Part shown: piece after piece, positions 1 through 64,000 of the stretch
Position numbering within the stretch: the first letter of the stretch is position 1
Layout of the letters: every line of letters begins with the position of its first letter
Assembly: GCA_964367375.1 (NCBI GenBank)
Contig: CAYIXG010000001.1
Location: 3,905-67,904 of the forward strand
Length of the DNA stretch: 64,000 bases
Direction: 5' to 3'
From: Candidatus Woesearchaeota archaeon
GTDB taxonomy: Archaea; Nanobdellota; Nanobdellia; SCGC-AAA011-G17; UBA489
Translations under genes and position numbers: made by a program
The notes under the pieces: generated by a model
The model's input: the letters and a program-made list of their open reading frames with translations, nothing else
What the model was told of the DNA's origin: nothing
The model's database searches: none

Positions 1-281
1 TTGAAAAAGAACATGGTAATAATTTTCATCTCAGAAGTGTCGTCTCCTGTATTCTGGCCAATTCGATATCGCTGGTACGTTCCTAGTTCTTTGATAAATT
101 CCAATCTTGTTATGCCTGACTCTTCTGCAATTTCTCTTTGTGCGGCAGTAAGGGGTGTTTCTCCATTCTCGATGTGCCCTTTGGGCAATGACCAAGAGAT
201 ACCTTTTTGATTAACTACTAAAACCTGTCCTCTCCTGTTGATTACGACGCCACCAGCGCATGGTGTTTGTTTTGGGTTCAT
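1..281 (-). CDS. NUDIX hydrolase (N-terminal part; gene continues past the left edge)
   Basis: Manual reverse-complement translation from ATG at 281-279 gives [57 protein letters not shown] with a canonical Nudix box (GX5EX7REUXEEXGU). No stop before position 1. Confidence 0.6.
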
Positions 282-320
282 TTAATCACTCAACCATTTT
301 ATGAACGTATGTAAGAGGGA

Positions 321-407
321 TGGTGCAGAGGCCAGGATTCGAACCTGGGAACTCACTAAGAGACAAGCCCCTGAAGCTTGCGCCGTTGACCACTTGGCTA
401 CCTCTGC
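321..407 (-). tRNA. tRNA-Leu(CAG), class II with long variable arm; CCA encoded
   Basis: Revcomp GCAGAGG-TA-GCCAAGTGGTCAACGGC-G-CAAGC-TTCAGGG-GCTTG-TCTCTTAGTGAGTTC-CCAGG-TTCGAAT-CCTGG-CCTCTGC-A-CCA. Perfect acceptor, anticodon and T stems; anticodon CAG; 15-nt variable arm. Confidence 0.8.
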
Positions 408-551
408 AGGAATAGAACAAAAAGTAAATTAAATATATAAAAAGGTATCCTCGAAGAGAAAGGGAATATGTGGTCAAACCAGAGGTTTATAGCCAAAGCT
501 GTAAGATAATAACCTTATTAAAGAAGGACGAATTGGTGTTGAGGGAGAAAA

Positions 552-1895
552 ATGGGTGATCAGGGAAAGCACAGGTATGCTATTATTGTATTGGCTCTCC
601 TTCTTTTAGGAGGCACATACTTTCTTCCCTTGCCATTGCCGCGAGAGGCGCAAGCAACTATTGCTATTACAGTCTTTGCAATGGTTTTATGGATATTTGA
701 GGTTCTTCCGTTATATATCACTGCTCTTGCTGTTGCGGTGTTACTTATCCTCCTCGGGGGGTTTCCTGCAGAAAAAGTATTCGCGCAGTTTTTCGACCGT
801 GTTGTTGTTCTTGTCTTGGGAGGTTTTGTAATTGCGGTGGCGATGCATAAGCATAAGCTGGATGAATATCTTGCATACAAATTATTAGGGAAGTTTAACG
901 TTTCTTCAAAAATGCTGTTGTTAGGGATGATTTTCGTGACAGCATTCCTTTCCATGTGGATGAGCAATTCTGCAGCTGCTGCAATTGCAATGCCGATCGC
1001 GCTTATTGTTCTTGCAAAAAACAAGATGAGGCCGCTGAAATCGAATTTCGGAAAATCAATGGTGCTGGCTGTTGCATATGGAGCGACAATAGGGGGAATA
1101 GGCACTCTTATTGGAAGCACCCCAAATGTGATGACGCAAAAATTTCTGACAGAAAATGGGTTGCAATTTGGATTTCTTGATTGGTTGATCAGGGGTTTTC
1201 CATTCATGGTGGTGATGATAATTATTTGTTGGATTCTTCTTTTTTTGTTTTTTATTCCTGAAAAGAAGAAGGTGAAGATGATCAAACATCCGCACCCATT
1301 CACTGCAAGTCAGAAGAAGGTTGCGGCGATTCTTGCAGGAACAATAATATTATGGATGACTGAGAATGTTCACGGGATTCATAATAGTGTTGTTGCGTTG
1401 ATTCCGGTGGTTCTGCTCTATGTGTTAAACCTTTTGGATGCGCAAGATTTTGGGAAGATTGACTGGGGTTCGTTAGTGCTCATCGGAGGGGGTATTGCGC
1501 TGGGAATGGCGATTGATGTGTCTGGATTGGATGATGTGTTTTCCTCAGGCTTGCACAGTGCGCTTCTCGGAAATTCTTACTTTGTTATATTATTAGCATT
1601 GGCAGGGACAGGGATCCTCATGACGAGCTTTTTGAGTAATACTGCTGCATCTGCAGTGTTAGTTCCTGTGATTACTGTGCTTGCTGCGACATTGGGGTTA
1701 AATGAAACAAATGTTGTTGTTGTGGCTGCAATGGGGGTAAGCCTTGATTTTATTTTCCCGATGGGGACTCCACCCTCTGCGCTTGCGTATGCCACACGAT
1801 ATATTACGATAAAAGACATGATGAAGGCAGGTCTGCTCCTTTCAATACTGGGTGCGTTTGTCCTGGCAGGAATAGCATATTTTACATGGATATAG
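552..1895 (+). CDS. Anion/cation permease of the ArsB/NhaD/CitMHS (DASS-like) superfamily
   Basis: 447-aa polytopic membrane protein with two homologous halves, each with an SNS(A)AAA(I)AMP / GSTPNV-type hairpin motif typical of this transporter superfamily. Confidence 0.5.
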   Translation: MGDQGKHRYAIIVLALLLLGGTYFLPLPLPREAQATIAITVFAMVLWIFEVLPLYITALAVAVLLILLGGFPAEKVFAQFFDRVVVLVLGGFVIAVAMHKHKLDEYLAYKLLGKFNVSSKMLLLGMIFVTAFLSMWMSNSAAAAIAMPIALIVLAKNKMRPLKSNFGKSMVLAVAYGATIGGIGTLIGSTPNVMTQKFLTENGLQFGFLDWLIRGFPFMVVMIIICWILLFLFFIPEKKKVKMIKHPHPFTASQKKVAAILAGTIILWMTENVHGIHNSVVALIPVVLLYVLNLLDAQDFGKIDWGSLVLIGGGIALGMAIDVSGLDDVFSSGLHSALLGNSYFVILLALAGTGILMTSFLSNTAASAVLVPVITVLAATLGLNETNVVVVAAMGVSLDFIFPMGTPPSALAYATRYITIKDMMKAGLLLSILGAFVLAGIAYFTWI

Positions 1896-2023
1896 ATTTT
1901 GAAGAGGTTACACAAGCAGAGGAGAACTCGTAAAAACAGCGGTCCGCATCTTTTTCGATACCATGAAAAAACTATAAACCCACTTTACGGTCAATGTATG
2001 GGTTTACGGCCAAAGCCAGAATA

Positions 2024-2066
2024 ACAGAAACCTTTATATATAACTTCACTTTTCTATTTATAAACA
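2024..2066 (+). promoter_or_regulatory. Archaeal BRE/TATA promoter region upstream of tfb (two TATA-like boxes)
   Basis: Purine-rich ACAGAAACC followed by TTTATATATA (2033-2042), and a second ATTTATAAA at 2056-2064. These sit 55-85 nt upstream of the tfb ATG. Confidence 0.4.
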
Positions 2067-2118
2067 TTGTTATGCTTTAGTACAATAATGGTACTTGTTG
2101 TGGGGGTTGGACACAGGT

Positions 2119-3042
2119 ATGGCAACATATATTAAGAAATGTCCGGAGTGCGGAAGCATTCATCTTTCTATTGATAAGGAAAAGGGAGAAGTCACCTGTA
2201 AAGATTGTGGTCTTGTCATCGAAGAGAAGATGATAGACTTTGGTCAGGAATGGAGGGAGTTTGAGGATTCTGAGGAGAAGCGAAGGCGCACTGGAGCTCC
2301 CATGACATATACGCGTTATGACAGAGGTTTAGGCACAGATATTGGTCAGAAGGGAGATATTTTTCAGTTAAAGGGCAAGGGAATGAACAAGTTCTTCCGC
2401 TTGCGAAAATGGCAGTATCGCATTTCGACCGCTATTGAACGCAATTTGAAGCTCGCTCTTGCAGAATTGAAGAGGGTTGCATCGTATTTGAAACTGCCAA
2501 AATCTGTGGAAGAAGAAGCTGCACGAATTTACACGCTTGCAGTGCAGCGTGGATTAGTAAGAGGCAGATCAATGGAGTCTGTTGTTTCAGGAGCGTTGTA
2601 TGCAGCGTGCAGGCGTCATGAAGTGCCGCGAACATTAGATGAGCTTTCAGAAGCCTCAGGTATTGATAAGAAGGAAGTGGGCAGAACATATCGCTTTATC
2701 ACTAGAGAATTAGGTATTAGAATTCTTCCGAGTAACCCTGTGGATTACATTCCACGCTTTGCATCTGCATTGAAATTAACTGCGGAAACTCAGTCAAAGG
2801 CAGTGGAAATTTTGGAGATGGCGGAAAAATCTGAATTAACTTCAGGTCGTGGTCCGACAGGGATTGCCGCAGCCTCATTGTATGTTGCTGCCTTGATGAA
2901 TAATGAGAAGAGAACGCAGAGGGAAGTAGCAGATATTGCAGGAGTGACTGAAGTGACTATTCGAAACAGATATAAAGAGCTGTTTAAGCGGTTAAAGTTG
3001 AAGGATATGATTAAGGAGAAGAAGAAAAAAGAGGGAGAGTGA
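2119..3042 (+). CDS. tfb: Transcription initiation factor IIB (TFB)
   Basis: N-terminal Zn ribbon CPECGS...CKDCG, followed by two cyclin-fold repeats and a C-terminal HTH (GVTEVTIRNRYKEL). Start taken at the first ATG, MATYIKKCPECG. Confidence 0.9.
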   Translation: MATYIKKCPECGSIHLSIDKEKGEVTCKDCGLVIEEKMIDFGQEWREFEDSEEKRRRTGAPMTYTRYDRGLGTDIGQKGDIFQLKGKGMNKFFRLRKWQYRISTAIERNLKLALAELKRVASYLKLPKSVEEEAARIYTLAVQRGLVRGRSMESVVSGALYAACRRHEVPRTLDELSEASGIDKKEVGRTYRFITRELGIRILPSNPVDYIPRFASALKLTAETQSKAVEILEMAEKSELTSGRGPTGIAAASLYVAALMNNEKRTQREVADIAGVTEVTIRNRYKELFKRLKLKDMIKEKKKKEGE

Positions 3043-3043
3043 T

Positions 3044-3862
3044 GTGCCTATCGGTGCGTTTATTTCGTTAATCAAAAAGAGCGTTGATGACCTCAAGAAG
3101 AATCTCATTGTTCTTGTTCCTGATGCGTTGCAGCTTGTTCTTTTTGTTGTATGTGGGTATATTATTCTGAAGGCAACAGGTATTCTGAATCTATTGTTTG
3201 AGTTAAAAAAGATTGATGATCCATTCCAAGTTCGGCAATTAGTGAGCGCAAACCTCTCCTCGTTTGGCGTTGCCACAATTATCGCAGTCGTGGTGTTCTT
3301 TTTTATCTCTTGTTTTTGTACAGGAATGCTTTTTTCCATGGTGAAGCAGGTCATAGTAAAAAAGAAGTCTTCTCTTCAAGAAGGATTGAAGGGAGGGGCA
3401 GCGTTTTTCTGGAGGATTGCTGCGGTGAAGCTGGTGATGGCGTTGTACGTTGCACTGGTCACCTTTTGTGGTCTTATTCTCCTGGTTCTTTTAAGTTTTG
3501 TCGGGAAGATTATAGGAGCAATTCTTGGCGGTTTATTAATCATTGTTGTGTACTTTTTCATTATAGTGGCATTCTTTTATAGGTACCCTGCGTTGTTCAG
3601 GCACGAAAAAACAGGGATGCAAGCAATGAAGGATGCGTTCACTTTTTTTAAAAAGGATAAGAAGTTTGTTATTGTCACAGCTGCAATCATTTATTTGATG
3701 TTTACAGGAGTCAACATTCTCACACAGTTGTTGCAGTCTGCGTTTGGTCAGGTAGTGGGAGTAACGGTGAGCGTTGTGCTGGGCATCATGATCAGCACGT
3801 GGTCTGCGCTGTTTTTGTATCACGCATATCTTGAAAGCGGGAAGAAGAGCAGCAAAGGTTAG
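3044..3862 (+). CDS. Hypothetical integral membrane protein
   Basis: 272 aa, GTG start right after the tfb stop, with at least 6 predicted TM helices. No recognisable motif. Confidence 0.4.
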   Translation: MPIGAFISLIKKSVDDLKKNLIVLVPDALQLVLFVVCGYIILKATGILNLLFELKKIDDPFQVRQLVSANLSSFGVATIIAVVVFFFISCFCTGMLFSMVKQVIVKKKSSLQEGLKGGAAFFWRIAAVKLVMALYVALVTFCGLILLVLLSFVGKIIGAILGGLLIIVVYFFIIVAFFYRYPALFRHEKTGMQAMKDAFTFFKKDKKFVIVTAAIIYLMFTGVNILTQLLQSAFGQVVGVTVSVVLGIMISTWSALFLYHAYLESGKKSSKG

Positions 3863-4758
3863 ACTCCTTTTGCTTCTCGTCTGAAGAGTGTTCCTTTCTT
3901 GAAGGGAAGGACCCAAGAAACCCAATCATGCAAAGCTTCATAACTTTTATTTGTAGTAAATCTTCCTGATCGAAGCCGTTGTTTGATGCATGCAATCAAG
4001 GCCTCTTCAGAAGAAAGATCCAGGTCTTCTCTAAATTCAGTATACGCAATGCCGATGTCTTCGATCCTATGTGCGTCAGAAACAGCAATAGCTGGTTTTC
4101 GGTGATGATGTGCAAAGATTTGCGCTCTGTCATTTGCTGCTCTGCTGTATTGTCCGAGGAAGGGGAATCGTGAAAGAAAGCGCGGAAGGGTGAGCTGTGC
4201 GTTATGTCCTTCAATGGCATCATACTGCTGCAAAAATCGTTCAAGCAAATCTTCGCCAACGCCTCTATGAAGAGTAACAAACGGATGTTCTGCAATTTGA
4301 ACAAGTCCTCTGTCGCTGCAATAGGTGAGAGTGTCTTGCAGGCTCATATCATTAGGTACACTGTTGCTTCCGATGACGAGATGGTCAATGACGCGGTCGC
4401 CTTCCCTGGCCATAACTGTTTGGCTGTTGACAAAAATGACGCGCTTGAAATCTCCTTCGATGCCAGGCATTTTTTCAACAACAGAGACCTTCTTTCCCAC
4501 ACGATTGTGCGTGTATCCTGGGCGGAGTGTAGAAGTATATCTCCATTGGGTAAGATATCCAAATCGGTCATGGACAGAACCGTGGGGGATTTCGCGCTCT
4601 TGGCTGGTGACTGCGCAGAGGTTTATTCCTCTGGTGATGGCTGCGTCGACAAAGAGCTGGAGCAAGTTTCTGCCCTCGTATCCTTGTGCGCAAAGCCAGT
4701 GGTCTTGAAAGCCAATTGGGCCGTGTGCGTGAAGGTCTGCTTTTACCGTTTCTGTCAT
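3859..4758 (-). CDS. PHP-domain metal-dependent phosphoesterase
   Basis: N-terminal KADLHAHGPIGFQDH (PHP motif I) with further conserved His/Asp downstream (AVSDAHR, HHH). Confidence 0.55.
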   Translation of the reverse strand: MTETVKADLHAHGPIGFQDHWLCAQGYEGRNLLQLFVDAAITRGINLCAVTSQEREIPHGSVHDRFGYLTQWRYTSTLRPGYTHNRVGKKVSVVEKMPGIEGDFKRVIFVNSQTVMAREGDRVIDHLVIGSNSVPNDMSLQDTLTYCSDRGLVQIAEHPFVTLHRGVGEDLLERFLQQYDAIEGHNAQLTLPRFLSRFPFLGQYSRAANDRAQIFAHHHRKPAIAVSDAHRIEDIGIAYTEFREDLDLSSEEALIACIKQRLRSGRFTTNKSYEALHDWVSWVLPFKKGTLFRREAKGV

Positions 4759-4807
4759 GAAAGAAAGAATAAACAGGTATTTTTAAGCATAACTCATAAT
4801 CATAAAA

Positions 4808-5701
4808 TTAAACAGATATTTTCATGAAGTCGTCAGCAGCAATGGTGTGCGGGAATATGGCTGTCGCTTCTGCAAGGAGCTCATCAACGTTTTTGTATCT
4901 CTGGCTAAAGTGGGTTAAGATGAGTTTTTTTGCCTTTGCTTTTTTTGCAATGGTTGCTGCTTGCGCTGCAGTTAAATGCTTGTATTCCTCTGCTTTCTCT
5001 GTGAGCGCTGAGGAGAACGTTGAATCTGCAACAAGGATGTCTGCTTCTTTCGCTGCTTTTGCAATGTTTGCGCAGATGTTTGTATCCAGGATAAACACGA
5101 TTTTCTTTCCTTTTTGAAGAAAGGTTACTTGGTGAGGGGTAATCTTTTTGCCTTTGAAGGTGATAGGTTTTCCCTCTTGGAGTGTGCCAAGAATTGGCCC
5201 TTGAGGAATGCCAATTTTCTTCACATAATCTATGTTTATTTTTCGTTTGTCATGTTCGAGGAAGGTGTATGCAATGCAGGGGATGCTGTGATTGAGGGCG
5301 TGTGCAAGTAAGGAGTAATCTTTGCCAGTGTAAAAAATGCCGTCCTTTGTAATTTCATGTACCTTAATGGGAATTCTTCGCTCTAAAGTGAAGATGGTAA
5401 GGAGTTGAGCAAGTCGTGCCTTTGTTCCTTTTGGTCCGAAGAGTTCAAGTGTTCCGTGGTAGTTGTTCTTTGCAAGGTTCTCAATAAGCCCTGGCAAGCC
5501 AAAGTAATGGTCGCCATGCCAGTGTGTAAGGAGAATTTTGGTGATTTTGGGCGGGGGAAACCCTGCAATGCGCAGTTGCCGCTGCGTGCCTTCGCCGCAG
5601 TCAATAAGAAGGTGTTCATTGGTGTGACTAAGCAAAATGCCGCTGTGGTTGCGGGTTGCCGTTGGCACCATGCTTCCAGTGCCGAGAAAGAGGATTTCCA
5701 T
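4808..5701 (-). CDS. rnz: Ribonuclease Z (tRNA 3'-processing endonuclease, metallo-beta-lactamase fold)
   Basis: MEILFLGTGS...THWHGDHYFGLPGL (HxHxDH), ~297 aa. Start placed at the ATG at 5701 rather than the upstream extension of the six-frame ORF. Confidence 0.8.
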   Translation of the reverse strand: MEILFLGTGSMVPTATRNHSGILLSHTNEHLLIDCGEGTQRQLRIAGFPPPKITKILLTHWHGDHYFGLPGLIENLAKNNYHGTLELFGPKGTKARLAQLLTIFTLERRIPIKVHEITKDGIFYTGKDYSLLAHALNHSIPCIAYTFLEHDKRKINIDYVKKIGIPQGPILGTLQEGKPITFKGKKITPHQVTFLQKGKKIVFILDTNICANIAKAAKEADILVADSTFSSALTEKAEEYKHLTAAQAATIAKKAKAKKLILTHFSQRYKNVDELLAEATAIFPHTIAADDFMKISV

Positions 5702-5734
5702 GGTTTTGTGCAGGGAAACGTTTTTAAATAATTT

Positions 5735-6292
5735 GTGCTTTGCAGGAGGATGTCTGACACAGAAGGAAACCTGGAAAAAGTGAAAGGCACCTTTGCACAG
5801 GGAAGAGTTGTTGCCGAGCACAGAGGTGCGGCAAAGGCGTTGCATACGAAGAGTAGGTTTGGTGAGGTGAAGGATGATAAGGTGAATTATTCATTCATTG
5901 AAGCGTTCTATTTGTTTGAGCAGAATAAGTTGGAAATAAAGGAGGGGAGGAAGAAAGTAACAAAAAAGCAGCTGTTGCAGAGGGCAGAGCAGAAAGAGAA
6001 GAATTTTTGGGTGAGGTATTGCGTCTTTCGCGAGTTGCGGTCTCGCGGCTATATTGTAAAGACAGCGTTAAAGTTCGGTGCAGATTTTCGGGTGTATGAT
6101 AAGGGTGTGAAGCCGGGTGAGGATCATGCGCGGTGGATTGTGTTTCCAGTAAAAGAATCAGAAACATTGACGTGGTATGAGTTGAGCGCGAAGAATCGGG
6201 TTGCGCATTCAACAAGAAAGCACCTTTTAATTGGTGTTGTTGATGAAGAGGATGATGTGACATTTTACGAATCACAGTGGATTCGTCCGTAG
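5735..6292 (+). CDS. endA: tRNA-splicing endonuclease EndA
   Basis: C-terminal catalytic domain KFGADFRVYDKG...HARWIVFPV and NRVAHSTRKHLLIGVVD (conserved Tyr/His/Lys triad region). Size matches the homotetrameric archaeal type; the true start may be the ATG at 5750. Confidence 0.75.
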   Translation: MLCRRMSDTEGNLEKVKGTFAQGRVVAEHRGAAKALHTKSRFGEVKDDKVNYSFIEAFYLFEQNKLEIKEGRKKVTKKQLLQRAEQKEKNFWVRYCVFRELRSRGYIVKTALKFGADFRVYDKGVKPGEDHARWIVFPVKESETLTWYELSAKNRVAHSTRKHLLIGVVDEEDDVTFYESQWIRP

Positions 6293-6309
6293 AAAGAATG
6301 ATATATTTC

Positions 6310-6648
6310 TTAGTCAAGGCAGATGCAGCTTTGAAATCCAAAGTTTCGTGCTTCTCTGAGTGATTGGAAGGATATTCTGTTCTTGGTGTTGATGTCTTCT
6401 GCAAGGGTGCAGTGCACATCGTGTACTTCTCTTGTTTGTTTGTCACCAATGTATGCTCTCATAACTCCTGTGGATTGGAGGAAAACGCGTTCGATGCGTT
6501 CAAGTCTTCGAATGATGTCATATTGTCTATTTTCTAAAGCAATGATGTCATTCTGAACGTAGTGGAATGAGTTCTGTACTTTTTGGTCGAAATGGCGGAG
6601 TTGTTTGGTGATCATCATCGGAGGATTTTGAAAGAGGTTTATAAACAT
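6310..6648 (-). CDS. Hypothetical coiled-coil protein (possibly prefoldin-beta-like)
   Basis: 112 aa with a predicted helix, a beta-hairpin (GVMRAYIGDKQT) and a second helix. Weak resemblance only. Confidence 0.3.
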   Translation of the reverse strand: MFINLFQNPPMMITKQLRHFDQKVQNSFHYVQNDIIALENRQYDIIRRLERIERVFLQSTGVMRAYIGDKQTREVHDVHCTLAEDINTKNRISFQSLREARNFGFQSCICLD

Positions 6649-6755
6649 AACTCATAATAAACGCTTAATAATCATAATATGGGTTAGGGAGAGGAAAAGG
6701 AGCACATAGTGTGGCATCATAATCCTTATAAGACTGCAATCATGTATGCTATAGT

Positions 6756-7574
6756 ATGGAGCCATTGAAAGAGAAAGTGTTGAAGTTTGTGCAGGAGCAC
6801 GGTCCTGCAGTGCCTTTGGAAGTATCAAAAGGGGTCGATCGGGAGAGTATTTTTGTGGGCGCTGTCTTGTCTGATTTGTTATCAAATAAGATGATTAAGA
6901 TTTCGAAAGCGAAGGTGGGTGGCAGTCCCTTGTATTATGCTGCTGGTCAAGAAGAAAATCTGTCAAGGCTCTTTAACTCGCTTCCAGAAAAGGAGAAAGA
7001 GGTGTATAATCTCTTGAAGGAGAAGAAGTTTATTGCAGATGAGGATGCGGAGCCTGCAGTGCGGGTTGCATTGCGGATGTTGCAGGATTTTGCAATGCCT
7101 ATGGAAATGGAAGGGAGGCTATTCTGGAGGTGGCATTTGACGCCGCAAACAGAGTTTAATCTGCAACAGCAAGTGCAGCCAAAAAAGGAGATCATGCAAG
7201 TACAAGAGCAGAAGCAGGTGCGCCTTTTCCCAGTGAAGAAGAGTGTCAAGGATGAGGGAATAGATGATTTTACGAATGTTGTAGATAATTATATCAAGAA
7301 GAATAATATTGTTATACTCAGCAAAGAATATATCAAGAAGAATAGGGAATTAGGAATGATGGTGCAGGTGCCATCAAATGTAGGTTCAATGCAGATGTAC
7401 CTCCTTGCAAAGAATAAGAAAACAATTACAGATAATGACATGATTCTTGCATACAATAGGGGGAATGAAAAAAAGCTGCCAACGCTCTTTTTGACTGCAG
7501 GAACGGTCACAAAGAAGGCAGAAATGTACAAGGAAAAGAATTTAAAAGGGTATGTGATCATACGCTCGTTATGA
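6756..7574 (+). CDS. Hypothetical protein with N-terminal winged-helix-like domain
   Basis: The N-terminal ~70 aa (VLKFVQEHGPAVPLEVSKGVDRE...) look like a wHTH; the rest is Lys-rich and uncharacterised. Confidence 0.35.
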   Translation: MEPLKEKVLKFVQEHGPAVPLEVSKGVDRESIFVGAVLSDLLSNKMIKISKAKVGGSPLYYAAGQEENLSRLFNSLPEKEKEVYNLLKEKKFIADEDAEPAVRVALRMLQDFAMPMEMEGRLFWRWHLTPQTEFNLQQQVQPKKEIMQVQEQKQVRLFPVKKSVKDEGIDDFTNVVDNYIKKNNIVILSKEYIKKNRELGMMVQVPSNVGSMQMYLLAKNKKTITDNDMILAYNRGNEKKLPTLFLTAGTVTKKAEMYKEKNLKGYVIIRSL

Positions 7575-8422
7575 AGAAGCAGGTTGTGTTCTTTGTTTTC
7601 TGGATGCTAGTCTTTACTGCAACTGCTTTTGGTGCAGTAGATAATATTGTTGATTATCTGCTGAAGATGGATGATCAGTATTATCTTGTTGTGGGTGCTG
7701 AAGGCAAAGGAGAAGATGTCTTTGCAGCCTCTGAAATTGCTGCAGCGATGAAGAAGGATTTTTCCGTTGATTTGCAAATTGGCGTTGAAGGGAAGGTAAG
7801 CGCAAAGGTAAGCAAGATTCTTGTTGGTCATCCCTGTGATAATAAGTTGATTGATCTGCCCTGTGATGATTGGCCATATAATGAGGGAGAAGCGCTCATA
7901 AAGATGATTGGGAATGATTTGATTATTGCAGGATCAACCCCTGAGGACACGAGGCGTGCAGCAGAAGTGATCACGCATTACAAAGATTTTCCGTTGTTGG
8001 AAAAACAGAAAGAGGTCATTGTGAAGGGAGACTCTTTGGAATATCAACTGCTTATTCTAGAGCCAGTGAAGAAGCAGTCCGAGTTTGTGTGCGGTGATAA
8101 TGTGTGTGAAACAGGAGAAAAAGTGTTTTGTTTTGCTGATTGCTTGCAAAAGAGCTGTTATGTATTGTGTGCAGAGCAGAAATTCGCGCAGTCCTTTTGT
8201 CGAAATGTGAAATCAAATCCGAATGTTCCTTCCTGTTTGTCTGGGGAAAGTGATTTTGGTGGAGGATATTGTGCGAATAAGATGACCTGCTGTTGTTTTA
8301 CTCCTTCTGCAGAGCCTGTGCAAGAGGAGCAGCAGGAACTTCCAGCAACCGAAGAGCCAAAAAAGAGTTTGCTCCAATGGCTGTTGAATGCAATCAAAGA
8401 GTTTTTTGCTATTCTTTTTTGA
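7571..8422 (+). CDS. Secreted protein with S-layer-like N-terminal domain and Cys-rich C-terminal region
   Basis: Signal peptide, then LVVGAEGKGEDVFAASEIAAAM, which resembles the archaeal S_layer_N domain. The C-terminal half has ~15 Cys. Confidence 0.4.
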   Translation: MKKQVVFFVFWMLVFTATAFGAVDNIVDYLLKMDDQYYLVVGAEGKGEDVFAASEIAAAMKKDFSVDLQIGVEGKVSAKVSKILVGHPCDNKLIDLPCDDWPYNEGEALIKMIGNDLIIAGSTPEDTRRAAEVITHYKDFPLLEKQKEVIVKGDSLEYQLLILEPVKKQSEFVCGDNVCETGEKVFCFADCLQKSCYVLCAEQKFAQSFCRNVKSNPNVPSCLSGESDFGGGYCANKMTCCCFTPSAEPVQEEQQELPATEEPKKSLLQWLLNAIKEFFAILF

Positions 8423-8427
8423 CATAA

Positions 8428-8730
8428 TCAGTTACTTAAACTAGTTTCTTCTTTGTAAGAGGGTGGTCCTCTGCTTCTGATGACATGGTATCTTGTTTCA
8501 ACAGTATAAATCTGTCCTTGGGGAAGATCATCAAAGAATTCTTGTAAAAAAATATCAATCTTTTTTGCAATGCCTTCTTCGCGAACATCACACACGTGCA
8601 GTCCAAAAATGTCATGCCGTGCGTCAATATCATCATAATGGATGCCGCGGCGAATGTTTCTCTCTTCTAATGCCTGCTGTGCCTTCTGTGCATATCCTAT
8701 GAGTTCAGGATGGAAGAGTTTAGCGTCCAT
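8428..8730 (-). CDS. Hypothetical protein
   Basis: ~100-aa ORF starting MDAKLFHPELIGYAQK with good codon usage. No motif recognised. Confidence 0.35.
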   Translation of the reverse strand: MDAKLFHPELIGYAQKAQQALEERNIRRGIHYDDIDARHDIFGLHVCDVREEGIAKKIDIFLQEFFDDLPQGQIYTVETRYHVIRSRGPPSYKEETSLSN

Positions 8731-8837
8731 AGATATCACTTTTCTTTCAAGAAACACTTTTTGGAAGCTTTTTAAAATTTTCTTGTGTATAGTGAATCAG
8801 AAAAAGAAAGAGATCTACTTAAGGATGGGTAGGGAAA

Positions 8838-8848
8838 CGTTTTTAAAG
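8838..8848 (+). promoter_or_regulatory. TATA-like box upstream of the tRNA-Asn / tRNA pair
   Basis: GTTTTTAAAGA, ~28 nt upstream of the tRNA 5' end at 8874. Confidence 0.3.
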
Positions 8849-8873
8849 AAACCTCGCTGTTTTTTGATGCAGT

Positions 8874-8960
8874 GCCTCGGTAGCTCAGCTCGGTAGAGCA
8901 CGTGGCTGTTATAAACCAGCAGATACCACGCGGTCGAAGGTTCAAATCCTTCCTGAGGCG
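8874..8960 (+). tRNA. tRNA-Asn(GUU) with a 13-nt canonical anticodon-loop intron
   Basis: GCCTCGG-TA-GCTC-AGCTCGGTA-GAGC-A-CGTGG-CTGTTA[t aaaccagcagat]a-CCACG-CGGTC-GAAGG-TTCAAAT-CCTTC-CTGAGGC-G. All stems pair; the mature molecule would be 74 nt. Confidence 0.7.
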
Positions 8961-8963
8961 GAT

Positions 8964-9100
8964 GGGCCGGTAGCTCAGCCTGGCTGGAGCACAGGAATGA
9001 AAATTGAAATTCCGCTCTATCGACTGATAGCATCAGGTCAGGCATCGAGAGTATCAACAGATACCGATAAAGGTCGGAGGTTCAAATCCTCTCCGGCCCA
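8964..9100 (+). tRNA. Intron-containing tRNA gene, isotype unresolved (137 nt; ~62 nt of intervening sequence)
   Basis: Perfect acceptor stem GGGCCGG/CCGGCCC+A, canonical D arm TAGCTCAGCCTGGCTGGAGC, and T arm GGAGG-TTCAAAT-CCTCT. The 84 nt between them cannot be folded by eye into one anticodon arm plus a single 37/38 intron. The gene sits 3 nt after tRNA-Asn. Confidence 0.5.
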
Positions 9101-9103
9101 CTC

Positions 9104-9111
9104 TTTTTTTT
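9104..9111 (+). terminator. Oligo-T (T8) archaeal terminator after the tRNA pair
   Basis: CTCTTTTTTTTAG immediately downstream of the tRNA 3' end. Confidence 0.4.
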
Positions 9112-9222
9112 AGAAAAATTCTACAGCCTACAGGATCATAAATAAACAGTGTTTGATTAATAATAAGGAAGAAGAAATAAGTAAATAGCATATAAAAATG
9201 AGGAATCTTTTTAAAGAGGATC

Positions 9223-9894
9223 ATGAATCTCAAGATAAAGGCGGGGATGATGCACATACAGCTTCATGATAAGAGGAATAATATCATCGCAGTCATTGTA
9301 TTAGTCATGCTTTTTATTGGTGCAATTGTACTTCTAATACAGTTTGGTCCTGAAGTTGCAAACATTCAAGGAGGGAAAAGAGAAGGATATACTGAACTGA
9401 CTGAGATAGATATGAGAGTAGTAAATGAGTTGCATGCAAATGAGCTCACAATACTCGGAATAAAACTAGGTGATACGGCAGAGGACGTGAAGAAGAGGAA
9501 AGGTAATCCGGATAAGATAGGGCAGAAGAATGATGGTTCTGAAAGATGGGAGTTTGGAGCAAGCATAGGCCTTGAAAAAACAGGGATGATACTTACTGTA
9601 AAGGATGGAAAAGTTGCAAGAATCATGCTTCTTCCATCGTTCAACAAGCTATTGAAAGGTGATCCCCTTCTGGGAGTGATGACAAAGAATGAAATGTATG
9701 CATGGCTGGGTGCTCCGGAAGAATTCTTTTTTCGGCAGGTGTCATCTTCAAGCGCGCGTGTGTATCGAGAATATCAGTATCAAGAAAAAGGATTCATTAT
9801 TAATATTTTGAGTGGTGATGTGGTAAGCGTTGGATTCACTTCTTACTTTGACGGGAAATCAGATTTAACGAGTGGTGTGCAGGTTACTTCGTAG
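9223..9894 (+). CDS. Hypothetical membrane-anchored protein
   Basis: 223 aa with one N-terminal TM helix (IIAVIVLVMLFIGAIVLLI) and a hydrophilic C-terminal domain. Confidence 0.35.
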   Translation: MNLKIKAGMMHIQLHDKRNNIIAVIVLVMLFIGAIVLLIQFGPEVANIQGGKREGYTELTEIDMRVVNELHANELTILGIKLGDTAEDVKKRKGNPDKIGQKNDGSERWEFGASIGLEKTGMILTVKDGKVARIMLLPSFNKLLKGDPLLGVMTKNEMYAWLGAPEEFFFRQVSSSSARVYREYQYQEKGFIINILSGDVVSVGFTSYFDGKSDLTSGVQVTS

Positions 9895-11374
9895 AAGATG
9901 CATGCTTTGGAAATAAATTTTCTACTGTACAAATGGGTTTTCCTGTGGGAAGGAGGCCAAATTTCACATCGTCATAATTGCCGCATCCAATAGCAAGGAA
10001 GGTGTTGATTTTGCCACTTGTTTCGGGAATAAAAGGGCTTAAGAGAATGCCAATGATTCTGATGGCATCAAGCACATTATACAAGACTTCATTCCGGTCT
10101 TTCGCGTTTTCCCAGGGTTTTCGTTCGTTGATATATTTATTTACCTCATGCACAAAATCCCAGATGGTTGCGAGCGCGTGGTGAAGTTCATATATTTTCA
10201 TGTGCTTCTCTATTTTTTTCAAGTTTAGTTTTTCAACCAGTTCGCCATCCGGCTCTCCTTCAGGAATTTTTCCTTGGCAATGCTTCACGACAAGGGATTG
10301 TGTTCTGCTAATCAAATTTCCTAAGTCGTTTGCAAGCTCGTTGTTCAATCTGTTTTTCAGTGCCTCTTCGTTGAAGTCGCCATCTTCATGAACAGGTATT
10401 TCTCGAATGAGGAAATAGCGGAGTGCATCGCTTCCATAGGTGTGGATGAGTGGAAAAGGGTCAATGCTTGTGCCTGTCGATTTTGAAACTTTTTTTCCAT
10501 TGACAGTTAAGTATCCATGAACAAGGATGGTTTTTGGAGGTTGAGCGTCAATGCCTAATAAAATTGCTGGCCAAATGACTGAATGGAACCAGTTGATGCC
10601 TTTTCCAATAACCTGGATGTTTGCAGGCCAGTATTTTTTGTATGCGTCACCATCAGGATATCCGAGAGCAGTGATATAATTGCTTAACGCATCGATCCAG
10701 ACGTAAATAGTATGTGTTTCATCTCCAGGCACTGGAATTCCCCATTGTGCATGCATTCTACTGACACACAAATCTTTCAATCCTTCAGTTTGCAAACGTT
10801 GCAGCATCTCTTTTCGTTTTCCTTCTGGAAAGACAAATTGTTTTGATTCAAGCAATGCATGTATCTTACTCTCATACTTGCTCATCTTGAAGAAATAGCT
10901 TTCTTGCTCAATCCATTCTGGTACTTTGTCATGCTCAGGACATTTTTTATTGACAAGGTCTTTTTCAGTGATATATGCCTCGCAGCCAGTGCAGTAGTAT
11001 CCTTTGTAGACTCCCTTGTAAATGTCTCCTTTGGAAAGAAGAGTGGTAAATATAGCTTGTGCGATTTTCACGTGCCTTTTTTCAGTTGTTTTAATAAAAT
11101 CATCATGAGAAATATGAAGCTCGGTGCAAAGCTGTTGAAAGATTTTTGAGTTTTGATTGACAAATGCTTGAGTAGGAATGCTAGCTGCTTGCGCTGCTTG
11201 CTCATTCTTTTGAGCATTCTCATCTGTGCCTGTGAGGAAGAAAACATCATCTCCCTTCAGGCGGTGCCATCGTGCAAGAACGTCTGCAATAACCTTCTCA
11301 TAGGCATGTCCAATATGGGGGCGAGCATTCACGTAGTCAATTGCTGTGGTGATATAGAAGGTTTTTGAAGGCAT
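9884..11374 (-). CDS. metG: Methionyl-tRNA synthetase
   Basis: Class I aaRS motifs HIGH (PHIGHAYE) and KMSKS (KVSKSTG), a connective peptide with CxxC, and a MetRS-specific anticodon-binding helical domain. Confidence 0.9.
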   Translation of the reverse strand: MPSKTFYITTAIDYVNARPHIGHAYEKVIADVLARWHRLKGDDVFFLTGTDENAQKNEQAAQAASIPTQAFVNQNSKIFQQLCTELHISHDDFIKTTEKRHVKIAQAIFTTLLSKGDIYKGVYKGYYCTGCEAYITEKDLVNKKCPEHDKVPEWIEQESYFFKMSKYESKIHALLESKQFVFPEGKRKEMLQRLQTEGLKDLCVSRMHAQWGIPVPGDETHTIYVWIDALSNYITALGYPDGDAYKKYWPANIQVIGKGINWFHSVIWPAILLGIDAQPPKTILVHGYLTVNGKKVSKSTGTSIDPFPLIHTYGSDALRYFLIREIPVHEDGDFNEEALKNRLNNELANDLGNLISRTQSLVVKHCQGKIPEGEPDGELVEKLNLKKIEKHMKIYELHHALATIWDFVHEVNKYINERKPWENAKDRNEVLYNVLDAIRIIGILLSPFIPETSGKINTFLAIGCGNYDDVKFGLLPTGKPICTVENLFPKHASSTK

Positions 11375-11458
11375 AATGTCATGTGAAAGAGAATACTTTA
11401 TATCTTTTTCTCTGGAAGCAAAACGTTAAAAAAGAACGGTTCTTCAGTAAGAAGCCGT

Positions 11459-11531
11459 GCGGTAGTAGTCCAACCTGGCAAGACACGACCTTCCCACGGT
11501 CGCGATGCGGGTTCAAATCCCGCCTGCCGCG
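11459..11531 (+). tRNA. tRNA-Gly(CCC)
   Basis: GCGGTAG-TA-GTCC-AACCTGGCA-AGAC-A-CGACC-TTCCCAC-GGTCG-CGAT-GCGGG-TTCAAAT-CCCGC-CTGCCGC-G. The acceptor has one G-U pair. Confidence 0.7.
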
Positions 11532-11535
11532 CTTC

Positions 11536-11607
11536 GGGCCCGTAGTCTATCGGCATGACGCCACCTTCACACGGTGGAGGTAGCAAGTTCAATTCTTGCC
11601 GGGCCCA
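11536..11607 (+). tRNA. tRNA-Val(CAC)
   Basis: GGGCCCG-TA-GTCT-ATCGGCA-TGAC-G-CCACC-TTCACAC-GGTGG-AGGTA-GCAAG-TTCAATT-CTTGC-CGGGCCC-A. Lies 4 nt after tRNA-Gly. Confidence 0.75.
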
Positions 11608-11683
11608 TTCTTTTTCGAAAGAGGCGAAAGAGTTTTGGTTAGTAAGAAGAAAAATCTAATAAGAATTGTAGTTCTACAACGTT

Positions 11684-11881
11684 ATGGAACCAAATAAAAT
11701 GAACACGGTAGCTACAGCAGTGATAGCATTTACGGCAATTTCTGGTCTGATGGTAGGCTTATATTTTAATCTAAAAATGATAAATAGTAAGATGATACAC
11801 ATCCTTATATCAGAATCTTTATTAATAGTGATAATCTATCTTTTTATATGGTGGATTTTGGTGAAAGTGAAAAATGAATAA
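11684..11881 (+). CDS. Small hydrophobic ORF in an AT-rich stretch (doubtful)
   Basis: 65 aa with two predicted TM helices. A second 32-aa hydrophobic ORF follows at 11877-11975. The local GC is ~30%. Confidence 0.2.
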   Translation: MEPNKMNTVATAVIAFTAISGLMVGLYFNLKMINSKMIHILISESLLIVIIYLFIWWILVKVKNE

Positions 11882-12080
11882 AGTCATAGAATGGTTAAAA
11901 AATAATTGGCAAATTATCCTAGTAATAATTTTGGTTCTGTACCTAATCACAAGACTTCAGGTACCTACGTAATGTATGTTTTTTTAAATATATAAACTAA
12001 GGTACTTGTATTCTTGTAAGCAGATAACCACTATCAAAGAAGTACTCACGCCAGCTGATTTAAGATTGTAATTGTCGGAA

Positions 12081-13382
12081 TTATTTCTTTCCTAAACTTT
12101 TCAGCCATCGTAAGAATGCGTTGAAGAATCCTGGCTCGACGCATACTTCTCCTTTGCAGAGATTGGTAGAACATTCAAAGTTGTTGCTGCATGAGCTATC
12201 AACAGGGAGTTGTTCAAGGACGTCTCCTTCGAGAGAACAGAATGTTGTTTCTTTCCGTGTGCCTACAGTCAAACACGCGTAATTATTTTCTGTGTCGTAG
12301 CATCCTTCGCAAGGATCAAGGCACATGTTATATTTTTCTGGACAAGAATTGGAGACACATTCAAAATCGTTTTTGCATGTTTGTGTTTTTTCTTTTTGTG
12401 CAGCAAATTGGTTGTCAAGCCCGCAGTAGTAGCCGTTTTCCCGATATGCAAAGGGAACACATCTGTTATCTGCAGTCATGCATCCACTGCATCCTTGTGT
12501 TCCAAGGGTGTATGAAATGCCTGGTGTATTGATACAATTGGCTTCAACGACAGCACTTCCCATGCCGCGGCAGGTGAACTGCCAGTTTGTGAAGGGAGCT
12601 GTACTTCCTAAACCTCCATAGCCACTTAACGGCGGCCTATTTTCGTATCCTGTGGATCCTGCTTCATTGCAGCCACCTTGTCCTCCAAGTGCTATTTCTC
12701 CACTACCACAAGATGCGATTGCGCTGTACGGTTCATACACTTCTGGAGTGTATTGCTGTTTTTGTTCAAAGATGTGGTGCAGAATGGTTGTTTCTTTTGG
12801 CACGCAAAATGCCTCGACTTCTGCTTTTCCTTCTCCCGCGCATCCTGCCATCCACCCTTGCAATTCATAATAGCCGTATCCTGTTGAGGTGCCGATGCGT
12901 TGGATGCCATTAGATACAGTCATGACAATTGCATTGTTTCCTGCTGGAATGCAGCGTGCTTGTCCTCCGATGGCAATTTCATTGGTGTTGCAGTTGGATT
13001 CTGCAAAGTAGGAGTTGTCATATCTTCCAGGGTTTGTGGAGGGGGTGCGAATGCCTGCTGTTGATGGCACTGTTCCTGAAGTTGCAACGCGATAGGAGAG
13101 TGAAGATCGTGGTGCACATAATGCCTGCACAAGTGCAACGCCGTCTCCAGTGCAAGTGACTTCCCATCCTTTTCCTCCAGGGAGGGATGTGCTTGATTGG
13201 AGCACTGCTCCTTGTGCTGTTTGTGTTCCTAATTGTCTGCATTCGACAGTTGCTCCGATTGCTATTTCATCTGATTCACAGAGGGATTGTGCGGTGAAAA
13301 TTTGTGCGGAAACAATGGCACTAAAAAGAACAATAAAAATGCTTATAGTAGAGAGGATTAATTTCATAAAATAAAGAATCAA
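12081..13382 (-). CDS. Secreted Cys-rich repeat protein (three ~85-aa CxxxEIA(I/L)GG repeats plus EGF-like C-terminal Cys knots)
   Basis: Signal peptide, then repeats SLCESDEIAIGATVEC / SNCNTNEIAIGGQARC / ASCGSGEIALGGQGGC. Each repeat ends ...(A/F)(L/F)C(A/V/I)(P/N), and a tail carries ~20 Cys. Confidence 0.5.
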   Translation of the reverse strand: MILYFMKLILSTISIFIVLFSAIVSAQIFTAQSLCESDEIAIGATVECRQLGTQTAQGAVLQSSTSLPGGKGWEVTCTGDGVALVQALCAPRSSLSYRVATSGTVPSTAGIRTPSTNPGRYDNSYFAESNCNTNEIAIGGQARCIPAGNNAIVMTVSNGIQRIGTSTGYGYYELQGWMAGCAGEGKAEVEAFCVPKETTILHHIFEQKQQYTPEVYEPYSAIASCGSGEIALGGQGGCNEAGSTGYENRPPLSGYGGLGSTAPFTNWQFTCRGMGSAVVEANCINTPGISYTLGTQGCSGCMTADNRCVPFAYRENGYYCGLDNQFAAQKEKTQTCKNDFECVSNSCPEKYNMCLDPCEGCYDTENNYACLTVGTRKETTFCSLEGDVLEQLPVDSSCSNNFECSTNLCKGEVCVEPGFFNAFLRWLKSLGKK

Positions 13383-13412
13383 AGAGGGTTTATTAAAGTA
13401 GTGGTGAGAGAA

Positions 13413-14339
13413 TTAAACGTCAACTTCTTTTGGAAGTGCAAAGGTCATGTCTTCAGTGGTAGTAGTAAGTGTTTCAACAGCAGCATGTGGGTATCTCAAT
13501 TTCAAGGCATCAATTGTTTCTTGGACTGCTGCTTCTAATGCAGATGCGCCTGCAGTGATTCCAATAATATGCACTTCATCCATCCAATGATAATCAATGG
13601 CAGTTGCATCAGGAATGAGATGTGCCTGAACGCCTCTATTGATTGCAGTTTCCACTAATCTGTTGGAGTTTGAGCTGGTAGTATCTCCAAGCACGAGGAT
13701 AAGTTGTGCGCGTTCTGCAAGTGCCTTGACAGAATCTTGCCTGTTTTGGGTTGCGTAGCAAATGTCATCAGTGCGGGGTGCACGAATGTTTGGAAACCGT
13801 CTGCAAAGTGCTGCAATAATGTTTCTTGTATCATCAACAGAGAGGGTTGTTTGAGTTAAATACGCAACCTTATCATGATTTGGAAGAGTAACTTTTTCAG
13901 CGTCAGCAACTGTTTCAATGAGAATCATAGGTGCATACCCCATGGTGCCGATAACTTCTTGGTGTTTTTTATGGCCAATAAGAAGAAGAGAATATCCATC
14001 GCGGTTGTAGCGAAGCGCTTCTAAGTGCACTTTTGTCACGAGAGGGCATGTTGCATCAATCATTTTGAGTTCGCGTGCTGCTGCTTCCTCTTTGACATTG
14101 GGGGAAGTGCCGTGTGCGCTGAAGATGATAAGGTTGCCAGCAGGTACTTGACCAAGAGTATCAACAAAAACAGCTCCTTTCTGTTCAAGCTCATGAATGA
14201 CTCGCTCATTATGAACTATGTGGTGTCGTACATACACAGGTGTTCCATAAATCGTGAGTGCGCGTTCAACAGTTTCAACTGCTCGTTCCACTCCTGCGCA
14301 GAATCCTCTGGGTTCTGCAAGCAATATTTTCTCAACCAT
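13413..14339 (-). CDS. ispH: 4-hydroxy-3-methylbut-2-enyl diphosphate reductase (IspH/LytB)
   Basis: Full-length 308 aa. PRGFCAGVERAV, SAHG, ATCPLVTKVH and TTSSNSNRL match the IspH core, and the three Fe-S Cys ligands are in the conserved positions. Confidence 0.85.
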   Translation of the reverse strand: MVEKILLAEPRGFCAGVERAVETVERALTIYGTPVYVRHHIVHNERVIHELEQKGAVFVDTLGQVPAGNLIIFSAHGTSPNVKEEAAARELKMIDATCPLVTKVHLEALRYNRDGYSLLLIGHKKHQEVIGTMGYAPMILIETVADAEKVTLPNHDKVAYLTQTTLSVDDTRNIIAALCRRFPNIRAPRTDDICYATQNRQDSVKALAERAQLILVLGDTTSSNSNRLVETAINRGVQAHLIPDATAIDYHWMDEVHIIGITAGASALEAAVQETIDALKLRYPHAAVETLTTTTEDMTFALPKEVDV

Positions 14340-14382
14340 AATAAATGAAACAAATGAGTAAGATTTTTAAAAGTAGTGAAAG

Positions 14383-14457
14383 CGCTCCCGACGAGATTTG
14401 AACTCGTGTTCCAAGCTCGAGAAGCTCGTGTCCTAGACCGGACTAGACGACGGGAGC
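14383..14457 (-). tRNA. tRNA-Glu(CUC)
   Basis: Revcomp GCTCCCG-TC-GTCT-AGTCCGGTCTA-GGAC-A-CGAGC-TTCTCGA-GCTTG-GAAC-ACGAG-TTCAAAT-CTCGT-CGGGAGC-G. Confidence 0.75.
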
Positions 14458-14510
14458 ATGGTCTTTAATCTCTAAAAGATGTTTAAAAAAGTATTGGAAC
14501 AAAGCACTCT

Positions 14511-14942
14511 TTATTCGCAAATAAACTCACATTTGGTGTTGGTTAAAACTCCGTCTTTTGTTGTTTGAACATTAATTCCGGGAAAAGGAAGGTTACTAGG
14601 GATCTTTTTAGAAACAGGATCACAAGGGCCTTTACATTCTATGGTACAAACAACTTTCCCTTTATGTCCTCCTGGACAGGTATAAGGTGTTGTTTCAGTA
14701 TATGGTTTTGATCCAGCAATAACACAATCACATGCAATACCTGTAGGTGCTGGTCCTACACGTTGGAGAGGTTGCGGTGCTGGTCGTGTGCTGGGTTGAG
14801 TGGTGGTAACTTGTTGTCCGGTAATAAAATCTGAATAATAATTTGAGGTGAAAGAAGCTGTAGGGTTAAGGAATGATAAGAAAAATGCGAGAACAATAAG
14901 TGTAATAATAAGCACAAAATGGTGATACCCTCTTTTTTCCAT
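14511..14942 (-). CDS. Small secreted Cys-rich protein
   Basis: 143 aa with a signal/anchor helix, then a Pro/Thr linker and 8 Cys (CDCVIAG...CPGGHKGKVVCTIECKGPCD...CEFIC). Confidence 0.35.
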   Translation of the reverse strand: MEKRGYHHFVLIITLIVLAFFLSFLNPTASFTSNYYSDFITGQQVTTTQPSTRPAPQPLQRVGPAPTGIACDCVIAGSKPYTETTPYTCPGGHKGKVVCTIECKGPCDPVSKKIPSNLPFPGINVQTTKDGVLTNTKCEFICE

Positions 14943-14984
14943 ACTCTTTCTTTTATATTGAAGTATTTAAATATTATGAAAAAG

Positions 14985-15086
14985 TAGCCCCGGGAGGATT
15001 TGAACCTCCGTCAGCGGAGCCAGAGTCCGCTATCCTTGGTCCATTAACCGTTTGGAGCTAATGTTAGACCGCTAGACTACGGGGCT
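14985..15086 (-). tRNA. tRNA-Gln(CUG) with a probable ~29-nt non-canonical intron in the D-loop
   Basis: Revcomp AGCCCCG-TA-GTCT-[agcggtctaacattagctccaaacggttaatggaccaa]-GGAT-A-GCGGA-CTCTGGC-TCCGC-TGAC-GGAGG-TTCAAAT-CCTCC-CGGGGCT-A. A1:U72 with A73 (the archaeal Gln signature), a perfect anticodon arm, and the extra sequence located between the D-stem halves. Confidence 0.5.
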
Positions 15087-15148
15087 ATGTGACTGAAGGG
15101 GAACAGCAAACGTTAATAAACATTTCTCACAAGTGAAGAGGGGTTGCA

Positions 15149-15454
15149 ATGATCATTATATACACAACATGCAAGGATAAGAAAGAGGCGGAGAAGATTT
15201 CTACTCGTTTGTTGAAGAAGAGGCTGTGCGCGTGCACGAATATCTTTCCTATTGCTTCAATGTACTGGTGGGAGGGAAGCCTGGTGAAGGGAAAGGAATG
15301 GGCAGTATGGATAAAGACGAAAAAAGGAAAATTTAATGAAGTGAGTAGAGAGATTAAAAAAGTGCATTCATATAAGACACCATGTATCCTGTCTTTTGCA
15401 GTGAAGCATAAAGATAGTAAATATCACGCGTGGTTACAAGGAGAAGTGAAATGA
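15149..15454 (+). CDS. cutA: Divalent-cation tolerance protein CutA
   Basis: 101 aa; MIIIYTTCKDKKEAEKISTRLLKKRLCACTNIFP...SMYWWEG matches the CutA1 family pattern. Confidence 0.7.
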   Translation: MIIIYTTCKDKKEAEKISTRLLKKRLCACTNIFPIASMYWWEGSLVKGKEWAVWIKTKKGKFNEVSREIKKVHSYKTPCILSFAVKHKDSKYHAWLQGEVK

Positions 15455-15867
15455 CATTGCAAGAGCCGACATCAATGGATGAGTGTGTCTATTTTACAAA
15501 CCGTTCTATTGGGAAGGGAAAGGCAAGGATGTGGGTCTTTCGGGAGAAATGCCCGAAGTGTGGTCAAGCATTGATGGGAAAGCCTCGGGATCCGAAAACA
15601 GGAAAGCCAAAGATTCGTGCAAAAGAGTATGTATGTCCATCGTGTCACTACACTGTTGAAAAAGAGGCGTATGAAGACACATTGACAGCGAATGTGCAAT
15701 ATACTTGTCCGTATTGTGCTTTGCAAGGAGAAATACAAGTGTCATTTAATCGGAGGAAGGTGCAGCGCGTTGATGAGGAGTTGCAGAAAAAAGCCACTGT
15801 GGATGCGTTGCGCTTTACATGTGGGAAATGTGGGAAGAATATTGACGTGACGAAGAAGATGAAGTAA
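15451..15867 (+). CDS. Zinc-ribbon protein (two CxxC...CxxC modules)
   Basis: CPKCGQ-(x21)-CPSCHY and CPYCAL-(x23)-CGKCGKN. The start overlaps the cutA stop. Confidence 0.4.
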   Translation: MTLQEPTSMDECVYFTNRSIGKGKARMWVFREKCPKCGQALMGKPRDPKTGKPKIRAKEYVCPSCHYTVEKEAYEDTLTANVQYTCPYCALQGEIQVSFNRRKVQRVDEELQKKATVDALRFTCGKCGKNIDVTKKMK

Positions 15868-15869
15868 TA

Positions 15870-16079
15870 TTATTCTTTTGACGCAAGTTTCACGTCTGCC
15901 CCTTTCACGGTTTTTCTGCCGGAGTGTTGTGCAAACTTGATTGCCTTCACACCAAGTCCTGCAGCGACTTCTTCAAGGTATTCTCTGAGGGCGTCTTTCG
16001 CGTCCTCGCTAACCCTGCCAGCTCCTGCTTTTTTCAGGAGTTTTTCCATGGCTGCCAAAGGCAGAATAGTGCGTGTCAT
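15870..16079 (-). CDS. Archaeal histone (HMf/HTa family)
   Basis: 69 aa; LPLAAMEKLLKKAGAGRVSEDAKDALREYLEEVAAGLGVKAIKFAQHSGRKTVKGADVKLA aligns along the whole length with the HMfB histone fold. Confidence 0.85.
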   Translation of the reverse strand: MTRTILPLAAMEKLLKKAGAGRVSEDAKDALREYLEEVAAGLGVKAIKFAQHSGRKTVKGADVKLASKE

Positions 16080-16124
16080 GGTAAAGAGCGTACGATTTAT
16101 TGATGAATGGGGAAAATAAGTTTG

Positions 16125-16139
16125 TTTATAAACTTTCTG
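16125..16139 (-). promoter_or_regulatory. BRE/TATA promoter of the histone gene
   Basis: On the minus strand, CAGAAAG-TTTATAAA lies ~45 nt upstream of the histone ATG. Confidence 0.35.
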
Positions 16140-16374
16140 CTTGAACAGGGTGTTCTTTCATAGAGAGGGAGAGAAGGGAAGAACGTGAGGAGGAAAAAAG
16201 AATGGAAAACCACAATCTTTAAAAACTAGTAATAGGCCTGCTATGTTACCCTTTACTGAACAATATGGCTCTGCCATATAATAAGCCAAAACAGCCGCTG
16301 ATTCTCAGCGAATACCGCCTAAGAGGGTGGTGTAGCACACGAAAAATGAGACACACATGAATAACTGGTAAGAC

Positions 16375-17301
16375 ATGGCAGGTGCAAACAGACTGAATTG
16401 GCCGCGAAGGGGAAGTATGCAATTTTGGCCCAGAAAGAGGTCTCGTCGCCCGTATCCCTGGGTGAGGTCATGGGCACTAGTTGCGCAGCCGAAGCTTCTG
16501 GGTTTTATTGGGTATAAGGCAGGAATGACGCACATTCTGTATAATGAGACTCGTTCAAATGCGCGGTTCAAGGGTGAAAAGGTGATGATGCCGGTAACTA
16601 TTCTTGAGTGTCCTCCGATAACTCCTCGTTCTCTCCGTTTTTATAAAAAAACAGTGTATGGCTTGCATCTGGTGGGTGAAGTATATCCTGAAAAAGGAAA
16701 AAAGCAGGGAAAGAAGCCTGATGTGTTTGATGAAGTTCGTTTGGTTATTGAAACAAACCCTGAAAAGACGGGGATTGGTAAAAAAGTTCCTGATGTGATG
16801 GAAATAACAGTTTCTGGTTCAAATAATGATGAAAAGGTTAAATATGCTTTAGATTTAATAAATAAGGATATAAAAGTCTCTGAAGTTGTTAAAGAGGGTC
16901 AATTTGTGGATGTGCATGGAGTAACAAAAGGAAAGGGGTATCAAGGAACAGTCAAGCGATATGGAGTGAAGATTCGCCAGCACAAATCAGAGAAAGTCAA
17001 GAGGGGCGTCGGTACATTAGGTCCATGGACGCCAAAGAAAGTTTCCTATCGTGTTCCACAGCCAGGAAAGATGGGATATCATGCACGAACAGAATATAAT
17101 AAGCAAGTGATCAAGATAAGTGCAAATCCCGAGGAGATTAATCCAAAGTCTGGATTGATCAAATATGGAAATGTCAAGAATGAGTATCTTCTGATTAAAG
17201 GGTCGCTTCCCGGTTCGCGAAAAAGGCCTCTTATAGTAACTGAATGTATTCGTCCATTGCACAAACCAGAGCAGAAGGAGATTATCTATATTCACAAATG
17301 A
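16375..17301 (+). CDS. rpl3: 50S ribosomal protein L3
   Basis: WPRRGSMQFWPRKRS N-terminus and FKGEKVMMPVTILE...GKGYQGTVKRYGVK core. Confidence 0.9.
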   Translation: MAGANRLNWPRRGSMQFWPRKRSRRPYPWVRSWALVAQPKLLGFIGYKAGMTHILYNETRSNARFKGEKVMMPVTILECPPITPRSLRFYKKTVYGLHLVGEVYPEKGKKQGKKPDVFDEVRLVIETNPEKTGIGKKVPDVMEITVSGSNNDEKVKYALDLINKDIKVSEVVKEGQFVDVHGVTKGKGYQGTVKRYGVKIRQHKSEKVKRGVGTLGPWTPKKVSYRVPQPGKMGYHARTEYNKQVIKISANPEEINPKSGLIKYGNVKNEYLLIKGSLPGSRKRPLIVTECIRPLHKPEQKEIIYIHK

Positions 17302-18161
17302 AAACTTCAATTTATGCAATTGATGGAAAGAAAGGAAGCACAATAGCATTGCCAGTGCAGTTTGCAGAGGAAGTGCGTCCTGATTTAATTCGGCGTGCAG
17401 TGGTGAGTATGCAAGCAAATGCGCGGCAGCCATATGGTGCGTTTCCAAAGGCTGGTCAGCGTCCATCTGCAGTCTTGTCCAGAAGAAGAAGAAAGTACAA
17501 GACATCATATGGGCATGGTATTTCAAGAGTGCCGAGAAAAGCATTATGGAAGCGAGGAAGGCAATTTGGATGGGTGGGCGCGTTTGCTCCGGGAATGGTG
17601 AAAGGAAGAAGAGCGCATCCTCCAAAAGCGCAGAAGATATTTGCAAAGAGTATTAATGAAGGGGAGAGAAGAAAGGCAATCAGGTCTGCGCTTGCAGCGT
17701 CAGTGAACATTGAATGGGTGAAGAATCGCGGTCATAAAGTGTCTGAGCTTCCCTCTGTTGTGGAAAAGAAAATGGAGAAAATCACGAAAACGAGCGAAGT
17801 CTATGAGGTGTTGCAACGATTGCAGTTAGGGCAAGAGCTTGATCGCGTTGCAGGAAGAAAAGTGCGTGCAGGAAAAGGAAAGCTTCGCGGAAGAAGGTAC
17901 AAGACAAAAAAAGGGCCATTAATTGTAGTTGCAGGAGCGTGTGCATTGTTAAAAGCGGCGCACAATATTCCAGGTGTGGATGTGTGTGCAGTGCACCAGG
18001 TGAATGCAGAGCGTCTAGCTCCAGGTGGAAATCCTGGGCGGCTTACTATTTACAGTGAAGATGCAATTGCTCGCTTGGAAAAGGAGCAGTTGTTCATGCA
18101 CAAGAAAAACAGGAGAGGAAAATTAGAACAGCGGAAGGACAAGGGAGAGACAAAGGAATAA
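17298..18161 (+). CDS. rpl4: 50S ribosomal protein L4 (L1e)
   Basis: MKTSIYAIDGKKGSTIALP... The ATG overlaps the rpl3 stop (ATGA). Confidence 0.9.
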   Translation: MKTSIYAIDGKKGSTIALPVQFAEEVRPDLIRRAVVSMQANARQPYGAFPKAGQRPSAVLSRRRRKYKTSYGHGISRVPRKALWKRGRQFGWVGAFAPGMVKGRRAHPPKAQKIFAKSINEGERRKAIRSALAASVNIEWVKNRGHKVSELPSVVEKKMEKITKTSEVYEVLQRLQLGQELDRVAGRKVRAGKGKLRGRRYKTKKGPLIVVAGACALLKAAHNIPGVDVCAVHQVNAERLAPGGNPGRLTIYSEDAIARLEKEQLFMHKKNRRGKLEQRKDKGETKE

Positions 18162-18164
18162 ACC

Positions 18165-18425
18165 ATGGATCCCTATATCGTTATTCACAATCCAATCACA
18201 ACAGAGAAGGCAGTCAGATTAATGGAATCTCAAAACAAGCTCGTGTTTATTGTTGATCAGAAAGCAACGCGCAATGATATTAAGAAGGCTGCAGAAGAAA
18301 TGTTTAAAATTAAAGTGCTGAAGGTAAATACATTAATTAATAGGTGGGGAAAGAAGAAGGCCTATGTAAAGCTTTCTCCGGAAACTCCGGCAATTGATGT
18401 GGCAACACAGCTCGGGTTGTTATAA
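18165..18425 (+). CDS. rpl23: 50S ribosomal protein L23
   Basis: 86 aa; [43 protein letters not shown]. Confidence 0.9.
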
Positions 18426-18426
18426 A

Positions 18427-19152
18427 ATGGGAAAACGAATTATCTCGCAACGGCGCGGACGGGGAACATTTACTTACAGAGCGCCCTCCCATCACTATGT
18501 TGCAGCAGTGAAGCATCGGCAGTATGATGAGATTGAGCGGTCTGGCATGGTGAATGGAATTATTGTTGATTTGGTTGATTGCCCTGGACATTCTGCGCCA
18601 CTCGCGCAGGTGAAATATGAAAACAATGATAAAGGGTACATTTTTGCTGCAGAAGGAATGAAGATGCATGACACAATTGCAAGCGGTTTTAATGCCCCGG
18701 TAAAGGTTGGATGTACACTTCCGTTAAAGAAAATTCCTGAGGGGACGCACATTTACAATATTGAAGTGAGGCCTGAGGATAAGGGGAAGTTGGTGCGCGC
18801 GGGAGGAAGCTCAGCTCAAATAGTGGGAATAACAGAGCATGAAGTGACTGTGATGATGCCATCGCGAAAGAAAAAGGTGTTTCATCCCCTCTGCCGTGCA
18901 ACAATTGGGATCATTGCCGGATCAGGAAGGAAGGAAAAGCCGTTCATGAAGGCAGGAAAGAGGCATCATGCGATGCGTGCAACAGGAAAACTGTATCCAA
19001 GAACATCCGGTGTTGCGATGAACGCTGTTGATCATCCCTTTGGAAGTGGTCGTGGTCGACATGTCGGAAAACCAAAGACAGTATCGCGGCACGCTCCTCC
19101 GGGAAGAAAAGTAGGAAAGATTGCTGCACGAAGGACAGGAAGGAGAAGATAA
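18427..19152 (+). CDS. rpl2: 50S ribosomal protein L2
   Basis: MGKRIISQRRGRGT...GGRGRHVGKPKTVSRHAPPGRKVG. Confidence 0.9.
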   Translation: MGKRIISQRRGRGTFTYRAPSHHYVAAVKHRQYDEIERSGMVNGIIVDLVDCPGHSAPLAQVKYENNDKGYIFAAEGMKMHDTIASGFNAPVKVGCTLPLKKIPEGTHIYNIEVRPEDKGKLVRAGGSSAQIVGITEHEVTVMMPSRKKKVFHPLCRATIGIIAGSGRKEKPFMKAGKRHHAMRATGKLYPRTSGVAMNAVDHPFGSGRGRHVGKPKTVSRHAPPGRKVGKIAARRTGRRR

Positions 19153-19153
19153 G

Positions 19154-19558
19154 ATGGTCATAAAGCAGTTTTCATATCGGGGAAAAACATTGGAAGAATT
19201 GCAGAAGATGGATGTGAAAGAGTTCATGCAGTGTGTCACATCAAGGAAAAGAAGGACATTGAAGCGGAACATTGTCGAGCAGTACAAGCCACTAATTGAA
19301 AAAATAAGGAAGGCAAAGGCAGGATTAAGGAAGAAGCCGATTAAGACGCACGCGCGCGAGATGGTTGTCTTGCCAGAAATGGTGGGATTGACAATTCATG
19401 TGCATGCAGGAAAAGCGTTTGTTCCTATCATAATTACAGAAGAAATGATTGGATTGTTCCTCGGCGAGTTAACCATGACGCGATCAAGAGTTGAGCACTC
19501 TGCGCCAGGTATTGGTGCAACAAAGTCAAGTACCGCTGCGGCAACAAAGGCGAAGTAA
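19154..19558 (+). CDS. rps19: 30S ribosomal protein S19
   Basis: MVIKQFSYRGKTLEELQKM...GLTIHVHAGKAFVPIIITEEMIGLFLGE. Confidence 0.9.
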   Translation: MVIKQFSYRGKTLEELQKMDVKEFMQCVTSRKRRTLKRNIVEQYKPLIEKIRKAKAGLRKKPIKTHAREMVVLPEMVGLTIHVHAGKAFVPIIITEEMIGLFLGELTMTRSRVEHSAPGIGATKSSTAAATKAK

Positions 19559-19559
19559 C

Positions 19560-20084
19560 ATGGCTGAAAACGAACATACGGCATCAGTGTATGGGAAGAA
19601 TTTGCCTATTTCGACGAAGCAGACGCATGAAATTTGTAGTTTTATTAGAGGAAAGTCTATTGCAGCATCGAAGGCGTACTTGCAGCAGGTGATGGCAAAG
19701 CAAAAGGCAATTCCATTCAAGAAGTTTAATCAGGATACAGGTCACAAGAGGACGATGGCTGCAGGAAGGTATCCTTTCAAAGCATCAAAGTACATGATTA
19801 AAATGTTGGAGTCTTTAGAAGCGAATGCAAGCAACAAGGGTTTAGACACGGATGCGTTGTATATTAAGACAATTATTTCAAACTGGGCTTCTCGACCCTT
19901 TCATTTTGGAAGAAAGAGGAGAGTGAAGATGCGGAGGACGCACGTGCAGATTATTGCTGAGGAAAGAGAAAATAAAGAGAAAAAGCGTGCGCCACCTCAG
20001 AAGAAAGCGCAGCCAGCACCACAAGTGCAAAAGCAGGAGCACAAGCAACAGGAAGCGACGCAGAAGGAGCAACAGAAAAAATGA
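19560..20084 (+). CDS. rpl22: 50S ribosomal protein L22 (Lys/Gln-rich C-terminal tail)
   Basis: MAENEHTASVYGKNLPISTKQTHEICSFIRGKSI..., followed by a ~50-aa low-complexity KQE tail. Confidence 0.85.
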   Translation: MAENEHTASVYGKNLPISTKQTHEICSFIRGKSIAASKAYLQQVMAKQKAIPFKKFNQDTGHKRTMAAGRYPFKASKYMIKMLESLEANASNKGLDTDALYIKTIISNWASRPFHFGRKRRVKMRRTHVQIIAEERENKEKKRAPPQKKAQPAPQVQKQEHKQQEATQKEQQKK

Positions 20085-20908
20085 TTGAGCGTCAATTTGT
20101 CTCTCAAAAATTGAAGGAGAAGCAGATTCAACAGTACATGGCAAAGACCTTGTCCAAGGCAGGGTATTCACATACGGAAATTAAAGTGACTCCTTTGGGA
20201 GAGAAGGTCATTATTTACACCACAAGGCCAGGAATTGTTGTCGGGAAGAAGGGCGAGAACATCAAGAAGTTGACTGCATACTTGAAGAGCAAGTTCAAGA
20301 TGGAGAATCCGCAGATTGAGGTGGGTGAGGTGCAAAACCCAATGCTTGATGGGCAGTATGTTGCTGATCGTATTGCATACAATCTTGAGCGGTTTGGTGC
20401 AAAGCGTTTCAAGTCCATTGGATATAAGGTGTTGCAGGAAGTGATGAGTGCAGGAGCAACAGGTGTCGAGCTTGTAATTTCAGGAAAGGTGCCAAGTTCG
20501 CGTGCAAAGTCATGGCGTTTTTCCGCAGGCTATTTGAAGAAGTCAGGAGACATTCATTATTCAAAGATAAAGAAGGTTATTGTTGAGGCAAATTTGAAGA
20601 TTGGAGTTATTGGAATCAAGTTGAGTATCATGACTCCAGATATTGAGCTTCCAGACAAGATGGTTATTATTGATGACAAGACAGTGAAGCTTGAGGAAGT
20701 GAAGCAAGAAAGTGCAGTTGTGGAGAAGAAAGAGGAAGCAATAATTGAGGTGAAGGAGTCTGCAGTGCAGGTTGTTGAAAAGCAGGAAGGGCAAGCAGAA
20801 GCAAAGCCAACAAAGAAGAGAGTAAAAAAATCAGAAGCTGAGCAGAAAGAGAAGAAGCCAAGAAAAACAAAGAAGGAGAAGGAAGATGGCACTGATTCGA
20901 AAGAGTGA
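20081..20908 (+). CDS. rps3: 30S ribosomal protein S3 (KH domain; long K/E-rich C-terminal extension)
   Basis: MIERQFVSQKLKEKQIQQYM...VVGKKGENIKKL (KH), then a ~75-aa KE-rich tail. Confidence 0.9.
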   Translation: MIERQFVSQKLKEKQIQQYMAKTLSKAGYSHTEIKVTPLGEKVIIYTTRPGIVVGKKGENIKKLTAYLKSKFKMENPQIEVGEVQNPMLDGQYVADRIAYNLERFGAKRFKSIGYKVLQEVMSAGATGVELVISGKVPSSRAKSWRFSAGYLKKSGDIHYSKIKKVIVEANLKIGVIGIKLSIMTPDIELPDKMVIIDDKTVKLEEVKQESAVVEKKEEAIIEVKESAVQVVEKQEGQAEAKPTKKRVKKSEAEQKEKKPRKTKKEKEDGTDSKE

Positions 20909-21173
20909 ATTTCGGCAGATGACAGAAATGCAATTGAAAGAAAAGCTTGGAGAGTTGAGAAAGGAAATGCTCAAAATTAATGCGCAGCGTTCAACAAAAA
21001 CAACGCCGGAAAATCCAGGAAGGATCAAGGCAGTGCGGAAGACGATTGCGCGAATACTCACCGTTCAACACCAGATGAAAACAGCAAAGCCTCAACAGCA
21101 GCAACAGCAGAAAGAGAAGCGTGTTGAAGGAAAGAAAAAAGTGCAAGGAGGAAAGAAAACAAAGCATGAGTGA
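20886..21173 (+). CDS. rpl29: 50S ribosomal protein L29
   Basis: [35 protein letters not shown]. Confidence 0.85.
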
Positions 21174-21474
21174 AATATGCCCAAAATGCGGACTTGCAAA
21201 GGCGCTCTGCGTATGTGAAACCATTGCGAAAGAAGAGCAGAAGATTAAAGTGACTGCGATGAAGCGGAAGTTTGGAAAGATGACGACAGTGGTGACAGGG
21301 ATCAGCGCAAAGGATATCGATTTGAAGGATGTCGGAAAAAAGCTCAAATCAAAGCTTGCGTGTGGCGGCACGGTCAAGAACAATGCAATAGAATTGCAAG
21401 GTGACCACCGGCAGCAGGTAAAGGAAGAGCTTATAAAAATGGGTTTTTCCGCAGAATCGATAGAAGTGAAGTAA
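21166..21474 (+). CDS. Translation initiation factor SUI1 (aIF1)
   Basis: [18 protein letters not shown]..., with [20 protein letters not shown] and [18 protein letters not shown] of the SUI1 fold. Confidence 0.8.
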
Positions 21475-21475
21475 C

Positions 21476-21736
21476 ATGCGGGTCAAGGACATCTTGAAGT
21501 GCGAGCTCATCGGGCTTGCAGTTGAGGTGGTCAGCGCAAAGAACCCGAGCCTGAATGGCATCCGTGGAAAAGTGGTGGACGAGACGAAGTACACGCTCGT
21601 CATTGAAACAGTGAGAGGCGTGAAGCGGCTCATCAAGAGCCAAGTCACGTTAAAAATGAACATGGAAGGAAAAACAGTTGAAGTGGAAGGGAGCGCCCTT
21701 GTGGGGCGTTCTGAAGAAAGGATAAAAAAACGATGA
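21476..21736 (+). CDS. rnp1: RNase P protein component 1 (Rpp29/Pop4 homologue)
   Basis: 86 aa; LIGLAVEVVSAKNPSLNGIRGKVVDETKYTLVIE (Sm-like barrel). It is in the conserved archaeal position between L29/SUI1 and S17. Confidence 0.7.
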   Translation: MRVKDILKCELIGLAVEVVSAKNPSLNGIRGKVVDETKYTLVIETVRGVKRLIKSQVTLKMNMEGKTVEVEGSALVGRSEERIKKR

Positions 21737-22089
21737 AAGCAGCAACACAGAAGAAGGAAGGAAAAAGTTCCAGTATTGGATTAGCAGTCGCTCTCCCTAC
21801 AAAAACGTGCAATGATAGGCATTGCCCTTTTCATGGCGGCTTAAAACTGCGGGGAAGAGTTTTTACAGGAAAAGTATTGAGGAATGTGTTTCATAGAACA
21901 GTAGCAATTGAGTTTGGCCGGCAAATTCTCTTGAAGAAGTATGAGCGTTTCGAGAAGCGAAAGACGAGGATTACTGCGCATGTTCCTGATTGTCTGGATG
22001 TGAAGAAGGGATCAATGATAAAGGTAGTGGAATCTCGTCCTATTTCAAAGACAAAGTCGTTCGTTGCTGTCGAGGTGATAAAGCAATGA
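21733..22089 (+). CDS. rps17: 30S ribosomal protein S17
   Basis: GRVFTGKVLRNVFHRTVAIEF...MIKVVESRPISKTKSFV. Confidence 0.85.
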   Translation: MKAATQKKEGKSSSIGLAVALPTKTCNDRHCPFHGGLKLRGRVFTGKVLRNVFHRTVAIEFGRQILLKKYERFEKRKTRITAHVPDCLDVKKGSMIKVVESRPISKTKSFVAVEVIKQ

Positions 22090-22487
22090 AAGCGTTGAAG
22101 GCGAGCATGTCAAAGCCCTTGGTGCATGGAAGCATTATCGAGGCATGTGATAATTCAGGAGCAAAGAAGTTGAAAGTGGTTTCAGTTAAAGGATCAAAGA
22201 CAGTGAAAGGCCGTTTTCCACAGTGCGGAATTGGTGATTTCATCATGGTGTCTGTGGTGAAAGGAAATCCAACAATGAGGAAGCAGGTTGTTCCTGCAAT
22301 TGTGGTGAGGCAGAAGAAAGAGTATCGGCGTCCTGATGGAACACGGGTGTCTTTTGAGGATAATGCAGCAGTTGTTCTCAAGGATGACAAGGGAAACCCA
22401 AAGGGGACTATTTTTAAGGGTCCTATTGCGAAGGAGGCTGCAGAGCGCTGGCCGGGAATTTCAAAGGTAGCGCACATGGTGGTGTAA
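22086..22487 (+). CDS. rpl14: 50S ribosomal protein L14
   Basis: MKALKASMSKPLVHGSIIEACDNSGAKKLKVVSV... The ATG overlaps the rps17 stop. Confidence 0.9.
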   Translation: MKALKASMSKPLVHGSIIEACDNSGAKKLKVVSVKGSKTVKGRFPQCGIGDFIMVSVVKGNPTMRKQVVPAIVVRQKKEYRRPDGTRVSFEDNAAVVLKDDKGNPKGTIFKGPIAKEAAERWPGISKVAHMVV

Positions 22488-22491
22488 GAGA

Positions 22492-22884
22492 ATGAAACAA
22501 ATATTTGTGAAGTCATGGAAGAAAAGTAAGCAGCCGAGAAAGCAGCGCAAGTATCAAGCGCACGCGCCGTTGCATATCAAGCAGAAGTTTATGGGGGCTC
22601 CGTTGTCAAAGGATTTGCAGAAGAAATACAAGATTAAAACAATAGGTGTGCGGAAAGATGACAAGGTGAAGATCATGCGAGGCCAGTTTAGGAAGCAGAC
22701 AGGGAAGGTCGTTGCAGTGTTGTTGAAGCGTTCACGGATGTTTGTAGAGGGGGCGCAGCGTGTCAAGCGTGATGGGACAAAAGTTTTTTACCCGTTGCAT
22801 CCTTCGAATGTGCAGATTATTGAGATGGTCACAACTGATAAGGAGAGGATGAAGAGGGCTGAACAAGGGAAGGAGAAGAAATAA
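22492..22884 (+). CDS. rpl24: 50S ribosomal protein L24 (KOW)
   Basis: KDDKVKIMRGQFRKQTGKVVAV (KOW motif). Confidence 0.85.
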   Translation: MKQIFVKSWKKSKQPRKQRKYQAHAPLHIKQKFMGAPLSKDLQKKYKIKTIGVRKDDKVKIMRGQFRKQTGKVVAVLLKRSRMFVEGAQRVKRDGTKVFYPLHPSNVQIIEMVTTDKERMKRAEQGKEKK

Positions 22885-22885
22885 G

Positions 22886-23563
22886 ATGGTTCATTTGAAA
22901 AGATTATCCACACCACGATCATGGCCGGTGAAGAGGAAAGAAAACACATACATTTCAAAGCCTTCACCAGGTCCGCATACGCAAAAAACAGCAATTGCAA
23001 TAAATGTTATATTAAGAGATATTCTTGAGTATTCTAAGACAGTACGCGAAACAAAGAAGGTGCTTCATGATAAGCAGGTGATGGTGAATGAAAGGATAGT
23101 GCAAGATCATCGTTTCCCCGTGGGTATTTTGGATCAGATTTCAATAGAGGCAATGAAGGAAACGTTTGTGTTGTTGTACAAAGAGAATGGTAAATTATTT
23201 TTGCAGAAGATGGGGAAGGAGAAGCATGATCGGGCGCTGAAGATTGTGAACAAGACAATTCTATCAAAGAATAGGGTTCAGCTGAACTTGTATGATGGGG
23301 AGAACATCATTGTTGATAAGGACACGTTTAAGGTGGGCGATAGCATTATTCTTGAGAATAAGAAAGTGAAGAAGCATTTAAAGTTTGAGAAAGGTGCGTT
23401 GGTGTATCTTGTTGGTGGAAAGCACATTGGGGCAATAGGGTCTCTTGAAGAGGTGAAGAAGACGCAAGGGTTTGAGAAGGAGAGAATTATTGTTGGGATG
23501 AAGAAGGAGAAGATTGAGACAGCAAAGGAGTATGCGTTTGTCATTGACAAGCCATTTGAATAA
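22886..23563 (+). CDS. rps4e: 30S ribosomal protein S4e
   Basis: MVHLKRLSTPRSWPVKRKENTYISKPSPGPH... Confidence 0.9.
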   Translation: MVHLKRLSTPRSWPVKRKENTYISKPSPGPHTQKTAIAINVILRDILEYSKTVRETKKVLHDKQVMVNERIVQDHRFPVGILDQISIEAMKETFVLLYKENGKLFLQKMGKEKHDRALKIVNKTILSKNRVQLNLYDGENIIVDKDTFKVGDSIILENKKVKKHLKFEKGALVYLVGGKHIGAIGSLEEVKKTQGFEKERIIVGMKKEKIETAKEYAFVIDKPFE

Positions 23564-24099
23564 TGATGAATCAACACGCGCAATTGCAGAAAGAGAATGT
23601 CATGCGAAAGATTCGCGTAGAGAAGATTAACCTCAATCTTGGTGTGGGTGGATCTGGAGATAAGCTGGACAAGGCGTTGAAACTGCTTGAGAAGATAACT
23701 GGCAGGAAGCCGGTTGCTGTTGCAACAAAAAAGAGAATTCCCACATGGGGTCTGCGCCCGGGGTTGCAGATTGGTGCTCGTGTCACGATGCGCGGGAAAA
23801 AAGCAGAAAGTCTTTTGGGAAACTTGTTGAAGGCTGTTGACAGCAAAATGAAGGAATCAAGCTTTGATGATGCAGGAAATGTTTCATTTGGAATTGCAGA
23901 GTATATTAATATTCCTGGGGTGAAGTATGATTCTGAAATAGGGATCATTGGTTTTGAAGTTGCAGTGACGTTGCAGCGCCCGGGATTTCGAGTGAAGAGG
24001 CGGAGAATGATGCAAAGAAAAGTAGGAAGGAAGCATAGGATCACTCATGCTGAGGCAATTGCATTCATGAAAGAAAGGTTTGGGGTGCATGTCGAATGA
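23563..24099 (+). CDS. rpl5: 50S ribosomal protein L5
   Basis: [25 protein letters not shown]...[12 protein letters not shown]. Confidence 0.9.
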
Positions 24100-24326
24100 C
24101 TACAAGTAGCTATACAAAGGTGTTCAAGCAGCTGAAGAGCAAGCCTGCAAAGTTGCTGAAGTTCAAGAAGCATAACGCTCCGAAGAAAAGGACGTGCGGA
24201 AAGGCGTTGCACAAGTGCAGGATGTGTGGGAGGGCTGGGGGCCACATCCAAAAATATGGCTTGAAGCTCTGTCGTCAGTGTTTTAGGGAAATTGCAAAGG
24301 ACATAGGATTCAAGAAGTATGCGTAG
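24096..24326 (+). CDS. rps14: 30S ribosomal protein S14 (Zn type)
   Basis: [32 protein letters not shown]. Confidence 0.9.
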
Positions 24327-24337
24327 GAGAACAAACC

Positions 24338-24727
24338 ATGTTAAATGATCCATTAGCAAACGCGTTGAACATGATGATGAACGCGCAAAAGGCAGGAAAA
24401 TCGTTTTGTACAGTGAAGCCAATCTCAAAGATGATGATGAAAGTGCTTGATATCATGCATGATCATAAGTATATTGGAAAGGTTGAGGTTGTTGATGAGA
24501 GGCAAGGGAAAATGATTCGGGTTGAGTTATTGGGGAAGATTAACAATTGTGCGGTTGTGAAGCCTCGGTATTCGGTGAAGAAGGGAACGTACGAAAAATT
24601 TGAGGAAAGATATCTCCCTGCAAAGAATTTTGGGTTTTTGATTGTTTCAACGTCAAAGGAAATAATGACGCATCTTGAAGCAAAGGAAAAAGGATTGGGA
24701 GGAATGTTGCTGGCGTATGTCTACTAA
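24338..24727 (+). CDS. rps8: 30S ribosomal protein S8
   Basis: MLNDPLANALNMMMNAQKAGK...GGMLLAYVY. Confidence 0.9.
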   Translation: MLNDPLANALNMMMNAQKAGKSFCTVKPISKMMMKVLDIMHDHKYIGKVEVVDERQGKMIRVELLGKINNCAVVKPRYSVKKGTYEKFEERYLPAKNFGFLIVSTSKEIMTHLEAKEKGLGGMLLAYVY

Positions 24728-25280
24728 TAAAAAGAAGGAAAAAAGGATTGTGGAAAGCATAGATGTTCCTGAAGGATGTCAAGTGACGATACAGGAGAAT
24801 GTCATGAAAGTAAAGGGAAAATCTGGAGAGGTGCAGCGAATGCTGGCTGATCCTGAGGTGGAAATAGTTCAAAGAGAAAATGTGATTACGCTTTCATCTG
24901 AAAATGTTTCAAGAAATGGAAAGAGGATGCTGATGACTTTCCGAGCGCATATCAAGAATTTGATTCAGGGTGTGAATGAAAAGTTTGTGTACACGTTAAA
25001 GATATGTTCTGGCCATTTTCCCATGACTGTAAAAGTGGAGAAGAGTCAGGTGATGGTGTCTAACTTTTTAGGGGAGAAGATTCCAAGAAAGGCGAAGATT
25101 CTTCCGGGTGTTGATGTAAAGGTTGACAAAGAGATGATTACTGTTTCGTCATCAGATATTGAGGCTGCAGGGCAAACCGCTGCAAACATAGAGACAATGA
25201 CAAGAATTAGGAACAGAGATCGGAGGGTGTTTCAAGACGGATGTTATATTGTTGAGACGCCGAGGAAAAAGTTTATATGA
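24717..25280 (+). CDS. rpl6: 50S ribosomal protein L6
   Basis: Two L6 alpha/beta repeats (VTIQENVMKVKGKSGEV... and HFPMTVKVEKSQVMV...). Start at the internal ATG overlapping the rps8 end. Confidence 0.85.
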   Translation: MSTNKKKEKRIVESIDVPEGCQVTIQENVMKVKGKSGEVQRMLADPEVEIVQRENVITLSSENVSRNGKRMLMTFRAHIKNLIQGVNEKFVYTLKICSGHFPMTVKVEKSQVMVSNFLGEKIPRKAKILPGVDVKVDKEMITVSSSDIEAAGQTAANIETMTRIRNRDRRVFQDGCYIVETPRKKFI

Positions 25281-25849
25281 GCAGCTCTCCATCAGTATTG
25301 CAGTTGAGGAATGCATTAAAGAAAAAAAAGCCTGTCTTTCGAAAGACAGACGCGCACAAGTGCAAAAAGTTGGAGGCAAATTGGCGTCAGCCTCGAGGGA
25401 GGCATAGCAAGTATAGGTTGAAGTTGAAGTCTCGGCCGCGTCAGCCTTCGATAGGTTTTTCTTCGCCGAAAGAAGTCCGTTTTTTTACTGCTGATGGTTA
25501 TCCTCTGCTTCTCGTATATAACAGTGCAGACCTTGGGGGAGTAAAGACTCCTATTACTATTGCAAGTGGAGTGGGAACAAGAAAGCGAATAGAGATTATA
25601 AAGAAGGCAAAAGAATTGCACCTTTCCATTACAAATGTGAAGGATGGGGATGTGTTTGTGAAGAACGTTGAAGACATGTTGAAGCAGAAGAAGGAAAGGA
25701 AGAAGAAGGTTGCTGAGAAGAGGCAGCAATTGAAAGAGACTGCAGCGAAGAAAGAGGCAGAAAAGGAAGAGAAAGCAGAGCAGGAAACGGTTGAGGATCG
25801 TGAGAAGAGAGAAAAGGAGTTGAAGAGGAAGGTGCTGGAGCAAGGATGA
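25277..25849 (+). CDS. rpl32e: 50S ribosomal protein L32e (K/E-rich C-terminal tail)
   Basis: WRQPRGRHSKYRLKLKSRPRQPSIGF, then a ~70-aa KE-rich extension. Confidence 0.85.
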   Translation: MSSSPSVLQLRNALKKKKPVFRKTDAHKCKKLEANWRQPRGRHSKYRLKLKSRPRQPSIGFSSPKEVRFFTADGYPLLLVYNSADLGGVKTPITIASGVGTRKRIEIIKKAKELHLSITNVKDGDVFVKNVEDMLKQKKERKKKVAEKRQQLKETAAKKEAEKEEKAEQETVEDREKREKELKRKVLEQG

Positions 25850-26340
25850 AACTCACAACACAGCGAAGGATTGCCGCGCAGTTGTTGAAGTGCGGTGAAA
25901 AGAGAGTATGGTTTGATCCTGAAAGTTTGGCTGAAATTAAAGAGGCGATTACAAAGAATGATATAAGAAATATGATTAATCATAAAGCCATTCAAAAGAG
26001 GCACAAGACATCCATTTCAAGGTGTAGGGCGCGTCAGCACCTTGCGCAACGAAAGAAGGGAAGAAGGCAAGGCCAAGGATCAAGGAAAGGGACTGCGTCT
26101 GCACGGATGGAGTCAAAGAGAAAGTGGATTAATGCAATTCGGGCGCAGCGGCGATTGTTAAAATCATTGCGTGATCATGAAAAGATAGCTTTAAGAACGT
26201 ACCATAGTCTGTATGCAAAAGCGAAGGGTGGTTTTTTTAGAAGCAGAAAGCACATACAATTGTATTTGGAGGAACATGACTTAATATACCATGCCAAGAC
26301 TCAAGAAAAGGCGAAGTCTCCCGCTCCGAAGAAAGCGTGA
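25846..26340 (+). CDS. rpl19e: 50S ribosomal protein L19e
   Basis: MKLTTQRRIAAQLLKCGEKRVWFDPESLAEIKEAITKNDIRNMI. Confidence 0.85.
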   Translation: MKLTTQRRIAAQLLKCGEKRVWFDPESLAEIKEAITKNDIRNMINHKAIQKRHKTSISRCRARQHLAQRKKGRRQGQGSRKGTASARMESKRKWINAIRAQRRLLKSLRDHEKIALRTYHSLYAKAKGGFFRSRKHIQLYLEEHDLIYHAKTQEKAKSPAPKKA

Positions 26341-26797
26341 GGGTCGCACGGATTACAGGAAGCGGTTGCAGCTCCTTGTATCGAGGAAGCCCAGATTAGT
26401 AGTGAGAAAATCGTTGAAAAATGTGGGCATGCAGCTTGTTGAATATGGTGAGAAAGGTGATAAAATAATGGTGCATGCGTCAACGAAAGAGCTTGAGCAA
26501 AAATTTGGGTGGGTGGGTGCGAGAAGAAACACGCCTGCAGCGTATCTGACAGGATATTTAGTCGGGTTAAAAGCGAAGCAAAAGAAGATACTCGCAGCTG
26601 TTGCAGATTTAGGGTTGCAGCGTGCGGTGAATGGGGCAATCATTTTTGCTGCAGTGAAGGGTGTGAATGATGCTGGCGTTGCAGTTCCTCTTGGGAAGGA
26701 GATGTGTCCCAGTGATGATCGAATCAGCGGAAAGCATTTGAAGAATGTGAAGTTTGCTGAAGTGAAGCAAAAGATTGAGGCGGCTTTTAAAAAATGA
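26291..26797 (+). CDS. rpl18: 50S ribosomal protein L18 (L5e)
   Basis: RRKREGRTDYRKRLQLLVSRKPRLVVRKSLKNV. The start overlaps the rpl19e end. Confidence 0.85.
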   Translation: MPRLKKRRSLPLRRKREGRTDYRKRLQLLVSRKPRLVVRKSLKNVGMQLVEYGEKGDKIMVHASTKELEQKFGWVGARRNTPAAYLTGYLVGLKAKQKKILAAVADLGLQRAVNGAIIFAAVKGVNDAGVAVPLGKEMCPSDDRISGKHLKNVKFAEVKQKIEAAFKK

Positions 26798-27651
26798 AAG
26801 AAGAGAAAACTGAAGAAATCAAAGCTCCTGAGAATCAGCAGGAAGCGGTTGTCGTTGAGGAAGGCAGTATTCCTCAAGAGAAGCAAGAGCTTGTCAAAGT
26901 GCAAGATGAAGTGGTGCCTGAAGCTGTTGATGTTCCTGTGGGAATTGCGCGGGAGCAGGGTTTTGATAAGGAGAAGTGGCATCCGAAGACGAAGCTGGGA
27001 ATGCGTGTAAAAGCAGGAGAAATTACAACCATTGATGAAATTTTAGATAAGGGTGTGCGTATTTTTGAGGCAGAAATTGTGGATTGTTTGGTGCAGGATG
27101 TGGATATTGATTTGCTTGCAGTTGGTCAGTCAAAGGGGAAGTTTGGTGGGGGGAAGCGTTCGATTTGGCGGCAAACGCAAAAGAAAACGAGAGAGGGAAA
27201 TAAACCCAGTTTTACTGCATTGGTTGTTGCGGGAAACAGGGATGGTTATATTGGTCTTGGTGCGGGAAAGGCAAAGGAAACGGTTCCTGCCAGGGAAAAG
27301 GCAACGCGAAATGCAAAGTTAAGTGTAATGAAGATTCTGAGAGGGTGTGGCTCATGGAGGTGTGGGTGTGGAACGCCGCATTCAATTCCATTTACTGTTA
27401 AAGGAAAGTGTGGGTCAGTGATTGTGAAGCTTATTCCTGCGCCGAAAGGAACGAAGTTATGTACAGAAAAGGAGTGTGCAAAGATTTTGGAGCTTGCAGG
27501 GATTAAGGATGTGTATATGCGATCCTTAGGTCATACAGCAACCAAGATGAATTTGGTGAAGGCATGTTTTATTGCGTTGAAGAAGTTGACAGAAATGAAG
27601 ATGACTCCAGAATATTATAAAATTGCTGGAGTGAAGGAAGGGAAGAAATGA
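26794..27651 (+). CDS. rps5: 30S ribosomal protein S5 (acidic N-terminal extension)
   Basis: GNRDGYIGLGAGKAKETVPAREKATRNAKLSVM...GIKDVYMRSLGHT. The first ~60 aa are an E/Q/V-rich extension. Confidence 0.9.
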   Translation: MKEEKTEEIKAPENQQEAVVVEEGSIPQEKQELVKVQDEVVPEAVDVPVGIAREQGFDKEKWHPKTKLGMRVKAGEITTIDEILDKGVRIFEAEIVDCLVQDVDIDLLAVGQSKGKFGGGKRSIWRQTQKKTREGNKPSFTALVVAGNRDGYIGLGAGKAKETVPAREKATRNAKLSVMKILRGCGSWRCGCGTPHSIPFTVKGKCGSVIVKLIPAPKGTKLCTEKECAKILELAGIKDVYMRSLGHTATKMNLVKACFIALKKLTEMKMTPEYYKIAGVKEGKK

Positions 27652-28142
27652 CAGAGAAAGAGCCAGTGAAGTTGGTACGGGTTGCGGTTATTCGGATCAG
27701 AGGAGATACTGGAATAAAGGCTCCAATTAAAAAAACATTGGAGTTATTGCGTTTATATAGAAAGCATCATTGTGTGATCATTGCAAATAATCCGACAGGT
27801 GTGGGAATGTTGACAAAGGTGAAGGATGTAGTAACATGGGGAGAGATTGATGAGGAAACGTGTCAATTGCTGCTTGCGAAGCGTGGTCTTCTTCCGGGAA
27901 AGGGGCATTTGTCTCCAGAGTATGTGCAGGAAAAAATGAAGATGTCTCTTGATCAGTTTGTGAAAGAGTTTATGGCATTAAAGCGCGAATTGCAGGATGT
28001 TCCTGGATTAAAGTCTTTTTTTAAGTTGAAGCCTCCGGAAAGAGGTTTTGAACGCAAAGGGATAAAGGTGCCTTTCTCATTGGGCGGTTCTCTCGGGTAT
28101 CGGAAAGATGCGATTAATGACCTCTTGAGGAGGATGATGTAG
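27648..28142 (+). CDS. rpl30: 50S ribosomal protein L30
   Basis: VRVAVIRIRGDTGIKAPIKKTLELLRLYRKHHCVII. Confidence 0.85.
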   Translation: MTEKEPVKLVRVAVIRIRGDTGIKAPIKKTLELLRLYRKHHCVIIANNPTGVGMLTKVKDVVTWGEIDEETCQLLLAKRGLLPGKGHLSPEYVQEKMKMSLDQFVKEFMALKRELQDVPGLKSFFKLKPPERGFERKGIKVPFSLGGSLGYRKDAINDLLRRMM

Positions 28143-28144
28143 GA

Positions 28145-28543
28145 ATGACAGTGAACAAGAGAAAAAAGAATTCGAGAAGGCACGGCAAGACGACGCATGG
28201 TTATGGTTCAAGGAAGAAGCATCGCGGTGCGGGAAATCGTGGAGGAAGGGGGATGGCAGGAACAGGAAAGCGAGCAGATCAAAAAAAGATAAGCATCATT
28301 AAGGAGTATAATGGGGAATATTTTGGAAAGCATGGTTTTGTGTGTCAGACAACAAAAGCAGTGAAGACAGTGAACATTGAGGACTTGCCTGCAAGTGGGG
28401 AAGTGAATTTGCGGGTGTTGGGTATTGGAAAATTGTTGGGAAAGGGAATGCCAAAGGGAAAGCTGACAGTAATTGTGGATGCAGTGTCAAAGAAGGCGCA
28501 GGAGAAGATTGAAAAAGCAGGGGGAAAAATAGTTTCTGAGTGA
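28145..28543 (+). CDS. rpl15: 50S ribosomal protein L15
   Basis: KRKKNSRRHGKTTHGYGSRKKHRGAGNRGGRGMAGTGKRADQKK. Confidence 0.85.
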   Translation: MTVNKRKKNSRRHGKTTHGYGSRKKHRGAGNRGGRGMAGTGKRADQKKISIIKEYNGEYFGKHGFVCQTTKAVKTVNIEDLPASGEVNLRVLGIGKLLGKGMPKGKLTVIVDAVSKKAQEKIEKAGGKIVSE

Positions 28544-29952
28544 CCATGGGCGTTTTTGAGTCTATCTTATCATTTCTTCCTGAGGTGAGGAAGCCAACAG
28601 AAAAGCGGTTGTCTTTTAAGGTGAAGTTAAAGTGGACGCTGCTGATTTTGGTTGCGTTCTTTGTGTTGTCTGTCATTCCGTTGTTTGGATTGGGAGAAAA
28701 CGCGTTGTCGCAGTTTGAGTCTTTGTCTATTATTCTGGGTGCAAGTTTTGGTTCAATTATGTCATTAGGTATTGGCCCGATTGTCACTGCATCTATTGTG
28801 TTGCAGTTGTTGAGCGGTTCTGGGATTTTGAAGCTGGACACAACAACAAAGGAAGGGAGGGCGCGCTTTCAAGGCTTACAGAAAGTGTTGACAATCTTTT
28901 TCATCTTGTTTGAGGCGATTATTTATGTGTTTATGGGTGGTCTTGCCCCTGCGCAGACGTTGTTGGGAACGTCTTCGTATCTGCTTATACAATTAATCTT
29001 GGTGTTTCAGTTGGTGCTTGGCGGGTTTATTGTGATGTATATGGATGAGGTGGTGAACAAGTACGGCTTTGGCTCGGGAATATCATTGTTCATTGCTGCA
29101 GGAGTGTCGAGCGAGTTGTTTATTCGTGCATTTTCTCCGTTGACGCGTGCAGGAACGTGGGCGTTTGGAGGTGCAGAGGCTCCGATTGGTCAGGTGTGGG
29201 TGTTGTTCACATCGTTGATTGGAAGAAACCCGGTGGGTGCTGGGCTTGCGTTAGCCTCAATCCTTGCAACAGTGTTAATTTTTGTTTTGGCAGTGTATGG
29301 TCAGGCAATGAAGATTGAAATTCCTCTCTCATTTGGAAGGATTCGTGGTCATGGGATTCGGTGGCCGTTGAAGTTTATGTACACTTCGAACATTCCTGTT
29401 ATTTTGACTGCAGCATTGCTTGCAAACATTCAGTTGTGGGCGAGGTTGTTGGAGAAGTGGGGGCATCCTCTTTTTGGAACGTATATTGGAAATCTTCCTG
29501 CATCAGGCTTGGTAACCTGGGTGTTTCCGCCGAATTTGATACAGGGAATCATCACAAGTTCTTTAAGAATGATTGATGTGGCGCACGCCTCTGTGTACCT
29601 ATTGTTTATGACTGGGGGTGCGGTGTTATTCTCTATTTTCTGGGTGCAAACTTCTGGAATGGACGCTGCATCACAAGCAAAGCAGATGATGGCGTCTGGC
29701 TTGCAGATTCCCGGGTTTAGACGCGATCCGCGGGTGTTGGAGCAAATTTTAGGAAGATACATCATGCCCTTGACAGTGTTGGGTGCGATTTCAGTGGGAT
29801 TGCTTGCAGGTTTGGCTGATGTGTTGGGTGCATTGTCTCAGGGAACAGGAATCTTGCTGACAGTCATGATTATTTATAAGCTGTATGAGGATATTGCGCA
29901 GCAGCACATGATGGATATGCATCCTGCGTTGCAGAAGATGATGGGTGAATAA
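28540..29952 (+). CDS. secY: Preprotein translocase subunit SecY
   Basis: 10-TM SecY/Sec61-alpha; GIGPIVTASIVLQLL, the plug region and GTGILLTVMIIYKLYE. The likely true start is the ATG at 28546. Confidence 0.9.
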   Translation: MTMGVFESILSFLPEVRKPTEKRLSFKVKLKWTLLILVAFFVLSVIPLFGLGENALSQFESLSIILGASFGSIMSLGIGPIVTASIVLQLLSGSGILKLDTTTKEGRARFQGLQKVLTIFFILFEAIIYVFMGGLAPAQTLLGTSSYLLIQLILVFQLVLGGFIVMYMDEVVNKYGFGSGISLFIAAGVSSELFIRAFSPLTRAGTWAFGGAEAPIGQVWVLFTSLIGRNPVGAGLALASILATVLIFVLAVYGQAMKIEIPLSFGRIRGHGIRWPLKFMYTSNIPVILTAALLANIQLWARLLEKWGHPLFGTYIGNLPASGLVTWVFPPNLIQGIITSSLRMIDVAHASVYLLFMTGGAVLFSIFWVQTSGMDAASQAKQMMASGLQIPGFRRDPRVLEQILGRYIMPLTVLGAISVGLLAGLADVLGALSQGTGILLTVMIIYKLYEDIAQQHMMDMHPALQKMMGE

Positions 29953-29954
29953 AG

Positions 29955-30425
29955 ATGGTGCTTGACAAGTTTTTTGATGTGTTGTTTTATCCGTTTCTGC
30001 ACTTTTTGTCTCCGCGGTGGAGTCTGATTGGGATTTCTCTTATTATTACAGTTCTCATTACGCTTGCATATAAGTTCTTGACCAATCAGCAGAGGATGAA
30101 GGAATTGAAGGCTGAGGTGAAGGACTTGCAAGCGAAGATGAAGGAGAGTAAGGAGGATAAGGATAAGCTGATGCAGCTGAATCAGCAGGCGATGGGAAAG
30201 AATTTGGAAGTGATGAAGCACAGCTTGCGCCCCACATTAATCACCTTTATTCCGATTATTATCATCTTTTCGTGGCTCAGAAACACGTATTTGCCTGCAG
30301 GCGACCTTTTTTCATGGAATGCGGATATTATCCTTTTTGGGAGCGGGATAGGGTGGTTATGGACATATATTCTGTGTTCATTCATTTTTAGCTTGATCAT
30401 AAGAAAAGTTTTAAAAATCCAGTAG
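29955..30425 (+). CDS. DUF106 family membrane protein (Oxa1/EMC3-like insertase homologue)
   Basis: 3-TM protein with a coiled-coil loop (KELKAEVKDLQAKMKESKEDKDKLMQLNQQAMGKN). This is the conserved archaeal position downstream of secY. Confidence 0.6.
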   Translation: MVLDKFFDVLFYPFLHFLSPRWSLIGISLIITVLITLAYKFLTNQQRMKELKAEVKDLQAKMKESKEDKDKLMQLNQQAMGKNLEVMKHSLRPTLITFIPIIIIFSWLRNTYLPAGDLFSWNADIILFGSGIGWLWTYILCSFIFSLIIRKVLKIQ

Positions 30426-30439
30426 GTTATGGAAAGACT

Positions 30440-30709
30440 ATGACAACAAAAGGGCAGCGTTCGACACATCGGAGAAAAGTCAAGCGAAAGCTTCCAGGAG
30501 GAAGGATGCAGGTGTCTTTTGAGAAGAAAAGGCCGAGGAAGGCAGTATGCGCATCGTGTGGAATGCAGTTGTTGGGAGTCCCGCAAGAAATTCCCTCGCA
30601 GCTGAAAAAAATGCCAAAATCGCAGCGCAGGCCGGAACGCCCGTATGGTGGGGTGTTATGCTTTAACTGTTTAAAGGAATCAATGATGGAGAGGGCTCGG
30701 CAAACATGA
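30440..30709 (+). CDS. rpl34e: 50S ribosomal protein L34e
   Basis: MTTKGQRSTHRRKVKRKLPGGRM...CASCGMQLLGV...CFNC Zn ribbon. Confidence 0.8.
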   Translation: MTTKGQRSTHRRKVKRKLPGGRMQVSFEKKRPRKAVCASCGMQLLGVPQEIPSQLKKMPKSQRRPERPYGGVLCFNCLKESMMERARQT

Positions 30710-31107
30710 TGGATGTTGGACGCCTCGCGATGAAGATTGCGGGAAAGGAAGCGGGGAAGATTGTTGCAGTTGTTGATGTGCTTGATGAGGGTTTTGTCTT
30801 GGTGGATGGTCAGGTGAAGCGGAGAAGGTGTAATATTAATCATCTTGAGCCGCTGCAGAAAGAGATTGAAATTAAGAAGAATGCATCGCATGCGGAAGTG
30901 GTGAAGGAGTTGAAAAAATTAGGTATTGAAGTAATTGAAAAAAAGCCAAAGGCTGCAGTGCAGCGCCCAATAAAGGTGAGAGGAAAAAAGAAGGAAGTGG
31001 TGGAGGAAAAGAAAGAGGTGAAGAAGGAAAAGAAGGAAGGTGCAGAAGAGAAAAAGGTGAAGAAGGGTGCAAGTAAAAAGCCTCGTGCAGCGAAGAAGGG
31101 TAAATGA
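30706..31107 (+). CDS. rpl14e: 50S ribosomal protein L14e (KOW; Lys-rich tail)
   Basis: VGRLAMKIAGKEAGKIVAVVDVLDEGFVLVDG, then a KKE-rich tail. Confidence 0.8.
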   Translation: MMDVGRLAMKIAGKEAGKIVAVVDVLDEGFVLVDGQVKRRRCNINHLEPLQKEIEIKKNASHAEVVKELKKLGIEVIEKKPKAAVQRPIKVRGKKKEVVEEKKEVKKEKKEGAEEKKVKKGASKKPRAAKKGK

Positions 31108-31526
31108 GCAGTCAAAAGAGTCCTGACAAAGAGCTTGTGCAGACAAAATATTTTGAGTTGCAAATGATCAAGGAGCAGCTTGATCAGCTGCAGAAGCAGG
31201 CAGTGTTTATTTCTCAGCGTGCGGAAGAGCTGTCTCAACTGCAGGAGAATGTGCAGTCATTGCAGGAAATGAGTACGGGTGCAGACATGTTTGTGCAGAT
31301 AGGCGCGGGTATTCACGTGAAGGCTGCATTGCAGGACACGGAAAAAGTCTTGGTGAATGTGGGTGCAGATACAGTGGTGCAGAAGAGTATGGGCGAGGCT
31401 GTGGATTTAATTAAGAAGCAGGTTGCCGAACTCAGAGAAGTTGAAACTTCAGCAAGTGTGCAGGTGGAGAGGCTTGCCGAACGCGGAAGGGCATTGCATG
31501 AGGAATTAAAAGGGTTAATGAAATAG
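31104..31526 (+). CDS. pfdA: Prefoldin alpha subunit (probable)
   Basis: 140 aa: N-terminal coiled coil, two beta-hairpins (MFVQIGAGIHVKAAL / VLVNVGADTVVQKS), C-terminal coiled coil. Confidence 0.55.
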   Translation: MSSQKSPDKELVQTKYFELQMIKEQLDQLQKQAVFISQRAEELSQLQENVQSLQEMSTGADMFVQIGAGIHVKAALQDTEKVLVNVGADTVVQKSMGEAVDLIKKQVAELREVETSASVQVERLAERGRALHEELKGLMK

Positions 31527-31592
31527 GATGCCTTTCTCTGAAACATCTACCATCAACTCTCATAATTCTTTTAAACCTCTTGGTGAGTAAGA

Positions 31593-32951
31593 GTGTTCAT
31601 GAACTCCTTGTTTTCTTTATATGCGCGAAAGGATGTGCAGAGGGTCATGGTGGAGTTTGCGAGGGAGAGGGAGGTTGCTGTTCTCTTTGGGGAGAATGGG
31701 TTTGGGAAGAGGCCAGACATGGTGCAGTTTGATTCTGATATTGTGGAGTTTGCAAAAGCTGGTGCAACCTCGTTTCATTTTTCTGAAGAGCGTTGGAGTG
31801 ATCCTCTTCGGTTGTCGACAGGGATGTCAAGAAAAGAGTTGGACGAGTTGCGTATCGGCTGGGATTTGGTGTTGGATATTGATTGTCCTTTTGTGGAATT
31901 TTCAAAGGTGGTTGCAGGGTTGTTAATTGAAGCGTTGCAGTTTTGTGATGTGAATCATCTGGGAATGAAATTTTCTGGGAATAAGGGGTTTCATATTATT
32001 GTTCCGTTTGAATCCTTTCCAGCAACAGTGAACAATCAGGCAGTGAGAATATTGTTTCCTGATGGGCCTCGCGTGATTGCGAAATACCTTTCCTCACTAA
32101 TTCGGGAGCCGTTGGCAACGCAGTTGTTAGCAATAAGCACGATTGGTGAAATGGCAAAAGCGACGGGAAAGCCTGAGGCTGCGTTGAAGGTGAATCACCA
32201 GTTTAATCCGTATGCTGTTGTGGAGATTGATACTATTTTGATTTCGTCTCGGCACTTGTTTCGTGCGCCGTACTCGGTGAATGAAAAGTCTGGGTTGGTG
32301 AGCGTTCCATTAAAAATGGGTGAGTTGAAGCATTTTGAGCCGCCAATGGCAAAAATAAGCAACATAAAGGAAGTTGTTTCTTTTATGGACAGGGAAAAGG
32401 CGCGTCCGGAAGAAGCGTATCATTTGCTGGTGCAGGCGTTTGATCATGAGAAGAAGCATGCATTGGTGATGGAGCAGCAGGTGCAGGGAAAAGAGGGAAG
32501 GACATTTGCAGAGGTGAAGGAGAAGGTGGGGGAGCAGTGTTTTCCGCAGTGTATGCAGAAGCTGTTGAAAGGTGTGGAGACTGACGGGAGGAAGAGGTCA
32601 TTATTTGTGTTGATCAATTTCTTGAAGAGCATGAATTATTCGATGGATGAGATTGAGCAGAAAATCATGGAGTGGAACAAAAAGAATTACGAGCCGTTGA
32701 GGGAAGGATACGTGAAGGCGCAGCTGAGTTGGCATAAGCGTCAGCAGGCGAGTGTGTTGCCTCCGAATTGTAGTCATGAGGCATATTACAAGGCGTTAGG
32801 AGTGAAGTGTGCAGAAGAAATTTGTACCAGGTGTAAGAATCCGGTGAATTACGCGTTGCGGTTGTATAGGATGCAAGCAAATGAGAAGACATCGAGAGAA
32901 AAGAAGGATGCTAGGCAGAAGAAAATAAGGAAACGATCTTCTGAAAAGTAG
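31593..32951 (+). CDS. priS: DNA primase small (catalytic) subunit PriS
   Basis: WDLVLDIDCP (catalytic DxD) and KFSGNKGFHIIVP (SGxxGxH), plus C-terminal CFPQC...CTRCKNP Zn motifs. Confidence 0.8.
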   Translation: MFMNSLFSLYARKDVQRVMVEFAREREVAVLFGENGFGKRPDMVQFDSDIVEFAKAGATSFHFSEERWSDPLRLSTGMSRKELDELRIGWDLVLDIDCPFVEFSKVVAGLLIEALQFCDVNHLGMKFSGNKGFHIIVPFESFPATVNNQAVRILFPDGPRVIAKYLSSLIREPLATQLLAISTIGEMAKATGKPEAALKVNHQFNPYAVVEIDTILISSRHLFRAPYSVNEKSGLVSVPLKMGELKHFEPPMAKISNIKEVVSFMDREKARPEEAYHLLVQAFDHEKKHALVMEQQVQGKEGRTFAEVKEKVGEQCFPQCMQKLLKGVETDGRKRSLFVLINFLKSMNYSMDEIEQKIMEWNKKNYEPLREGYVKAQLSWHKRQQASVLPPNCSHEAYYKALGVKCAEEICTRCKNPVNYALRLYRMQANEKTSREKKDARQKKIRKRSSEK

Positions 32952-33471
32952 TGTCATCATATCTTCTTTTGTATTCTTTGAGGATGCGGGTGAGCGTGCC
33001 GAGGTGCACGTTTGGATAAAGTGTCAGGAGGTATTGGCAGAATTGGGTGACATTTTTGGGTTTATGGGTTTGTTTGCAGCGTTCGAAATCAATGAGGACA
33101 ATTCTTTTTCCGTGAATGATGATGTGTTTGACAGGGTTGTTCATCTCGTATTTGGTAACATAAAGCTTGTCCATGGTGTAGCATTGGTGCAAGATGTGAA
33201 GTGCAACGTGCTTTCTTTTTAGGGGTGTGGCGTGTGGCCACCAGTGCTTAATGGGGATTCCTTTTATATATTCCATATAGAGTTTGCCCTTGGAGAATTG
33301 GTAGTAACGCGGCCCGATGTTATAGGTATTGAGGAGCTTCAGCCATCGCGCTTCGTTTTCGATGCGGTTAATGGCTGTGCTGTCTGGTCGTTTTGTCTTG
33401 ACAACAGTTTGTTTTCCTCGAAAAGAGGTGAGGAAGAGAATGCCTCGTTTTCCTTTGGCGAGTTGCTTCAT
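32911..33471 (-). CDS. Small atypical protein kinase (Bud32/RIO/Kdo-kinase-like)
   Basis: 186 aa; G-rich loop region KGKRGILF...VVKTK and a C-terminal ...IIIHGKRIVLIDFERC, comparable to the Bud32 HGDL...IDFG catalytic/DFG region. Its 3' end overlaps the priS 3' end by 41 nt on the opposite strand. Confidence 0.4.
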   Translation of the reverse strand: MKQLAKGKRGILFLTSFRGKQTVVKTKRPDSTAINRIENEARWLKLLNTYNIGPRYYQFSKGKLYMEYIKGIPIKHWWPHATPLKRKHVALHILHQCYTMDKLYVTKYEMNNPVKHIIIHGKRIVLIDFERCKQTHKPKNVTQFCQYLLTLYPNVHLGTLTRILKEYKRRYDDTTFQKIVSLFSSA

Positions 33472-33614
33472 GGAGATAATGGGTGTAACTGTTTATTTAA
33501 GGGTTATCGAGCCTTTCTTTGAATGCAATAAATGAAAAAGGAATGGTTTTTGTTTCATATTAATTACTACTAATAGATAGTTAAATTTATAAACGAAGCT
33601 TTTTCTTCTCTGGT

Positions 33615-34253
33615 ATGCCAATACTCACTGCTCAAAATAACCTGTATCTTCAAGGATTTGTTCGTGTTGAAACCAACCCTAAGCGTAGGGACATGTCTCC
33701 ACCTTTTCAAGATCGTGCGGGAAGAACTTTTTTTCCTCAAATTGTTATATTAGGACCAAGTACTGATGCTGTTCTTGGTGAATCATCATCAGGATTCCAG
33801 GAAGAAACACCCTGCAGTCCTTTTTCCCAATTTTACGCATCAGTGAATAACAATGTTCCAAGCATTGCGGGAGGGGATGTGTATGAAACACTTGCTTCTC
33901 GTATAAATGGTCCTGATACGCAACTGGATCTTGAAGACAAGATCAGTTTCTTGGCAGGCATTGAGCATGTTCTTGATGAAGCATTTGCGTTAGTGATGCC
34001 GGTGACTGTGCGAGTGCCAGATCTTCCAAGGTCGCTGCGATTATCTTCTACTCATATAATTCTTCCTCAAAGAGCAGATATACATCTCATGCAAAAACGT
34101 GTTCATGTTTCTCTTGAAGAAGTTTCTCCTTTGCTTCTTGCATCTCATCTTCAAGTAGCAAAGAGGAGGAATTGTTCTGGTGATAAGCTTCTGAGTTTGT
34201 ATACTGAGTTTGTTGGTCTTGGATACATGTGCACACTCAGTTTTTCATCTTAA
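33615..34253 (+). CDS. Hypothetical protein
   Basis: 212-aa ORF with no recognisable motif. Coding status uncertain. Confidence 0.25.
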   Translation: MPILTAQNNLYLQGFVRVETNPKRRDMSPPFQDRAGRTFFPQIVILGPSTDAVLGESSSGFQEETPCSPFSQFYASVNNNVPSIAGGDVYETLASRINGPDTQLDLEDKISFLAGIEHVLDEAFALVMPVTVRVPDLPRSLRLSSTHIILPQRADIHLMQKRVHVSLEEVSPLLLASHLQVAKRRNCSGDKLLSLYTEFVGLGYMCTLSFSS

Positions 34254-34254
34254 G

Positions 34255-35037
34255 TTATGCTGCCCAGCAGTAGGTGTCTTGTGTTTGTGGTTTGATGCAG
34301 GAACATTCAGTCACGATATAAGCAATATCGATGCACACATCTGGGTGTTGTGTTTGCGTGAATGTAGGTGCAGAAGGATCCACATCTTGCTTGTACGCAT
34401 TATACATGAAGAATCCTCCATCATTCACATCAAACAATGCTTCATGCACCACTGAGGATGCAGGCACAAACTCTCCGCCTGCTTGATGACACACATCAGA
34501 AGGATCATTTCTGCATACTACTGTCTTTGGAGGGGCAATCGCATCATAGGATAAGGTGACTCCTTCTTGAATTCCCTCATGCGTTCCGAGCACTTCAAAC
34601 GTGCGCAACACCGTTTGACAACTCCCTTCAAAGCGGATCAGTGTCGGGTTCACTGCAACAAAGGACACAGAATCCTGGTCAGTTGCCGCGTCTTGAAGTT
34701 CGTTGTACGCGGGAAGTGGTTTTCCAAGATTGTCTTCTGGCCATGGCCCTTTGGGCACTTCTTCTATGTACTCTGGGATGCATGCGGTAAATCCGTTTGT
34801 ATTCTGCTGATCAAACATGAGGTCTTGTAAGATGCCGTCAGCAAGCGATAACCCATACAACGGATCACCTGTTATTTCATCAGCGCTTTCATCAACTCCC
34901 ATTCCAGTCACAACATCTGTCTTTTCTGTTTTTGTGGATAATAATACTGCGCTCAGAATGACAATTCCAAGCACGAGGAGTGTTACCATCTTATTGTTTA
35001 TTCCTGTTTCCTTATGCATTGGTTTTTGTTGGTTCAT
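34255..35037 (-). CDS. Membrane-anchored secreted protein
   Basis: Start placed at the ATG (35037-35035) preceding the TM segment MVTLLVLGIVILSAVLL. The upstream part of the six-frame ORF overlaps the preceding gene and is probably not translated. Confidence 0.4.
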   Translation of the reverse strand: MNQQKPMHKETGINNKMVTLLVLGIVILSAVLLSTKTEKTDVVTGMGVDESADEITGDPLYGLSLADGILQDLMFDQQNTNGFTACIPEYIEEVPKGPWPEDNLGKPLPAYNELQDAATDQDSVSFVAVNPTLIRFEGSCQTVLRTFEVLGTHEGIQEGVTLSYDAIAPPKTVVCRNDPSDVCHQAGGEFVPASSVVHEALFDVNDGGFFMYNAYKQDVDPSAPTFTQTQHPDVCIDIAYIVTECSCIKPQTQDTYCWAA

Positions 35038-35044
35038 TTTCTTT

Positions 35045-36580
35045 TTAGTCTCCTCCTTGTTTGTCTGGGAGGGTGTTGGTTGGGCATTGGCAGGTGGTGC
35101 TGCAGGTTCCTTGTATTCCTTTTGCATCTGTGCAGGGAGTGCTTGGCGGGTCACATTGTTCACCAATATCAATCTTGCTGTTGCCACAGTTCGGTTGACA
35201 CGTGCAACTGCTTGTTTTGCAGTATAAGCCATTGCCACACGCACCTGGCTGACAACCCGGAGTTTTTGAATCCCCATCACATCCAACGCCTGTTGTTCCT
35301 GTTGGAGGTGGTGTTGTAAGGGCTACAACTCCTCCAGAACCTATCATCCATCCAAAGAATCGTTTCCACCATGATGGTCTGGGAGCTGTTTGGCCTGGAC
35401 TTGTTGTTCCAGGGGCTGTTGTTCCTGGACTTGTTGTTCCTGGTGTGGTGGTGCCTGAGCTTGATTTTCCTGTGCTTCCTCCCTTAATAATTTTAGTATT
35501 TCCTCCTCCTGTTTGGCCTCGAGGTATGCACTCGCAGTCCATAGTATTCATGATAATGGATGCGCATGAGGGGCGTGAAGAAAAGAAGAGTGTTCTCAGG
35601 TGAAGGTTATCATCATTGATAGGACCGTTAAGTACGATGTTGAGAATCATTTGTTGAAAAGGGCTATAGCCAAGTGTTAAGTGGGGATATTGTTGACTCA
35701 TATAATTTTGTATGTCAGTAAGCGCAGCATAAAAATCATTTGGTGTATTAATGGGAGCAACAGGGACAAGTTGCAAATGATTTACTGCTTGCGCATATGG
35801 GTTGCAGAATCCTGGAAGATTGGTAGAAGTAGTGCATTGGTCAGATTTACAAGTTACTGGCATTGCAGAAGGAATGCCTACCATTCCTGGAGCGTCGATG
35901 GGAAAACCTTCATTAATTGAAAATCCGCGCACTCGGCGCCCTTGCGCAGTTTCTTGTTGGACCTCTGCACAGGAAATACCAGAGTGAAAGACAGCACGAA
36001 CGTCGTAATGTGCGTCCGGCCATGCAAGAACGCAGCTTCCTCTGTTTCGTGGTTGTGAACTCTGAGATAATTGAACGCCTGCGTTTATTCGATTTTCAAA
36101 CTCTTCTAAAGCAGTGGGTGGATCTGCTGGTTCGGGGTCTGTGGACCCTGTTCCTGTGGTGGAAGAGCCTGCAGGAGTGTATACAGGTGGAGGTTGTAAT
36201 TGTCCTGTTGGTGGCACATAGGGAGCAAGTACAGGAGGTGGAGGATTACATCCTCCCATAAAATTGTTCAAAAGATTATACAGCAAGTATCCTGCAGCGA
36301 ATCCTCCAGATGCGGATGTTCGTGTGGGCGTACGACCTCCTACTCGTCCAGGAGGCTGAAGTTGTGATGCACCTGGTGGAGGATTAATCGGACCATACAC
36401 TGGTCCACTTGGACCCCATCCTGAAGGTACTTGCACTGCTGGTGGTTGAATGACTACTGGACTCGTTGCCGCAACATCAGGAGAGGAAATGGTAAATATC
36501 GATAGAAACGTAATACCTGACAAAGCGCCTATCAGAATAATGGTGAATAAATGAGAGTGATGACTGTCCTCTTTTTTCAT
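35045..36580 (-). CDS. Secreted Pro/Gly/Thr-rich surface protein with Cys-rich C-terminus
   Basis: Signal/anchor helix, then long PxxP/GT-rich low-complexity linkers (TTPGTTSPGTTAPGTTSPG) and a C-terminal CxC-rich module. Confidence 0.45.
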   Translation of the reverse strand: MKKEDSHHSHLFTIILIGALSGITFLSIFTISSPDVAATSPVVIQPPAVQVPSGWGPSGPVYGPINPPPGASQLQPPGRVGGRTPTRTSASGGFAAGYLLYNLLNNFMGGCNPPPPVLAPYVPPTGQLQPPPVYTPAGSSTTGTGSTDPEPADPPTALEEFENRINAGVQLSQSSQPRNRGSCVLAWPDAHYDVRAVFHSGISCAEVQQETAQGRRVRGFSINEGFPIDAPGMVGIPSAMPVTCKSDQCTTSTNLPGFCNPYAQAVNHLQLVPVAPINTPNDFYAALTDIQNYMSQQYPHLTLGYSPFQQMILNIVLNGPINDDNLHLRTLFFSSRPSCASIIMNTMDCECIPRGQTGGGNTKIIKGGSTGKSSSGTTTPGTTSPGTTAPGTTSPGQTAPRPSWWKRFFGWMIGSGGVVALTTPPPTGTTGVGCDGDSKTPGCQPGACGNGLYCKTSSCTCQPNCGNSKIDIGEQCDPPSTPCTDAKGIQGTCSTTCQCPTNTLPDKQGGD

Positions 36581-36751
36581 ATTCTTTTATTTTCTTCTTT
36601 ATATATAAACATTTCGAACAAAAAAGTGGTATAATGCGAACAGAACAATGAGAATGCGCTGCGACTTGATTAATAATATGCTAGCAGGCTAATAGCAATC
36701 TTTATTAATGTGTAATGAGGAAGAGAAAAGAAATAAAAGAGGGAATTCTGT

Positions 36752-38551
36752 ATGAAAAAAGCGCTCCTGAGGTTGTTTTTCCTTTGTGGTATCCTTCTCG
36801 GATTTCTTGGTGTGGTGGGTGCGCAGTCCTCATTTGATGCGCAAAAGGGGTATGAATGGCTGGTAAGCCAATGTCAGAATGGGAATTGTGACGGCGATCT
36901 TATTGCAACTGCCTTTTACACATTAGCAATGAAGGATGCGGGTCAAGTGGACTATGCAGAGGAAGGTCTTGATTATATAAAGTCGCGAAAGGCGAATAAT
37001 GAGGCGTGTTGGCCTTCAGGGAGCTGTAAGGTGAAGGAAACCGCGTTTGCGCTGTGGGTGTTGAAAGAGTTTGGTGAGGATGTTGATGCAGGTGATCGGT
37101 GGTTGAATGATGCCTTGTCTGCAGCGCCGAGTTTGCAGGACTTCTGGTTTCTTGAGGTAGTCACTTCAAATAATGGGACGTGCAAAATTTCCTATGCTCT
37201 CGGTAATAATGACACTATTCAGCGTGATGTGAGTGTGAACGCGGGAAGGTTTCCTGATTGTCCCGGAGCTGTCAACACATTCTTTAATCTGAACACGTGT
37301 TTGCAGAATAATCTGTTGAATAATAATCCTGCATTGGAGCTGGATATTAATTGCAATCAGCTTGGTCCGAGCACGATTTTGTCAGTGATCTTCAATACTG
37401 CGTCATTGTATTATGTGATTGAGGAGGCGGAAACGTCAAGGAAAGTGATTACAATCCAGAATGGGTGTTTGGGAACGACAAAGAATAGCGCGTGCAATTA
37501 TGACACGTCTTTGTTTTCAAACTGGCTATTGTCTGCTATTGGTTCTGATACGACGGTGTTGTTGTATGTGAAGAACAATGCAGATGAGTTGAAAGCAGTG
37601 GATAACAGCTTGTTGTATTTGTCTGCAAGTCAGGCATTGCGGCAGAAGTATTTAGATAATTTAATTGGGTTGCAGAGGAATGATGGGAGTTTTAACAAGC
37701 AGGTGTTTGAGACAGCAATTGCAACGCTTGCGTTGCGTCAGTCTGGCCAAGGTCAAGCCTTGACAAGTGCTGTTGATTGGTTGAAGTCGAAGCAGCGCCC
37801 TGATGGTTCGTGGGATAACAGCGAGTTGAAGACTGCTGCAACGTTATATGCTGCATTTACGAGCGAGGCGATTTCCTTGCCTCCGATTGGAAGCGCGGGC
37901 CCTGGAAAAAGTCCTGGTCCTTCTTCTGAGCCAGGGTTTTGTGGTGATGGCACCTGTGACCCTGATGAGAACTCGGTGTCATGTGCATCAGATTGTCCTT
38001 CAAGTGTGTGCGTGGTGAATGGTATTTGTGAAACATATGCGAATGAGGATTCTTCAAATTGTCAGCAGGATTGTACGTGTGGTGATGGTATTTGTGATGA
38101 TGCAGAGTCCACTGCATCTTGTACAGAGGATTGCGGTGAGCCGACAACGCAGCAGCCTGCAGTGTGCGGCAATGGCGTGCTTGAGGGTGCGGAAGAGTGT
38201 GATATTGACACTGCAACAGGATTTGGCGATGATAGTGCATGTCCAGGGAAGTGCACGGCAAGTTGTTCGTGTGGTGAGAAGAAGAAGGGCTTCCCTTGGT
38301 GGATTACTATTGTCCTCGCGATTGCAGTGGTTGTTGCAATAGTGATGTATATGCGATTTAAAGGCTCGCCTGGAGGAAAGAGGAAGCCGTCTGGATTTTC
38401 ATTTGGTGCAGATATAAAGATGCCGAAAATGCCTGCATCAAGGACGCAGGTACGGTATCCGCAACAGCAGCAGTCGCAAAAGAGTTCAAAGGTTGAGGAT
38501 GAGCTTGATAAGTCTATTGAGGAAGCGAAGAAATTATTGGGAAAGATGTAG
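36752..38551 (+). CDS. Type-I membrane surface protein with alpha/alpha-toroid (prenyltransferase/terpene-cyclase-like QW) repeats and CGDGxCD repeats
   Basis: Signal peptide, then repeated ...A(F/L)(A/Y)LWVL... and KQRPDGSWDN QW-like motifs. Three CGDG(T/I)CD...C modules follow, then a TM helix WWITIVLAIAVVVAIVMYM and a basic tail. Confidence 0.45.
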   Translation: MKKALLRLFFLCGILLGFLGVVGAQSSFDAQKGYEWLVSQCQNGNCDGDLIATAFYTLAMKDAGQVDYAEEGLDYIKSRKANNEACWPSGSCKVKETAFALWVLKEFGEDVDAGDRWLNDALSAAPSLQDFWFLEVVTSNNGTCKISYALGNNDTIQRDVSVNAGRFPDCPGAVNTFFNLNTCLQNNLLNNNPALELDINCNQLGPSTILSVIFNTASLYYVIEEAETSRKVITIQNGCLGTTKNSACNYDTSLFSNWLLSAIGSDTTVLLYVKNNADELKAVDNSLLYLSASQALRQKYLDNLIGLQRNDGSFNKQVFETAIATLALRQSGQGQALTSAVDWLKSKQRPDGSWDNSELKTAATLYAAFTSEAISLPPIGSAGPGKSPGPSSEPGFCGDGTCDPDENSVSCASDCPSSVCVVNGICETYANEDSSNCQQDCTCGDGICDDAESTASCTEDCGEPTTQQPAVCGNGVLEGAEECDIDTATGFGDDSACPGKCTASCSCGEKKKGFPWWITIVLAIAVVVAIVMYMRFKGSPGGKRKPSGFSFGADIKMPKMPASRTQVRYPQQQQSQKSSKVEDELDKSIEEAKKLLGKM

Positions 38552-38572
38552 CCAATATATTTATTAAGCGTC

Positions 38573-39853
38573 TTGTTCTGGATAGGGTGCATGAATAAAG
38601 AGGTAATATTTGTCTTGTTTTTCGTAGCAGCATGTCCTTTGGTGTTTGCGCAGGAGCAGGTGAGTGTGCAGGTGTATAAAGAGTTGTATGTTCCTGGAGA
38701 GTCAGTGCAAGCAGAAATAAGGGTGAATGGTTCTGTAAGTGAAATTGATGAGCATCATATTGAGTTGCACAATGAACAAGGGCAAAAGATAGCAATAGCC
38801 CCCTTTCTTGATGTGATTGAAAATGGCCATTTGTTTTTGGTGTTTGATCTTCCTCTGGGTGCTGAGGAAGGCGTGTATGCCTTGAAGGTTGTTGACATTC
38901 CTTTTCAAGTGAACAATGTGCTGCAATTAGTGACTGCAGAAAAGCCTCTGAGTGTTGCTCCTGCAACCCCTGTTATTTCTCTCTTTCCAGGGTTTGTGAA
39001 GGTTGATCGCGAGAGAGTGTCAGTGAATGTGCGGTTAACAAACAAAGGAGGTTCAGCGCAGGTGCAGGTGGCTGCTCCTGAATTTGTTGCTCATGTGTAT
39101 CAAACACCGCAAGTGTTGAATCAAGGAGCGACAAGGCTGTTCAAGTTTGCAATTGATGCTTCTGCAGTGGCAGAGTCGACGAAAGAGTTCATAACCTTTT
39201 CATATGCAAACAAAGAGTACAAGCTTCCTCTGTTTATTTTCAAAGAAGAGACTGGAGAGAGTATTTGGGAGGATTTCTTTTTTGTCACAACAACCTCTTT
39301 GATCAACAAAACAATAGGAGAGGATGAAATGGTAGAAAGGGTTTTGAGAGTGAAGAATAATGGAAGTGCTCAGATTGAACTGTCTCTTCACGCAACTCCT
39401 GAAGTAAGTGAGGTGGTTGAGGTGTCTCCATCAAACATAATACTTGCACCGGGTGAAGAAAAGGAGGTTCTTGTTTCTCTCAATAAAGAGAAGGATGCGA
39501 TTCAAGGGATATACAGAGGTTCAATTGTGGCTGCAACAACAAAGAAGGAGGTTGTGTTTGGTGTGGTTGTTGAGGTCAGAGGGTCTGAGGTGGGAATCAT
39601 CACAAAACAGGATATCTTTGATGATCTTCCTCTTGAAGTTCCGGACAAGAAAGAGCAAAAGGGGATTCAGGTGATTGATTTTAATTTTACAAGCACTCAA
39701 GAAGCAGAGCCTTCTGATAATAAGAGGAAGGGTGGTTTTCTTGTGCTTTCTCTTGTTATTGTTCTTCTTCTCCTTTTTGTGTTTCTGATAAAGAAGAAGA
39801 ATGTGAAAAGGACAACGTTTCAGCAGTATATCTCAGGGATGAAAAAGAGGTAA
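38573..39853 (+). CDS. Secreted adhesin-like protein with CARDB/DUF11-like Ig-fold repeats and C-terminal TM anchor
   Basis: Signal peptide and two or more ~110-aa beta-rich repeats (V.N.G......L.......V.P....L.PGEEKEV.V.L), then a C-terminal TM FLVLSLVIVLLLLFVFLI followed by KKKN. Confidence 0.4.
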   Translation: MFWIGCMNKEVIFVLFFVAACPLVFAQEQVSVQVYKELYVPGESVQAEIRVNGSVSEIDEHHIELHNEQGQKIAIAPFLDVIENGHLFLVFDLPLGAEEGVYALKVVDIPFQVNNVLQLVTAEKPLSVAPATPVISLFPGFVKVDRERVSVNVRLTNKGGSAQVQVAAPEFVAHVYQTPQVLNQGATRLFKFAIDASAVAESTKEFITFSYANKEYKLPLFIFKEETGESIWEDFFFVTTTSLINKTIGEDEMVERVLRVKNNGSAQIELSLHATPEVSEVVEVSPSNIILAPGEEKEVLVSLNKEKDAIQGIYRGSIVAATTKKEVVFGVVVEVRGSEVGIITKQDIFDDLPLEVPDKKEQKGIQVIDFNFTSTQEAEPSDNKRKGGFLVLSLVIVLLLLFVFLIKKKNVKRTTFQQYISGMKKR

Positions 39854-39857
39854 GGGT

Positions 39858-40298
39858 CTATTTTTTGTCTTCTTTTTTTATTTCTTTAAGTTCGCCTCGC
39901 TCTATTTTTCTCTTGAACAACAAGTTTTCCGCGTACACGTTCTTGAAGACCATGTCGAATTTGTGCATGTGGGCGAGGAGGTCGTTCATGAGGTTGTCAA
40001 TGTCTTTGTTTTTCACGAGCAGCGATGTGGGTTGGATGACTTCAATGGAGCTGGGCATGAAGTCAAAGCAGAAGCTGATGATGTCTTGCACTTTTTTAAC
40101 GTGGAATTCCGCTTCGATGAATCCTGTCCAGAGGGGCTTTTTTTCGTATTCAACAGGGTCGAATTTCTGTTCTTTGATGAGGGTGAGATAGTCTTGCTGT
40201 TTGAGTTTTTCAAGAACTGTGTTGAGTGCTTTGTCAACATGCTCTTTTGGTCCGCCGAGGATTTCGATAATGCTACGAACAGTGATGGTTTCGTCCAT
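39858..40298 (-). CDS. Hypothetical cytoplasmic protein
   Basis: 146 aa, no motif recognised. Confidence 0.3.
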   Translation of the reverse strand: MDETITVRSIIEILGGPKEHVDKALNTVLEKLKQQDYLTLIKEQKFDPVEYEKKPLWTGFIEAEFHVKKVQDIISFCFDFMPSSIEVIQPTSLLVKNKDIDNLMNDLLAHMHKFDMVFKNVYAENLLFKRKIERGELKEIKKEDKK

Positions 40299-40300
40299 GG

Positions 40301-41779
40301 TTAATCTCGTTTGATAATAAGGTATCCAATAATGACGATGCTGAGGATGCCAAAAATGGTCAGCATGAGTGGTTTCATGCGGGTTGCTGGCGATTGGTAG
40401 ACTACTGCGCCTGTCACAGCATCCATGGAATGGTTGCGAGAAGTGGTGTTTATAATGGTTTCGGGCTCTGTGGAGGGTGTGGCAAGAAATGTGGTGCTTG
40501 TTTCTCTGGAAGGGCAGGATCCTTTTTTTGTTCCTGCAATAATGAGATCTTTGGTGATGGTAAAGCCAAGTCCGCGAACAAGGAGGGTATACGTTCCATT
40601 CGGGATGTGGAGGTCGCAGTTTGAAGGAATGACAATGGGAAGTCTCAGGAGGAGGGGTGTTTTTTCTTCAAGAATGTCTGCATGAACGTCCTCGCTGAGG
40701 TTTGTGATGGAAAGAGTGATGCTGCTTTCTTCAGTGTTTCCTTTGTAAACATCAAGAGTAACATAAATGGTTGATCCAAAAGGAATGGTTTTGTTGGTGC
40801 TGAGAGAAAGGTCTTTGAGAATGACAAGTGATTGGTCTTCTGCAGAAGGTTCTACAGTAAGTCTATTTTCCTCTCCAGGTGTAGGGTCACTCAGTACGAA
40901 TGTGTCTTCTATGGTTGCCCATGATTTTCCTTCTTGAGAGTCTTCATAGCTGGCTTCTGTGATAATGGTTTCATCATCTTTCAGCATGACGTGTTCAAAT
41001 CCTTTATTATTAAGGATGCTTCGCCCATTAAAATACACAGCAAGATAGGCGTCTGAGTGAATCGTGGTGCTTGTAATTACGTTTGCGCTGGTGATCGTAA
41101 CGCAATTATTTCCTGCGTCACATATACGGAGTCCGGAAACGTCAACAGTATTCTCTTGCGCATACAGTTCAACCCATTCTCCATCTGGAGTTTCTGCCGC
41201 GTCTTGTCCTTTGGGGTTGGGCATGATTTCAGTTATTTGTAATGAGGAGTAATCTTGAGGAGGTTGATTGAGAGTAACATTGGGTTCTGAGCTCGTGTTT
41301 TGTTGTGGGATGATATTTTCTTCTCCTGGTGTGGGTTCGCATTCAAAGATAGTTAAGGGAGGGGTGTTGCAGAGGGATTTGTTATTGTTGTTTCCTCCCA
41401 TGCTGTTGTCGTAGCTTATGGAGTGAATGATTTGTGTTGTTTGGTCTCGGATGATAATCGTATCTTGATCATTGTTGAGGTTGTTGCCTATAGAGTTTCC
41501 AGCGGAGTAGATGCTTGCATTAATGTCAGTAAAGTTGAATCCATCTTCAACAATAAGGTAAAAAGTGCTGTCTCCATCTTGGATAAGCGTTAAAGAGTCG
41601 CTGCTGGTTGCGTCTTCAATGGTGTAAAGGCTGAGGTTGATTTCTTCGTCAGAATAGATTTCAACATATTCTTTGGTGTTGTCATTTCCTTCAGGATTGT
41701 ACATGATTTCGGTGATGAAGGTTGCTGCAAATGCTTGGGGAATGATAATAAGAAGGATAATGAAGAGGAATTGTTTCAT
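40301..41779 (-). CDS. Surface protein with two lamin-tail-domain (LTD) modules and C-terminal TM anchor
   Basis: ATFITEIMYNPEGNDNTKEYVEIYSDEEINLSLYTI and LQITEIMPNPKGQDAAETPDGEWVELYAQ match the LTD signature (ITE(I/V)MxNP.G.D...E(W/Y)(V/I)E). C-terminal TM LMLTIFGILSIVIIGYLII. Confidence 0.55.
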   Translation of the reverse strand: MKQFLFIILLIIIPQAFAATFITEIMYNPEGNDNTKEYVEIYSDEEINLSLYTIEDATSSDSLTLIQDGDSTFYLIVEDGFNFTDINASIYSAGNSIGNNLNNDQDTIIIRDQTTQIIHSISYDNSMGGNNNNKSLCNTPPLTIFECEPTPGEENIIPQQNTSSEPNVTLNQPPQDYSSLQITEIMPNPKGQDAAETPDGEWVELYAQENTVDVSGLRICDAGNNCVTITSANVITSTTIHSDAYLAVYFNGRSILNNKGFEHVMLKDDETIITEASYEDSQEGKSWATIEDTFVLSDPTPGEENRLTVEPSAEDQSLVILKDLSLSTNKTIPFGSTIYVTLDVYKGNTEESSITLSITNLSEDVHADILEEKTPLLLRLPIVIPSNCDLHIPNGTYTLLVRGLGFTITKDLIIAGTKKGSCPSRETSTTFLATPSTEPETIINTTSRNHSMDAVTGAVVYQSPATRMKPLMLTIFGILSIVIIGYLIIKRD

Positions 41780-41970
41780 GAAAAGAGTGGTGAGGAGAAG
41801 GTTAAAAAGAGTTTATGAATGTGCAAGAAAAGAGTTTCGGAAAAAGGGGAAAGATTACGGGAAGGTGGTGGTTTCATAATTTTAGATAGGTGTAAGAAGG
41901 AAAATAGTGTGCTGAAACGTTTATTGCTTCTTTTTTGTTATTAAAAGGGAATAGAAAGGTTTATTAATTT

Positions 41971-42384
41971 TTGATTATGAACAAAGGTATGGTTTTGAAA
42001 AAAGAGGAGAATAAAAAGAGAGTTATATATCTTTTTATAGGAGGAGTGTGCTTAGTAATCCTGTTGGTGCTTTTAAAGGCAAATAGTGGAGAAAGAGAGC
42101 TAAGGAGCGGGAAAGTGAACACGCCTGCCGGTTTTGCGACCGTCTGCCAAGGAGGAAACGCGTATTCTTATTTTTGCTGTTATGGAACAGGTGCGAATGG
42201 AAAAGCTGTAAGTGTAAAAGCGAATGTGAAAAATGGTAATCTTCCAACTGCAGGGGATGTGAATGGGGATGGGAAAGCGGAGACGGTTCCTCAAGTAGTG
42301 TGTTATACTGTTATTACAACTATGCATAAAGATACAACAAAGATTGAACAGTCAAAAGAGGTTACGTGTAACGATCAATGTTAA
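41971..42384 (+). CDS. Small membrane-anchored Cys-containing secreted protein (first of four tandem genes)
   Basis: 137 aa; TM VIYLFIGGVCLVILLVLL, then 8 Cys. Confidence 0.4.
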   Translation: MIMNKGMVLKKEENKKRVIYLFIGGVCLVILLVLLKANSGERELRSGKVNTPAGFATVCQGGNAYSYFCCYGTGANGKAVSVKANVKNGNLPTAGDVNGDGKAETVPQVVCYTVITTMHKDTTKIEQSKEVTCNDQC

Positions 42385-42393
42385 CGTGAAAAA

Positions 42394-42849
42394 ATGATAA
42401 AAAAAGAGGGAGTGATGGTTGGTGGATGTTTTCTCTTAGTCTTTTTATTCCTTTTTGGCCAGTCAGAAGAGGTAACAGCACTACAATGTAGTGGGGGGTT
42501 ACCCTCATCATCGGCAGAAGTATGCTCAGAGGCATCTAATGAAGGTGGTGGCATTACAGTGAACTGCTTCGCTACAGATACACAAGCGCAGTGTGATGCG
42601 CGATTGTTTAAGTTGGCAGGAGAAGCAAACGCAGCAAAGGGAAAAAAATGTTCTCCAGGATGTGTTCCTGTGGTGGATCATGCTCCTGGTTCAAATCCAA
42701 CCTCAAGTTCCAGTGGCTCCTGGCCTCCAGTAACAGCTGGGGGGACAAGGTGTGTGAAAGTGAATTTTGCCTGTCCTTGTGTTGAAGAAGAGTTAGGAGA
42801 AAATGAGCTTCAGGGTAAATATGCAGGATTTTGTGATTTGTTAGCATAA
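42394..42849 (+). CDS. Small secreted Cys-rich protein (second of four)
   Basis: 151 aa; signal peptide and ~12 Cys. The intergenic gap from the previous gene is only 9 nt. Confidence 0.4.
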   Translation: MIKKEGVMVGGCFLLVFLFLFGQSEEVTALQCSGGLPSSSAEVCSEASNEGGGITVNCFATDTQAQCDARLFKLAGEANAAKGKKCSPGCVPVVDHAPGSNPTSSSSGSWPPVTAGGTRCVKVNFACPCVEEELGENELQGKYAGFCDLLA

Positions 42850-42850
42850 C

Positions 42851-43582
42851 ATGATACATAACAATAAGGTGATTGTAACAGTACTGCTCATGATAGCTGC
42901 TGCTCTTTTTATTCAGTCATATGCTGTGAAAGATGGAGAAGTGCAGGATAATGTCCTGACAGGATATGCAACAACAGATCAGTGTCCGGAAACGAATCCA
43001 AATGTGAATGCATGTCCTCCAAAGATTCAAAAGAAGGAATGTTATCCTGTTGCAAAGTCTCCTTTTGAGCCAGGAACTGAGGAAGAGGTTGAAGTTTCTT
43101 GTACTGCAACTACGACAATTGGGAGCACAATACAGGTGCTAATGTCATACCTTGGAGGGGCGTACACAGCGACATATACAGGAACAGTGATTGCAGGTCC
43201 TACTCCAGCAACAGGAACAGGTGGGACATTTTATACGTGTTTAGTGCTTATTACACATCAAGATTCAGTTCCGCCAGAAACGCGGAATGCGCTTGCGTGT
43301 GATGCGGCAAAGAATAATGCAAATGCAAAATTAACATCAACTACGGGTTCAGGCGAACAGCAAGCGAAGCTTGATGCACTGTGTCAATGGTTTGCAAGTC
43401 AAGGTGGCGTAAATTCGGGGTGTACTGGTGAACGAAGGCCTAAGCCAACAATAAGTAATTGTTTTGCTTCTGCAGATGGTTCTCAGCAGTGTGTGTGCAT
43501 GGAATGGCATTGCAAGTTTAGTAGAGAAGCGTACCAACAGTCACTACAGCAAAATGCTGGTGCTACTGGAAGTGGAGACTGA
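42851..43582 (+). CDS. Secreted Cys-rich protein (third of four; paralogue of the fourth)
   Basis: 243 aa; N-terminus MIHNNKVIVTVLLMIAAALFIQSYAVKDGE, 12 Cys. Confidence 0.4.
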   Translation: MIHNNKVIVTVLLMIAAALFIQSYAVKDGEVQDNVLTGYATTDQCPETNPNVNACPPKIQKKECYPVAKSPFEPGTEEEVEVSCTATTTIGSTIQVLMSYLGGAYTATYTGTVIAGPTPATGTGGTFYTCLVLITHQDSVPPETRNALACDAAKNNANAKLTSTTGSGEQQAKLDALCQWFASQGGVNSGCTGERRPKPTISNCFASADGSQQCVCMEWHCKFSREAYQQSLQQNAGATGSGD

Positions 43583-43585
43583 TAG

Positions 43586-44314
43586 ATGAATAAGCAGCCA
43601 GTAATTATAATACTAATAATTGTTGCTGCAGCTCTTATCCTGCAGACATATGCTGAGAAGGGTTCTGCATTCTCTGGTTTTGCTTCAATTGCTGATTGTC
43701 CTGCAAGTGTGAAGGTGCCTGTGTGCACTCCTATTGGAACAATTCCATATAACCCTCCTGGGGAGGGTGAAGCAACAACAAGCACAAAAGCATGGAAAGT
43801 GCTTTGTCTGGTAAGCAGTAGTTATTGTGGCGCAAATGCTGCTCTTCCTCTATGTGCAAATGCAGCAGCTGTAAATGCTTTGCCAGGTCAACTCATGCCT
43901 CTTCCAGTGTCTGGCGCTTCTCCTGGTGCTAATGGACAGCCAGTTGGTCCAATTGGGGGCACTATATCTGCAACGCATCTACCACCAAAAAGGCAGCGTG
44001 CAGGAAATTTTTGTCAGATATCTATTGAAGTGACGGTAACAACAACCAAGGGAACGTATGATGATAAGCTGAATGAGATGAAGAAGAATGCATGTGCTGC
44101 TGCAAAGGCGTCTGCTGCGAATGCTGTAGCGAACAATGTTTGTGCGGAGTTGCAAATAGAATGTAGCAAGCATAATATTCAGGGGAAGACTTGTATTCCT
44201 GATAATAGCAAGAAGATAACTGATTGCGGAAATGCGGACGGAAGCTGTGATGAGAAGGACGGGAGCATGTGCACATATGTGTGCGGTGGATGTAAATGGC
44301 AGGAAACTAAATAG
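43586..44314 (+). CDS. Secreted Cys-rich protein (fourth of four; paralogue of the third)
   Basis: 242 aa; N-terminus MNKQPVIIILIIVAAALILQTYAEKGSA has the same architecture as the preceding gene. 16 Cys. Confidence 0.4.
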   Translation: MNKQPVIIILIIVAAALILQTYAEKGSAFSGFASIADCPASVKVPVCTPIGTIPYNPPGEGEATTSTKAWKVLCLVSSSYCGANAALPLCANAAAVNALPGQLMPLPVSGASPGANGQPVGPIGGTISATHLPPKRQRAGNFCQISIEVTVTTTKGTYDDKLNEMKKNACAAAKASAANAVANNVCAELQIECSKHNIQGKTCIPDNSKKITDCGNADGSCDEKDGSMCTYVCGGCKWQETK

Positions 44315-44328
44315 GATTAAAAAAATGT

Positions 44329-46632
44329 TTATTCTTCTCGAAACTTTTTGTATCTGTTTTTCAGAGTAGTAAATTCAAGGACAGGAAGATTATCAGTGTT
44401 GACAAGGGTGATGTTCTGCACATACTCATGCAGTTCTTCGTTTGTTCGGGTGTAGAGTGCAGTCATAAACGTTTTGGTGGTGTTGTATTCTTCCCACTGA
44501 AGATCAGCAAGTTCTTTTTTAACGCCCTCTGGAATAGTGTTGAGATTCTTCTGGAGTGTTTCCATAACAGAGAGGGGTGTTGCTGTTGCGACAACAACCA
44601 CATCTCCCCTGCTGTCTTTGTCTGCGCCGAGGTTGAATTCATATGCATAAGGAAACACGCTGAGGACAGTGTTGATGAAGAGCTGGTAGTCTTTTTCAGA
44701 CATTTCATATCTGGGCACCCATTGAGATAATATCCCTTTTTCATTCAAGTGGTTTCGTGCAGCCTGGTAAAATTCTTTGGTGAAGAGATTTGATACACCT
44801 GAAACCCAGATGTTTGGGGGTTCTGAAACAATGACATCATATTTCTCTTGTGTTGTTTCGATGTAGTTTCTGCCGTCTGCGAGGATAAGATTGACTTTCT
44901 CATTCTTGAGCACATCTTCGTTGTAGGATGCAATCACGGTGCCGACAGCTTCTGCGACTGCAGGATCTATTTCAATGACATCAATGGTTGGAATGGAATG
45001 TTTAACTGCAGATGCTGTGCTGAATCCTCCGCCGAGGCCGATGATTGCCATCTGTGCGGGACTGGGGTGAAGGAGCAAGGGGATATGAGTGAGCATGGCT
45101 TGTGTTAATTGGTCGCCTAAAGATGCGTCTGCTTTTCCGTTATTCTTCAGAATAATGTTTGTTCCTTGCCAGACAACGCTCACTTGTCCATAGGGGCTGT
45201 TTTTCAGAAAGACAATGCTGTCTCTTCCTTCCTTTGCATTGATGTAGCTTTCAATGGAATCATAGCGAGTGCCATGGTAATACACGCCTCCAAAGATGTA
45301 ATCTGAGTTGTGGAGGGAGGTGAAGAATATTGCTCCAATGATGAGGATGAAAAAGAGTGCTTCTGCAACGTTGATGCGTATGGGTTTTTCCGCATAAATG
45401 AGGAAGAATGCTGCTGCAATGAAGAGGTAAATGCTTGCCGCAAATGTAGATGAGTAATTAAGTCCAAAGATTGGGATGATGGCAAATCCTGCAAGGAATG
45501 CGCCAAAAATGGCTCCGCAGGAATTGATTGCATACAGTTTGCCGACGCCTTCTCCGACTTTTTCGTGGTGGAGAACAATGGAGCTGAGAAGAGGTAAAGT
45601 GATTCCCATGAGAAACGTGGGAATCAGAAGGATTGCAATCAAGGTGAGTGTTTGCAGCGAAAGGAAGGTGGCATAGGTGGGAGAGGCGAAGAAAATGGTC
45701 AAGAACCATCGGTCAAGGTAGGGAAAGACTTTGATGAGGGTGATGCCAAAGATGCCTATGAAAAATTCAACCATGGCAAATGCAGTGATTTTATGGGTTA
45801 TCTTGTGCTGCCATTTAGCATAACAAAAGCTGCCAGCACCAAGTCCGAGTAAGAAGCTGATAAGGACAATGCCAAAGGAGTACACACCACTTCCATAAAT
45901 GAGAGAAACAAATCGTGTCCAGATGACTTGGAACATGAGTGCTGCGCATCCCGAAAGAAAAAAGAGGAAGAGCACGCTTCGAGAAATGGGGGAAGAGTGG
46001 GTGGTTGCTGATGGTTCTTGTGGTGATCGAATGGGAAAGGTGAGGATGCCTGCGATGAAGTTGGCGAGAGACGCAATGATTGATGTGGTCAGGAATCCGA
46101 ATGAGGGGATGAAGAAGAAGATGGCTATAAGGACTCCTAATGATCCGCCAATGGTGTCTATTGCATAGGGGATGCCGACCGAAGATCCAATAGCGCGGTG
46201 CTGTTCATGGTAGAGTTTGATGATCATGGGAAATACTGCGCCAATGAGGAACGTGGGAATAATGAGGACAAGTGCAGCAAGAAAGAATTGCACGAGCCAG
46301 AAGAGGAAGAGTGAGGAGAAAGCGTTGTGAAGAGCAGTATAGAGGTGTCTGATGAGGGGGAAAAGAATAAGAGTTAAGAAGCAGCTGATGCCAATGCCAA
46401 AAGAGAAATAGCTGACGAGTCGTGATTTGTTTGCTGATCGTTCGATAAGCTTCCCTCCATAATAGCCGCCGAGGGCGAGCCCTGCCATGAAGACAGTGAG
46501 CACAGTGCTGACTGCGATGGCGCTTGTGCCAAAGATGTGGGATAATTCTCGTGACCACACAATTTCGTAGACAAGTGCGCTGAGTGAGGTGAAAAAGATG
46601 GTAAAAAGATAAATAAAAGTCTTGGAATGCAT
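44329..46632 (-). CDS. Fused polytopic membrane domain + spermidine-synthase-like (aminopropyltransferase-fold) protein
   Basis: 767 aa; ~14 N-terminal TM helices in two MFS-like halves. The C-terminal domain has the Rossmann motif IIGLGGGFSTASAV and ...VIVSEPPNIWVSGVSNLFTKEFY, typical of spermidine synthase. Confidence 0.6.
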   Translation of the reverse strand: MHSKTFIYLFTIFFTSLSALVYEIVWSRELSHIFGTSAIAVSTVLTVFMAGLALGGYYGGKLIERSANKSRLVSYFSFGIGISCFLTLILFPLIRHLYTALHNAFSSLFLFWLVQFFLAALVLIIPTFLIGAVFPMIIKLYHEQHRAIGSSVGIPYAIDTIGGSLGVLIAIFFFIPSFGFLTTSIIASLANFIAGILTFPIRSPQEPSATTHSSPISRSVLFLFFLSGCAALMFQVIWTRFVSLIYGSGVYSFGIVLISFLLGLGAGSFCYAKWQHKITHKITAFAMVEFFIGIFGITLIKVFPYLDRWFLTIFFASPTYATFLSLQTLTLIAILLIPTFLMGITLPLLSSIVLHHEKVGEGVGKLYAINSCGAIFGAFLAGFAIIPIFGLNYSSTFAASIYLFIAAAFFLIYAEKPIRINVAEALFFILIIGAIFFTSLHNSDYIFGGVYYHGTRYDSIESYINAKEGRDSIVFLKNSPYGQVSVVWQGTNIILKNNGKADASLGDQLTQAMLTHIPLLLHPSPAQMAIIGLGGGFSTASAVKHSIPTIDVIEIDPAVAEAVGTVIASYNEDVLKNEKVNLILADGRNYIETTQEKYDVIVSEPPNIWVSGVSNLFTKEFYQAARNHLNEKGILSQWVPRYEMSEKDYQLFINTVLSVFPYAYEFNLGADKDSRGDVVVVATATPLSVMETLQKNLNTIPEGVKKELADLQWEEYNTTKTFMTALYTRTNEELHEYVQNITLVNTDNLPVLEFTTLKNRYKKFREE

Positions 46633-46713
46633 ACGGAGCGTATAAGGTGGATGTTTTTAAGGGTATTGCATACTGAAACATGAATGTTTGTATGAATACC
46701 TTTCATTGAAATA

Positions 46714-47484
46714 ATGTATATAAAAAGAGATGGGAAAAGAGTGAGGATGCCTGAATTATCATATCTGGTGCGGGACATGCTCAACACTGAACCTCCAGGC
46801 GGGTTAATTCTGGTGACAGGGACAATGGCTGGTGGCAAGTCGAGAGAGATTGTTGCGGCCTTGCACATCGCATACCAAAGGCTAAACGGAAAGGGTGTGC
46901 AGTTGTTCAGGCCGGGAAAGGATTCTCGGATGCAGGTGTCGCGGGATAGGGTTGAGATTCGGTATCCTGTTGAAGCAGTAATAAATGCTGCAGAGCTTGA
47001 GAGAAAAGTGCAGGGAGATACAAAGGTTGTGGGTATTGATGAGGCACATTTTCTGGATGCGGGTATTGTTGAATTGTGCCGATCATTTGTGACCTATGGG
47101 AAAGTGGTGGTTGTGGGTACGTTGTTGTTTGATTTTCGTGGCGAAGACATGCCCTTTATGCAGGGAGAAGATGGAAGAACGGTGATGGATTTGTTGCGAA
47201 TAGCAGATCAGATTGTTCCGCAAGGTGTGGTGAACTGTAATTACGTTTCTCCAGAAGGGAGGACGTGTAATAGGCTGGCCTCGCAAGTGCAAAGGTATAA
47301 GGTAGGAAATCCTGCGAATGTGTTGCTAGCGTCTAATGCTTCTGATAGAGTGCACATTGTTGATGATAAGCAGAGCGAGTGGCTGTATGCGCCAGTGTGT
47401 ACGCATCATCACTTCGTTCCGGGAAGTCGTGACAAACATAGGAATCGCACTATTCCTGAAAGCGCGTCATTTCGTTTGAGTTAG
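46714..47484 (+). CDS. tdk: Thymidine kinase (TK1 type)
   Basis: P-loop VTGTMAGGKSRE, VVGIDEAHFLD, VVVGTLLFDFRGE, and a C-terminal Zn ribbon NCNYVSPEGRTCNR...VCTHHH. The true start may be the ATG at 46747. Confidence 0.7.
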   Translation: MYIKRDGKRVRMPELSYLVRDMLNTEPPGGLILVTGTMAGGKSREIVAALHIAYQRLNGKGVQLFRPGKDSRMQVSRDRVEIRYPVEAVINAAELERKVQGDTKVVGIDEAHFLDAGIVELCRSFVTYGKVVVVGTLLFDFRGEDMPFMQGEDGRTVMDLLRIADQIVPQGVVNCNYVSPEGRTCNRLASQVQRYKVGNPANVLLASNASDRVHIVDDKQSEWLYAPVCTHHHFVPGSRDKHRNRTIPESASFRLS

Positions 47485-47872
47485 CTCTGCAAAAGAAATG
47501 CCTTTCTTTGCAGTGATGGCAACTGAATAGCCATACAGTTGTGCAGGTGTTTTTTCAAGCTGGGAAGGTTTGACAAATCTCCACGGAACGTGATTGAATC
47601 GGATGCCAATCCAGGGTTCAGCGCCGAATCCTTTTGCAAAGGTGATCAATTCTTGTATTTGTTCGTTTGTGATGTATTGTTTTCTGTCTCCCTTTGCTGA
47701 TTTGCATTCGATTGCTAAGATGCGTCCTTTTTTTCCTGCAATGAGATCTGGGTTTGGTAAGGGTGTTGATCCGCTGCCTGCTGCTCTTACAACAACCCAT
47801 CCGTGGTTGAAGAGCATGTGAAAAAGTTCCCGCTCAACGCGACTTCCTTTTGCTTTGTTGATAGTTAATCAC
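47467..47872 (-). CDS. hjc: Holliday-junction resolvase Hjc, with an apparent +1 frameshift near the 5' end
   Basis: From the ATG at 47817 the ORF encodes MLFNHGWVVVRAAGSGS..PDLIAGKKGRILAIECKS (Hjc nuclease core). The conserved N-terminal motif KGSRVEREL is encoded in frame immediately upstream with no start codon. A GTG at 47872 in the -1 frame would give MINYQQSK-GSRVERELFHM... if one A were removed from the A4 run at 47848-47851. Confidence 0.6.
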
Positions 47873-47976
47873 CTCACATAATAATTAGGTTTGTTCTTGT
47901 TTATTAAGGTATTGTGTTTTTTTAGTTAGTTTCTTGTTCGCTGCGCTCACGCTTTTGCTATCAGTAAAATGTTCGA

Positions 47977-48630
47977 TTATTGTTTCTCACCAATTAATAG
48001 AATAAACTTCCCTTTTGCTTTGAAACCATATTCTGGAGTATGAAGTAGATTATCTTCATACGTTGATTCTTGCATAGTTATTGAATAATTTTTAAGAAAT
48101 CTTTTTAATAATTTTTTAGCAGCATTCATTGTATATAATGTACTATATTTTGATTCATCTTGTTTGTTAAAAGGTTCTCTTTGAATATCAGTAGCAAAAT
48201 CAAGTATAATCATTCCTTTCTTTTTCAAAATCCTATTTATCTCTAAAAAAATAAATTCTAATTGTTTTTCTTTGAATAAATGTAAAGTTCCTGTACAAAA
48301 TACTCCATCAAATGACTTATCATCAAAAGGAAATGTTGTAGTTATATCAAATTGTTTCAATTCTACTTTCTGTTTTTGTTTTTCAGATAATTTTGATTCA
48401 ATTTTTTTTAATTCATTTGTATTTAAATCAGATACAGTTAGTTTATTTACTTTCTCAAGCAATTCAGGAAGATATCTACCATCTCCTGCTGCGAGATCAA
48501 GCCAAGTTCCTTTCATTTCAGTTTGTTTTAGTAATCGAAGAGTTAATACTTCTCCTTCACCCCAGATTGATTTGTTTAACATAACTATAATTAAAAAATA
48601 GAGATTAATAATCTTTCGGAGAATTAACAC
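47977..48630 (-). CDS. Class I SAM-dependent methyltransferase, in a ~27%-GC island
   Basis: Motif I WLDLAAGDGRY, motif post-I LTVSDLN, and motif II/III region DGVFCTGTLHLF...KKGMIILDF. The base composition is strikingly more AT-rich than the flanking genes. Confidence 0.6.
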   Translation of the reverse strand: MLILRKIINLYFLIIVMLNKSIWGEGEVLTLRLLKQTEMKGTWLDLAAGDGRYLPELLEKVNKLTVSDLNTNELKKIESKLSEKQKQKVELKQFDITTTFPFDDKSFDGVFCTGTLHLFKEKQLEFIFLEINRILKKKGMIILDFATDIQREPFNKQDESKYSTLYTMNAAKKLLKRFLKNYSITMQESTYEDNLLHTPEYGFKAKGKFILLIGEKQ

Positions 48631-48699
48631 TCTAGCTCAAGCGTGAACCTTTATGTTCACCATAACAAGAAAAAATAAATTACTCTTCTAACTATCTCT

Positions 48700-48746
48700 T
48701 AAGTAAAAAATAAAAAGAAAAAAGGAGACTTTTTTTTACAAGTCTC
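48700..48746 (-). terminator. Hairpin + T-tract terminator of the histone-fold gene
   Basis: Inverted repeat GAGACT / AGTCTC (48725-48730 / 48741-48746) spans the stop codon. On the minus strand it is followed by CTTTTTTTCTTTTTATTTTTT. Confidence 0.35.
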
Positions 48747-48906
48747 GTGCTTTGACGGTTGCTCTGCCGTTGTCTTTTGCGCGACGAGAGGCGTCTTTGA
48801 TAAGGTCTTCGACTTTCTTGCTGAGTTCTTCTGCGAAGTCTCCAGCAACGTTCATGTTTTTGACGAATTCCTTAATTTTGCTTCGAACAACTAAAAGTTC
48901 TGCCAT
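48736..48906 (-). CDS. Small histone-fold protein
   Basis: MAELLVVRSKIKEFVKNMNVAGDFAEELSKKVEDLIKDASRRAKDNGRATVKARDL has helix-strand-helix spacing consistent with a histone-fold / archaeal histone-like monomer. The six-frame ORF extends 12 codons upstream to 48942. Confidence 0.45.
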   Translation of the reverse strand: MAELLVVRSKIKEFVKNMNVAGDFAEELSKKVEDLIKDASRRAKDNGRATVKARDL

Positions 48907-49047
48907 GGTTTGTTTCACCTCGGTTGTTTTGGTTATTGACAATATTTGGCCTTCAGAAGGCCTGTATTGCGTGTTTATGAGAGTTTGGGATATGTGCTTA
49001 TATTTAAGCTTTTCTCTTAAAAAGAGGGTGAACGAGGAAAATAATGC

Positions 49048-50526
49048 TTATTTTGGAGAAGTATCTTTCATGAAGGGAAAGAAAACCACATCTCTGATAG
49101 ATTCTTGTCCAGTAAGAATCATAGTAATGCGATCAACGCTGATGCCGACTCCACCTGTGGGTGGCATGCCCACTTCGAGTGTTTGCACGAATTCTTCGTC
49201 CATGGGATGTGCTTCTTCGCTTCCCGCGCGTAATTGTCGTGCTTGTTCTTCGAGAAGTTGTCTTTGCAGTAGAGGATCATTAAGTTCTGAGTATGCATTT
49301 CCAATTTCCATTCCCGCAACATATGGCTCAAATCGTTCAATCAACTGAGGATTTCCTCGTTTCGTTTTGCAGAGCATTGTGGTTTCTTTTGGATGGTCAA
49401 TAATAAAGACTGGTCCGACAAGTTTGTCTTCGCAAAGTTCTTCAAAAAGAAGTTGAATGGCAATGCCTCGAGTGTAGTCTCCTTCATATTCGATGTTGTA
49501 GTTGCGAAGTGTTGCTTGAATTTCTGCATCACTAAGTTTTGTGACATTAATTTTTGCATATTTTTTGATGGCATCAATCATGCTCAAGCGTTGCCATGGA
49601 GGTTGCAGGTTAATGGTTTTTCCTTTGAATACACACTTAGTAGTTCCGTTCACTTGTTTGGCAATAAATGCAACCATTTGTTCTGTAAGCTTCATGACAT
49701 CTTCATAGTCCCAGTATGCTGCATATGCTTCCATGAGAGTGAATTCTGGATTGTGTGTCCTGTCAATGCTTTCATTTCTGAAGTCTTTGCTTATTTCATA
49801 CACTTTTTCAAATCCGCCAACAATTAATCGTTTGAGATAAAGCTCATCAGAAATGCGGAGATACACGTCCATTTTCAGGTCATGGAGAAACGATTTAAAG
49901 GGTCGTGCGTTTGCTCCTCCGTAAATTTTTTGGAGGACTGGCGTTTCTACTTCAAGGAATCCTTTGGTGTCGAGAAATGCGCGCATGCTGCTGACAATCT
50001 GTGCGCGCTTGATAAAAATAATTTTTGTTTCTGGATTGCTAATAAGATCAAGATGTCTGTTTCTGTAGCGCGCTTCAACGTCTTTCAAGCCATGCCATTT
50101 TTCAGGGAGCGGTCGAATAGATTTGGTGAGAAGTGTCATCTGTGTGCAATGGATGGTGATTTCTCCCATTTTGGTTCTGAAGACAGTGCCGTGAATGCCG
50201 ACAATGTCTCCAATGTCAAATTTCTTGAAGAGTTCGTATTGGGTGCTGCCAATATCATCCTCCTTGATGTAGAACTGTATCTTTCCAGAAGCATCTTGGA
50301 GGTGTGCAAAGCTTGCCTTTCCCATTCTTCGAAGGCTCACAATTCTTCCAGCGACAGATACCTTGTTTTTTGTTTTCTCTTCTTTTTTGAGCTTCTTGAA
50401 ACGGTCAAGAATGGCTATTGTGTCATGTGTTTTTTCAAAGGTGTATGGATAAGGATTGATACCAAGCTTCTTGATGTCCTCGAGTTTTTTCAGTCGTTCG
50501 TTGATCAGCTCTTGTTCTGGTTGCAT
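49048..50526 (-). CDS. lysS: Lysyl-tRNA synthetase, class II
   Basis: N-terminal OB anticodon-binding domain, then class II motifs 1-3 (RNRHLDLI..., FRNESIDRTHNPEFTLMEAY, GGVGISVDRI). Confidence 0.9.
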   Translation of the reverse strand: MQPEQELINERLKKLEDIKKLGINPYPYTFEKTHDTIAILDRFKKLKKEEKTKNKVSVAGRIVSLRRMGKASFAHLQDASGKIQFYIKEDDIGSTQYELFKKFDIGDIVGIHGTVFRTKMGEITIHCTQMTLLTKSIRPLPEKWHGLKDVEARYRNRHLDLISNPETKIIFIKRAQIVSSMRAFLDTKGFLEVETPVLQKIYGGANARPFKSFLHDLKMDVYLRISDELYLKRLIVGGFEKVYEISKDFRNESIDRTHNPEFTLMEAYAAYWDYEDVMKLTEQMVAFIAKQVNGTTKCVFKGKTINLQPPWQRLSMIDAIKKYAKINVTKLSDAEIQATLRNYNIEYEGDYTRGIAIQLLFEELCEDKLVGPVFIIDHPKETTMLCKTKRGNPQLIERFEPYVAGMEIGNAYSELNDPLLQRQLLEEQARQLRAGSEEAHPMDEEFVQTLEVGMPPTGGVGISVDRITMILTGQESIRDVVFFPFMKDTSPK

Positions 50527-50607
50527 GAAGTGCCAGTAGGTGGCTTGTTTATATAGTTTATTATGAGGAAAGGAAGATATATAAACTGTTTTTCTAATCG
50601 AAGTATT

Positions 50608-51021
50608 ATGGCACTTTCAGAGGAAGAGCAGAAAATATTGTATTCTATCATTGTAGATTCGGAGAATGATCCAATGAAGCCGGAGTTTCCTCCGGATAAT
50701 CCTCAGTTTCCTGCAACTCCTACGTTTAAGATTGAGGTGCCTGGGTTTTCGAATGTGTGGTTAAAAGACGAAAGTAAGAATCCAACAGGCACAAATAATG
50801 ATCGGAAGGCATGGGAGATGGTGGTTACATATCGGGATTTTTTACTTACAAAGAAGAATGGCCAGATTAAGGAGAAGCTCCCACAGCTATCAGTTATCAC
50901 TTCAGGTTCCGCTGCTATTGCAATTCAATCACTGTTGAGACATTACAAACTTCCGCCATTAAAATGCTTAGTTGACTTGGATTTAAAAGATGAGATTCTT
51001 TTGAACTATGAATACTACTAG
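50608..51021 (+). CDS. Truncated PALP-fold (threonine-synthase/Trp-synthase-beta-like) protein apparently lacking the PLP lysine
   Basis: TPTFKIEVPGFSNVWLKDESKNPTGTNNDRKAWEM matches the PALP K-D-E-x-x-N-P-T-G-S-F-K-D-R motif but has NN in place of FK. SVITSGSAAIAIQS matches the SSGNxG glycine loop. The ORF stops about 40 aa later, ~150 aa short of a full PALP domain, and its end overlaps the next gene by 14 nt. Confidence 0.45.
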   Translation: MALSEEEQKILYSIIVDSENDPMKPEFPPDNPQFPATPTFKIEVPGFSNVWLKDESKNPTGTNNDRKAWEMVVTYRDFLLTKKNGQIKEKLPQLSVITSGSAAIAIQSLLRHYKLPPLKCLVDLDLKDEILLNYEYY

Positions 51022-52525
51022 TAAACCTTTTTTTTCTGAAGAAAAGGAAAAATTAGGAAATAAATTCGCATTTGTTAGGATTTTGGGAGATGATCGTTTT
51101 GATCAGAATATCGGAGATTATAATGTTGGGTTAAGATACCTTGCTGATGCAGTGAAAAGAAAAGGGGTAGGAGTGGACATTTATGACCCTCTTGATACGG
51201 ATAGGCTTACTAATCCTCAAGGATACGCTGTGGTTGGGTTTTATGTGCATCACATTAACATAGTTAAAAGTTTAGATCTTGCAAAAGCATTGAAAAAAAA
51301 TTCTAGACAACCATTTATTGTATTTGGAGGTCATCATGCTTCTGCAACTGCGAAGGAAATTCTAGAAGATAACCCTTTTGTCGATGCAGTTTGTGTTGGG
51401 GAAGGGGAAGATATAATGTGCGAGATAGCTGGAAAGGTTGCGTCTGAAGAAGATATTTCAAATTATCGCGGAAAATTATCCTCAAATCCATATTGGGATA
51501 TTGAAAACTTGTCTTTTCCGGAAATGCCAGAAGAGGTTTCTATTGCGAGGGTAAGCACTTCGAGAGGGTGTCCATATTCGTGTTCTTTCTGTACAACTCC
51601 TGCAATCAGAAAAATTCGAGGAGAACCCTTATTTAGAGCAAGAAGCCCTGAGAGTGTTGTTGAGGAGATAAGTAGATATGTGGAGGCAGGTGCAAAACAG
51701 GTGAGGATAAATGATGATATTTACATTCAGAGAAACTCAAGGACTCATGGCAGAGCTTTAGAGATTGCAAGAAAATTATTGCAAAATAGAGTAGATGCTA
51801 ATTATAAGGCAGAATTCAGGATTGATGCGTTTGATCCTAATCAAATTTCTGAGTTAAGACTGTTGAGAGAGTCTGGTTTAAGAGAAGTGTTTTTAGGAAT
51901 CGAAAGTGGCAGTGATAAAATTCTTGAAGAGTATAACAAGAAACTGAAAAGGAGAGATATTCTAGAGAGATTACATATGTATAACGATGTAGGTATTGTT
52001 GTTAACGCCGGAAACATATTAGTGTCTCCAAATAGTTCCATTGATGAGATTTGTGATTCTGTAGAAGGGTTTAGGAGCTTTGGTTTAGCGTATCTGTTTT
52101 TTAGGAGAGTGACGTTTCGTGCACACATTTTTCCAGGAACAGAGCTTGAAAGAAGATTACTTCTTGAGGGGAGAATAGAAGATAAGCCAAGATATGTTGA
52201 TCGTAAGTATAGGCTTTTAGATAGGAGGATTGAAGATATTGCAACACTTTTTGAAGAGAGGATGCCTGAGTTTCTTAATAATTACGGAAGTTTTTTTTCC
52301 ACAAGAAGAAGGGTGTTACATAAGGTATATGATGGGGACTCTTCTAATAACAAAAGAAAAGTGTTAGCTATACTAGATTTGCTTAATAACAAAGTTGCTG
52401 ATTTGTTAATAGTGTGGTTTATGAAACTAGATCCAAAGCGAATTACCACTCATACTGCTGATGAGGTATTTGAGGTGATCGGCGATATGTTTGGAGAAGC
52501 TGAGAAAGGGTTAAAAGATGTTTGA
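51008..52525 (+). CDS. Cobalamin-binding-domain radical SAM enzyme (class B rSAM)
   Basis: N-terminal Rossmann-like B12-binding-type domain (PFIVFGGHHASA...VDAVCVGEGE), then the rSAM core SRGCPYSCSFCTTP (Cx3Cx2C) and GIESGSDKIL. Confidence 0.7.
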   Translation: MNTTSKPFFSEEKEKLGNKFAFVRILGDDRFDQNIGDYNVGLRYLADAVKRKGVGVDIYDPLDTDRLTNPQGYAVVGFYVHHINIVKSLDLAKALKKNSRQPFIVFGGHHASATAKEILEDNPFVDAVCVGEGEDIMCEIAGKVASEEDISNYRGKLSSNPYWDIENLSFPEMPEEVSIARVSTSRGCPYSCSFCTTPAIRKIRGEPLFRARSPESVVEEISRYVEAGAKQVRINDDIYIQRNSRTHGRALEIARKLLQNRVDANYKAEFRIDAFDPNQISELRLLRESGLREVFLGIESGSDKILEEYNKKLKRRDILERLHMYNDVGIVVNAGNILVSPNSSIDEICDSVEGFRSFGLAYLFFRRVTFRAHIFPGTELERRLLLEGRIEDKPRYVDRKYRLLDRRIEDIATLFEERMPEFLNNYGSFFSTRRRVLHKVYDGDSSNNKRKVLAILDLLNNKVADLLIVWFMKLDPKRITTHTADEVFEVIGDMFGEAEKGLKDV

Positions 52526-53267
52526 GAAGAACTTATATGTAATTAGTGGAGCTCATGGGTCAGGAAAATCGACGCTTGTCAAAAGAGTCAGTGATCATTT
52601 AAAGGAAACTGGTGTGCCATTTGTATCTGTTTCAGAAGTTGCAAGATTATGCCCTTATCCAGTAGGTGAGAAGTCTACATCGCTCGCACAACAGTGGATT
52701 TTGTATCATCAAGCATTTACTGAGATAATTCTTGGACAGTTAAGATTGCCTGTTATTCTTGATAGATGTGTTGTTGATCATTATTCATATTATATTCATT
52801 GGAATGCCGGTCCTGAGATCTTCTTAGAGTCTTTCTTAGATAGATATCAGAGAGTGTTTAAACTTCCAGCAAGGAGAGAGTTTCTTGTCTCTGATGGGTT
52901 GCGACCAATTGATATTGAATACCAAAGGAAGATTGATCGTGTTATTACTGCTATGTATGGTAAGAGTGATAGGGGAAAGGATTGGTATGTAAATCTTGAT
53001 CCTACTAAAGATGAGAGTATTGCTCTAGTAGAAAGGGAAGTGAGGAGGTATACAAAGGGTGTTTCATCGTTAGTAAGATGGCCTGATTTGGGTGAGGTGG
53101 TGAATGGTGAGTTAGAAATTGTTTCTACTCTTGATTCTGAATCCGTGTCTGGAATTATTGCAAGTATATTATCTTTTTGTGGTACTTCAGGTTATATAGT
53201 AAGAGTTATCAATGCTCCTGATTCAATCAAAAAGCATCTAGTAGAACAAGGGTTAGTCAATACATAA
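52518..53267 (+). CDS. P-loop nucleotide/nucleoside-kinase-like protein (dTMP-kinase/dNK fold)
   Basis: Walker A ISGAHGSGKSTLV. DRCVVDHYSYYIHWNAG resembles the DRY/DRS lid-region motif of thymidylate and deoxynucleoside kinases. The start overlaps the rSAM stop by 8 nt. Confidence 0.5.
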   Translation: MFEKNLYVISGAHGSGKSTLVKRVSDHLKETGVPFVSVSEVARLCPYPVGEKSTSLAQQWILYHQAFTEIILGQLRLPVILDRCVVDHYSYYIHWNAGPEIFLESFLDRYQRVFKLPARREFLVSDGLRPIDIEYQRKIDRVITAMYGKSDRGKDWYVNLDPTKDESIALVEREVRRYTKGVSSLVRWPDLGEVVNGELEIVSTLDSESVSGIIASILSFCGTSGYIVRVINAPDSIKKHLVEQGLVNT

Positions 53268-53687
53268 TTTTTTATCTTGATCGATTTTGAAGTGAATTTT
53301 TTTGTTTCTATAGGCTTGTAGTGCTTCTTTTGCGAAGGGGAGTAATTGGTCTTCTACTTCGTATGGATGGATCCAAAAGGCAGTTGCTTCTTCAGTATCA
53401 GTTGGGTTGCCATCTCCTTTCCCATATAGTAATAATACTACTCTATGATCTTTAACACTTTTGTTTCTGAGTTCGCAAAAACCAATTGGGCGCAATGAGT
53501 CGGCTGGTATTTTAATACCTGTTTCTTCGAAGATTTCTCTTGCTGCACCTTGGTTTGACCATTCTCCAAATCTGAGACCTCCTCCAGGAATGGATAATTT
53601 ATTAACATAAGGGCCTTTTTTCAGTTTAATAAAGAGAAGCTTGCCTTGATCGTTTTCTACGATTGCATTGACGTTCAAACGAAGCAT
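53253..53687 (-). CDS. NUDIX hydrolase
   Basis: GGGLRFGEWSNQGAAREIFEETGI (Nudix box); 144 aa. Convergent with the kinase-like gene, with a 15-nt overlap. Confidence 0.75.
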   Translation of the reverse strand: MLRLNVNAIVENDQGKLLFIKLKKGPYVNKLSIPGGGLRFGEWSNQGAAREIFEETGIKIPADSLRPIGFCELRNKSVKDHRVVLLLYGKGDGNPTDTEEATAFWIHPYEVEDQLLPFAKEALQAYRNKKIHFKIDQDKKLCID

Positions 53688-53922
53688 AAAACTATGTCAT
53701 TTCTACTATTTATAAAATTATTGGGAAAGAGAACTCTGTAGAAAGTTTCACTAAAATTATTAATTGATGAGCGTTTCGTTATCTCTTAAAAACTTAAACG
53801 ATAACTAAAGATGTTCTCATGGCAGTTTACATAGATAAAAGCTTTCAGCAAAATAATTCAGAGCCTTCTATAGAGCGAGGAGTGAGTGAACATTTAAATA
53901 ACTTGCTTTTCTCTAACTGAGG

Positions 53923-54969
53923 ATGGAAGAATATCTTTTTGTCTTGGGAAGGGATCACGTGTTGAGCGTCGCAGAACTCTTTTCCTACTTCAAGAGAAAG
54001 CACATCAAGCATGAGTTGAAATATAAGGATAGCGCTGTTGCGTTGTTTTTGCTTGAAAAACTTCCAAATATTAATGAGCTTGGCGGCACAGTGAAGATTG
54101 CAAAAAAGGTTGACCTCAAGAGTATTGTTCCGGAGAAGAATAAGGTCTTGTTTTCCTTCACATCTGTCGATAAGAAAGATATACTGTTAGAGGAGGTGAA
54201 AGATTTCTTTAAGAGCGAGAAAGTGAAGGCCATGCAGAAGTATGCGCAAACAATAAACATTCCTCCGTCAAAGTCCGGAATGCTAGACTATGAATTTCTG
54301 CAGTTCAGAAAGCGGTTGTTTCAAGTGGTGAGTGTTTCAAATCCAAAAGGATACAAGGAGCGCGATGAAAATCGCCCTGCGTTTGACGCAATGAAAGTAA
54401 TTTCCATTCGGCTTGCAAAGATCTTGATTAACTTGGCTGAGGCAGAGGAAGAGATTGTGGATCCTTTTTGTGGAACAGGAACAATATTGCAGGAAGCAGT
54501 ATTGCTTGGATATAAGGGAATTGGCATTGATAGGAATATTGTTGAGGCGAAGAGAAACATTTCTTGGTTAGGTGAGCATGCTGCACAAAAGGTGCGGCTG
54601 ATCGAGGGGGATGCACGAAATATCTCTGCATTGATCAAGAGGGGAGAAGCAGTAGTGACTGAACCGTATTTGGGCCCGTATTTGCGGAAGCTTCCTTCAC
54701 AAGGAGAGGCGAAGAAGATTATTGCTGAGCTTGAAGTGTTGTATAAGCACGTGTTGAAAGAGCTTGCGAAAGTGATTTCTGGAAGGGTAGTTATCATTCT
54801 TCCGCGTATTCGCACCTTTACGCAAAAGTATGGTATTCAGGAAGATATCATTGGAAATGCAGGCTATAGGCCTGTCAAGCTTCCTGAGGGAATCCCAAAC
54901 CCTATCTTTTATAGGAAGAAGAGGAGTCGGGTAGAACGCTTTATTTACGTTCTCGAAAAGCTTAAATAG
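53923..54969 (+). CDS. THUMP-domain RNA methyltransferase (Trm14/RlmL-like N2-guanine MTase family)
   Basis: N-terminal THUMP-like region, then motif I VDPFCGTGTILQEA and motif IV-like VVTEPYLG (the (D/N)PP(Y/F) equivalent). Confidence 0.55.
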   Translation: MEEYLFVLGRDHVLSVAELFSYFKRKHIKHELKYKDSAVALFLLEKLPNINELGGTVKIAKKVDLKSIVPEKNKVLFSFTSVDKKDILLEEVKDFFKSEKVKAMQKYAQTINIPPSKSGMLDYEFLQFRKRLFQVVSVSNPKGYKERDENRPAFDAMKVISIRLAKILINLAEAEEEIVDPFCGTGTILQEAVLLGYKGIGIDRNIVEAKRNISWLGEHAAQKVRLIEGDARNISALIKRGEAVVTEPYLGPYLRKLPSQGEAKKIIAELEVLYKHVLKELAKVISGRVVIILPRIRTFTQKYGIQEDIIGNAGYRPVKLPEGIPNPIFYRKKRSRVERFIYVLEKLK

Positions 54970-54992
54970 CCTCTGGTTGAGAATGCTTTTGA

Positions 54993-55184
54993 ATGGGAAG
55001 AATCAAGACACAGCTGATTAAGAGAACGAGCATGAAGTTGTACAAGCTGCATAAGAATAAATTTTCGACTGATTTTGATAAGAATAAGGTAGCAGTGCAG
55101 GGTGTATTGATAACGAAGTATAAGAAGATGCGAAATATTGTTGCGGGGTATATTACGCGCTTGGTGAAGAAGAATACAGATTAA
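54993..55184 (+). CDS. rps17e: 30S ribosomal protein S17e
   Basis: MGRIKTQLIKRTSMKLYKLHKNKFSTDFDKNK... Confidence 0.8.
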   Translation: MGRIKTQLIKRTSMKLYKLHKNKFSTDFDKNKVAVQGVLITKYKKMRNIVAGYITRLVKKNTD

Positions 55185-55263
55185 AGGGATGCGATACGCT
55201 TAAATAGTTTTAAAAGAAAAGAAGTTTCAGGGAGAGGTTCTATAAACGACTGGGGGTATACTT

Positions 55264-55593
55264 ATGGCAGAAGATAACAGTGATCAGCAACCTGAGGAAA
55301 AACAGCAAAGAGGCAGTAATGACAATGTGGTGTTTATTGGCGGAAAGCCATTCATGAATTATGTGACAGGAGTTGTCATGCAGTTCACCACTCAAGGTGC
55401 GAATGAAATTATCATTAAGGCTCGGGGGAAGTTTATCAGCAGGGCTGTGGACATCGCAGAAGTAGCGACAAAGAGGTTCTTGGAAGAGCAGGTGTTTGTG
55501 AAGGATATTAAGATTGATAGTGAAGAATTTAAGAACAAGGAAGGGAAGCAGGTGCGCGTGTCAACAATAGAGCTTACCCTAGGAAGAAAATAA
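55264..55593 (+). CDS. albA: DNA/RNA-binding protein Alba
   Basis: NVVFIGGKPFMNYVTGVVMQF...EIIIKARGKFISRAVDIAEV...VSTIELTL matches the Alba (Sso10b) fold along its whole length. Confidence 0.8.
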   Translation: MAEDNSDQQPEEKQQRGSNDNVVFIGGKPFMNYVTGVVMQFTTQGANEIIIKARGKFISRAVDIAEVATKRFLEEQVFVKDIKIDSEEFKNKEGKQVRVSTIELTLGRK

Positions 55594-55660
55594 TTTCTTG
55601 TTTTGTCCGAGAGTAAGGTTTATAACTCGTTAGTACTCTAAAAAGTCAAGAGGTGATGGA

Positions 55661-57352
55661 ATGGGAAGCATATTTCTTGAGATTGGGATCATTCTCATTG
55701 CAACAACCATTCTTGTCCTTTTATTTCGTTTTCTGAAGCAGCCTCCGATGCTCGCGTACATTGTTTCTGGCTTGATCATGGGCCCTTTGGTGTTTAACAT
55801 TATTAAAAACCAAGAGATTCTTTCCAGTTTTTCCCAAATAGGGATTGCGTTCTTATTGTTTATTGTCGGTTTAAGTTTAAATATCAACATTTTGCGTGAA
55901 GTGGGAAAGGTTTCGGTCATTGCAGGCATTGGCCAAGTGCTTTTCACTGGATTATTAGGGTGGTATGTGGGAACATGGATTGGATTTTCCGCCTTGGAAT
56001 CAATGTATTTGGGTGTTGCGCTTGCGTTCAGCAGCACTATTATCGTGATCAAGCTCTTGTCTGATAGTAATGACTTGGAAACATTGCATGGAAAGATTGC
56101 AGTGGGATTTTTGCTTGTCCAAGATGCGATTGCAGTGTTCTTGTTGATTCTTCTCAGCAGTTTTAACGCAGACGGCTTGGGAATTAATATTGGAATAACT
56201 ATTATTAAAGGAATTATTGTGTGTGGAATTGCATTTCTTGCAAGTAAATTGTTTGTCACGAATCTTTTTGAGAAGGTTGCTCGTGCTCCAGATACTCTTT
56301 TTATCACTGCCATTTCGTGGTGTTTTGCGCTTGCCACCATTTCATATGGTCTTGGTTTTACTCTGGAGATGGGTGCATTTCTTGCAGGCGTCAGTTTAGC
56401 GTCATTGCCCTATAGTGTTGAGATATCGAACAAGATTAAGCCGCTTCGCGATTTCTTCATCATTCTCTTTTTTGTAGGCATTGGCTCATCAGTTGTACTG
56501 CCAAATCTTCAAGAACAGTTGATAACAATCATCGTGTTGTCTCTGTTTGTGCTTGTAGGGAAGCCGTTGATTGTGGTAATCATAATGAGCATTCTCGGAT
56601 TCAAGAGCAGAACAGGTGTTTTGTCAGGTGTTGCAATTGCCCAGATTAGTGAGTTTAGCTTGATTTTAGTTGCGGTGGGAATGCAGCTCGGGCATGTGTC
56701 TGCTGCAGTAGTTTCAATAGTCTCTGCAGTAGGTATTGTAACCATTGCAGCGTCAACCTACATGATCACATACAATGAGAAGTTGTTTGCATTTTTTTCA
56801 AAATATGTGAAGTGGATGGAAAGGAAGGATATTTTTGAGAAGAAATTGTCGTTGCATCACGAGTCAAAGCAGTATGATGTGATCTTGCTTGGTCAGCATA
56901 GAATAGGATATAGCATCTTAAAAAATTTGATACAAAAGAAGGAAAGGTTGTTGGTTGTGGATTATAATCCGACAATTGTGAAGGATTTGATTGCAAAGAA
57001 GATTCCGTGTATTTATGGTGATGTTGCTGATCCTGATATTTTGGGAGAATTAAGGAAATACAAGCCGAAGATCGTTATTTCAACGATTCACTTGTTTGAG
57101 GATAATCTTCTGGTAACAAAGATCTTCAGGAAGCTGGGAAGGAATATCACGTTGATTGTGACGGCAAGCACAATTAAGAAGGCATTGGAATTGTATGCTG
57201 ATGGTGCAGATTATGTAATCATTCCTCATATTTTGGGAGGGGAGAAAGTGTCGAGCATGTTGCGATCAACGATTGCGGATAAGCGAAAGTTAAAGATATT
57301 GAAGAGTAAGCATATTAAGGAATTGTTGAACGCGGAAATTCCTCAACAGTAA
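55661..57352 (+). CDS. Cation:proton antiporter (CPA2/Kef-type) with C-terminal TrkA-N (KTN) domain
   Basis: 12-13 TM helices with Kef/NapA-like motifs (GPLVFNIIKN, ISEFSLILVAVG). C-terminal Rossmann VILLGQHRIGYSILKNL...VVDYNPTIV. Confidence 0.7.
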   Translation: MGSIFLEIGIILIATTILVLLFRFLKQPPMLAYIVSGLIMGPLVFNIIKNQEILSSFSQIGIAFLLFIVGLSLNINILREVGKVSVIAGIGQVLFTGLLGWYVGTWIGFSALESMYLGVALAFSSTIIVIKLLSDSNDLETLHGKIAVGFLLVQDAIAVFLLILLSSFNADGLGINIGITIIKGIIVCGIAFLASKLFVTNLFEKVARAPDTLFITAISWCFALATISYGLGFTLEMGAFLAGVSLASLPYSVEISNKIKPLRDFFIILFFVGIGSSVVLPNLQEQLITIIVLSLFVLVGKPLIVVIIMSILGFKSRTGVLSGVAIAQISEFSLILVAVGMQLGHVSAAVVSIVSAVGIVTIAASTYMITYNEKLFAFFSKYVKWMERKDIFEKKLSLHHESKQYDVILLGQHRIGYSILKNLIQKKERLLVVDYNPTIVKDLIAKKIPCIYGDVADPDILGELRKYKPKIVISTIHLFEDNLLVTKIFRKLGRNITLIVTASTIKKALELYADGADYVIIPHILGGEKVSSMLRSTIADKRKLKILKSKHIKELLNAEIPQQ

Positions 57353-57394
57353 TCCCTCAAAAGAGTTATAAAGAAGCGTTTCATTGGTGAGGAG

Positions 57395-58300
57395 ATGGAA
57401 TATCCTTTGGTTGTTTCTCATCTGAGAAAGTCGTATAAGGCAGGGCGAGAAGTAGTGCACGCAGTGCGTGATGTCTCGTTTAAAGTGAGGAGGGGGGAAA
57501 TTTTTGGATTGCTCGGGCCAAATGGTGCAGGAAAAACGACAACGATTAACATGCTAACTGGTATTTTAACGCCAGATAGTGGGACAGTGAAGTTTTTTGG
57601 AATGTCTGAATGTGAAGAAACAAGAAATAGGATTAACACGGCAACTGCGTATAATAATCTCAATGGAGTTATTACAGTGCAGCAAAACTTGAGGGTGTAT
57701 GCGAAGATGTATAATATAAGAAATGCGAATGCTGTTATTGATGATCTGTTGCAGAAGTTTGAAATCAATGATTTAAGGAATAGAAGGGTGTATGATCTTT
57801 CGTCTGGTCAGAAAACAAGGGTGAATTTGTGTAAAAGCTTGATTAACAGCCCTGATCTAATATTCTTGGATGAGGCGACTGCTGGTTTAGATCCGCATAT
57901 TGCGCATGAGGTGAGGAAGAAGATTAAGGAATTAAAAACGACAGTGATTTTTACGTCTCATATTATGTATGAGGTTGAGGAGTTGTGTAACAGGGTTGCT
58001 TTTTTGAGCAAGGGAAAGATTTTGAAGATTGACACGCCAGAAAAAATAAGGGGAATGATCAAGGAAAACGTGATTATTGTGGAGTTTTTGTCTGAGCCAA
58101 GAAATGCAGAGCGGATTTTACAAGACTTGAATGTTGTGGGAAAGTCAAAAAATAAGGTTATTATTAAGCTGAAAGGAAAGGAAGATCTTGATAAGATAGT
58201 GCATAAACTTGTCACATCAGGATTTAAGATTCGGGATTTGCATGTGAAGAAGCCGACGCTTGACGAGATTTTTATCAGGGTTGCGAAGGGTGCGTTATGA
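57395..58300 (+). CDS. ABC transporter ATP-binding protein
   Basis: Walker A GPNGAGKTT, signature LSSGQKTRV, Walker B LIFLDEATAGLD. Confidence 0.85.
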   Translation: MEYPLVVSHLRKSYKAGREVVHAVRDVSFKVRRGEIFGLLGPNGAGKTTTINMLTGILTPDSGTVKFFGMSECEETRNRINTATAYNNLNGVITVQQNLRVYAKMYNIRNANAVIDDLLQKFEINDLRNRRVYDLSSGQKTRVNLCKSLINSPDLIFLDEATAGLDPHIAHEVRKKIKELKTTVIFTSHIMYEVEELCNRVAFLSKGKILKIDTPEKIRGMIKENVIIVEFLSEPRNAERILQDLNVVGKSKNKVIIKLKGKEDLDKIVHKLVTSGFKIRDLHVKKPTLDEIFIRVAKGAL

Positions 58301-59076
58301 GGTGGCATAGAATTCAGGCGATGTTGATGAAGTATTGGTATATTTCAAGAAATAGCCTGGACAGGATTTTTGATGTGGTGTACTGGCCGGTCATTGGGGT
58401 CATCGTGTTTGGATTCACGACTCTCTATTTGGAGAAGGCGGCAGGGGTGCCAAATGTAATTATTTTCTTGCTTGGAGGAATGCTGATGTGGAATTTGTTT
58501 GAAAGAATTTCGCAGGATGTGGGAGTATATATTTTAGAGGAGTTTTGGAGTCATAATGTTGCAAACACGTTTGTCACGCCATTGAAAGAGTCGGAATTGT
58601 TTGTTGCCTTGTGCATTGTGGGTTTTATTAGATCTTTGATAAGCTTTACAGTGATGGTTGGTATTGCATTAATAGGGTATCAGTTTAACTTTTTTAATGG
58701 GGGACTCATCTCTCTACTCTTTGTGATTCCGCTATTCCTGTTTGCGTGGGGTCTTGGTCTTTTAATGTCTGGCATGATTTTCCGTTTTGGAATGCGTATT
58801 CAAGTGTTTGTGTGGGGTGTAAGCTATTTGTTGCAGCCGCTTGCAGCAGCATATTATCCTGTGGAAACATTGCCAGTGGTATTGCAAAAGGCTGCTCTTT
58901 TTACGCCATTAGTATATGTCTTTCAGGGATTTCGTCTTTCGTATGGGGGAGCGTTTTCAGTTCAGTATCTTCTGGCTGCGCTTGGATTAAGTGTTGTGTA
59001 TCTTGTGATAGGATACTTTATCTTTACAAGGTGTGTAAAAAAGGCGAGAAGGTCTGGCTTGTTGACAAAGTATTAA
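58297..59076 (+). CDS. ABC-2 type transporter permease
   Basis: 6-TM permease coupled by a 4-nt overlap to the preceding ATPase gene. Confidence 0.7.
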   Translation: MRWHRIQAMLMKYWYISRNSLDRIFDVVYWPVIGVIVFGFTTLYLEKAAGVPNVIIFLLGGMLMWNLFERISQDVGVYILEEFWSHNVANTFVTPLKESELFVALCIVGFIRSLISFTVMVGIALIGYQFNFFNGGLISLLFVIPLFLFAWGLGLLMSGMIFRFGMRIQVFVWGVSYLLQPLAAAYYPVETLPVVLQKAALFTPLVYVFQGFRLSYGGAFSVQYLLAALGLSVVYLVIGYFIFTRCVKKARRSGLLTKY

Positions 59077-59114
59077 GCGATAGACTTTTATAATACGATG
59101 ACACAGCATATATA

Positions 59115-59393
59115 ATGAATATAAAAGAATTTGTAAAGATAACTAAAGCAAAGATATTTTTGTTTCTTATTGTGTTTGCAGCGTCAAGTATTCCTCGACG
59201 GGCAAATGTGGTTGATGCAGTCATTACATACACTGGTTTTCCGTTTCCATATATTACTGCAGTTACAGGAGCAAAACTAAATCAGCTTCCAGTAACAAAC
59301 TATGCTTTTTCATTGCTTGGATTAGCAATAGATGTTCTTGTATTATATATTGTTGTTGCGATAATAGTCTCTCTTATAAGAAAGATGAAGTAA
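59115..59393 (+). CDS. Small membrane protein (hypothetical)
   Basis: 92 aa, 3 predicted TM helices. Confidence 0.3.
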   Translation: MNIKEFVKITKAKIFLFLIVFAASSIPRRANVVDAVITYTGFPFPYITAVTGAKLNQLPVTNYAFSLLGLAIDVLVLYIVVAIIVSLIRKMK

Positions 59394-59397
59394 AAAG

Positions 59398-59472
59398 TGC
59401 CTTGGGGCGGATTTGAACCGCCGACCCTCGCCTTATGAAAGCGATGCTCCAGCCAGGCTGAGCTACCAAGGC
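59398..59472 (-). tRNA. tRNA-Met(CAU), elongator type
   Basis: Revcomp GCCTTGG-TA-GCTC-AGCCTGGCTG-GAGC-A-TCGCT-TTCATAA-GGCGA-GGGTC-GGCGG-TTCAAAT-CCGCC-CCAAGGC-A; G1:C72. Confidence 0.75.
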
Positions 59473-59513
59473 ATCCACAAACCTTTTAAAAAGCTCTATA
59501 AAAGGATTTCTCT

Positions 59514-60113
59514 ATGAGAGATGAAGGAAAGAAGGCAAGGAAGTCAGAATATCCGATTGGTGATTTATTTTTGAATAGGTGGTCTCCTCGTGCAATGGCA
59601 AGCGAAAGTCTTGATGATGAGGATGTGTTTGCCTTGTTTGAGGCTGCGAAGTGGGCTCCGTCATCATATAATAATCAGCCCTGGAGGTTTATTGTTGCGC
59701 GAACGGAAAAAGATAGGAAAGTGTTCATAAATTTAATGGGTGCGTTTAATCAGCAGTGGGCTGGCAAGGCTCCGGTATTAATAGTGGTGCTTGCAAAGAA
59801 AACCTTTGATCATAATAACAAGCCTGCAGCGACGGCAATGTTTGATGCAGGTGCTGCGTGGGAAAATTTGGCATTAGAAGGGACGCGTCGGGGATTGGTA
59901 GTGCATGCAATGGAAGGGTTTGATTATGAGAAGACGCGAAAAGAGCTGGGTGTTCCTGATGACTATGCTGTTTGTTGCATGGTTGCCATTGGAAAGCCAG
60001 GAAAGAAGGAGGATCTTCCGAAAGAGATGCAGGAGCGTGAAAAGCCTTCTGAGAGAAAGCCGTTGAAAGAATTATTATTTGAAGGGAAGTTTGGAAAGAA
60101 ATTACTGGAGTAA
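59514..60113 (+). CDS. Nitroreductase-family flavoprotein
   Basis: RWSPRAM...APSSYNNQPWRFIV... Confidence 0.75.
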   Translation: MRDEGKKARKSEYPIGDLFLNRWSPRAMASESLDDEDVFALFEAAKWAPSSYNNQPWRFIVARTEKDRKVFINLMGAFNQQWAGKAPVLIVVLAKKTFDHNNKPAATAMFDAGAAWENLALEGTRRGLVVHAMEGFDYEKTRKELGVPDDYAVCCMVAIGKPGKKEDLPKEMQEREKPSERKPLKELLFEGKFGKKLLE

Positions 60114-60506
60114 CTTTTTAATGGCTTGTGCGACTTGTGCTTCTTCTCCTTTGGTGTATGTGCCATGTGGCCAGTTGATTAACCCATCCTGAGCAAATCG
60201 GGGGATTACATGAAAGTGAATATGGTTCACAACTTGTCCTGCTGCTCTCCCGTTGTTTTGGCCGATGGTGACTCCTTCTGCATAGGATGCGAGTGCATGT
60301 GTTACTTTTTTGAGGAGGGGCATAACCTCTGCGAGAACTGCATGAGGGGTATCTATTATGTTTTCATAATGCTCTTTCGGAATAATTAAAGTATGGCCTT
60401 TGCTGATAGGAGCAATATCAAGAAAGGCAAGTGCTTTTGGTGTTTCATCTATTTTTGTGCAAGGAATATCTCCTTTCACGATCTTGCAAAAGACGCAGTC
60501 TGTCAT
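60102..60506 (-). CDS. HIT (histidine triad) family hydrolase
   Basis: CVFCKIV...HTLIIPKEH...QVVNHIHFHVIPR (HxHxHxx motif). Confidence 0.8.
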   Translation of the reverse strand: MTDCVFCKIVKGDIPCTKIDETPKALAFLDIAPISKGHTLIIPKEHYENIIDTPHAVLAEVMPLLKKVTHALASYAEGVTIGQNNGRAAGQVVNHIHFHVIPRFAQDGLINWPHGTYTKGEEAQVAQAIKKLLQ

Positions 60507-60550
60507 AGGTATAAGAAGGAAATACTTCTTTAAAAAGCTTCGTGCGAATG

Positions 60551-60973
60551 TTATGCGGATTGAGATGCAGCAAGTCGTTCGAGTTCGTTGGTGACGACTG
60601 GAATTGAGATTGTCTGGAATTGTCGATATTGGTGCATGTTTCCAATAGGGTCTCGAACAAAATGTTCATAGAAATCTAGTGTAAAGTCCACTTTCAGGAA
60701 AAAGAGAGTGTATTGTAGTAAGGGGTTTACGCAGATGCTCAGGGGAATTCCTCTAGTATCTCGGGAATAGTTAATGTCATGAGATTGTGTGCCTTGCCAG
60801 GAAGGTCGTGTTTCAAAGGTGAGGGCATCCGTCCTGTGAGCGACTCTCACTCCTTGTTTGGCGATGTGTTGGAGATCTGAAAAAGAGGTGATATTTCTTG
60901 TGCGAAAGAAGGCAAGAATGTGTGTTGCTGCAATAGTAAGGTCTTTTCGTGTGCATGGTAAGATGGTTGTCAT
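60551..60973 (-). CDS. Hypothetical protein
   Basis: 140 aa, no confident motif. Confidence 0.3.
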   Translation of the reverse strand: MTTILPCTRKDLTIAATHILAFFRTRNITSFSDLQHIAKQGVRVAHRTDALTFETRPSWQGTQSHDINYSRDTRGIPLSICVNPLLQYTLFFLKVDFTLDFYEHFVRDPIGNMHQYRQFQTISIPVVTNELERLAASQSA

Positions 60974-61050
60974 AACAAAAGAGAGTAAAGGGAAACCTTT
61001 TAATGGTTTCTGAAATAACTATTACTATCTAGTATAAATGAAAGAGTGGA

Positions 61051-61124
61051 TGGACCAGTCGGGATTCGAACCCGAGGCCCCCACCGTGCGAGGGTGGTGC
61101 TCTACCAGGCTGAGCTACTGGCCC
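61051..61124 (-). tRNA. tRNA-Ala(CGC)
   Basis: Revcomp GGGCCAG-TA-GCTC-AGCCTGGTA-GAGC-A-CCACC-CTCGCAC-GGTGG-GGGCC-TCGGG-TTCGAAT-CCCGA-CTGGTCC-A. The G3:U70 Ala identity pair is present. Confidence 0.75.
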
Positions 61125-61167
61125 ATGGAAGAAGCTTGCGAGAATGTTGTTTAAAAATCCATCGGCA

Positions 61168-61860
61168 CTAGAGTGAACCATTCACTGTTTGTATGTAGGA
61201 AAGTACTTGTTTCAAATTTTTTATTGCATGATCATATGTTTTCTTCCGTCGTTCGATGAGGAGTGCGTGCATGCCTATCTTTTTTGCAGGAAGATAATCT
61301 TTTTCGTATGTGTCTCCAATCATGATTGCTTCTGATGGTTTCACTTTAAATACGTGTAATACTACTTTGAATAAGGAGAGGTGTGGTTTTCTTTTGCCAT
61401 GTTCTGCAGAGATAATCATGTGGTCTGCATATGTGCTTAATCCTATAGTGTCAAAATGATATCGTCCATGTTGGCCCCAGTTAGTAATAAATGCAATCTT
61501 ATATCCTTTGTTCTGTAATGTTCTCAAAACATTTCTCGTTTCTTTGTAATAATGGAGGTGTTTGTGAGCATGACGGTTTTGGAGCATTTTTTCTTTGAAG
61601 AAATGAAAGAATTCGTCGCTGTTTTGGATAATTCTGACCCCAATGCGCTTCATATAAAGGCGAACTGCTTTGTTGACCTCTTTGTGGATTTTGACATCGA
61701 AGATTTCTGCGCGAAGCTTACCAAAGAGGAGATTTTTATTCAGTCCATATTTTTGGCAAAGAGTATCATGGTGAGAAGGATGGAACAATCTCTGAAATGG
61801 TCTTTTATCATAGATTAATGTGTTTCCAACATCAAAACATACCAGTTTGATTTTTTTCAT
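61168..61860 (-). CDS. HAD-superfamily hydrolase
   Basis: Motif I LVCFDVGNTL, motif II ITNWG, and motif III/IV K...MIGDTYEKD. Confidence 0.7.
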   Translation of the reverse strand: MKKIKLVCFDVGNTLIYDKRPFQRLFHPSHHDTLCQKYGLNKNLLFGKLRAEIFDVKIHKEVNKAVRLYMKRIGVRIIQNSDEFFHFFKEKMLQNRHAHKHLHYYKETRNVLRTLQNKGYKIAFITNWGQHGRYHFDTIGLSTYADHMIISAEHGKRKPHLSLFKVVLHVFKVKPSEAIMIGDTYEKDYLPAKKIGMHALLIERRKKTYDHAIKNLKQVLSYIQTVNGSL

Positions 61861-61869
61861 AGGAAAGAC

Positions 61870-61943
61870 TGGACCAGTCGGGATTCGAACCCGAGGCCCC
61901 CGCCATGCCGAGGCGGTGCTCTACCGAGCTGAGCTACTGGCCC
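61870..61943 (-). tRNA. tRNA-Ala(GGC), with C at position 33
   Basis: Revcomp GGGCCAG-TA-GCTC-AGCTCGGTA-GAGC-A-CCGCC-TCGGCAT-GGCGG-GGGCC-TCGGG-TTCGAAT-CCCGA-CTGGTCC-A. It is identical to the CGC copy except in the D-loop and anticodon arm, and the G3:U70 pair is present. Confidence 0.65.
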
Positions 61944-62062
61944 TTTTGAGAAAGAAGGTGTTTCTGGAGAGTTTAAAGACTTTGCGACTGGAAAAAGAAT
62001 TGCTTTTTGAGGTATATACAGAAACCTTTTTAAAGAAGTGTGAAGATTCATTCTTTTTTAGG

Positions 62063-62734
62063 ATGGGTTCCCTATTACAAGGATTTCTTCGGGTTGGTAC
62101 ATATGCCACAAAGATTGGTGATTATATAACAAGTGTAGCAAGAGGAATATTCAGGTCGGGGGTGAATGGTGTTCAGCAAGAAAATGAAATTCCAGGCAGA
62201 AATAATTCTTTAGTGATAGAAAGGACTCCTGTGAGAGAAGGAGATATTCCTTTAAGTGTGCGGTGGACGCAATACTTTCAGCGTCTTGATGGTTTGAAAG
62301 CAAGGGCAGGAGAGAATGGAGGTGTGAAAAAAATTGAGAGAATGGTGAGTACAGCATTAAGAGTATACACAGCATGTAATGAAGGGCATGATATGTTTGG
62401 TGAAGAGTTAAAAAATTGGCATAATGTGTGTGTGCGAGTTCCGTTATTGCGTGGGGTAAATGCGGATGCGATGAAGAGTGATGGGATTGAAGATAAATTA
62501 GAAGGTATTCGTGTGCAAGGAGAGAAATTGCCTACAAACAGGGAGAGGTATTGTTTGTACACAAGATTGATGGCATTGAGATCATCTTTGATGTTAAGAA
62601 TAATGAATGAAAGCATGTACACCTATATTAAAGGAGCTTCAGTAGAGGAAATTGCGAACGAGTTGATTAAAGAAGATGCTGATTTACGCGACGAGTTTGC
62701 CTGCCTTAGCAAAGAGCAGCTCTTTGTTCAGTAA
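62063..62734 (+). CDS. Hypothetical protein
   Basis: Start trimmed to the first ATG downstream of the tRNA-Ala gene, because the six-frame ORF from 61820 overlaps the tRNA. No motif recognised. Confidence 0.3.
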   Translation: MGSLLQGFLRVGTYATKIGDYITSVARGIFRSGVNGVQQENEIPGRNNSLVIERTPVREGDIPLSVRWTQYFQRLDGLKARAGENGGVKKIERMVSTALRVYTACNEGHDMFGEELKNWHNVCVRVPLLRGVNADAMKSDGIEDKLEGIRVQGEKLPTNRERYCLYTRLMALRSSLMLRIMNESMYTYIKGASVEEIANELIKEDADLRDEFACLSKEQLFVQ

Positions 62735-64000
62735 TTGGTGTAAAGTGTCATGCAGTTTTTCAACAGGTACGCGAATTTGCTTCTCAGTGTCTCTATCGCG
62801 CACAGTCACGGTGTTATTCTTGAGCGTGTCGTGATCAACAGTAATGCAGTAAGGAGTTCCTGCTTCTGCTGCGCGTAAATACCGTTTGCCAATGCTTCCG
62901 CTTTCATCATATTCCACAACAAAATATTTTTCGAGTTGTGCTTTGAGAGCAAGTGCTTTTTCTGGAAGGTTTTCTCTTTTAAGGAGAGGATAGATTGCGA
63001 TATCTATGGGTGCAATAGGATAAGGAACAGCGAAGATAGTTTTTCCTTCGCCAAGTGTTTTCTTTTCGTAAAAAATGTCCAGTAAAGCAAAAGTCATGCG
63101 GTCTGGTCCGAATGCAATTTCAAGGATGTGGGGCACAACTTTGCTCCCATCTTCTCGTGTCACTTGAAGGGTTTGTTTAGAAAACTTTTCGTGTTGTGTT
63201 AAATCATAATCCTGTCTTTCATGGATGCCACACATTTCTATCCAGCCAAATGATTTGAGGTTCACTTCAATGTCCCATGCGTCATCTGCATAGAAAGCGC
63301 GTTCGTCTGGATGGTGTTGGCGCATGCGTATTCTTTCTCTTGGAATGCCCATCTTGATGAATTGTTGGTATGCAAGCCAAAGGCACCATGCGTATGCTTT
63401 TGTCTGCAGGTATTTCTTTTTGAGTGCATCTGCAAGTGAAATGTCTTGTGGTTTTTTTCCAGTGTCTTGGTCGTTGTGCGTCCAGAGTGGAAGTGTATCT
63501 TGTGCTGCATGGATAAATGCAGGAAAGTCATTTTTTAAAAGAGGATCAATGAAGAGTTGTGCTTCTCCTTGGGTGAATTCTCTGCTTCTCAAGACGTGCT
63601 GTCTTGGGCTTATTTCATTGCGGAACGCTTTTCCGATCTGGAAAATACCGAATGGTAATTTTTTTCTGAAGAATTCGTGTGCTCTTTTGAATGTGAGGTA
63701 TGTTGCGGTTGCAGTCTCCGGACGGAGTGAGGCATCTGTGTCGCTGACAACTGTTTTCATCATCAGACTTTTTCTGTCGATGTCATATATGAAATCTCCT
63801 CCGCAAGTAGGGCATTTCATGTGATGTTCCTGGATGAAGGTCAGCAATTGTTGATCAGAGAAGCTGTCTGCGCACACATCATATTGTTCCTCAATGAGTT
63901 TGTCAACGCGGAAGGTTGCTTTGCACTTTTCACAGCTGATAGCTTTATCAACAAATGTGTCTAAGTGTCCGGATGCCTTCCAGACAATATCTGGTAAGAC
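62684..64000 (-). CDS. glyS: Glycyl-tRNA synthetase, archaeal/eukaryotic alpha2 type (C-terminal ~440 aa; gene continues past the right edge)
   Basis: Class II core FRNEISPRQHVLRSREFTQGE. C-terminal anticodon-binding domain VVEYDESGSIGKRYLRAAEAGTPYCITVD. Upstream in-frame sequence ...PDIVWKASGHLDTFVDKAISCEKCKATFRVDKLIEEQ has no stop up to position 64000. Confidence 0.85.
   Translation of the reverse strand, partial: VLPDIVWKASGHLDTFVDKAISCEKCKATFRVDKLIEEQYDVCADSFSDQQLLTFIQEHHMKCPTCGGDFIYDIDRKSLMMKTVVSDTDASLRPETATATYLTFKRAHEFFRKKLPFGIFQIGKAFRNEISPRQHVLRSREFTQGEAQLFIDPLLKNDFPAFIHAAQDTLPLWTHNDQDTGKKPQDISLADALKKKYLQTKAYAWCLWLAYQQFIKMGIPRERIRMRQHHPDERAFYADDAWDIEVNLKSFGWIEMCGIHERQDYDLTQHEKFSKQTLQVTREDGSKVVPHILEIAFGPDRMTFALLDIFYEKKTLGEGKTIFAVPYPIAPIDIAIYPLLKRENLPEKALALKAQLEKYFVVEYDESGSIGKRYLRAAEAGTPYCITVDHDTLKNNTVTVRDRDTEKQIRVPVEKLHDTLHQLLNKELLFAKAGKLVA

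Follow-up and report, generated by a model that had tools for sequence, protein, structure and literature searches.

The genome of a groundwater archaeon carries four short genes (here termed g1 to g4) packed end to end on the + strand, raising the question of what kind of proteins they encode. DPANN archaea are generally regarded as dependent on direct cell-to-cell contact, yet for most of the proteins that they secrete or display at the surface no function has been assigned. The original prediction, made from the letters of the DNA, held that the genes are transcribed together in a small-genome archaeon and that they encode small cysteine-rich proteins, secreted or membrane anchored, such as adhesins, pilin-like subunits, or effectors. 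We examined them within a 64-kb window, which is the whole stretch of DNA analyzed. The organism is indeed a small-genome archaeon, a member of the DPANN: the best matches of its class II aminoacyl-tRNA synthetase are Woesearchaeota/Nanoarchaeia MAGs, and the window encodes a fused PriS-PriL primase, a Sec61-type SecY, and TFB. As described below, g1 to g4 form a real operon of orphan genes, whose products are predicted to be exported, in this groundwater Woesearchaeota (DPANN) archaeon.

Gene organization and coding potential

The coordinates confirm four + strand ORFs of 137, 151, 243, and 242 amino acids, separated by spacers of 9, 1, and 3 nucleotides. For g1, the 137-amino-acid product corresponds to a TTG start at 41971 (ORF 41971–42384), whereas ATG codons at 41977 and 41989 yield proteins of 135 and 131 amino acids. 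One public gene call starts at ATG 41989 and the other gives a 135-amino-acid product, matching ATG 41977. A TATA-like box, TTTATTAA (41960–41967, + strand), is located 29 nucleotides upstream of ATG 41989, the spacing seen most often in this genome. Among 27 genes in the window, TATA-like boxes peak at about −29 from the start codon: the −30 to −26 bin contains 11 of them, and no other bin more than three. Judged from motif positions, this clustering is a leaderless pattern. No TATA-like box was found within 80 nucleotides upstream of g2, g3, or g4.

A box precedes ATG 41989 by 29 nucleotides and none precedes g2 to g4, which fits a single leaderless operon with a 131-amino-acid g1, and ATG 41989 is most likely the g1 start. 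The box is the probable sole promoter of the operon, as inferred from its motif, and would generate a leaderless transcript beginning at this ATG. The downstream genes would be translated from the same mRNA, since the gaps between them are too short to accommodate further promoters. Co-transcription, as originally proposed, is thus supported by the putative promoter together with the short spacers. With the preferred start, the genes occupy positions 41989–42384 (g1), 42394–42849 (g2), 42851–43582 (g3), and 43586–44314 (g4).

Several observations bear on whether these ORFs are real genes. An ORF of 242 to 243 codons has a chance probability of about 5e-8 per start, while about 0.3 ORFs of the length of g1 are expected by chance per 64 kb. 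In all four cases, the codon-usage score is best in the annotated frame among the six possible frames, and the scores are positive but modest (0.08–0.13 bits per codon). The GC3 skew of g1 to g4 (+0.30 to +0.66) is in line with the genome-wide strand asymmetry, suggesting that the genes are resident and were not recently acquired. An origin from a mobile element or virus was rejected on the basis of this resident-like skew and the lack of an integrase or phage family match. A diversity-generating retroelement was likewise rejected, as neither a template-like repeat nor a reverse transcriptase was found.

Export signals, cysteines, and glycosylation sequons

Signal peptides were called by explicit rules rather than by a trained predictor such as SignalP. 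Sec type I signals were defined by a positively charged n-region, a hydrophobic core of ∼10–20 residues, small uncharged residues at positions −3 and −1, and cleavage 3–7 residues past the core. Each of the four proteins has a single N-terminal hydrophobic segment and no second one. The n-regions carry a net charge of +1 to +3, and the h-regions span 14–18 residues with mean Kyte–Doolittle values of 2.5–3.7. By these sequence rules, the charged n-region, core, and small-x-small site would constitute typical Sec type I signals. Candidate cleavage sites (arrows) are SYA↓V in g3 (QSYA↓VK), TYA↓E in g4 (QTYA↓EK), and VTA↓L or LFG↓Q in g2, whose n-region is MIKKE and whose h-region comprises 17 amino acids. 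Other exported proteins of the window have matching sites (AFGA↓V, VSA↓Q, VGA↓Q, VFA↓Q, and AFA↓A). Given these signals, g2 to g4 are expected to be translocated by SecYEG (SecY is encoded within the window) and released by signal peptidase I. The g1 protein combines the n-region MVLKKEENKKR (+3) with an 18-amino-acid h-region; its (−3,−1) site, LKA↓N, is weak, and therefore g1 may remain membrane anchored through an uncleaved signal.

The original prediction depended on the presence of signal peptides, and rule-based Sec-type signals are found in all four proteins. The positive-inside rule places their C-terminal parts outside the cell. No C-terminal hydrophobic anchor (TM or PGF-CTERM type) and no hydrophobic window past the signal is present in g1 to g4; the neighboring proteins LTD and Ig426 do have a C-terminal hydrophobic segment. 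None of the four signal peptides ends in a lipobox, [LVI][ASTVI][GAS]C, and a Tat motif is likewise absent. Class III signals were sought with a regular expression patterned on FlaFind; the pattern, said to go back to Szabo et al. in 2007, reportedly places a [KRDE][GA] cleavage motif immediately ahead of the hydrophobic segment. This expression was not matched in the first 45 residues of g1 to g4 with any candidate start, and none of the four has a [KR]-[GA] cleavage motif before the hydrophobic segment. The suggestion that the proteins are pilin-like subunits is not borne out, because they lack a class III signal, a lipobox, and a C-terminal anchor, and carry type I sites instead.

The cysteine counts proved slightly lower than the 8–16 per protein first reported. 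The whole proteins g1 to g4 contain 7, 11, 12, and 15 cysteines, respectively, of which 6, 10, 12, and 15 lie in the mature parts (in g1, past the hydrophobic segment). Thus the mature counts are even in g1 to g3 and odd in g4, whose C-terminus reads CTYVCGGCKW. The mature parts are also rich in Gly, Ala, and Thr, as described, although this richness is moderate, and g2 is acidic. In the window, predicted exported proteins contain 3.9% cysteine, compared with 1.4% for cytoplasmic proteins. Cysteine richness is therefore not specific to g1 to g4 but is a trait of exported proteins overall. In the extracellular space, the cysteines of g1 to g4 would be expected to form intramolecular disulfides that stabilize small α+β domains. 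No gene for a Dsb- or VKOR-type disulfide-forming enzyme occurs in the 64-kb window, which says little because the window is a small part of the genome.

A second feature concerns N-x-S/T sequons, of which g1 to g4 contain none, compared with 6.2 expected (P = 0.001). When the cysteine-rich exported proteins of the window are pooled, two sequons are observed versus 21.2 expected (P = 1.6e-7), and those of relatives contain 12 versus 30.7 expected (P = 1e-4). In contrast, sequons are enriched in cysteine-poor exported proteins, which are anchored surface proteins (184 versus 126.6 expected). For cytoplasmic proteins, the ratio of observed to expected sequons is near 1. No AglB gene is present in the 64-kb window. 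The absence of sequons in g1 to g4 suggests selection against N-glycosylation. If so, these proteins would encounter the external glycosylation machinery, since such selection would otherwise make no sense. Codon usage and sequon depletion are the only apparent signals of selection on the four proteins.

Relationship of g3 and g4 and the search for relatives

The claim that g3 and g4 are clearly paralogous appears overstated: similarity extends over the signal peptide and the first ∼70 mature residues, but the remaining two-thirds of the proteins are not significantly similar. No two signal peptides in the window resemble each other more closely than those of g3 and g4, which score 61 compared with 37 for the next best pair and a median of 22. 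The initial ∼70 mature residues align with z = 5.7, and none of 1000 shuffles scored as high. Neither the middle part (z = 1.4) nor the C-terminal part (z = 0.3) is significant, and phmmer (HMMER) gives E = 2 when the mature parts alone are compared. MAFFT and Smith–Waterman alignments conflict over the C-terminal half, and divergence between the genes is saturated. At the DNA level, the only notable direct repeat between g3 and g4 is the signal-peptide coding segment at 42882–42930 (+ strand) in g3, which recurs at 43611–43659 in g4 with 73% identity and appears to be a trace of tandem duplication. AlphaFold2 models are of low confidence (pLDDT 43–48; 43.5 for g3) and yielded no fold match; those of g3 and g4 share the order beta block, long helix, and C-terminal beta region. 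A tandem duplication probably gave rise to g3 and g4, with N-terminal thirds that still appear related and the rest diverged past detection.

As originally noted, the proteins do not carry a recognizable family motif. No above-threshold match to g1 to g4 was obtained in Pfam, NCBIfam, PHROGs, or PADLOC, where only sub-threshold scores were seen (e.g., EGF_MSP1_1 at 13.8 versus 27). Thus they do not match a known abundant domain family in the libraries searched. The only family match of g1 is a weak one to FG-GAP (Pfam) on its DVNGDGK loop (E = 0.011, 16 bits versus a cut-off of 22.1). The g1 sequence GDVNGDGKAE resembles the DxNxDGxxD/E loop of FG-GAP and dockerin-type Ca2+-binding loops at the motif level only. 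Unlike FG-GAP proteins, g1 has a single 16-residue stretch of similarity that falls below the Pfam cut-off, and it lacks the repeat architecture.

In searches covering about 15 billion proteins, g1 to g4 matched nothing beyond identical copies from a single groundwater well at Hainich, g1 being covered by an exact-match look-up, local loci, viral contigs, and family libraries. A large-database search with g2 returned identical copies only, g3 found only itself among 5.8 billion proteins, and a word-indexed large-database search with g4 found nothing. Sequence searches of the PDB with g3 and g4 were also negative. Four matches to g4 emerged from an exhaustive HMMER search. Three of them, all large proteins built of tandem repeats, have per-domain E-values of 1e3 to 1e8 and were dismissed as summation artifacts because single repeats score only 7–13 bits. 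The fourth is a 67-amino-acid fragment with 94% identity on L003, a contig of coverage 2 that matches the window over its last 496 nucleotides only. All six mismatches lie near the contig end and one creates a stop codon; they were read as sequencing errors in a contig that is probably chimeric, rather than as strain variation. No relatives of g1 to g4 were found in viral contigs; the g1 peptide pattern was matched there, but not in a relative.

The neighbors of g1 to g4 encode an LTD surface protein, a fused MFS/spermidine synthase, a thymidine kinase, and a methyltransferase. Scanning genome contigs with the MFS/spermidine synthase gene produced nothing. With the class II aminoacyl-tRNA synthetase encoded nearby as the query, 160 loci (1.18 Mb) were recovered at 47–66% identity. 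None of these loci contains a relative of g1 to g4 detectable by tblastn, phmmer --max, hmmsearch, or hhalign. The LTD / p146 / Ig-like / p599 block is kept in five of the 160 loci, where the g1 to g4 interval holds unrelated genes. This variable interval thus adjoins a conserved block of surface proteins that are predicted to be anchored and glycosylated. No description of such proteins in archaea, or of a relation between sequons and cysteines, was found in the literature searched. From the lack of detectable relatives, we conclude that g1 to g4 are lineage-specific proteins, predicted to be surface located or secreted, that fall outside any known adhesin or pilin family.

Possible roles of the four proteins

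We consider it probable, though with substantial room for doubt, that g1 to g4 form a lineage-specific operon for Sec-exported, nonglycosylated, disulfide-bonded proteins, with g3 and g4 as duplicates, that serve a role in the envelope or in partner contact. The most likely function, which is speculative, is that of strain-specific extracellular or surface-associated proteins acting together. They might assemble into a complex at the cell envelope or close to it and participate in contact with a partner cell or the environment, as their context might suggest.

The closest analogy may be with small secreted cysteine-rich proteins (SSCPs) of host-associated eukaryotic microbes and with nodule-type cysteine-rich peptides, which represent a functional category rather than a homologous family. 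Like SSCPs, g1 to g4 appear to combine an N-terminal Sec signal with a small cysteine-rich mature part (presumably with disulfides), and they are lineage-specific, tandemly duplicated, and without recognizable domains. Unlike SSCPs, they come from an archaeon, and their mature parts, about 100–220 amino acids long, fall toward the upper limit of the size range. Other cysteine-rich exported proteins occur in the same group of organisms, namely Woesearchaeota families A–E (loci L009–L156) and the window ORFs at 12081–13382, 35045–36580, and 36752–38551. These proteins have a signal peptide or lipobox, contain 4%–10% cysteine, and are nearly free of sequons, and the small ones measure 130–230 amino acids. 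However, BLAST, hmmsearch, and hhalign detect no homology between g1 to g4 and these proteins (HH probabilities <1%). Several of these proteins are lipoprotein-like, with a lipobox present in relatives, whereas g1 to g4 are not.

Tandem co-transcribed genes for small exported proteins, each with a hydrophobic segment at the N-terminus, would also suit subunits of a pilus or type IV pilin-like fiber, and related Woesearchaeota loci (L045, L051, and L104) encode cysteine-rich proteins with true class III N-termini (MSKRG↓AAE). This alternative is scarcely credible, however, because g1 to g4 have no [KR]-[GA] cleavage motif ahead of the core, the small-x-small sites following it represent a type I arrangement, and there is neither sequence nor profile similarity to class III pilin-like families. 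Moreover, no pilin, PilB/PilC-like, or prepilin-peptidase gene is nearby. A role in antagonism is unlikely but has more in its favor. Effectors and toxins are typically small, secreted, and disulfide rich, with genes at variable loci specific to a lineage, and g1 to g4 are orphans in a nonsyntenic interval. They could be toxin-, bacteriocin-, or archaeocin-like factors or effectors directed against a host or competitor, in which case g1 or g2 might provide an accessory or immunity function, and sequon avoidance would leave a diffusible protein unglycosylated. Yet no toxin, immunity, peptidoglycan-hydrolase, or defense family is matched, and the adjacent genes include none for a dedicated transporter or for processing. 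The mature parts (100–220 residues) exceed typical bacteriocin size, and export signals on all four proteins leave none resembling a cytoplasmic immunity protein.

It is quite unlikely that the cysteines bind metal (Zn, Fe, or Cu) in extracellular metal-binding or redox proteins, or that the proteins are signal anchored with a different topology. The odd cysteine count and C-terminal C-x3-C-x2-C of g4, the C-x-C-x4-C of g3, and the missing Dsb or VKOR gene in the window fit such a scheme, but there is no CxxCH heme motif, known metal-binding family match, or ferredoxin-like spacing. The cysteines are instead spread over the entire mature chain, as in disulfide-stabilized domains, and the positive-inside rule argues for extracellular C-terminal parts. 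We regard it as highly improbable that g1 to g4, in whole or in part, are nonfunctional ORFs, either decaying or recently emerged de novo, left open by chance in a variable region. Homologs are restricted to identical copies from one well, g1 is short enough to arise by chance, and codon scores are modest. Against this, four consecutive same-strand ORFs only 1–9 nucleotides apart each encode a complete n/h/c signal peptide, the lengths of g3 and g4 are far from chance expectation, and the correct frame scores best in every case. The even cysteine counts in g1 to g3 and the correctly placed promoter box also speak against this reading, and sequon depletion suggests selection on the protein sequence.

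The preferred reading, that of exported disulfide-bonded proteins with an envelope or partner-contact role, can be extended to a broader proposal, although we consider this extension a long shot. Woesearchaeota, and perhaps DPANN archaea more widely, might possess a two-class extracellular proteome, in which cysteine-poor proteins are heavily N-glycosylated and C-terminally anchored, whereas cysteine-rich proteins are disulfide stabilized and actively maintained sequon free. The g1 to g4 proteins would then belong to the second class as a module of four subunits particular to the strain; encoded in a hypervariable slot that adjoins a conserved surface-protein block, this module would set partner or host specificity.

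By themselves, g1 to g4 are unremarkable as orphan genes, which abound in DPANN genomes. They provide a clean and well-delimited example, with one putative promoter, four predicted exported proteins, and no relatives, and the operon could serve as a test case for expression and localization. The more general lead is the split among exported proteins between those that are cysteine rich and sequon free and those that are cysteine poor and sequon rich. If this split extends genome-wide, it would make it possible to divide archaeal secretomes into glycosylated and nonglycosylated compartments by a simple rule applied to the sequence, and would constitute indirect evidence for extracellular disulfide formation in these organisms.

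Reading frames, promoter and export signals

Four consecutive plus-strand genes, g1 to g4, lie at 41971–42384, 42394–42849, 42851–43582 and 43586–44314. They encode proteins of 137 aa (from a TTG start; 131 aa from the ATG at 41989), 151, 243 and 242 aa, and successive ORFs are separated by 9, 1 and 3 nt. The coordinates were re-derived and are identical to those of the original prediction. At the base composition of the window, an open frame of 242–243 codons has a chance probability of about 5e-8 per start. Moreover, a codon-usage model trained on the window's confidently identified genes scores the annotated frame best of six in all four cases. Because long frames of this kind are improbable by chance and the annotated frames score best, g1 to g4 are treated as real genes rather than as non-functional ORFs, a rival reading. 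Their third-position GC skew (+0.30 to +0.66) agrees with the pronounced asymmetry between strands seen throughout the window, marking them as long-term residents of the genome despite their orphan status.

This asymmetry is extreme along positions 1–64000, with a GC skew of 0.2–0.38 across most of the stretch and a cumulative skew that rises monotonically, without a switch point. Genes of either strand show a GC3 skew of +0.3 to +0.7 on the plus strand, and therefore the bias is mutational, not coding. The sole reversal among 20 genes tested (−0.47) is in a methyltransferase gene at 47977–48630 on the minus strand, which suggests a recent inversion or acquisition.

TATA-like boxes cluster ∼29 nt ahead of start codons in the window. 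Among 27 genes, the −30 to −26 bin holds 11 matches, whereas any other 5-nt bin holds ≤3, a spacing typical of leaderless mRNAs. One such box, TTTATTAA (41960–41967), lies exactly 29 nt before the ATG at 41989, a start also used by one public gene call, and the 80 nt ahead of each of g2, g3 and g4 contain no TATA-like box. These motifs favor the 131-aa form of g1 and a single promoter for the cluster.

Export signals were called by explicit sequence rules. Each protein carries a positively charged n-region and a hydrophobic core of 14–18 residues, bearing out the proposal that all four have N-terminal hydrophobic signals. In g2 (VTA↓L or LFG↓Q), g3 (QSYA↓V) and g4 (QTYA↓E), small-x-small candidate cleavage sites directly follow the core and are similar to those of other exported proteins in the window. 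The only site in g1 is a weak one (LKA↓N), and this protein may stay membrane-anchored. We counted 7, 11, 12 and 15 cysteines in g1 to g4, respectively, and not the 8–16 originally reported; 6, 10, 12 and 15 of these lie beyond the hydrophobic segment.

By the same rules, a class III (pilin-type) motif, a lipobox, a Tat motif and a second hydrophobic segment are absent from all four proteins. The suggestion that they are pilin-like subunits is rejected because none of the four has the class III motif. This test is discriminating, since true class III N-termini (MSKRG↓AAE...) are detected on other Cys-rich proteins in related archaea.

Relationships of the four proteins

Searches of Pfam, NCBIfam, PHROGs and PADLOC place none of g1 to g4 in a family above threshold, in agreement with the first impression that no family motif is recognizable. 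No match was obtained among viral contigs for the four, or in PDB sequence searches with g3 and g4, and fold searches with low-confidence models gave nothing specific. Large-database searches covered g2, g3 and g4. For g2 and g3, only self-matches were found among 5.8 billion clustered proteins. An exhaustive HMMER search of g4 against 1.84 billion representatives returned three repeat-summation artefacts and one error-laden g4 fragment. In one large-database search g4 missed itself, probably because the representative of its cluster is a faulty 67-aa fragment from L003, a separate contig (ENA ERZ1292641, coverage 2). In L003 (1–1922), an unrelated ABC-2 permease gene is joined to the final 270 nt of g3 and the start of g4. 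Its six mismatches to the window are grouped near the contig end, one of them creating a stop codon, and it is probably an assembly chimera. Assemblies from Hainich groundwater well H51 (0.1 and 0.2 μm filter fractions) are the only ones with identical copies of the cluster; a 216 kb NCBI contig is among them. By these searches, g1 to g4 appear to be a so far unique sequence set, placeable in no family.

In FG-GAP and dockerin repeats the DxNxDG motif binds Ca2+, and a similar loop, GDVNGDGKAE, occurs at residues ∼88–97 of the 137-aa form of g1 (42250–42300). The match to FG-GAP in Pfam (E = 0.011) is under the cut-off.

The last two genes had been called clearly paralogous. This holds for the N-terminal third, but not for the remainder. 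The signal peptides of g3 and g4 are the closest of 55 window pairs (score 61, against 37 for the next pair and a median of 22), and similarity is also significant over the ∼70 residues that begin the mature part (z = 5.7; 0/1000 shuffles). In contrast, neither the middle (z = 1.4) nor the C-terminal part (z = 0.3) reaches significance, and the mature parts alone give E = 2 (HMMER). At the DNA level, the only notable direct repeat that the two genes share covers the signal-peptide segment (73% identity). AlphaFold2 models, although of low pLDDT (48 and 43.5), share an element order of beta block, long helix and C-terminal beta region. Tandem duplication is the best reading for g3 and g4. Relatedness of g1 and g2, to each other or to g3/g4, is not detectable.

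Genomic setting

The window is archaeal: it encodes a fused PriS-PriL primase, Sec61-type SecY and TFB, and one of its tRNAs probably has an intron. The primase is a single ORF (31593–32951) with both small and large subunit domains, an arrangement reportedly present in Nanoarchaeota/DPANN. Two adjoining tRNA-like genes at 8873–9100 are both unusual: ARAGORN assigns a 4-base anticodon to that at 8873–8961, and the 137-nt Rfam match at 8964–9100 probably contains an intron. This archaeal genome also encodes, at 13413–14339 on the minus strand, a full-length homologue of LytB/IspH (Pfam E = 1e-89), which acts in the bacterial-type MEP route to isoprenoids.

Upstream of the cluster and divergent from it is a gene for a C-terminally anchored Lamin-tail-domain (LTD) surface protein (40301–41779, minus strand). 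Downstream are a convergent fused MFS/spermidine synthase gene (44329–46632, minus strand) and, beyond it, a thymidine kinase gene. A nearby class II aminoacyl-tRNA synthetase (Pfam tRNA-synt_2, D/K/N family) is ≤66% identical to versions from Woesearchaeota/Nanoarchaeia MAGs.

Across 1.18 Mb of DNA from related Woesearchaeota, the synthetase is retained in five loci together with a block, conserved across Woesearchaeota, that encodes an anchored surface protein of the LTD or another type, a small 130–146-aa cytoplasmic protein (p146), an anchored Ig-like protein, and p599, an exported Cys-rich protein of 599 aa whose thioester-domain and terpene-cyclase-like matches are weak. Unrelated genes fill the g1–g4 interval in these loci, namely a Hjc-type resolvase, a transposase-like ORF, a ZIP-like permease and a 79-aa Cys-rich lipoprotein-like ORF. 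No relative of g1 to g4 was detectable in the 1.18 Mb by tblastn, phmmer, hmmsearch or hhalign. The conserved block adjoining this variable interval spans 34255–41779 in the window, and 14258–19190, 14326–18682 and 14326–15887 in loci L096, L090 and L093.

Other small Cys-rich lipoprotein-like ORFs lie immediately 3′ of the same synthetase gene in relatives: the 79-aa ORF (16 Cys; L093, 11461–11700) and a ∼228-aa family (16 Cys; L060, 4752–5444; L100, 9305–9991; L114, 11789–12472). None shows sequence kinship to g1 to g4.

Cysteine content and sequons among exported proteins

Mean Cys content in the window is 3.9% in predicted exported proteins versus 1.4% in cytoplasmic proteins, and thus Cys-richness is a general trait of exported proteins here. 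Unexpectedly, g1 to g4 contain no N-glycosylation sequons (N-x-S/T), whereas the composition of these proteins predicts 6.2 (P = 0.001). The pooled Cys-rich exported proteins of the window have 2 versus 21.2 expected (P = 1.6e-7). In relatives (L008–L167), exported proteins with >5% Cys have 12 versus 30.7 expected (P = 1e-4), whereas those with ≤3.5% Cys are enriched (184 versus 126.6; P = 1e-6). Cytoplasmic proteins show observed/expected ratios of about 0.93–1.2 at any Cys content. The Cys-poor, C-terminally anchored LTD and Ig-like (Ig426) proteins have 11 versus 7.2 and 4 versus 1.8 expected sequons, respectively. Exported proteins therefore seem to form two classes: Cys-rich and nearly sequon-free, or Cys-poor, C-terminally anchored and sequon-enriched. 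The window proteins in this split are encoded at 7571–8422, 12081–13382 (minus), 35045–36580 (minus), 36752–38551, 38573–39853 and 40301–41779 (minus).

It is difficult to see why sequons would be selected against in proteins that never meet an external glycosylation machinery, and so the depletion indirectly supports export of g1 to g4. It likewise lends indirect support to a class of non-glycosylated, disulfide-stabilised extracellular proteins.

We propose that g1 to g4 would be transcribed as one leaderless operon and their products exported via Sec, with signal peptidase cleaving the signals and possibly leaving g1 anchored. Oxidative folding would then yield small alpha+beta domains, kept unglycosylated. 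The products would be lineage-specific extracellular or envelope-associated proteins, probably acting together. Sequence rules support export and operon structure, and disulfides are inferred. Because, in this DPANN archaeon, the variable slot adjoins surface-protein genes that form a conserved block, we speculate that the products may take part in contacts with a partner cell or with the surroundings. Rival explanations are that the products act as a secreted antagonist or as an effector, the latter also suggested by the original prediction, or that they bind metals.

The tight cluster of four exported Cys-rich genes is a genuine feature that was correctly spotted, and its members are new in sequence and belong to a well-known general category, that of small Cys-rich orphans with export signals. 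The split between sequons and cysteines over exported proteins is a more general lead than the cluster itself.

Follow-up and report, generated by a model that had tools for sequence, protein, structure and literature searches.

Hjc, the archaeal Holliday-junction resolvase, is a dimeric PD-(D/E)XK enzyme that cuts four-way DNA junctions. Among bacterial genes, infC and pcnB of E. coli start with AUU, and translation table 11 includes ATT, ATC and ATA among its start codons. The catalytic motifs of Hjc comprise a strictly conserved Glu in motif I, an Asp in motif II and a Glu-x-Lys in motif III, which correspond to E9, D33, E46 and K48 in Pyrococcus furiosus numbering (PMC8805305). Comparative studies have used AUG/GUG/UUG/AUA/AUU/AUC as the set of start codons (PMC5397173), and in ribosome profiling of H. 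volcanii about 30% of the putative alternative starts were near-cognate codons, which were set aside (PMC7261190). The archaeal initiation factor aIF1 destabilises complexes formed on non-AUG codons (PMC6237735). In our literature searches we met with no natural AUC start in archaea that had been verified by experiment, and with no published description of hjc start codons or of near-cognate starts in DPANN.

The hjc gene considered here lies on the minus strand of the window, that is, the whole stretch of 64,000 nucleotides that was analysed. The proposed full-length coding sequence (47467..47862) begins with an ATC codon, decoded as Met, comprises 131 codons plus a TGA stop and matches the Pfam family Hjc (PF01870) with E=1.9e-30. 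With the N-terminal extension the match reaches 105.1 bits over profile positions 2-92 of 93 (cut-off 21.1), and from the first canonical ATG (47815..47817) it drops to 93.2 bits over positions 10-92. This ATG, which is the internal Met16 of the longer protein (E-L-F-H-M), is the start picked by gene callers; its 116-aa product, MLFNHGWVVVRAAGSGS..., begins MLFNHGW and ends at the TGA 47469-47467. The alignments with Hjc chains of known structure (2wcz, 1gef and 1hh1; E = 5e-23 to 4e-12) begin at residue 2-7 of the longer protein, and E10 of the extended protein aligns with Glu9 in the P. furiosus structure 1gef. Motif I, G-x3-E (E10, 47835-47833), motif II (D39, 47748-47746) and motif III, E52-x-K54 (47709-47707 and 47703-47701), are all retained in invariant columns, and a further invariant Glu, E12, is encoded at 47829-47827. 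E10 is part of the protein only if translation starts upstream of ATG 47817. The protein matches Hjc, as known from P. furiosus (1gef), S. solfataricus (1hh1) and A. fulgidus (2wcz), over its full length, and its 131 aa fall in the same size class; nothing in the protein sets it apart, and the initiation codon alone is unusual. Judged by its sequence, this hjc is intact and belongs to a DPANN archaeon of Woesearchaeota/Nanoarchaeota type.

Upstream of ATG 47817 the hjc frame reads TGA(47871-47869)-L-T-I-N-K-A-K-G-S-R-V-E-R-E-L-F-H, with 15 conserved codons and the KG-x3-ERE motif. The in-frame TGA stands two codons upstream of the ATC (47862-47860), and no ATG, GTG or TTG occurs in the hjc frame between this stop and ATG 47817. 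In a 51-sequence alignment, K5, G6, E10, R11, E12 and L13 of the extension form invariant columns and K3 is at least 90% conserved. H15 is also at least 90% conserved, and a Met follows it in many homologues whose upstream start is a normal one. The earlier note on this DNA had stated that a protein made from ATG 47817 would be without the catalytic Glu of motif I, and that the conserved N-terminus is encoded in the same frame between a TGA and this ATG with no ATG, GTG or TTG available to start it. Both statements are borne out by the sequence, the extension holding the invariant E10 and the PF01870 alignment being shortened without it.

The best 120 homologues were all Hjc proteins of the Woesearchaeota/Nanoarchaeota type, none above 58% identity; over all collections searched the best match shared 58-59% identity, and the closest sequences 50-59%. 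Their N-termini read M-S-K-A-K-G or close variants, and the distance from the Met to the invariant Gly is 5 residues in 56, 6 in 41 and 4 in 17 of these best 120. The window sequence I-N-K-A-K-G-S-R-V-E-R-E-L aligns residue for residue with M-S-K-A-K-G-S-R-x-E-R-E-L in all 120 top homologues, and the ATC sits exactly at the position of their Met. As the existing frame matches the homologues back to this Met-aligned codon, no frame repair is needed.

The earlier note had explained the missing start by a +1 frameshift or indel in an A4 run that would join an upstream GTG to the hjc frame. What it states of the letters themselves is correct throughout, and the landmarks on which it relied are present: the GTG at 47872-47870 opens a 12-codon ORF in the -1 frame, VINYQQSKRKSR* (47834..47872, minus strand), and the AAAA run lies at 47848..47851 of the same strand. 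We judge this ORF to be untranslated, its GTG being part of a Shine-Dalgarno sequence, and the run to be ordinary Lys-rich coding sequence (GCA AAA GGA, A-K-G). The existing N-K-A-K-G already matches K3, K5 and G6, which argues against the proposed joining of frames, and deletion of a single A falls short of the perfect Hjc N-terminus that had been claimed for it, since in the resulting MINYQQSKG the K3 is gone and the Gly stands at index 8, as in 2 of 120 homologues. The alternative start models were also scored with an HMM built from 50 homologues with the window sequence left out. The ATC start scored 193.2 bits, the GTG start with an early frame shift 192.0 bits and the A-deletion 189.5 bits, the last two so little below the ATC model that the test is weak taken alone; the start at ATG 47817 scored 160.6 bits, a loss of 33 bits. 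The earlier note was right in placing the catalytic N-terminus ahead of any canonical start; the frameshift offered as the cause is not supported, and a non-canonical start codon had not been considered.

The conserved 3' end of 16S rRNA is AGGAGGTGATCC. The putative Shine-Dalgarno sequence of hjc, GAGGTGAT (47868..47875, minus strand), is an 8-of-8 match to the complement of this conserved end, the organism's own 16S 3' end lying outside the window. It is located 5 nt upstream of the ATC (47860..47862) and encloses both the GTG 47872-47870 and the in-frame TGA 47871-47869. The identical 8-mer precedes two other genes of the same window, uL14 (ATG 22086, spacer 6) and a Na+/H+ exchanger-TrkA_N gene (ATG 55661, spacer 3). 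The spacing between Shine-Dalgarno and ATC is also comparable to that of the natural start of aEF1A in P. abyssi, GGAGGUGAU-UUAA-AUG (PMC6237735). A TATA-box-like sequence, TTAATAAA (47900..47907, minus strand), is centred about 41 nt upstream of the ATC. As Box A lies about 26 nt before the transcription start (PMC5397173), this position would place the start of the hjc transcript just 5' of the Shine-Dalgarno, with a leader of about 15 nt. Neither a Shine-Dalgarno nor a promoter-like sequence was found before ATG 47817. A sigma-70 promoter scan of the region is not meaningful for an archaeon. No significant RNA structure was detected in the 79-nt start region (z = 0.58), and the Rfam families found in the window were tRNAs only, with no regulatory RNA at the hjc start. 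The tRNA-Met at 59397-59472 has a G1-C72 end and is presumably of the elongator type, which makes it uninformative as a possible unusual initiator.

A profile scan of GTDB species representatives gave 80 hjc loci among the matches listed, 79 of which, all from Woesearchaeota/Nanoarchaeota species, were analysable. The codon aligned with the homologues' Met is ATG in 61 of these 79 loci, TTG in five and GTG in two. The remaining 11 species carry ATT (seven loci), ATC (one, L028), ACG (two, L016 and L018) or ATA (one, L078) at this position, nearly all behind a GGTGA-type Shine-Dalgarno. All the codons that replace ATG here differ from it by a single base. For Leu and Thr at this position only TTG and ACG occur, and never another synonymous codon. 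TTG and ACG are, apart from CTG, the sole near-cognate members of these two codon families.

The kind of start codon goes together with the architecture of the upstream region. A Shine-Dalgarno match of at least 5 nt accompanies 16 of the 19 non-ATG starts as against 7 of the 61 ATG starts (80 loci including the window; Fisher p = 6e-9). Most ATG loci are AT-rich upstream, with a TATA-like box centred near -26 and mostly without a Shine-Dalgarno, as in leaderless genes, whereas in the relatives of the Shine-Dalgarno type the box resembles TTTATAAA and its centre lies at about -38 to -45 relative to the start codon. The hjc orthologues fit the archaeal dichotomy between leaderless AUG and Shine-Dalgarno-led genes (PMC5397173), the TATA-like box standing about 26 nt before the start in the former and about 40-45 nt in the latter. 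They depart from the usual majority of ATG starts in that, of the 19 hjc loci with a spaced Shine-Dalgarno match, about 16 are non-ATG on our own reading of the loci. Shine-Dalgarno and ATG do occur together in L010 and L038, and close ATG relatives of L028 have either a degenerate Shine-Dalgarno, AAGGTAATC (L020, L089-L094), or none together with a TATA box at -26 (L088). On a neighbour-joining tree, which is rough and has unreliable branching for a protein of 130 aa, loci without ATG are spread about and often pair with an ATG locus as sister. This scatter suggests that the start codon has switched repeatedly among hjc loci.

Several relatives reproduce the arrangement of the window closely. 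In five of them (L008, L028, L045, L074 and L078) the frame offers no canonical start ahead of the catalytic Glu, and in L008, L028, L045 and L078, which come from unrelated projects, the TGA of GGTGA is an in-frame stop with the near-cognate codon 5 nt further on, as in the window. Six of the 11 near-cognate loci also possess an in-frame GTG or TTG, either at -8 inside the Shine-Dalgarno-like motif (L009, L016, L018 and L052) or at -2 (L061 and L072), and lend weaker support. The GTG inside GGTGA was considered as the true start and rejected: its frame relative to hjc varies among species, and loci of the AGGAG type are without it. In the window it has no ribosome-binding site of its own. This GTG is best taken as non-coding; its variation in frame would be expected of a 3-7 nt spacer, but of neither a start codon nor a site of frameshifting. 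The comparison with related loci recommended earlier likewise left the frameshift reading unsupported, the upstream GTG being in frame, in +1, in -1 or absent. The window hjc appears, on these comparisons, to be one of several hjc genes in DPANN in which a weak start follows a strong Shine-Dalgarno.

The near-cognate starts of the relatives have persisted over considerable divergence. The pair L028 (ATC) and L045 (ATT) gave a dN/dS of 0.22 at dS 0.57, and L061 and L072 (both ATT) 0.13 at dS 1.08. L008 and L009 are 79% identical at the amino-acid level and saturated at synonymous sites, and both keep ATT. Pairwise comparison among the relatives places hjc genes with near-cognate starts under purifying selection. 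The upstream codons themselves, which read ATT TCT AAA GTA AAA GGG in L008 and ATT TCA AAA AAA AAG GGG in L009, differ at synonymous positions upstream of the first canonical start; this conservation at the protein level argues that the N-terminal codons are translated. The ATC of the L028 type is identical in 10 of 10 independently assembled contigs from different ENA and JGI samples, one of which (L101) has a TAA at codon 2. For the window hjc itself, a single-protein scan found no close relative in GTDB genome contigs, and JGI metagenome contigs gave matches of 31-48% identity only. Persistence is seen for the near-cognate codons of the relatives, the window lineage being represented only by an identical Logan contig. 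This separately assembled contig (SRR32696705_1095018) is 100% identical over window positions 46981-48737 (1757 nt), with the A4 run and the ATC included, and may share its source sample with the window.

The combination seems to be particular to hjc. The window and all loci, about 330 kb, were scanned for ORFs of 80 codons or more whose earliest possible start is a near-cognate codon preceded by 6 nt or more of Shine-Dalgarno match. Apart from hjc itself this gave a single match, an ATA on the minus strand of L016, which is probably an antisense artefact. Among the approximately 70 putative genes of the window, hjc alone has a conserved coding extension without a canonical start, and the other Shine-Dalgarno-led genes seen there start with ATG in three of three cases. 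Genome-wide usage of near-cognate starts was considered as well and set aside, as none was found outside hjc in these 70 or so genes and in the 80 flanks, bar the L016 match.

We consider it likely that the Shine-Dalgarno directs initiation to the AUC (47862-47860) and yields the full-length 131-aa Hjc, probably at low output. The hjc mRNA would be short-leadered, with its 5' end just upstream of the Shine-Dalgarno, and its GAGGUGAU would pair with the 3' end of 16S rRNA. This pairing would set the P site on the AUC 5 nt downstream, where the initiator Met-tRNA could pair at two of three positions, and the product would be a 131-aa Hjc, MNKAKGSRVEREL..., carrying the Glu of motif I. Low output is to be expected since start-codon proofreading, performed by aIF1 in archaea, disfavours a near-cognate codon, and it would suit a structure-specific nuclease. 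Both the use of the AUC and the low level of expression are what we infer from this arrangement.

The AUC could alternatively mark a recent loss of the start, in which an ancestral ATG led by the Shine-Dalgarno changed to ATC in this lineage and left the gene silent, very weakly expressed or decaying; any product of ATG 47817 would then be a catalytically dead fragment without helix 1. ATC is one substitution from ATG, as a single recent mutation would yield, relatives with Shine-Dalgarno and ATG exist (L010 and L038), and no close relative attests an old ATC. Reduction and drift are general features of DPANN genomes, and the L028-type contig L101 carries a stop at codon 2. We nevertheless regard start loss as unlikely, for the ORF is intact with every invariant residue kept, and the perfect 8-mer Shine-Dalgarno stands at a working distance, an element that in the ATG relatives is mostly absent or degenerate. 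The same state is moreover found in at least five other species, where dN/dS values of 0.13-0.22 and saturated synonymous sites make a near-cognate start compatible with long-term function. An error of sequencing or assembly, by which a true ATG is read with C for G at 47860 or one base is gained or lost between GTG 47872 and the KG motif, is very unlikely. The source is probably a metagenome assembly, deletion of a single A does restore an ORF from the GTG, and the closest relative, L009, reads TTG ATA AAC ATT TCA (M-I-N-I-S) where the window has GTG ATT AAC T ATC AAC and is one base longer. Against this, a run of four As is not error-prone in short-read data, the Logan assembly agrees at 100% over the 1757 nt (with the possibility of a shared sample), and the frame matches the homologues to the Met position with no indel needed. 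The same arrangement also recurs in unrelated projects (L008, L028, L045 and L078) and throughout the 10 L028-type contigs.

Initiation at GUG 47872 followed by a programmed +1 frameshift, with tRNA-Lys slipping on A-AAA-GG (47852-47846) into the hjc frame, would resemble prfB/RF2 and Ty1 (CUU-AGG-C) in its short upstream ORF in another frame, in an A-rich run that is followed by AGG and in a nearby Shine-Dalgarno-like element. The AAA-AGG would allow re-pairing of tRNA-Lys in the +1 frame, and the zero-frame ORF stops four codons later, at TGA 47836-47834. In the window, though, the Shine-Dalgarno-like element precedes the putative start and not the shift site, and neither a shift site nor a direction is conserved among the relatives: the shift needed would be +1 in L008, L028, L045 and L078, -1 in L072 and L074, zero in others, or impossible in L061, which is without the GTG. 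The GUG moreover lies within the Shine-Dalgarno, has none of its own and would sit 3-5 nt from the predicted 5' end; no stimulatory structure is seen (z = 0.58), AGG would be expected not to be rare in such a genome, and the product would be without the conserved K at G-3. Taken together, we find programmed frameshifting scarcely credible. Hardly more can be said for the 116-aa protein from ATG 47817 as the real and functional form of Hjc, for instance one that binds junctions without catalysis. It has in its favour the sole canonical start, the reports of gene callers and a similar deposited protein (MBS3144888.1). Such a product would have lost helix 1 and the strictly conserved Glu of motif I (PMC8805305), its ATG follows no Shine-Dalgarno or promoter-like sequence, and the 15 upstream codons are conserved at the protein level with synonymous differences among relatives.

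Database annotation of these genes is inconsistent. Standard gene callers allow only ATG, GTG and TTG, and therefore cut off the catalytic N-terminus. The L028-type gene is deposited in truncated form (MBS3144888.1, 121 aa) from 24 or more contigs, the L008-type gene is truncated to 104 aa, and the window gene has 116 aa in Logan. In the L016-type gene the start was placed at the GTG inside the Shine-Dalgarno (MEK6903510.1), and the L074 gene was called by NCBI from its ATT (HLD02812.1, 128 aa, record DATDVX010000090.1). Non-canonical initiation of hjc is accordingly already accepted by one pipeline, though its handling is inconsistent. Truncated Hjc calls could be misread as a functional loss of the resolvase in DPANN genomes. 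The correct model for the window gene would be 47862-47467 with the ATC start.

With initiation at the AUC as the preferred reading, the window hjc would parallel the near-cognate starts of E. coli infC and pcnB, being likewise a one-base neighbour of AUG behind a good Shine-Dalgarno, with an output expected to be low and sensitive to proofreading. It differs from them in being archaeal, with fidelity exerted through aIF1 and not IF3 (PMC6237735), and in encoding a DNA-repair nuclease instead of an initiation factor, for which an autoregulatory logic is not evident. Beyond the single locus, we put forward tentatively, as a possibility that is still doubtful, that hjc has repeatedly exchanged a leaderless mRNA with an AUG start for one with a short leader, a near-perfect Shine-Dalgarno and a deliberately weak start (AUU, AUC, ACG, AUA or UUG) in a sizeable fraction of Woesearchaeota/Nanoarchaeota. 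This would be a selected, gene-specific control, by which a potentially toxic junction nuclease may be kept very low, or its synthesis tied to how strictly start codons are proofread (aIF1 availability, stress). Species that pair a strong Shine-Dalgarno with a near-cognate hjc start, set beside sister species with a leaderless ATG, offer a natural experiment on the tolerance or exploitation of weak starts by archaea, for which experimental data are very sparse. If the proposal is true, these genes would provide the first natural set of near-cognate start codons known to be conserved in archaeal evolution, and one on which the fidelity of start-codon choice in archaea could readily be studied.

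Among loci related to the window's Holliday-junction resolvase gene hjc (PF01870; 47467-47862, minus strand, with a proposed ATC start at 47862-47860), some that are close to one another differ in a coordinated manner, L020, L089-L094 and L088 on the one side and L028 and L045 on the other. In this comparison the alleles with the near-cognate codons ATC (L028) or ATT (L045) carry a perfect GGTGAT Shine-Dalgarno sequence, whereas those with ATG either show the motif in a degenerate form, AAGGTAATC, or lack it altogether and have a TATA-like box some 26 nt ahead of the start codon. As the weaker codons are thus paired with the perfect motif and ATG with a degenerate one or none, these sequence patterns suggest that Shine-Dalgarno strength and start-codon strength compensate each other among the hjc relatives.

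The sole observation that fits awkwardly with translation from ATC is the L101 allele (ENA ERZ28563660 scaffold_101732), in which codon 2 reads TAA for TCA (ATC TAA AAA versus ATC TCA AAA), placing a stop at locus position about 159-161, directly after the proposed start. This stop was found in one of the ten L028-type contigs, which are otherwise identical; it may be an artefact, of assembly or of variants, or may mark a null allele. Public databases annotate hjc genes of this type (loci L028/L096-L105, L008, L016 and L074/L095) inconsistently: an internal Met serves as the start in some, which are thereby truncated (MBS3144888.1, 121 aa; also 104-aa calls), while one is started from the GTG within the Shine-Dalgarno sequence (MEK6903510.1, 133 aa) and one from the ATT itself (HLD02812.1, 128 aa).

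In the window, hjc is convergent with a thymidine kinase gene (PF00265; 46714-47484, plus strand), with which it shares 18 nt at the 3' end (47467-47484). Also encoded are a 767-aa protein (44329-46632, minus strand) combining a polytopic membrane N-terminal half, which matches MFS_1 weakly, with a spermine/spermidine synthase domain (PF01564), and a small protein, MAELLVVRSKIKEF... (48739-48906, minus strand), whose sole match, to DUF1931, is sub-threshold (20.5 bits, cut-off 21.8) and which, judged by eye, could be histone-fold-like. An adjacent pair of tRNA-like genes (8873-9100, plus strand), both seemingly intron-containing, comprises 8873-8961, assigned a 4-base 'anticodon' (ataa) by ARAGORN, and 8964-9100, a 137-nt Rfam tRNA match.

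Two genes, uL14 (22086-22487, plus strand) and one of the Ribosomal_L27A family (L15/L18e-type; 28145-28543, plus strand), make the region 21700-30400 (plus strand) look like a cluster of ribosomal-protein genes. Its internal genes carry Shine-Dalgarno sequences of the GGAGG/GAGGTG type. In other parts of the window, many first genes lack a Shine-Dalgarno sequence and are preceded by AT- or pyrimidine-rich stretches, which suggests that this genome uses both leaderless and Shine-Dalgarno-led initiation.

Follow-up and report, generated by a model that had tools for sequence, protein, structure and literature searches.

Three genes of a Candidatus Woesearchaeota archaeon, encoding a cobalamin-dependent class B radical SAM enzyme (g2), an AAA_28 P-loop kinase-like protein (g3) and a MutT-like NUDIX pyrophosphohydrolase, make up an uncharacterised module that is found again in distantly related microbes and on mobile elements. 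The module lies in a 64,000-nucleotide stretch of contig (henceforth the window), and we put the odds at about even (a probability of roughly 0.5) that these genes function together as a nucleotide-tailoring module gained by horizontal transfer, probably serving biological conflict, with a chemistry that is predicted from its neighbours and remote similarity. The search for a curated family, a defence model or a paper on the combination of radical SAM enzyme, kinase and NUDIX hydrolase found none.

A block of foreign composition next to lysS

The ORF reading of the window gave three forward-strand genes at 50563-51021 (g1), 51008-52525 (g2) and 52518-53267 (g3), which overlap by 14 nt (51008-51021) and by 8 nt (52518-52525). 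They are preceded by the divergent lysS gene (49048-50526, minus strand) and followed by a convergent NUDIX gene (53253-53687, minus strand) that shares 15 nt with the 3' end of g3. The original prediction, made from the letters of the DNA, had described these ORFs, overlaps, motifs and flanking genes correctly, as well as an AT-rich methyltransferase gene nearby (47977-48630, GC 0.258). It erred in placing a second NUDIX gene close by, since the window holds just one further strict Nudix box, 50 kb away at 111-179, and it misdrew the unit: g1, g2 and g3 had been read as a three-gene operon with the NUDIX gene as a mere boundary, whereas the unit comprises g2, g3 and the NUDIX gene.

Base composition sets this unit apart, in keeping with the small accessory module that had been proposed. 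The GC content of g2, g3 and the NUDIX gene is 0.367-0.372, compared with 0.425 for the whole window, and their GC3 values (0.273, 0.256 and 0.283, respectively) lie below that of g1 (0.406). The acquired block is thus delimited at 51008-53687 by the drop in GC3 together with the end of the PALP homology in g1. We conclude that the block is of foreign origin from its GC3 of 0.26-0.28, as opposed to 0.39-0.53 in g1, lysS and the downstream genes, and from the patchy phyletic spread of the g2 family. Its flanks were searched for repeats and tRNA genes, and none were found.

A radical SAM enzyme, a kinase-like protein and a phosphohydrolase

The g2 gene encodes a 505-residue protein in which both Pfam domains of a full-length class B radical SAM enzyme exceed their thresholds (B12-binding, 52.8 bits; Radical_SAM, 65.9 bits), as had been predicted. 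Its cluster motif CPYSCSFC (51569-51592) provides C188-x3-C192-x2-C195, and the protein, for which the AF2 model has a pLDDT of 91, consists of a radical SAM core with a Rossmann B12 domain on its N-terminal side and a helical bundle on its C-terminal side. Membership in a characterised B12-radical SAM family, an outcome that the original prediction had been wary of, was not found: no NCBIfam family matched g2 above its cut-off, and the top similarities (rSAM_ladder_B12, 104 bits; HpnR, 90 bits) fall far short of the 360-650 bits that the families require as cut-off. The g2 family itself is rare, tight and sharply bounded, with about 25 members among 5.8 billion proteins, patchily spread over archaea, Chloroflexi, Chlorobiaceae and Alphaproteobacteria. 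OxsB is both the best solved fold match of g2 (E 1.5e-18, TMq 0.67-0.69), with a modest lead over QCMT, AprD4 and TokK, and the top match of the family profile (E 1.5e-22 vs 1.2e-14 for the next). By profile and modelled fold, OxsB is the closest characterised relative of g2, which is predicted to act on a nucleoside phosphate as the catalytic core of the module.

The 249-residue product of g3 matches Pfam AAA_28 with 44.4 bits and carries a Walker A motif (GAHGSGKS), D82 and DGLRP. Its PHROG match is named 'thymidylate kinase' (E 1.4e-18), and Foldseek returned TMP kinases and a dAdo kinase, pointing to a thymidylate-kinase-like fold and bearing out the nucleotide-kinase-like P-loop protein that had been proposed. 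When the profile of the g3 clade was compared with solved structures, the only kinases matched beyond the P-loop were NadR (1lw7, residues 229-350; E 1.8e-4, 24.5 bits) and a NadR-like NMNAT (9x6f). As judged by profile and fold comparison, g3 is a nucleoside/nucleotide-kinase-like P-loop protein with the NadR-RNK / thymidylate-kinase fold. Because its kinase core is closest by sequence profile to the ribosylnicotinamide kinase domain of NadR, an NAD-related substrate is possible. The C-terminal 70 residues of g3 lie outside the assigned kinase fold.

The 144-residue NUDIX protein scores 56.9 bits against Pfam, has an intact Nudix box (GGLRFGEWSNQGAAREIFEETGI) that matches the strict pattern and is closest to MutT-type NTP pyrophosphohydrolases. 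Its gene is on the opposite strand and so is not co-transcribed with g2 and g3, which counts against the module reading. We nonetheless conclude that it is a genuine third component, because orthologues occur in the same arrangement at L001, L002 and L169 (72% identity) and at L008 (48%), because NUDIX genes are co-directional in Octadecabacter (L005) and in a conjugative-transposon operon (L177), and because a NUDIX domain is fused in 11 of 40 g3-clade proteins, 6 of which keep the strict catalytic box. Indeed, a Nudix-box neighbour was present at 4 of 10 family loci, compared with 2 of 159 control loci, and the third gene always encodes a nucleotide phosphohydrolase: NUDIX in the window, L001, L008, L005 and L177, DUF4743 in L003, CYTH in L175 and RNase_T in L006.

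Conservation and mobility of the module

The pairing of radical SAM and kinase genes suspected from the window does recur in other genomes. Among the loci available, only about a dozen of them independent and several of these on short or frameshifted metagenomic contigs, 10 were informative in that both flanks of the radical SAM gene were visible, and a g3 orthologue adjoins the radical SAM gene in 8 of these 10 but in none of 159 generic B12-radical SAM loci used as controls (Fisher p = 3e-12). The eight are L001, L006, L008, L170, L174, L175, L176 and the window (g3 identity 30-51%), and the 8-nt overlap of g2 and g3 is kept in L001. At a ninth locus, L005 of Octadecabacter, a T4-gp1-type DNMK kinase occupies the g3 position. 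A more distant B12-radical SAM protein (25% identity) on the conjugative transposon is again accompanied by a g3 orthologue (41%) and a NUDIX gene, with a 1039-residue glycosyltransferase (GT4-conflict, 207 bits), fused to a STAND-like P-loop NTPase, encoded immediately downstream.

Genes for integrase, resolvase, serine recombinase or TraG-like proteins adjoin L005, L174, L175 and L177, and STAND, TPR, TCAD9 or GT4-conflict proteins are encoded in or next to L170, L173 and L177-179. These recombination and conjugation genes and STAND-type proteins, along with the match of the L177 NUDIX to the defence candidate PDC-S07, argue for a use of the module in conflict. Counting against such a role, the window locus is surrounded by housekeeping genes (lysS, S17e, Alba) with no defence island. 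No sensor or STAND partner was found at the window locus, and PADLOC gave weak, generic matches only for the window proteins. The search of viral contigs, which yielded no close relative, likewise speaks against the module reading.

Predicted function of the module

From the neighbours of g2 and its remote similarities, we infer the following order of steps. The NUDIX enzyme, or elsewhere a CYTH, DEDD-exonuclease or DUF4743-type enzyme in its place, would yield a (deoxy)nucleoside monophosphate by hydrolysis of the triphosphate. The radical SAM enzyme would then transform the sugar or base of this nucleotide, by an OxsB-like rearrangement or a C-methylation, and the kinase would selectively re-phosphorylate the altered monophosphate, returning a non-canonical nucleotide to the di/triphosphate pool. 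A nucleotide substrate is suggested by OxsB as best fold and profile match, by the fold of g3, which resembles TMP and deoxynucleoside kinases, and by its PHROG match. The product would probably be an unusual nucleotide, and its likely use is in conflict, as an antiviral or toxic analogue comparable to viperin products and oxetanocin.

The identical enzyme triad might, as a tentative alternative that we hold rather doubtful, serve the pre-replicative hypermodification of nucleic acids, along the lines of the hydroxymethyl-dC pathway of phage T4. The NUDIX enzyme would deplete a canonical dNTP to the dNMP (compare gp56), the radical SAM enzyme would modify the dNMP (compare gp42) and the kinase would phosphorylate the modified dNMP only (compare gp1), such that the modified base enters the DNA of the host or element, for instance as anti-restriction on conjugative elements, with further decoration by a glycosyltransferase at some loci. 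The DNMK kinase of the Octadecabacter locus and the glycosyltransferase of the conjugative-transposon operon fit this scheme, and a kinase-NUDIX fusion with intact catalysis would be sensible only if the two substrates differ, one being canonical and the other modified. However, a scan of 2.9 million viral contigs, the typical setting of such pathways, returned no member of the radical SAM family and no g3 relative, and the archaeal loci are without a DNA-polymerase, glycosyltransferase or restriction partner. Moreover, chromosome-wide base replacement would be costly for a cell, and the STAND-like P-loop NTPase to which the GT4-conflict protein is fused belongs more typically to immune sensors or effectors.

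It is unlikely that the module instead handles NAD or nicotinamide riboside, with g3 as a ribosylnicotinamide kinase, the NUDIX enzyme cleaving NAD(H) or ADP-ribose and the radical SAM enzyme altering a pyridine nucleotide or riboside, so that an NAD-derived metabolite or signal is made or destroyed. AAA_28 does include the NadR RNK domain, and the NadR and NMNAT matches of the g3 clade profile, the JGI label 'nicotinamide riboside kinase' for P0215 and weak matches of the window NUDIX to NMNAT/Nudix bifunctional models all point this way, and NAD is described as a common currency in conflict systems (PMC9503650). Yet the NadR similarity is weak, TMP and deoxynucleoside kinases head the g3 fold search, in line with the PHROG match, and a deoxynucleotide monophosphate kinase replaces g3 at one locus, while the NUDIX protein is nearest to MutT-type enzymes and NMN adenylyltransferase, SIR2 or TIR partners were seen at no family locus.

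That g2 is an ordinary housekeeping B12-radical SAM methyltransferase for a lipid, tRNA or cofactor, with coincidental neighbours, is most improbable, for although its best NCBIfam similarities are to lipid/hopanoid enzymes and the window locus is set among housekeeping genes, those scores stay far under the cut-offs, the family is rare and patchy, the composition is foreign, and different phyla retain the kinase and hydrolase neighbours, which are not a feature of the 159 control loci.

The gene upstream of g2 is a PALP remnant

The translation of g1 carries KDESKNPTGTNNDRKAWE and ITSGSAAIA, and its Pfam match to PALP stays below the gathering score (29.8 bits, with 35 required) and spans positions 8-80 of the 295 in the profile. 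It has 88 homologues (60-76% identity), in a family of DPANN archaea and CPR bacteria. Every homologue has its first Met where g1 has the ATG at 50608, so that g1 encodes 137 residues (50608-51021, forward strand) and not the 152 residues counted originally from 50563. In an alignment with 13 close homologues, the canonical T-H-K-D-R reads T-N-N-D-R, the catalytic Schiff-base His-Lys being replaced by Asn-Asn, and the C-terminal 200-210 or so residues are missing, confirming the truncated PALP protein with a lost lysine that had been described. Of 58 family-invariant columns, g1 keeps 56 and departs at exactly H78 and K79. The PALP homology breaks off at 51000-51012, that is, at the start codon of the radical SAM gene, and what remains is about 40% of the PALP fold, lacking the glycine-rich phosphate loop and the C-terminal domain. 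A full-length threonine synthase gene split by a frameshift or sequencing error, which the original prediction had allowed for, was rejected, since the C-terminal part of PALP was sought in every frame throughout the window and not found.

By its sequence, g1 is no module component but the 5' stump that an insertion left of a resident PALP gene of the DPANN/CPR type. Its host-like GC3 (0.41) and the absence of a g1 homologue at all other loci of the radical SAM family place it outside the module; in the closest relative (radical SAM protein 61% identical), an unrelated 90-residue ORF occupies the g1 position. The original prediction had left the choice between a remnant and a small non-catalytic protein, and it is the remnant that stands. 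A PALP-derived, non-catalytic subunit acting with the radical SAM enzyme and the kinase is hardly credible when the composition is unlike that of g2, g3 and the NUDIX gene and the homology ends at the junction, even though the ORF is intact with a native start and a promoter-like box, the loss falls precisely on the catalytic dyad, and the g1 stop overlaps the g2 start.

The module would have inserted into the last two-thirds of the PALP gene or taken the place of this part, with the stump supplying a promoter and a leader ORF. A TATA-like box read from the sequence (atatataaa, 50578-50586, forward strand) lies about 25 nt 5' of the ATG at 50608, a position that fits the PALP start because all homologues share it; the box probably acted as the archaeal promoter for the resident gene and would now head the g1-g2-g3 transcript. 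Thus placed, g1 is probably a leader ORF, bringing ribosomes to g2, and a residual role beyond this is conceivable, given its intact ORF and its conserved invariant residues.

Comparison with known systems

Among defence candidates in PADLOC, the stand-alone L177 NUDIX is a strong member of PDC-S07 (152.7 bits), whereas the window NUDIX reaches only 24.8 bits, and the family radical SAM proteins match PDC-M51A weakly (28-50 bits; partial and generic). Both are unvalidated, and neither describes the combination of radical SAM enzyme, kinase and NUDIX. The shared AAA_28 membership of g3 and NadR RNK and the pairing or fusion of kinase and NUDIX recall the bifunctional NAD-salvage proteins NadR and NadM-Nudix, but the similarity is weak, the module lacks the NMN adenylyltransferase domain, and no B12-radical SAM enzyme, an obligatory partner here, is known to take part in NAD salvage.

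The T4 pathway consists of gp56 dCTPase, gp42 dCMP hydroxymethylase, gp1 dNMP kinase and glucosyltransferases. The predicted activities of the module follow the same order, from NTP pyrophosphatase through an NMP-modifying enzyme to a dNMP kinase and, in one operon, a glycosyltransferase. The enzyme families are unrelated, save for the gp1-family DNMK at one locus, and the module is cellular or ICE-borne.

The prokaryotic viperins (pVips) reportedly described by Bernheim et al. in 2021 are said to turn a nucleotide into an antiviral analogue and often to be encoded beside a nucleotide kinase. The parallel drawn in the original prediction holds for this pathway logic, and both systems are sporadically distributed on islands or mobile elements. 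It fails for the enzyme: g2 is not a viperin, since viperins belong to another radical SAM subfamily without a cobalamin domain, none of the pVip models in PADLOC matched g2, and a NUDIX partner is no hallmark of pVip loci.

The closest systems are OxsB/OxsA (oxetanocin-A, Bacillus megaterium) and AlsB (albucidin). The substrates of OxsB are 2'-dAMP/dADP/dATP, and the enzyme requires the phosphohydrolase OxsA (PMC13331322). Identity to OxsB is 14-15%, and g2 lacks its N-terminal domain of about 150 residues (505 vs 744 residues). OxsA is an HD-domain enzyme, whereas the hydrolase of the module is a NUDIX, CYTH or DEDD-exonuclease protein; the oxs cluster has no kinase, an obligatory partner in the module, and the module has no resistance genes. 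Nevertheless, g2 and OxsB are both class-1 cobalamin-dependent radical SAM enzymes that combine the radical SAM core with a Rossmann B12 domain and a helical domain at the C-terminus, and both have a polar residue at the 'Leu' position of SxL under the cobalamin, Asn186 of OxsB aligning with the near-invariant His81 of the g2 family. The pairing of a radical SAM enzyme with a dedicated phosphohydrolase is likewise found in both systems.

The radical SAM, kinase-like and NUDIX genes stand apart in composition

The window carries three plus-strand ORFs in close succession: g1, first called at 50563-51021, g2 (51008-52525), encoding a predicted B12-dependent radical SAM (rSAM) protein with Pfam B12-binding and Radical_SAM matches, and g3 (52518-53267), encoding a kinase-like protein with a Pfam AAA_28 match. 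As the original prediction had it, these ORFs overlap by 14 nt (g1/g2) and 8 nt (g2/g3) and lie between the divergent lysS gene (49048-50526, minus strand) and a convergently transcribed gene with a Pfam NUDIX match (53253-53687, minus strand). The NUDIX gene overlaps the end of g3 by 15 nt. Third-position GC content (GC3) is 0.273 in g2, 0.256 in g3 and 0.283 in the NUDIX gene, versus 0.406 in g1, which is host-like beside the 0.391 of lysS, 0.47 in the downstream methyltransferase gene, and 0.53 and 0.48 in ORFs that we recognized by eye and take to encode S17e and Alba; a histone-like ORF was assigned in the same manner. Based on this difference, we read g2, g3 and the NUDIX gene (henceforth the module) as a foreign block set apart from its surroundings. 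Searches for insertion signatures at the block boundaries turned up no tRNA genes, no terminators and no repeats of note, whether direct or inverted. The locus in the window has no defence-island context. We assign the window to an archaeon on the basis of an Hjc resolvase identified with Pfam, of the Alba, S17e and histone-like ORFs, and of the labels 'archaeon' and Nanoarchaeota that the closest homologues carry.

Two further features of the window were recorded. A Methyltransf_11 SAM-dependent methyltransferase gene at 47977-48630 (minus strand), ~2.4 kb upstream of the module, has a GC content of 0.258 and a GC3 of 0.138 versus 0.425 GC for the window, and looks like a second foreign gene that was acquired independently. 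ARAGORN also reported a tRNA-like gene at 8873-8961 (plus strand), with a four-base anticodon (ataa) and without amino-acid assignment.

g1 is the stump of a resident PALP gene

Over profile positions 8-80 of 295, the g1 product matches Pfam PALP (fold-type II PLP enzymes) with a sub-threshold 29.8 bits (gathering score 35), and it falls outside this family in having no full domain, no Schiff-base lysine and no phosphate loop. We found 88 homologues (P0121-P0208) in DPANN archaea and CPR bacteria, all of which share a start Met corresponding to that encoded at 50608, so that the true length of g1 is 137 aa; a TATA-like box (50578-50586) is located ~25 nt upstream of this ATG. In an alignment with 13 homologues, the family motif KDESxNPTG-T-H-K-D-R-M-AWE, which includes the canonical PALP Schiff-base lysine, reads T-N-N-D-R-K in the window copy, and g1 departs from the homologues in two of 58 invariant columns, exactly His78 and Lys79. 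The glycine-rich phosphate loop (FGTGN) and the C-terminal motifs of the homologues are missing from g1 as well. When long homologues were compared to the window by tblastn, PALP homology stopped at 51000-51012, the position of the g2 start codon (51008), and the missing ~210 C-terminal residues were not found in any frame of the 64-kb window, including in a search with the read-through C-terminus.

A full-length PALP gene split or frameshifted by sequencing error, which would have counted against the original prediction, is therefore out, since none of the window's frames contains a C-terminal part downstream of 51012. The original prediction itself took g1 for either a decayed remnant or a small non-catalytic protein. 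The remnant was borne out by the lost lysine and by homology that ends at the g2 start, while a conserved subunit of the module is out, since no g1 homologue occurs at any of the other loci of the rSAM family compared and the closest relative locus has an unrelated 90-aa ORF without Pfam match at the g1 position. We conclude that g1 is what remains of the 5' part of a resident PALP gene, cut where the incoming block begins. Its intact ORF, native promoter and stop codon overlapping the g2 start suggest that g1 may now serve as a leader ORF for g2. The locus would be a clean example of how, in an archaeon with a reduced genome, a mobile operon takes over the promoter of a resident gene together with its translated 5' remnant.

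The PALP family of g1 fits no curated equivalog, and its 60-76% identity across DPANN archaea and CPR bacteria is unusually high for cross-domain conservation. In two further loci (L180 6001-7050 and L181 2296-3345), the PALP frame reaches ~349 residues including the glycine-rich loop FGTGN, is interrupted by a single in-frame TAA after residue 265, and continues past this codon into the canonical C-terminal motifs EPSGISGLA and NTGKT; another homologue, P0161, ends at the same place as the TAA. Short PALP ORFs ending near the end of g1 are also found within long contigs (P0127, of 133 aa and present in 24 contigs, P0133 and P0197), and truncation or splitting may tend to recur in this family.

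g2 belongs to a small and scattered rSAM family

The g2 protein matches Pfam Radical_SAM with 65.9 bits (gathering score 29.5) and Pfam B12-binding with 52.8 bits (gathering score 32.1), the latter through an N-terminal Rossmann-type domain. Residues C188, C192 and C195 of its CPYSCSFC sequence, a CxxxCxxC [4Fe-4S] motif, are invariant in 23 family members, and an AlphaFold (AF2) model with a pLDDT of 91.1 places a radical-SAM core between the Rossmann domain and a region of four helices at the C-terminus. By motif and model, g2 can be classed as a putative class B rSAM enzyme, with an rSAM core, an N-terminal B12-binding domain and predicted use of the cofactors. It lies above none of the NCBIfam cut-offs for the named B12-rSAM equivalogs (ladderane lipid rSAM, HpnR, HpnJ, PhpK, BchE, MCR Gln methyltransferase, BzaD and others): the best match was TIGR04072 with 104 bits versus a cut-off of 360, and HpnR (90 versus 650) and TIGR04014 (58 versus 360) scored lower.

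Among 5.8 billion proteins, the family comprises ~25 members at E<1e-60 with 38-61% identity, after which the matches drop to 1e-32. These members are scattered across unclassified archaea, Chloroflexi, Chlorobiaceae and one Octadecabacter, and 241 million metagenome records contributed only three more loci and one short fragment. Viral contigs (IMG/VR) contain no close relative of the rSAM family or of the g3 clade, and a viral origin of the module was rejected for this reason.

When the g2 model was compared to the PDB with Foldseek, OxsB occupied ranks 1-3 (E 1.5e-18, TMq 0.67-0.69), followed by MgmA/QCMT, AprD4, TokK, CysS, TsrM and MiaB. The family profile also retrieved OxsB first (E 1.5e-22), ahead of QCMT (1.2e-14) and TokK (9e-14), in an alignment that begins at OxsB residue 152. 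[quoted passage not shown] Examined as a clue to the chemistry, the residue under the cobalamin favours neither a methylase nor a non-methylase.

The partner proteins resemble a kinase and a MutT-like hydrolase

The g3 product matches Pfam AAA_28 with 44.4 bits (gathering score 27) and has an intact Walker A motif (GAHGSGKS). It scores below the dTMP kinase cut-off of TIGR00041 (16.7 bits versus 83.25), and the similarity is one of fold only: a model of medium quality, with a pLDDT of ~80 for residues 1-179 and <50 for the last 70 residues, matched thymidylate kinases and one deoxyadenosine kinase in Foldseek. The protein also matched a phage 'thymidylate kinase' PHROG (E 1.4e-18). Beyond the P-loop, the only solved kinases matched by the profile of the g3 clade are NadR ribosylnicotinamide-kinase domains; Walker A, Asp82 and a DGLRP motif are conserved. 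An exhaustive profile search of 1.84 billion proteins returned only 35 representative clusters of this clade at E≤1e-30. All 40 clade proteins examined match AAA_28 and 38 have Walker A, while 11 are fused to a NUDIX domain, with a strict catalytic Nudix box in six of the 11 fusions.

Residues 180-249 of g3, the poorly modelled segment, are unconserved even in the closest orthologue, and a NUDIX domain occupies the position of these ~70 C-terminal residues in other clade members. At two metagenomic loci (L008 3570-4432 and L175 2847-3621) the g3 orthologue lies in two reading frames, which could reflect a frameshift, assembly error or decay; the protein called at L008 is devoid of the Walker A segment.

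The product of the NUDIX gene has the expected fold according to Pfam (56.9 bits, gathering score 21.1), and its Nudix box GGLRFGEWSNQGAAREIFEETGI fits the strict pattern Gx5Ex7REUxEExGU. It is MutT-like and scores below the equivalog cut-off for MutT (8-oxo-dGTPase; TIGR00586, 29.3 bits versus 97.9). A second NUDIX gene had been placed nearby, but the sole other strict Nudix box of the window (111-179, minus strand) is ~50 kb from the module and thus not close to the locus.

The rSAM gene travels with a kinase-like gene and a phosphohydrolase gene

Gene neighbourhoods of the rSAM family were compared by BLAST and HMM searches, with synteny resting on about a dozen independent loci, several of them on short or frameshifted contigs. 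Orthologues of g3, 30-51% identical to the window copy, adjoin the rSAM gene at eight of the 10 loci with both flanks visible, whereas a g3-like neighbour occurs at none of 159 control loci (Fisher p = 3e-12), a set of generic B12-rSAM loci from unspecific scans. Flanking ORFs with a strict Nudix box were found at four of the 10 family loci versus two of the 159 control loci (p = 9e-5). An unspecific contig scan with the full rSAM alignment picked up the generic TSRGCP motif, with B12-rSAMs of 23-29% identity among the matches listed.

The window arrangement of g3 with a convergent NUDIX gene recurs at L001 (also L002 and L169), where the g3 orthologue has the same 8-nt overlap with the rSAM gene and the convergent NUDIX orthologue is 72% identical, and at L008, where the NUDIX orthologue, also convergent, is 48% identical. 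Other g3 orthologues are accompanied by an RNase_T exonuclease gene (L006), by a CYTH gene with an integrase gene nearby (L175), or by nearby serine recombinase and TraG-like genes (L174); at L176 no third gene was identified. At the Octadecabacter locus (L005), the kinase partner is DNMK, a T4 gp1-type deoxynucleotide monophosphate kinase, together with a co-directional NUDIX gene and nearby resolvase and HsdM genes. The upstream flank of the Chloroflexi locus (L003) is cut by the contig end, and its third gene encodes a DUF4743 protein. In some NUDIX hydrolases DUF4743 forms an N-terminal domain, but the L003 protein showed neither a NUDIX domain nor a Nudix box. Based on this survey, the control comparison and the NUDIX fusions, we conclude that the unit consists of an rSAM protein, a kinase-like protein and a nucleotide phosphohydrolase. 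This mobile unit is rare and has a patchy distribution, and it often resides within mobile elements or beside STAND/TPR 'conflict' proteins.

At L170 (340-5561), the AAA_28 gene, a g3 orthologue, precedes the rSAM gene, and its start is overlapped by a gene for a protein of 985 aa that resembles TCAD9, APH-like kinases and nSTAND NTPases. This layout suggests that some of the bacterial versions combine a sensor with an effector.

One of the AAA_28::NUDIX fusions, P0215, is 41% identical to g3. Its gene lies on a conjugative transposon of Bacteroidota type, along with genes for TraM, integrase, relaxase, MobC and TraG. The four-gene conjugative-transposon operon (L177 4019-9398, with equivalents in L178 and L179) consists, in order, of a NUDIX gene, a B12-rSAM gene whose product is only 25% identical to g2, the AAA_28::NUDIX fusion, with a degenerate NUDIX part, and a P-loop NTPase::GT4-conflict glycosyltransferase gene (1039 aa; 838-1039 aa across L177-L179). 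This operon is related to the window module but larger, and its stand-alone NUDIX is a strong member of the PADLOC defence candidate PDC-S07 (152.7 bits). The window proteins fit no defined system of PADLOC-DB v2, scoring 24.8 bits for PDC-S07 and, as the only and partial match of g2, 49.9 bits for PDC-M51A; membership in a known defence system was rejected, as these matches are weak and generic.

A proposed cycle for nucleotide modification

A pyrophosphohydrolase that makes an NMP and a kinase that consumes it would form a futile cycle if both acted on one nucleotide. Given this argument, the conserved adjacency and the repeated fusion, the simplest reading is that the hydrolase and the kinase work on different nucleotide species, one on each side of the rSAM step. 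In the proposed cycle, the hydrolase would convert a canonical (d)NTP to the (d)NMP, the rSAM enzyme would convert this (d)NMP to a modified (d)NMP by a chemistry that is predicted, the kinase would produce the modified (d)NDP, and host enzymes would take the modified (d)NDP to the triphosphate. The T4 gp56/gp42/gp1 pathway follows the same logic of activities, and the cycle would fit the precedent of OxsB, a B12-rSAM enzyme acting on deoxynucleotides with a phosphohydrolase partner.

Less certain than the cycle is its end use. The main rival to a diffusible compound is pre-replicative hypermodification of nucleic acids, to which the DNMK kinase of the Octadecabacter locus and the glycosyltransferase on the conjugative element both point. 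Our preferred reading is a nucleotide analogue that is diffusible and either toxic or antiviral, in view of the settings among mobile elements and conflict genes, the presence of STAND partners, the link to PDC-S07 and the lack of the module in viral contigs. A second rival, a role in NAD or nicotinamide-riboside metabolism, is suggested by the NadR-like kinase core of g3. With a probability of roughly 0.3, the analogue reading extends further: the module would represent a second lineage of radical-SAM 'antiviral nucleotide synthases', one that depends on cobalamin and occurs in archaea, in bacteria and on conjugative elements. In bacteria it would sometimes be controlled by STAND-type sensors, and its NMP-level cycle of hydrolase, rSAM enzyme and kinase would make a new analogue, such as a deoxynucleotide with a contracted ring or an added C-methyl group.

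If a new analogue is indeed made, viperin would no longer be the limit of radical-SAM nucleotide chemistry in immunity or in conflict between elements, which would then include the B12-dependent class. OxsB, so far a biosynthetic curiosity with one source on a Bacillus plasmid and another in a Streptomyces cluster, would be tied to a widely dispersed family, and the three genes would be a compact means of making antiviral or antimetabolite nucleosides of potential use. The question is directly testable, since the module makes concrete predictions, is of small size and has clear orthologues in lineages that can be cultivated (Octadecabacter and Bacteroidota elements).

Comparison with known systems

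OxsB and its homologue AlsB, which rearrange 2'-dAMP, dADP and dATP, with OxsB depending on the phosphohydrolase OxsA (PMC13331322; PMC7074753), are the closest characterised relatives of g2 by profile and fold, in a relationship that, at only 14-15% identity, is one of relatedness and not orthology. Unlike OxsB, the 505-residue g2 has no equivalent of the N-terminal domain I and thus departs from the four-domain architecture. The hydrolase is an HD enzyme in OxsA but a NUDIX protein in the window module, which adds an obligatory kinase. The viperin parallel drawn in the original prediction survives as a similarity in working logic, but g2 itself is no viperin, as it has a cobalamin domain that viperins lack and does not match the PADLOC viperin (pVip) models. 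Our search of open-access papers and bioRxiv full text, and of PADLOC, NCBIfam, PHROG and PDB, found no description of the rSAM, kinase and NUDIX combination, and we rate the module as a candidate variant, without earlier description found, among radical-SAM nucleotide-tailoring modules. As proposed here, it would work like OxsB/OxsA and like viperin and kinase loci, while belonging to neither.
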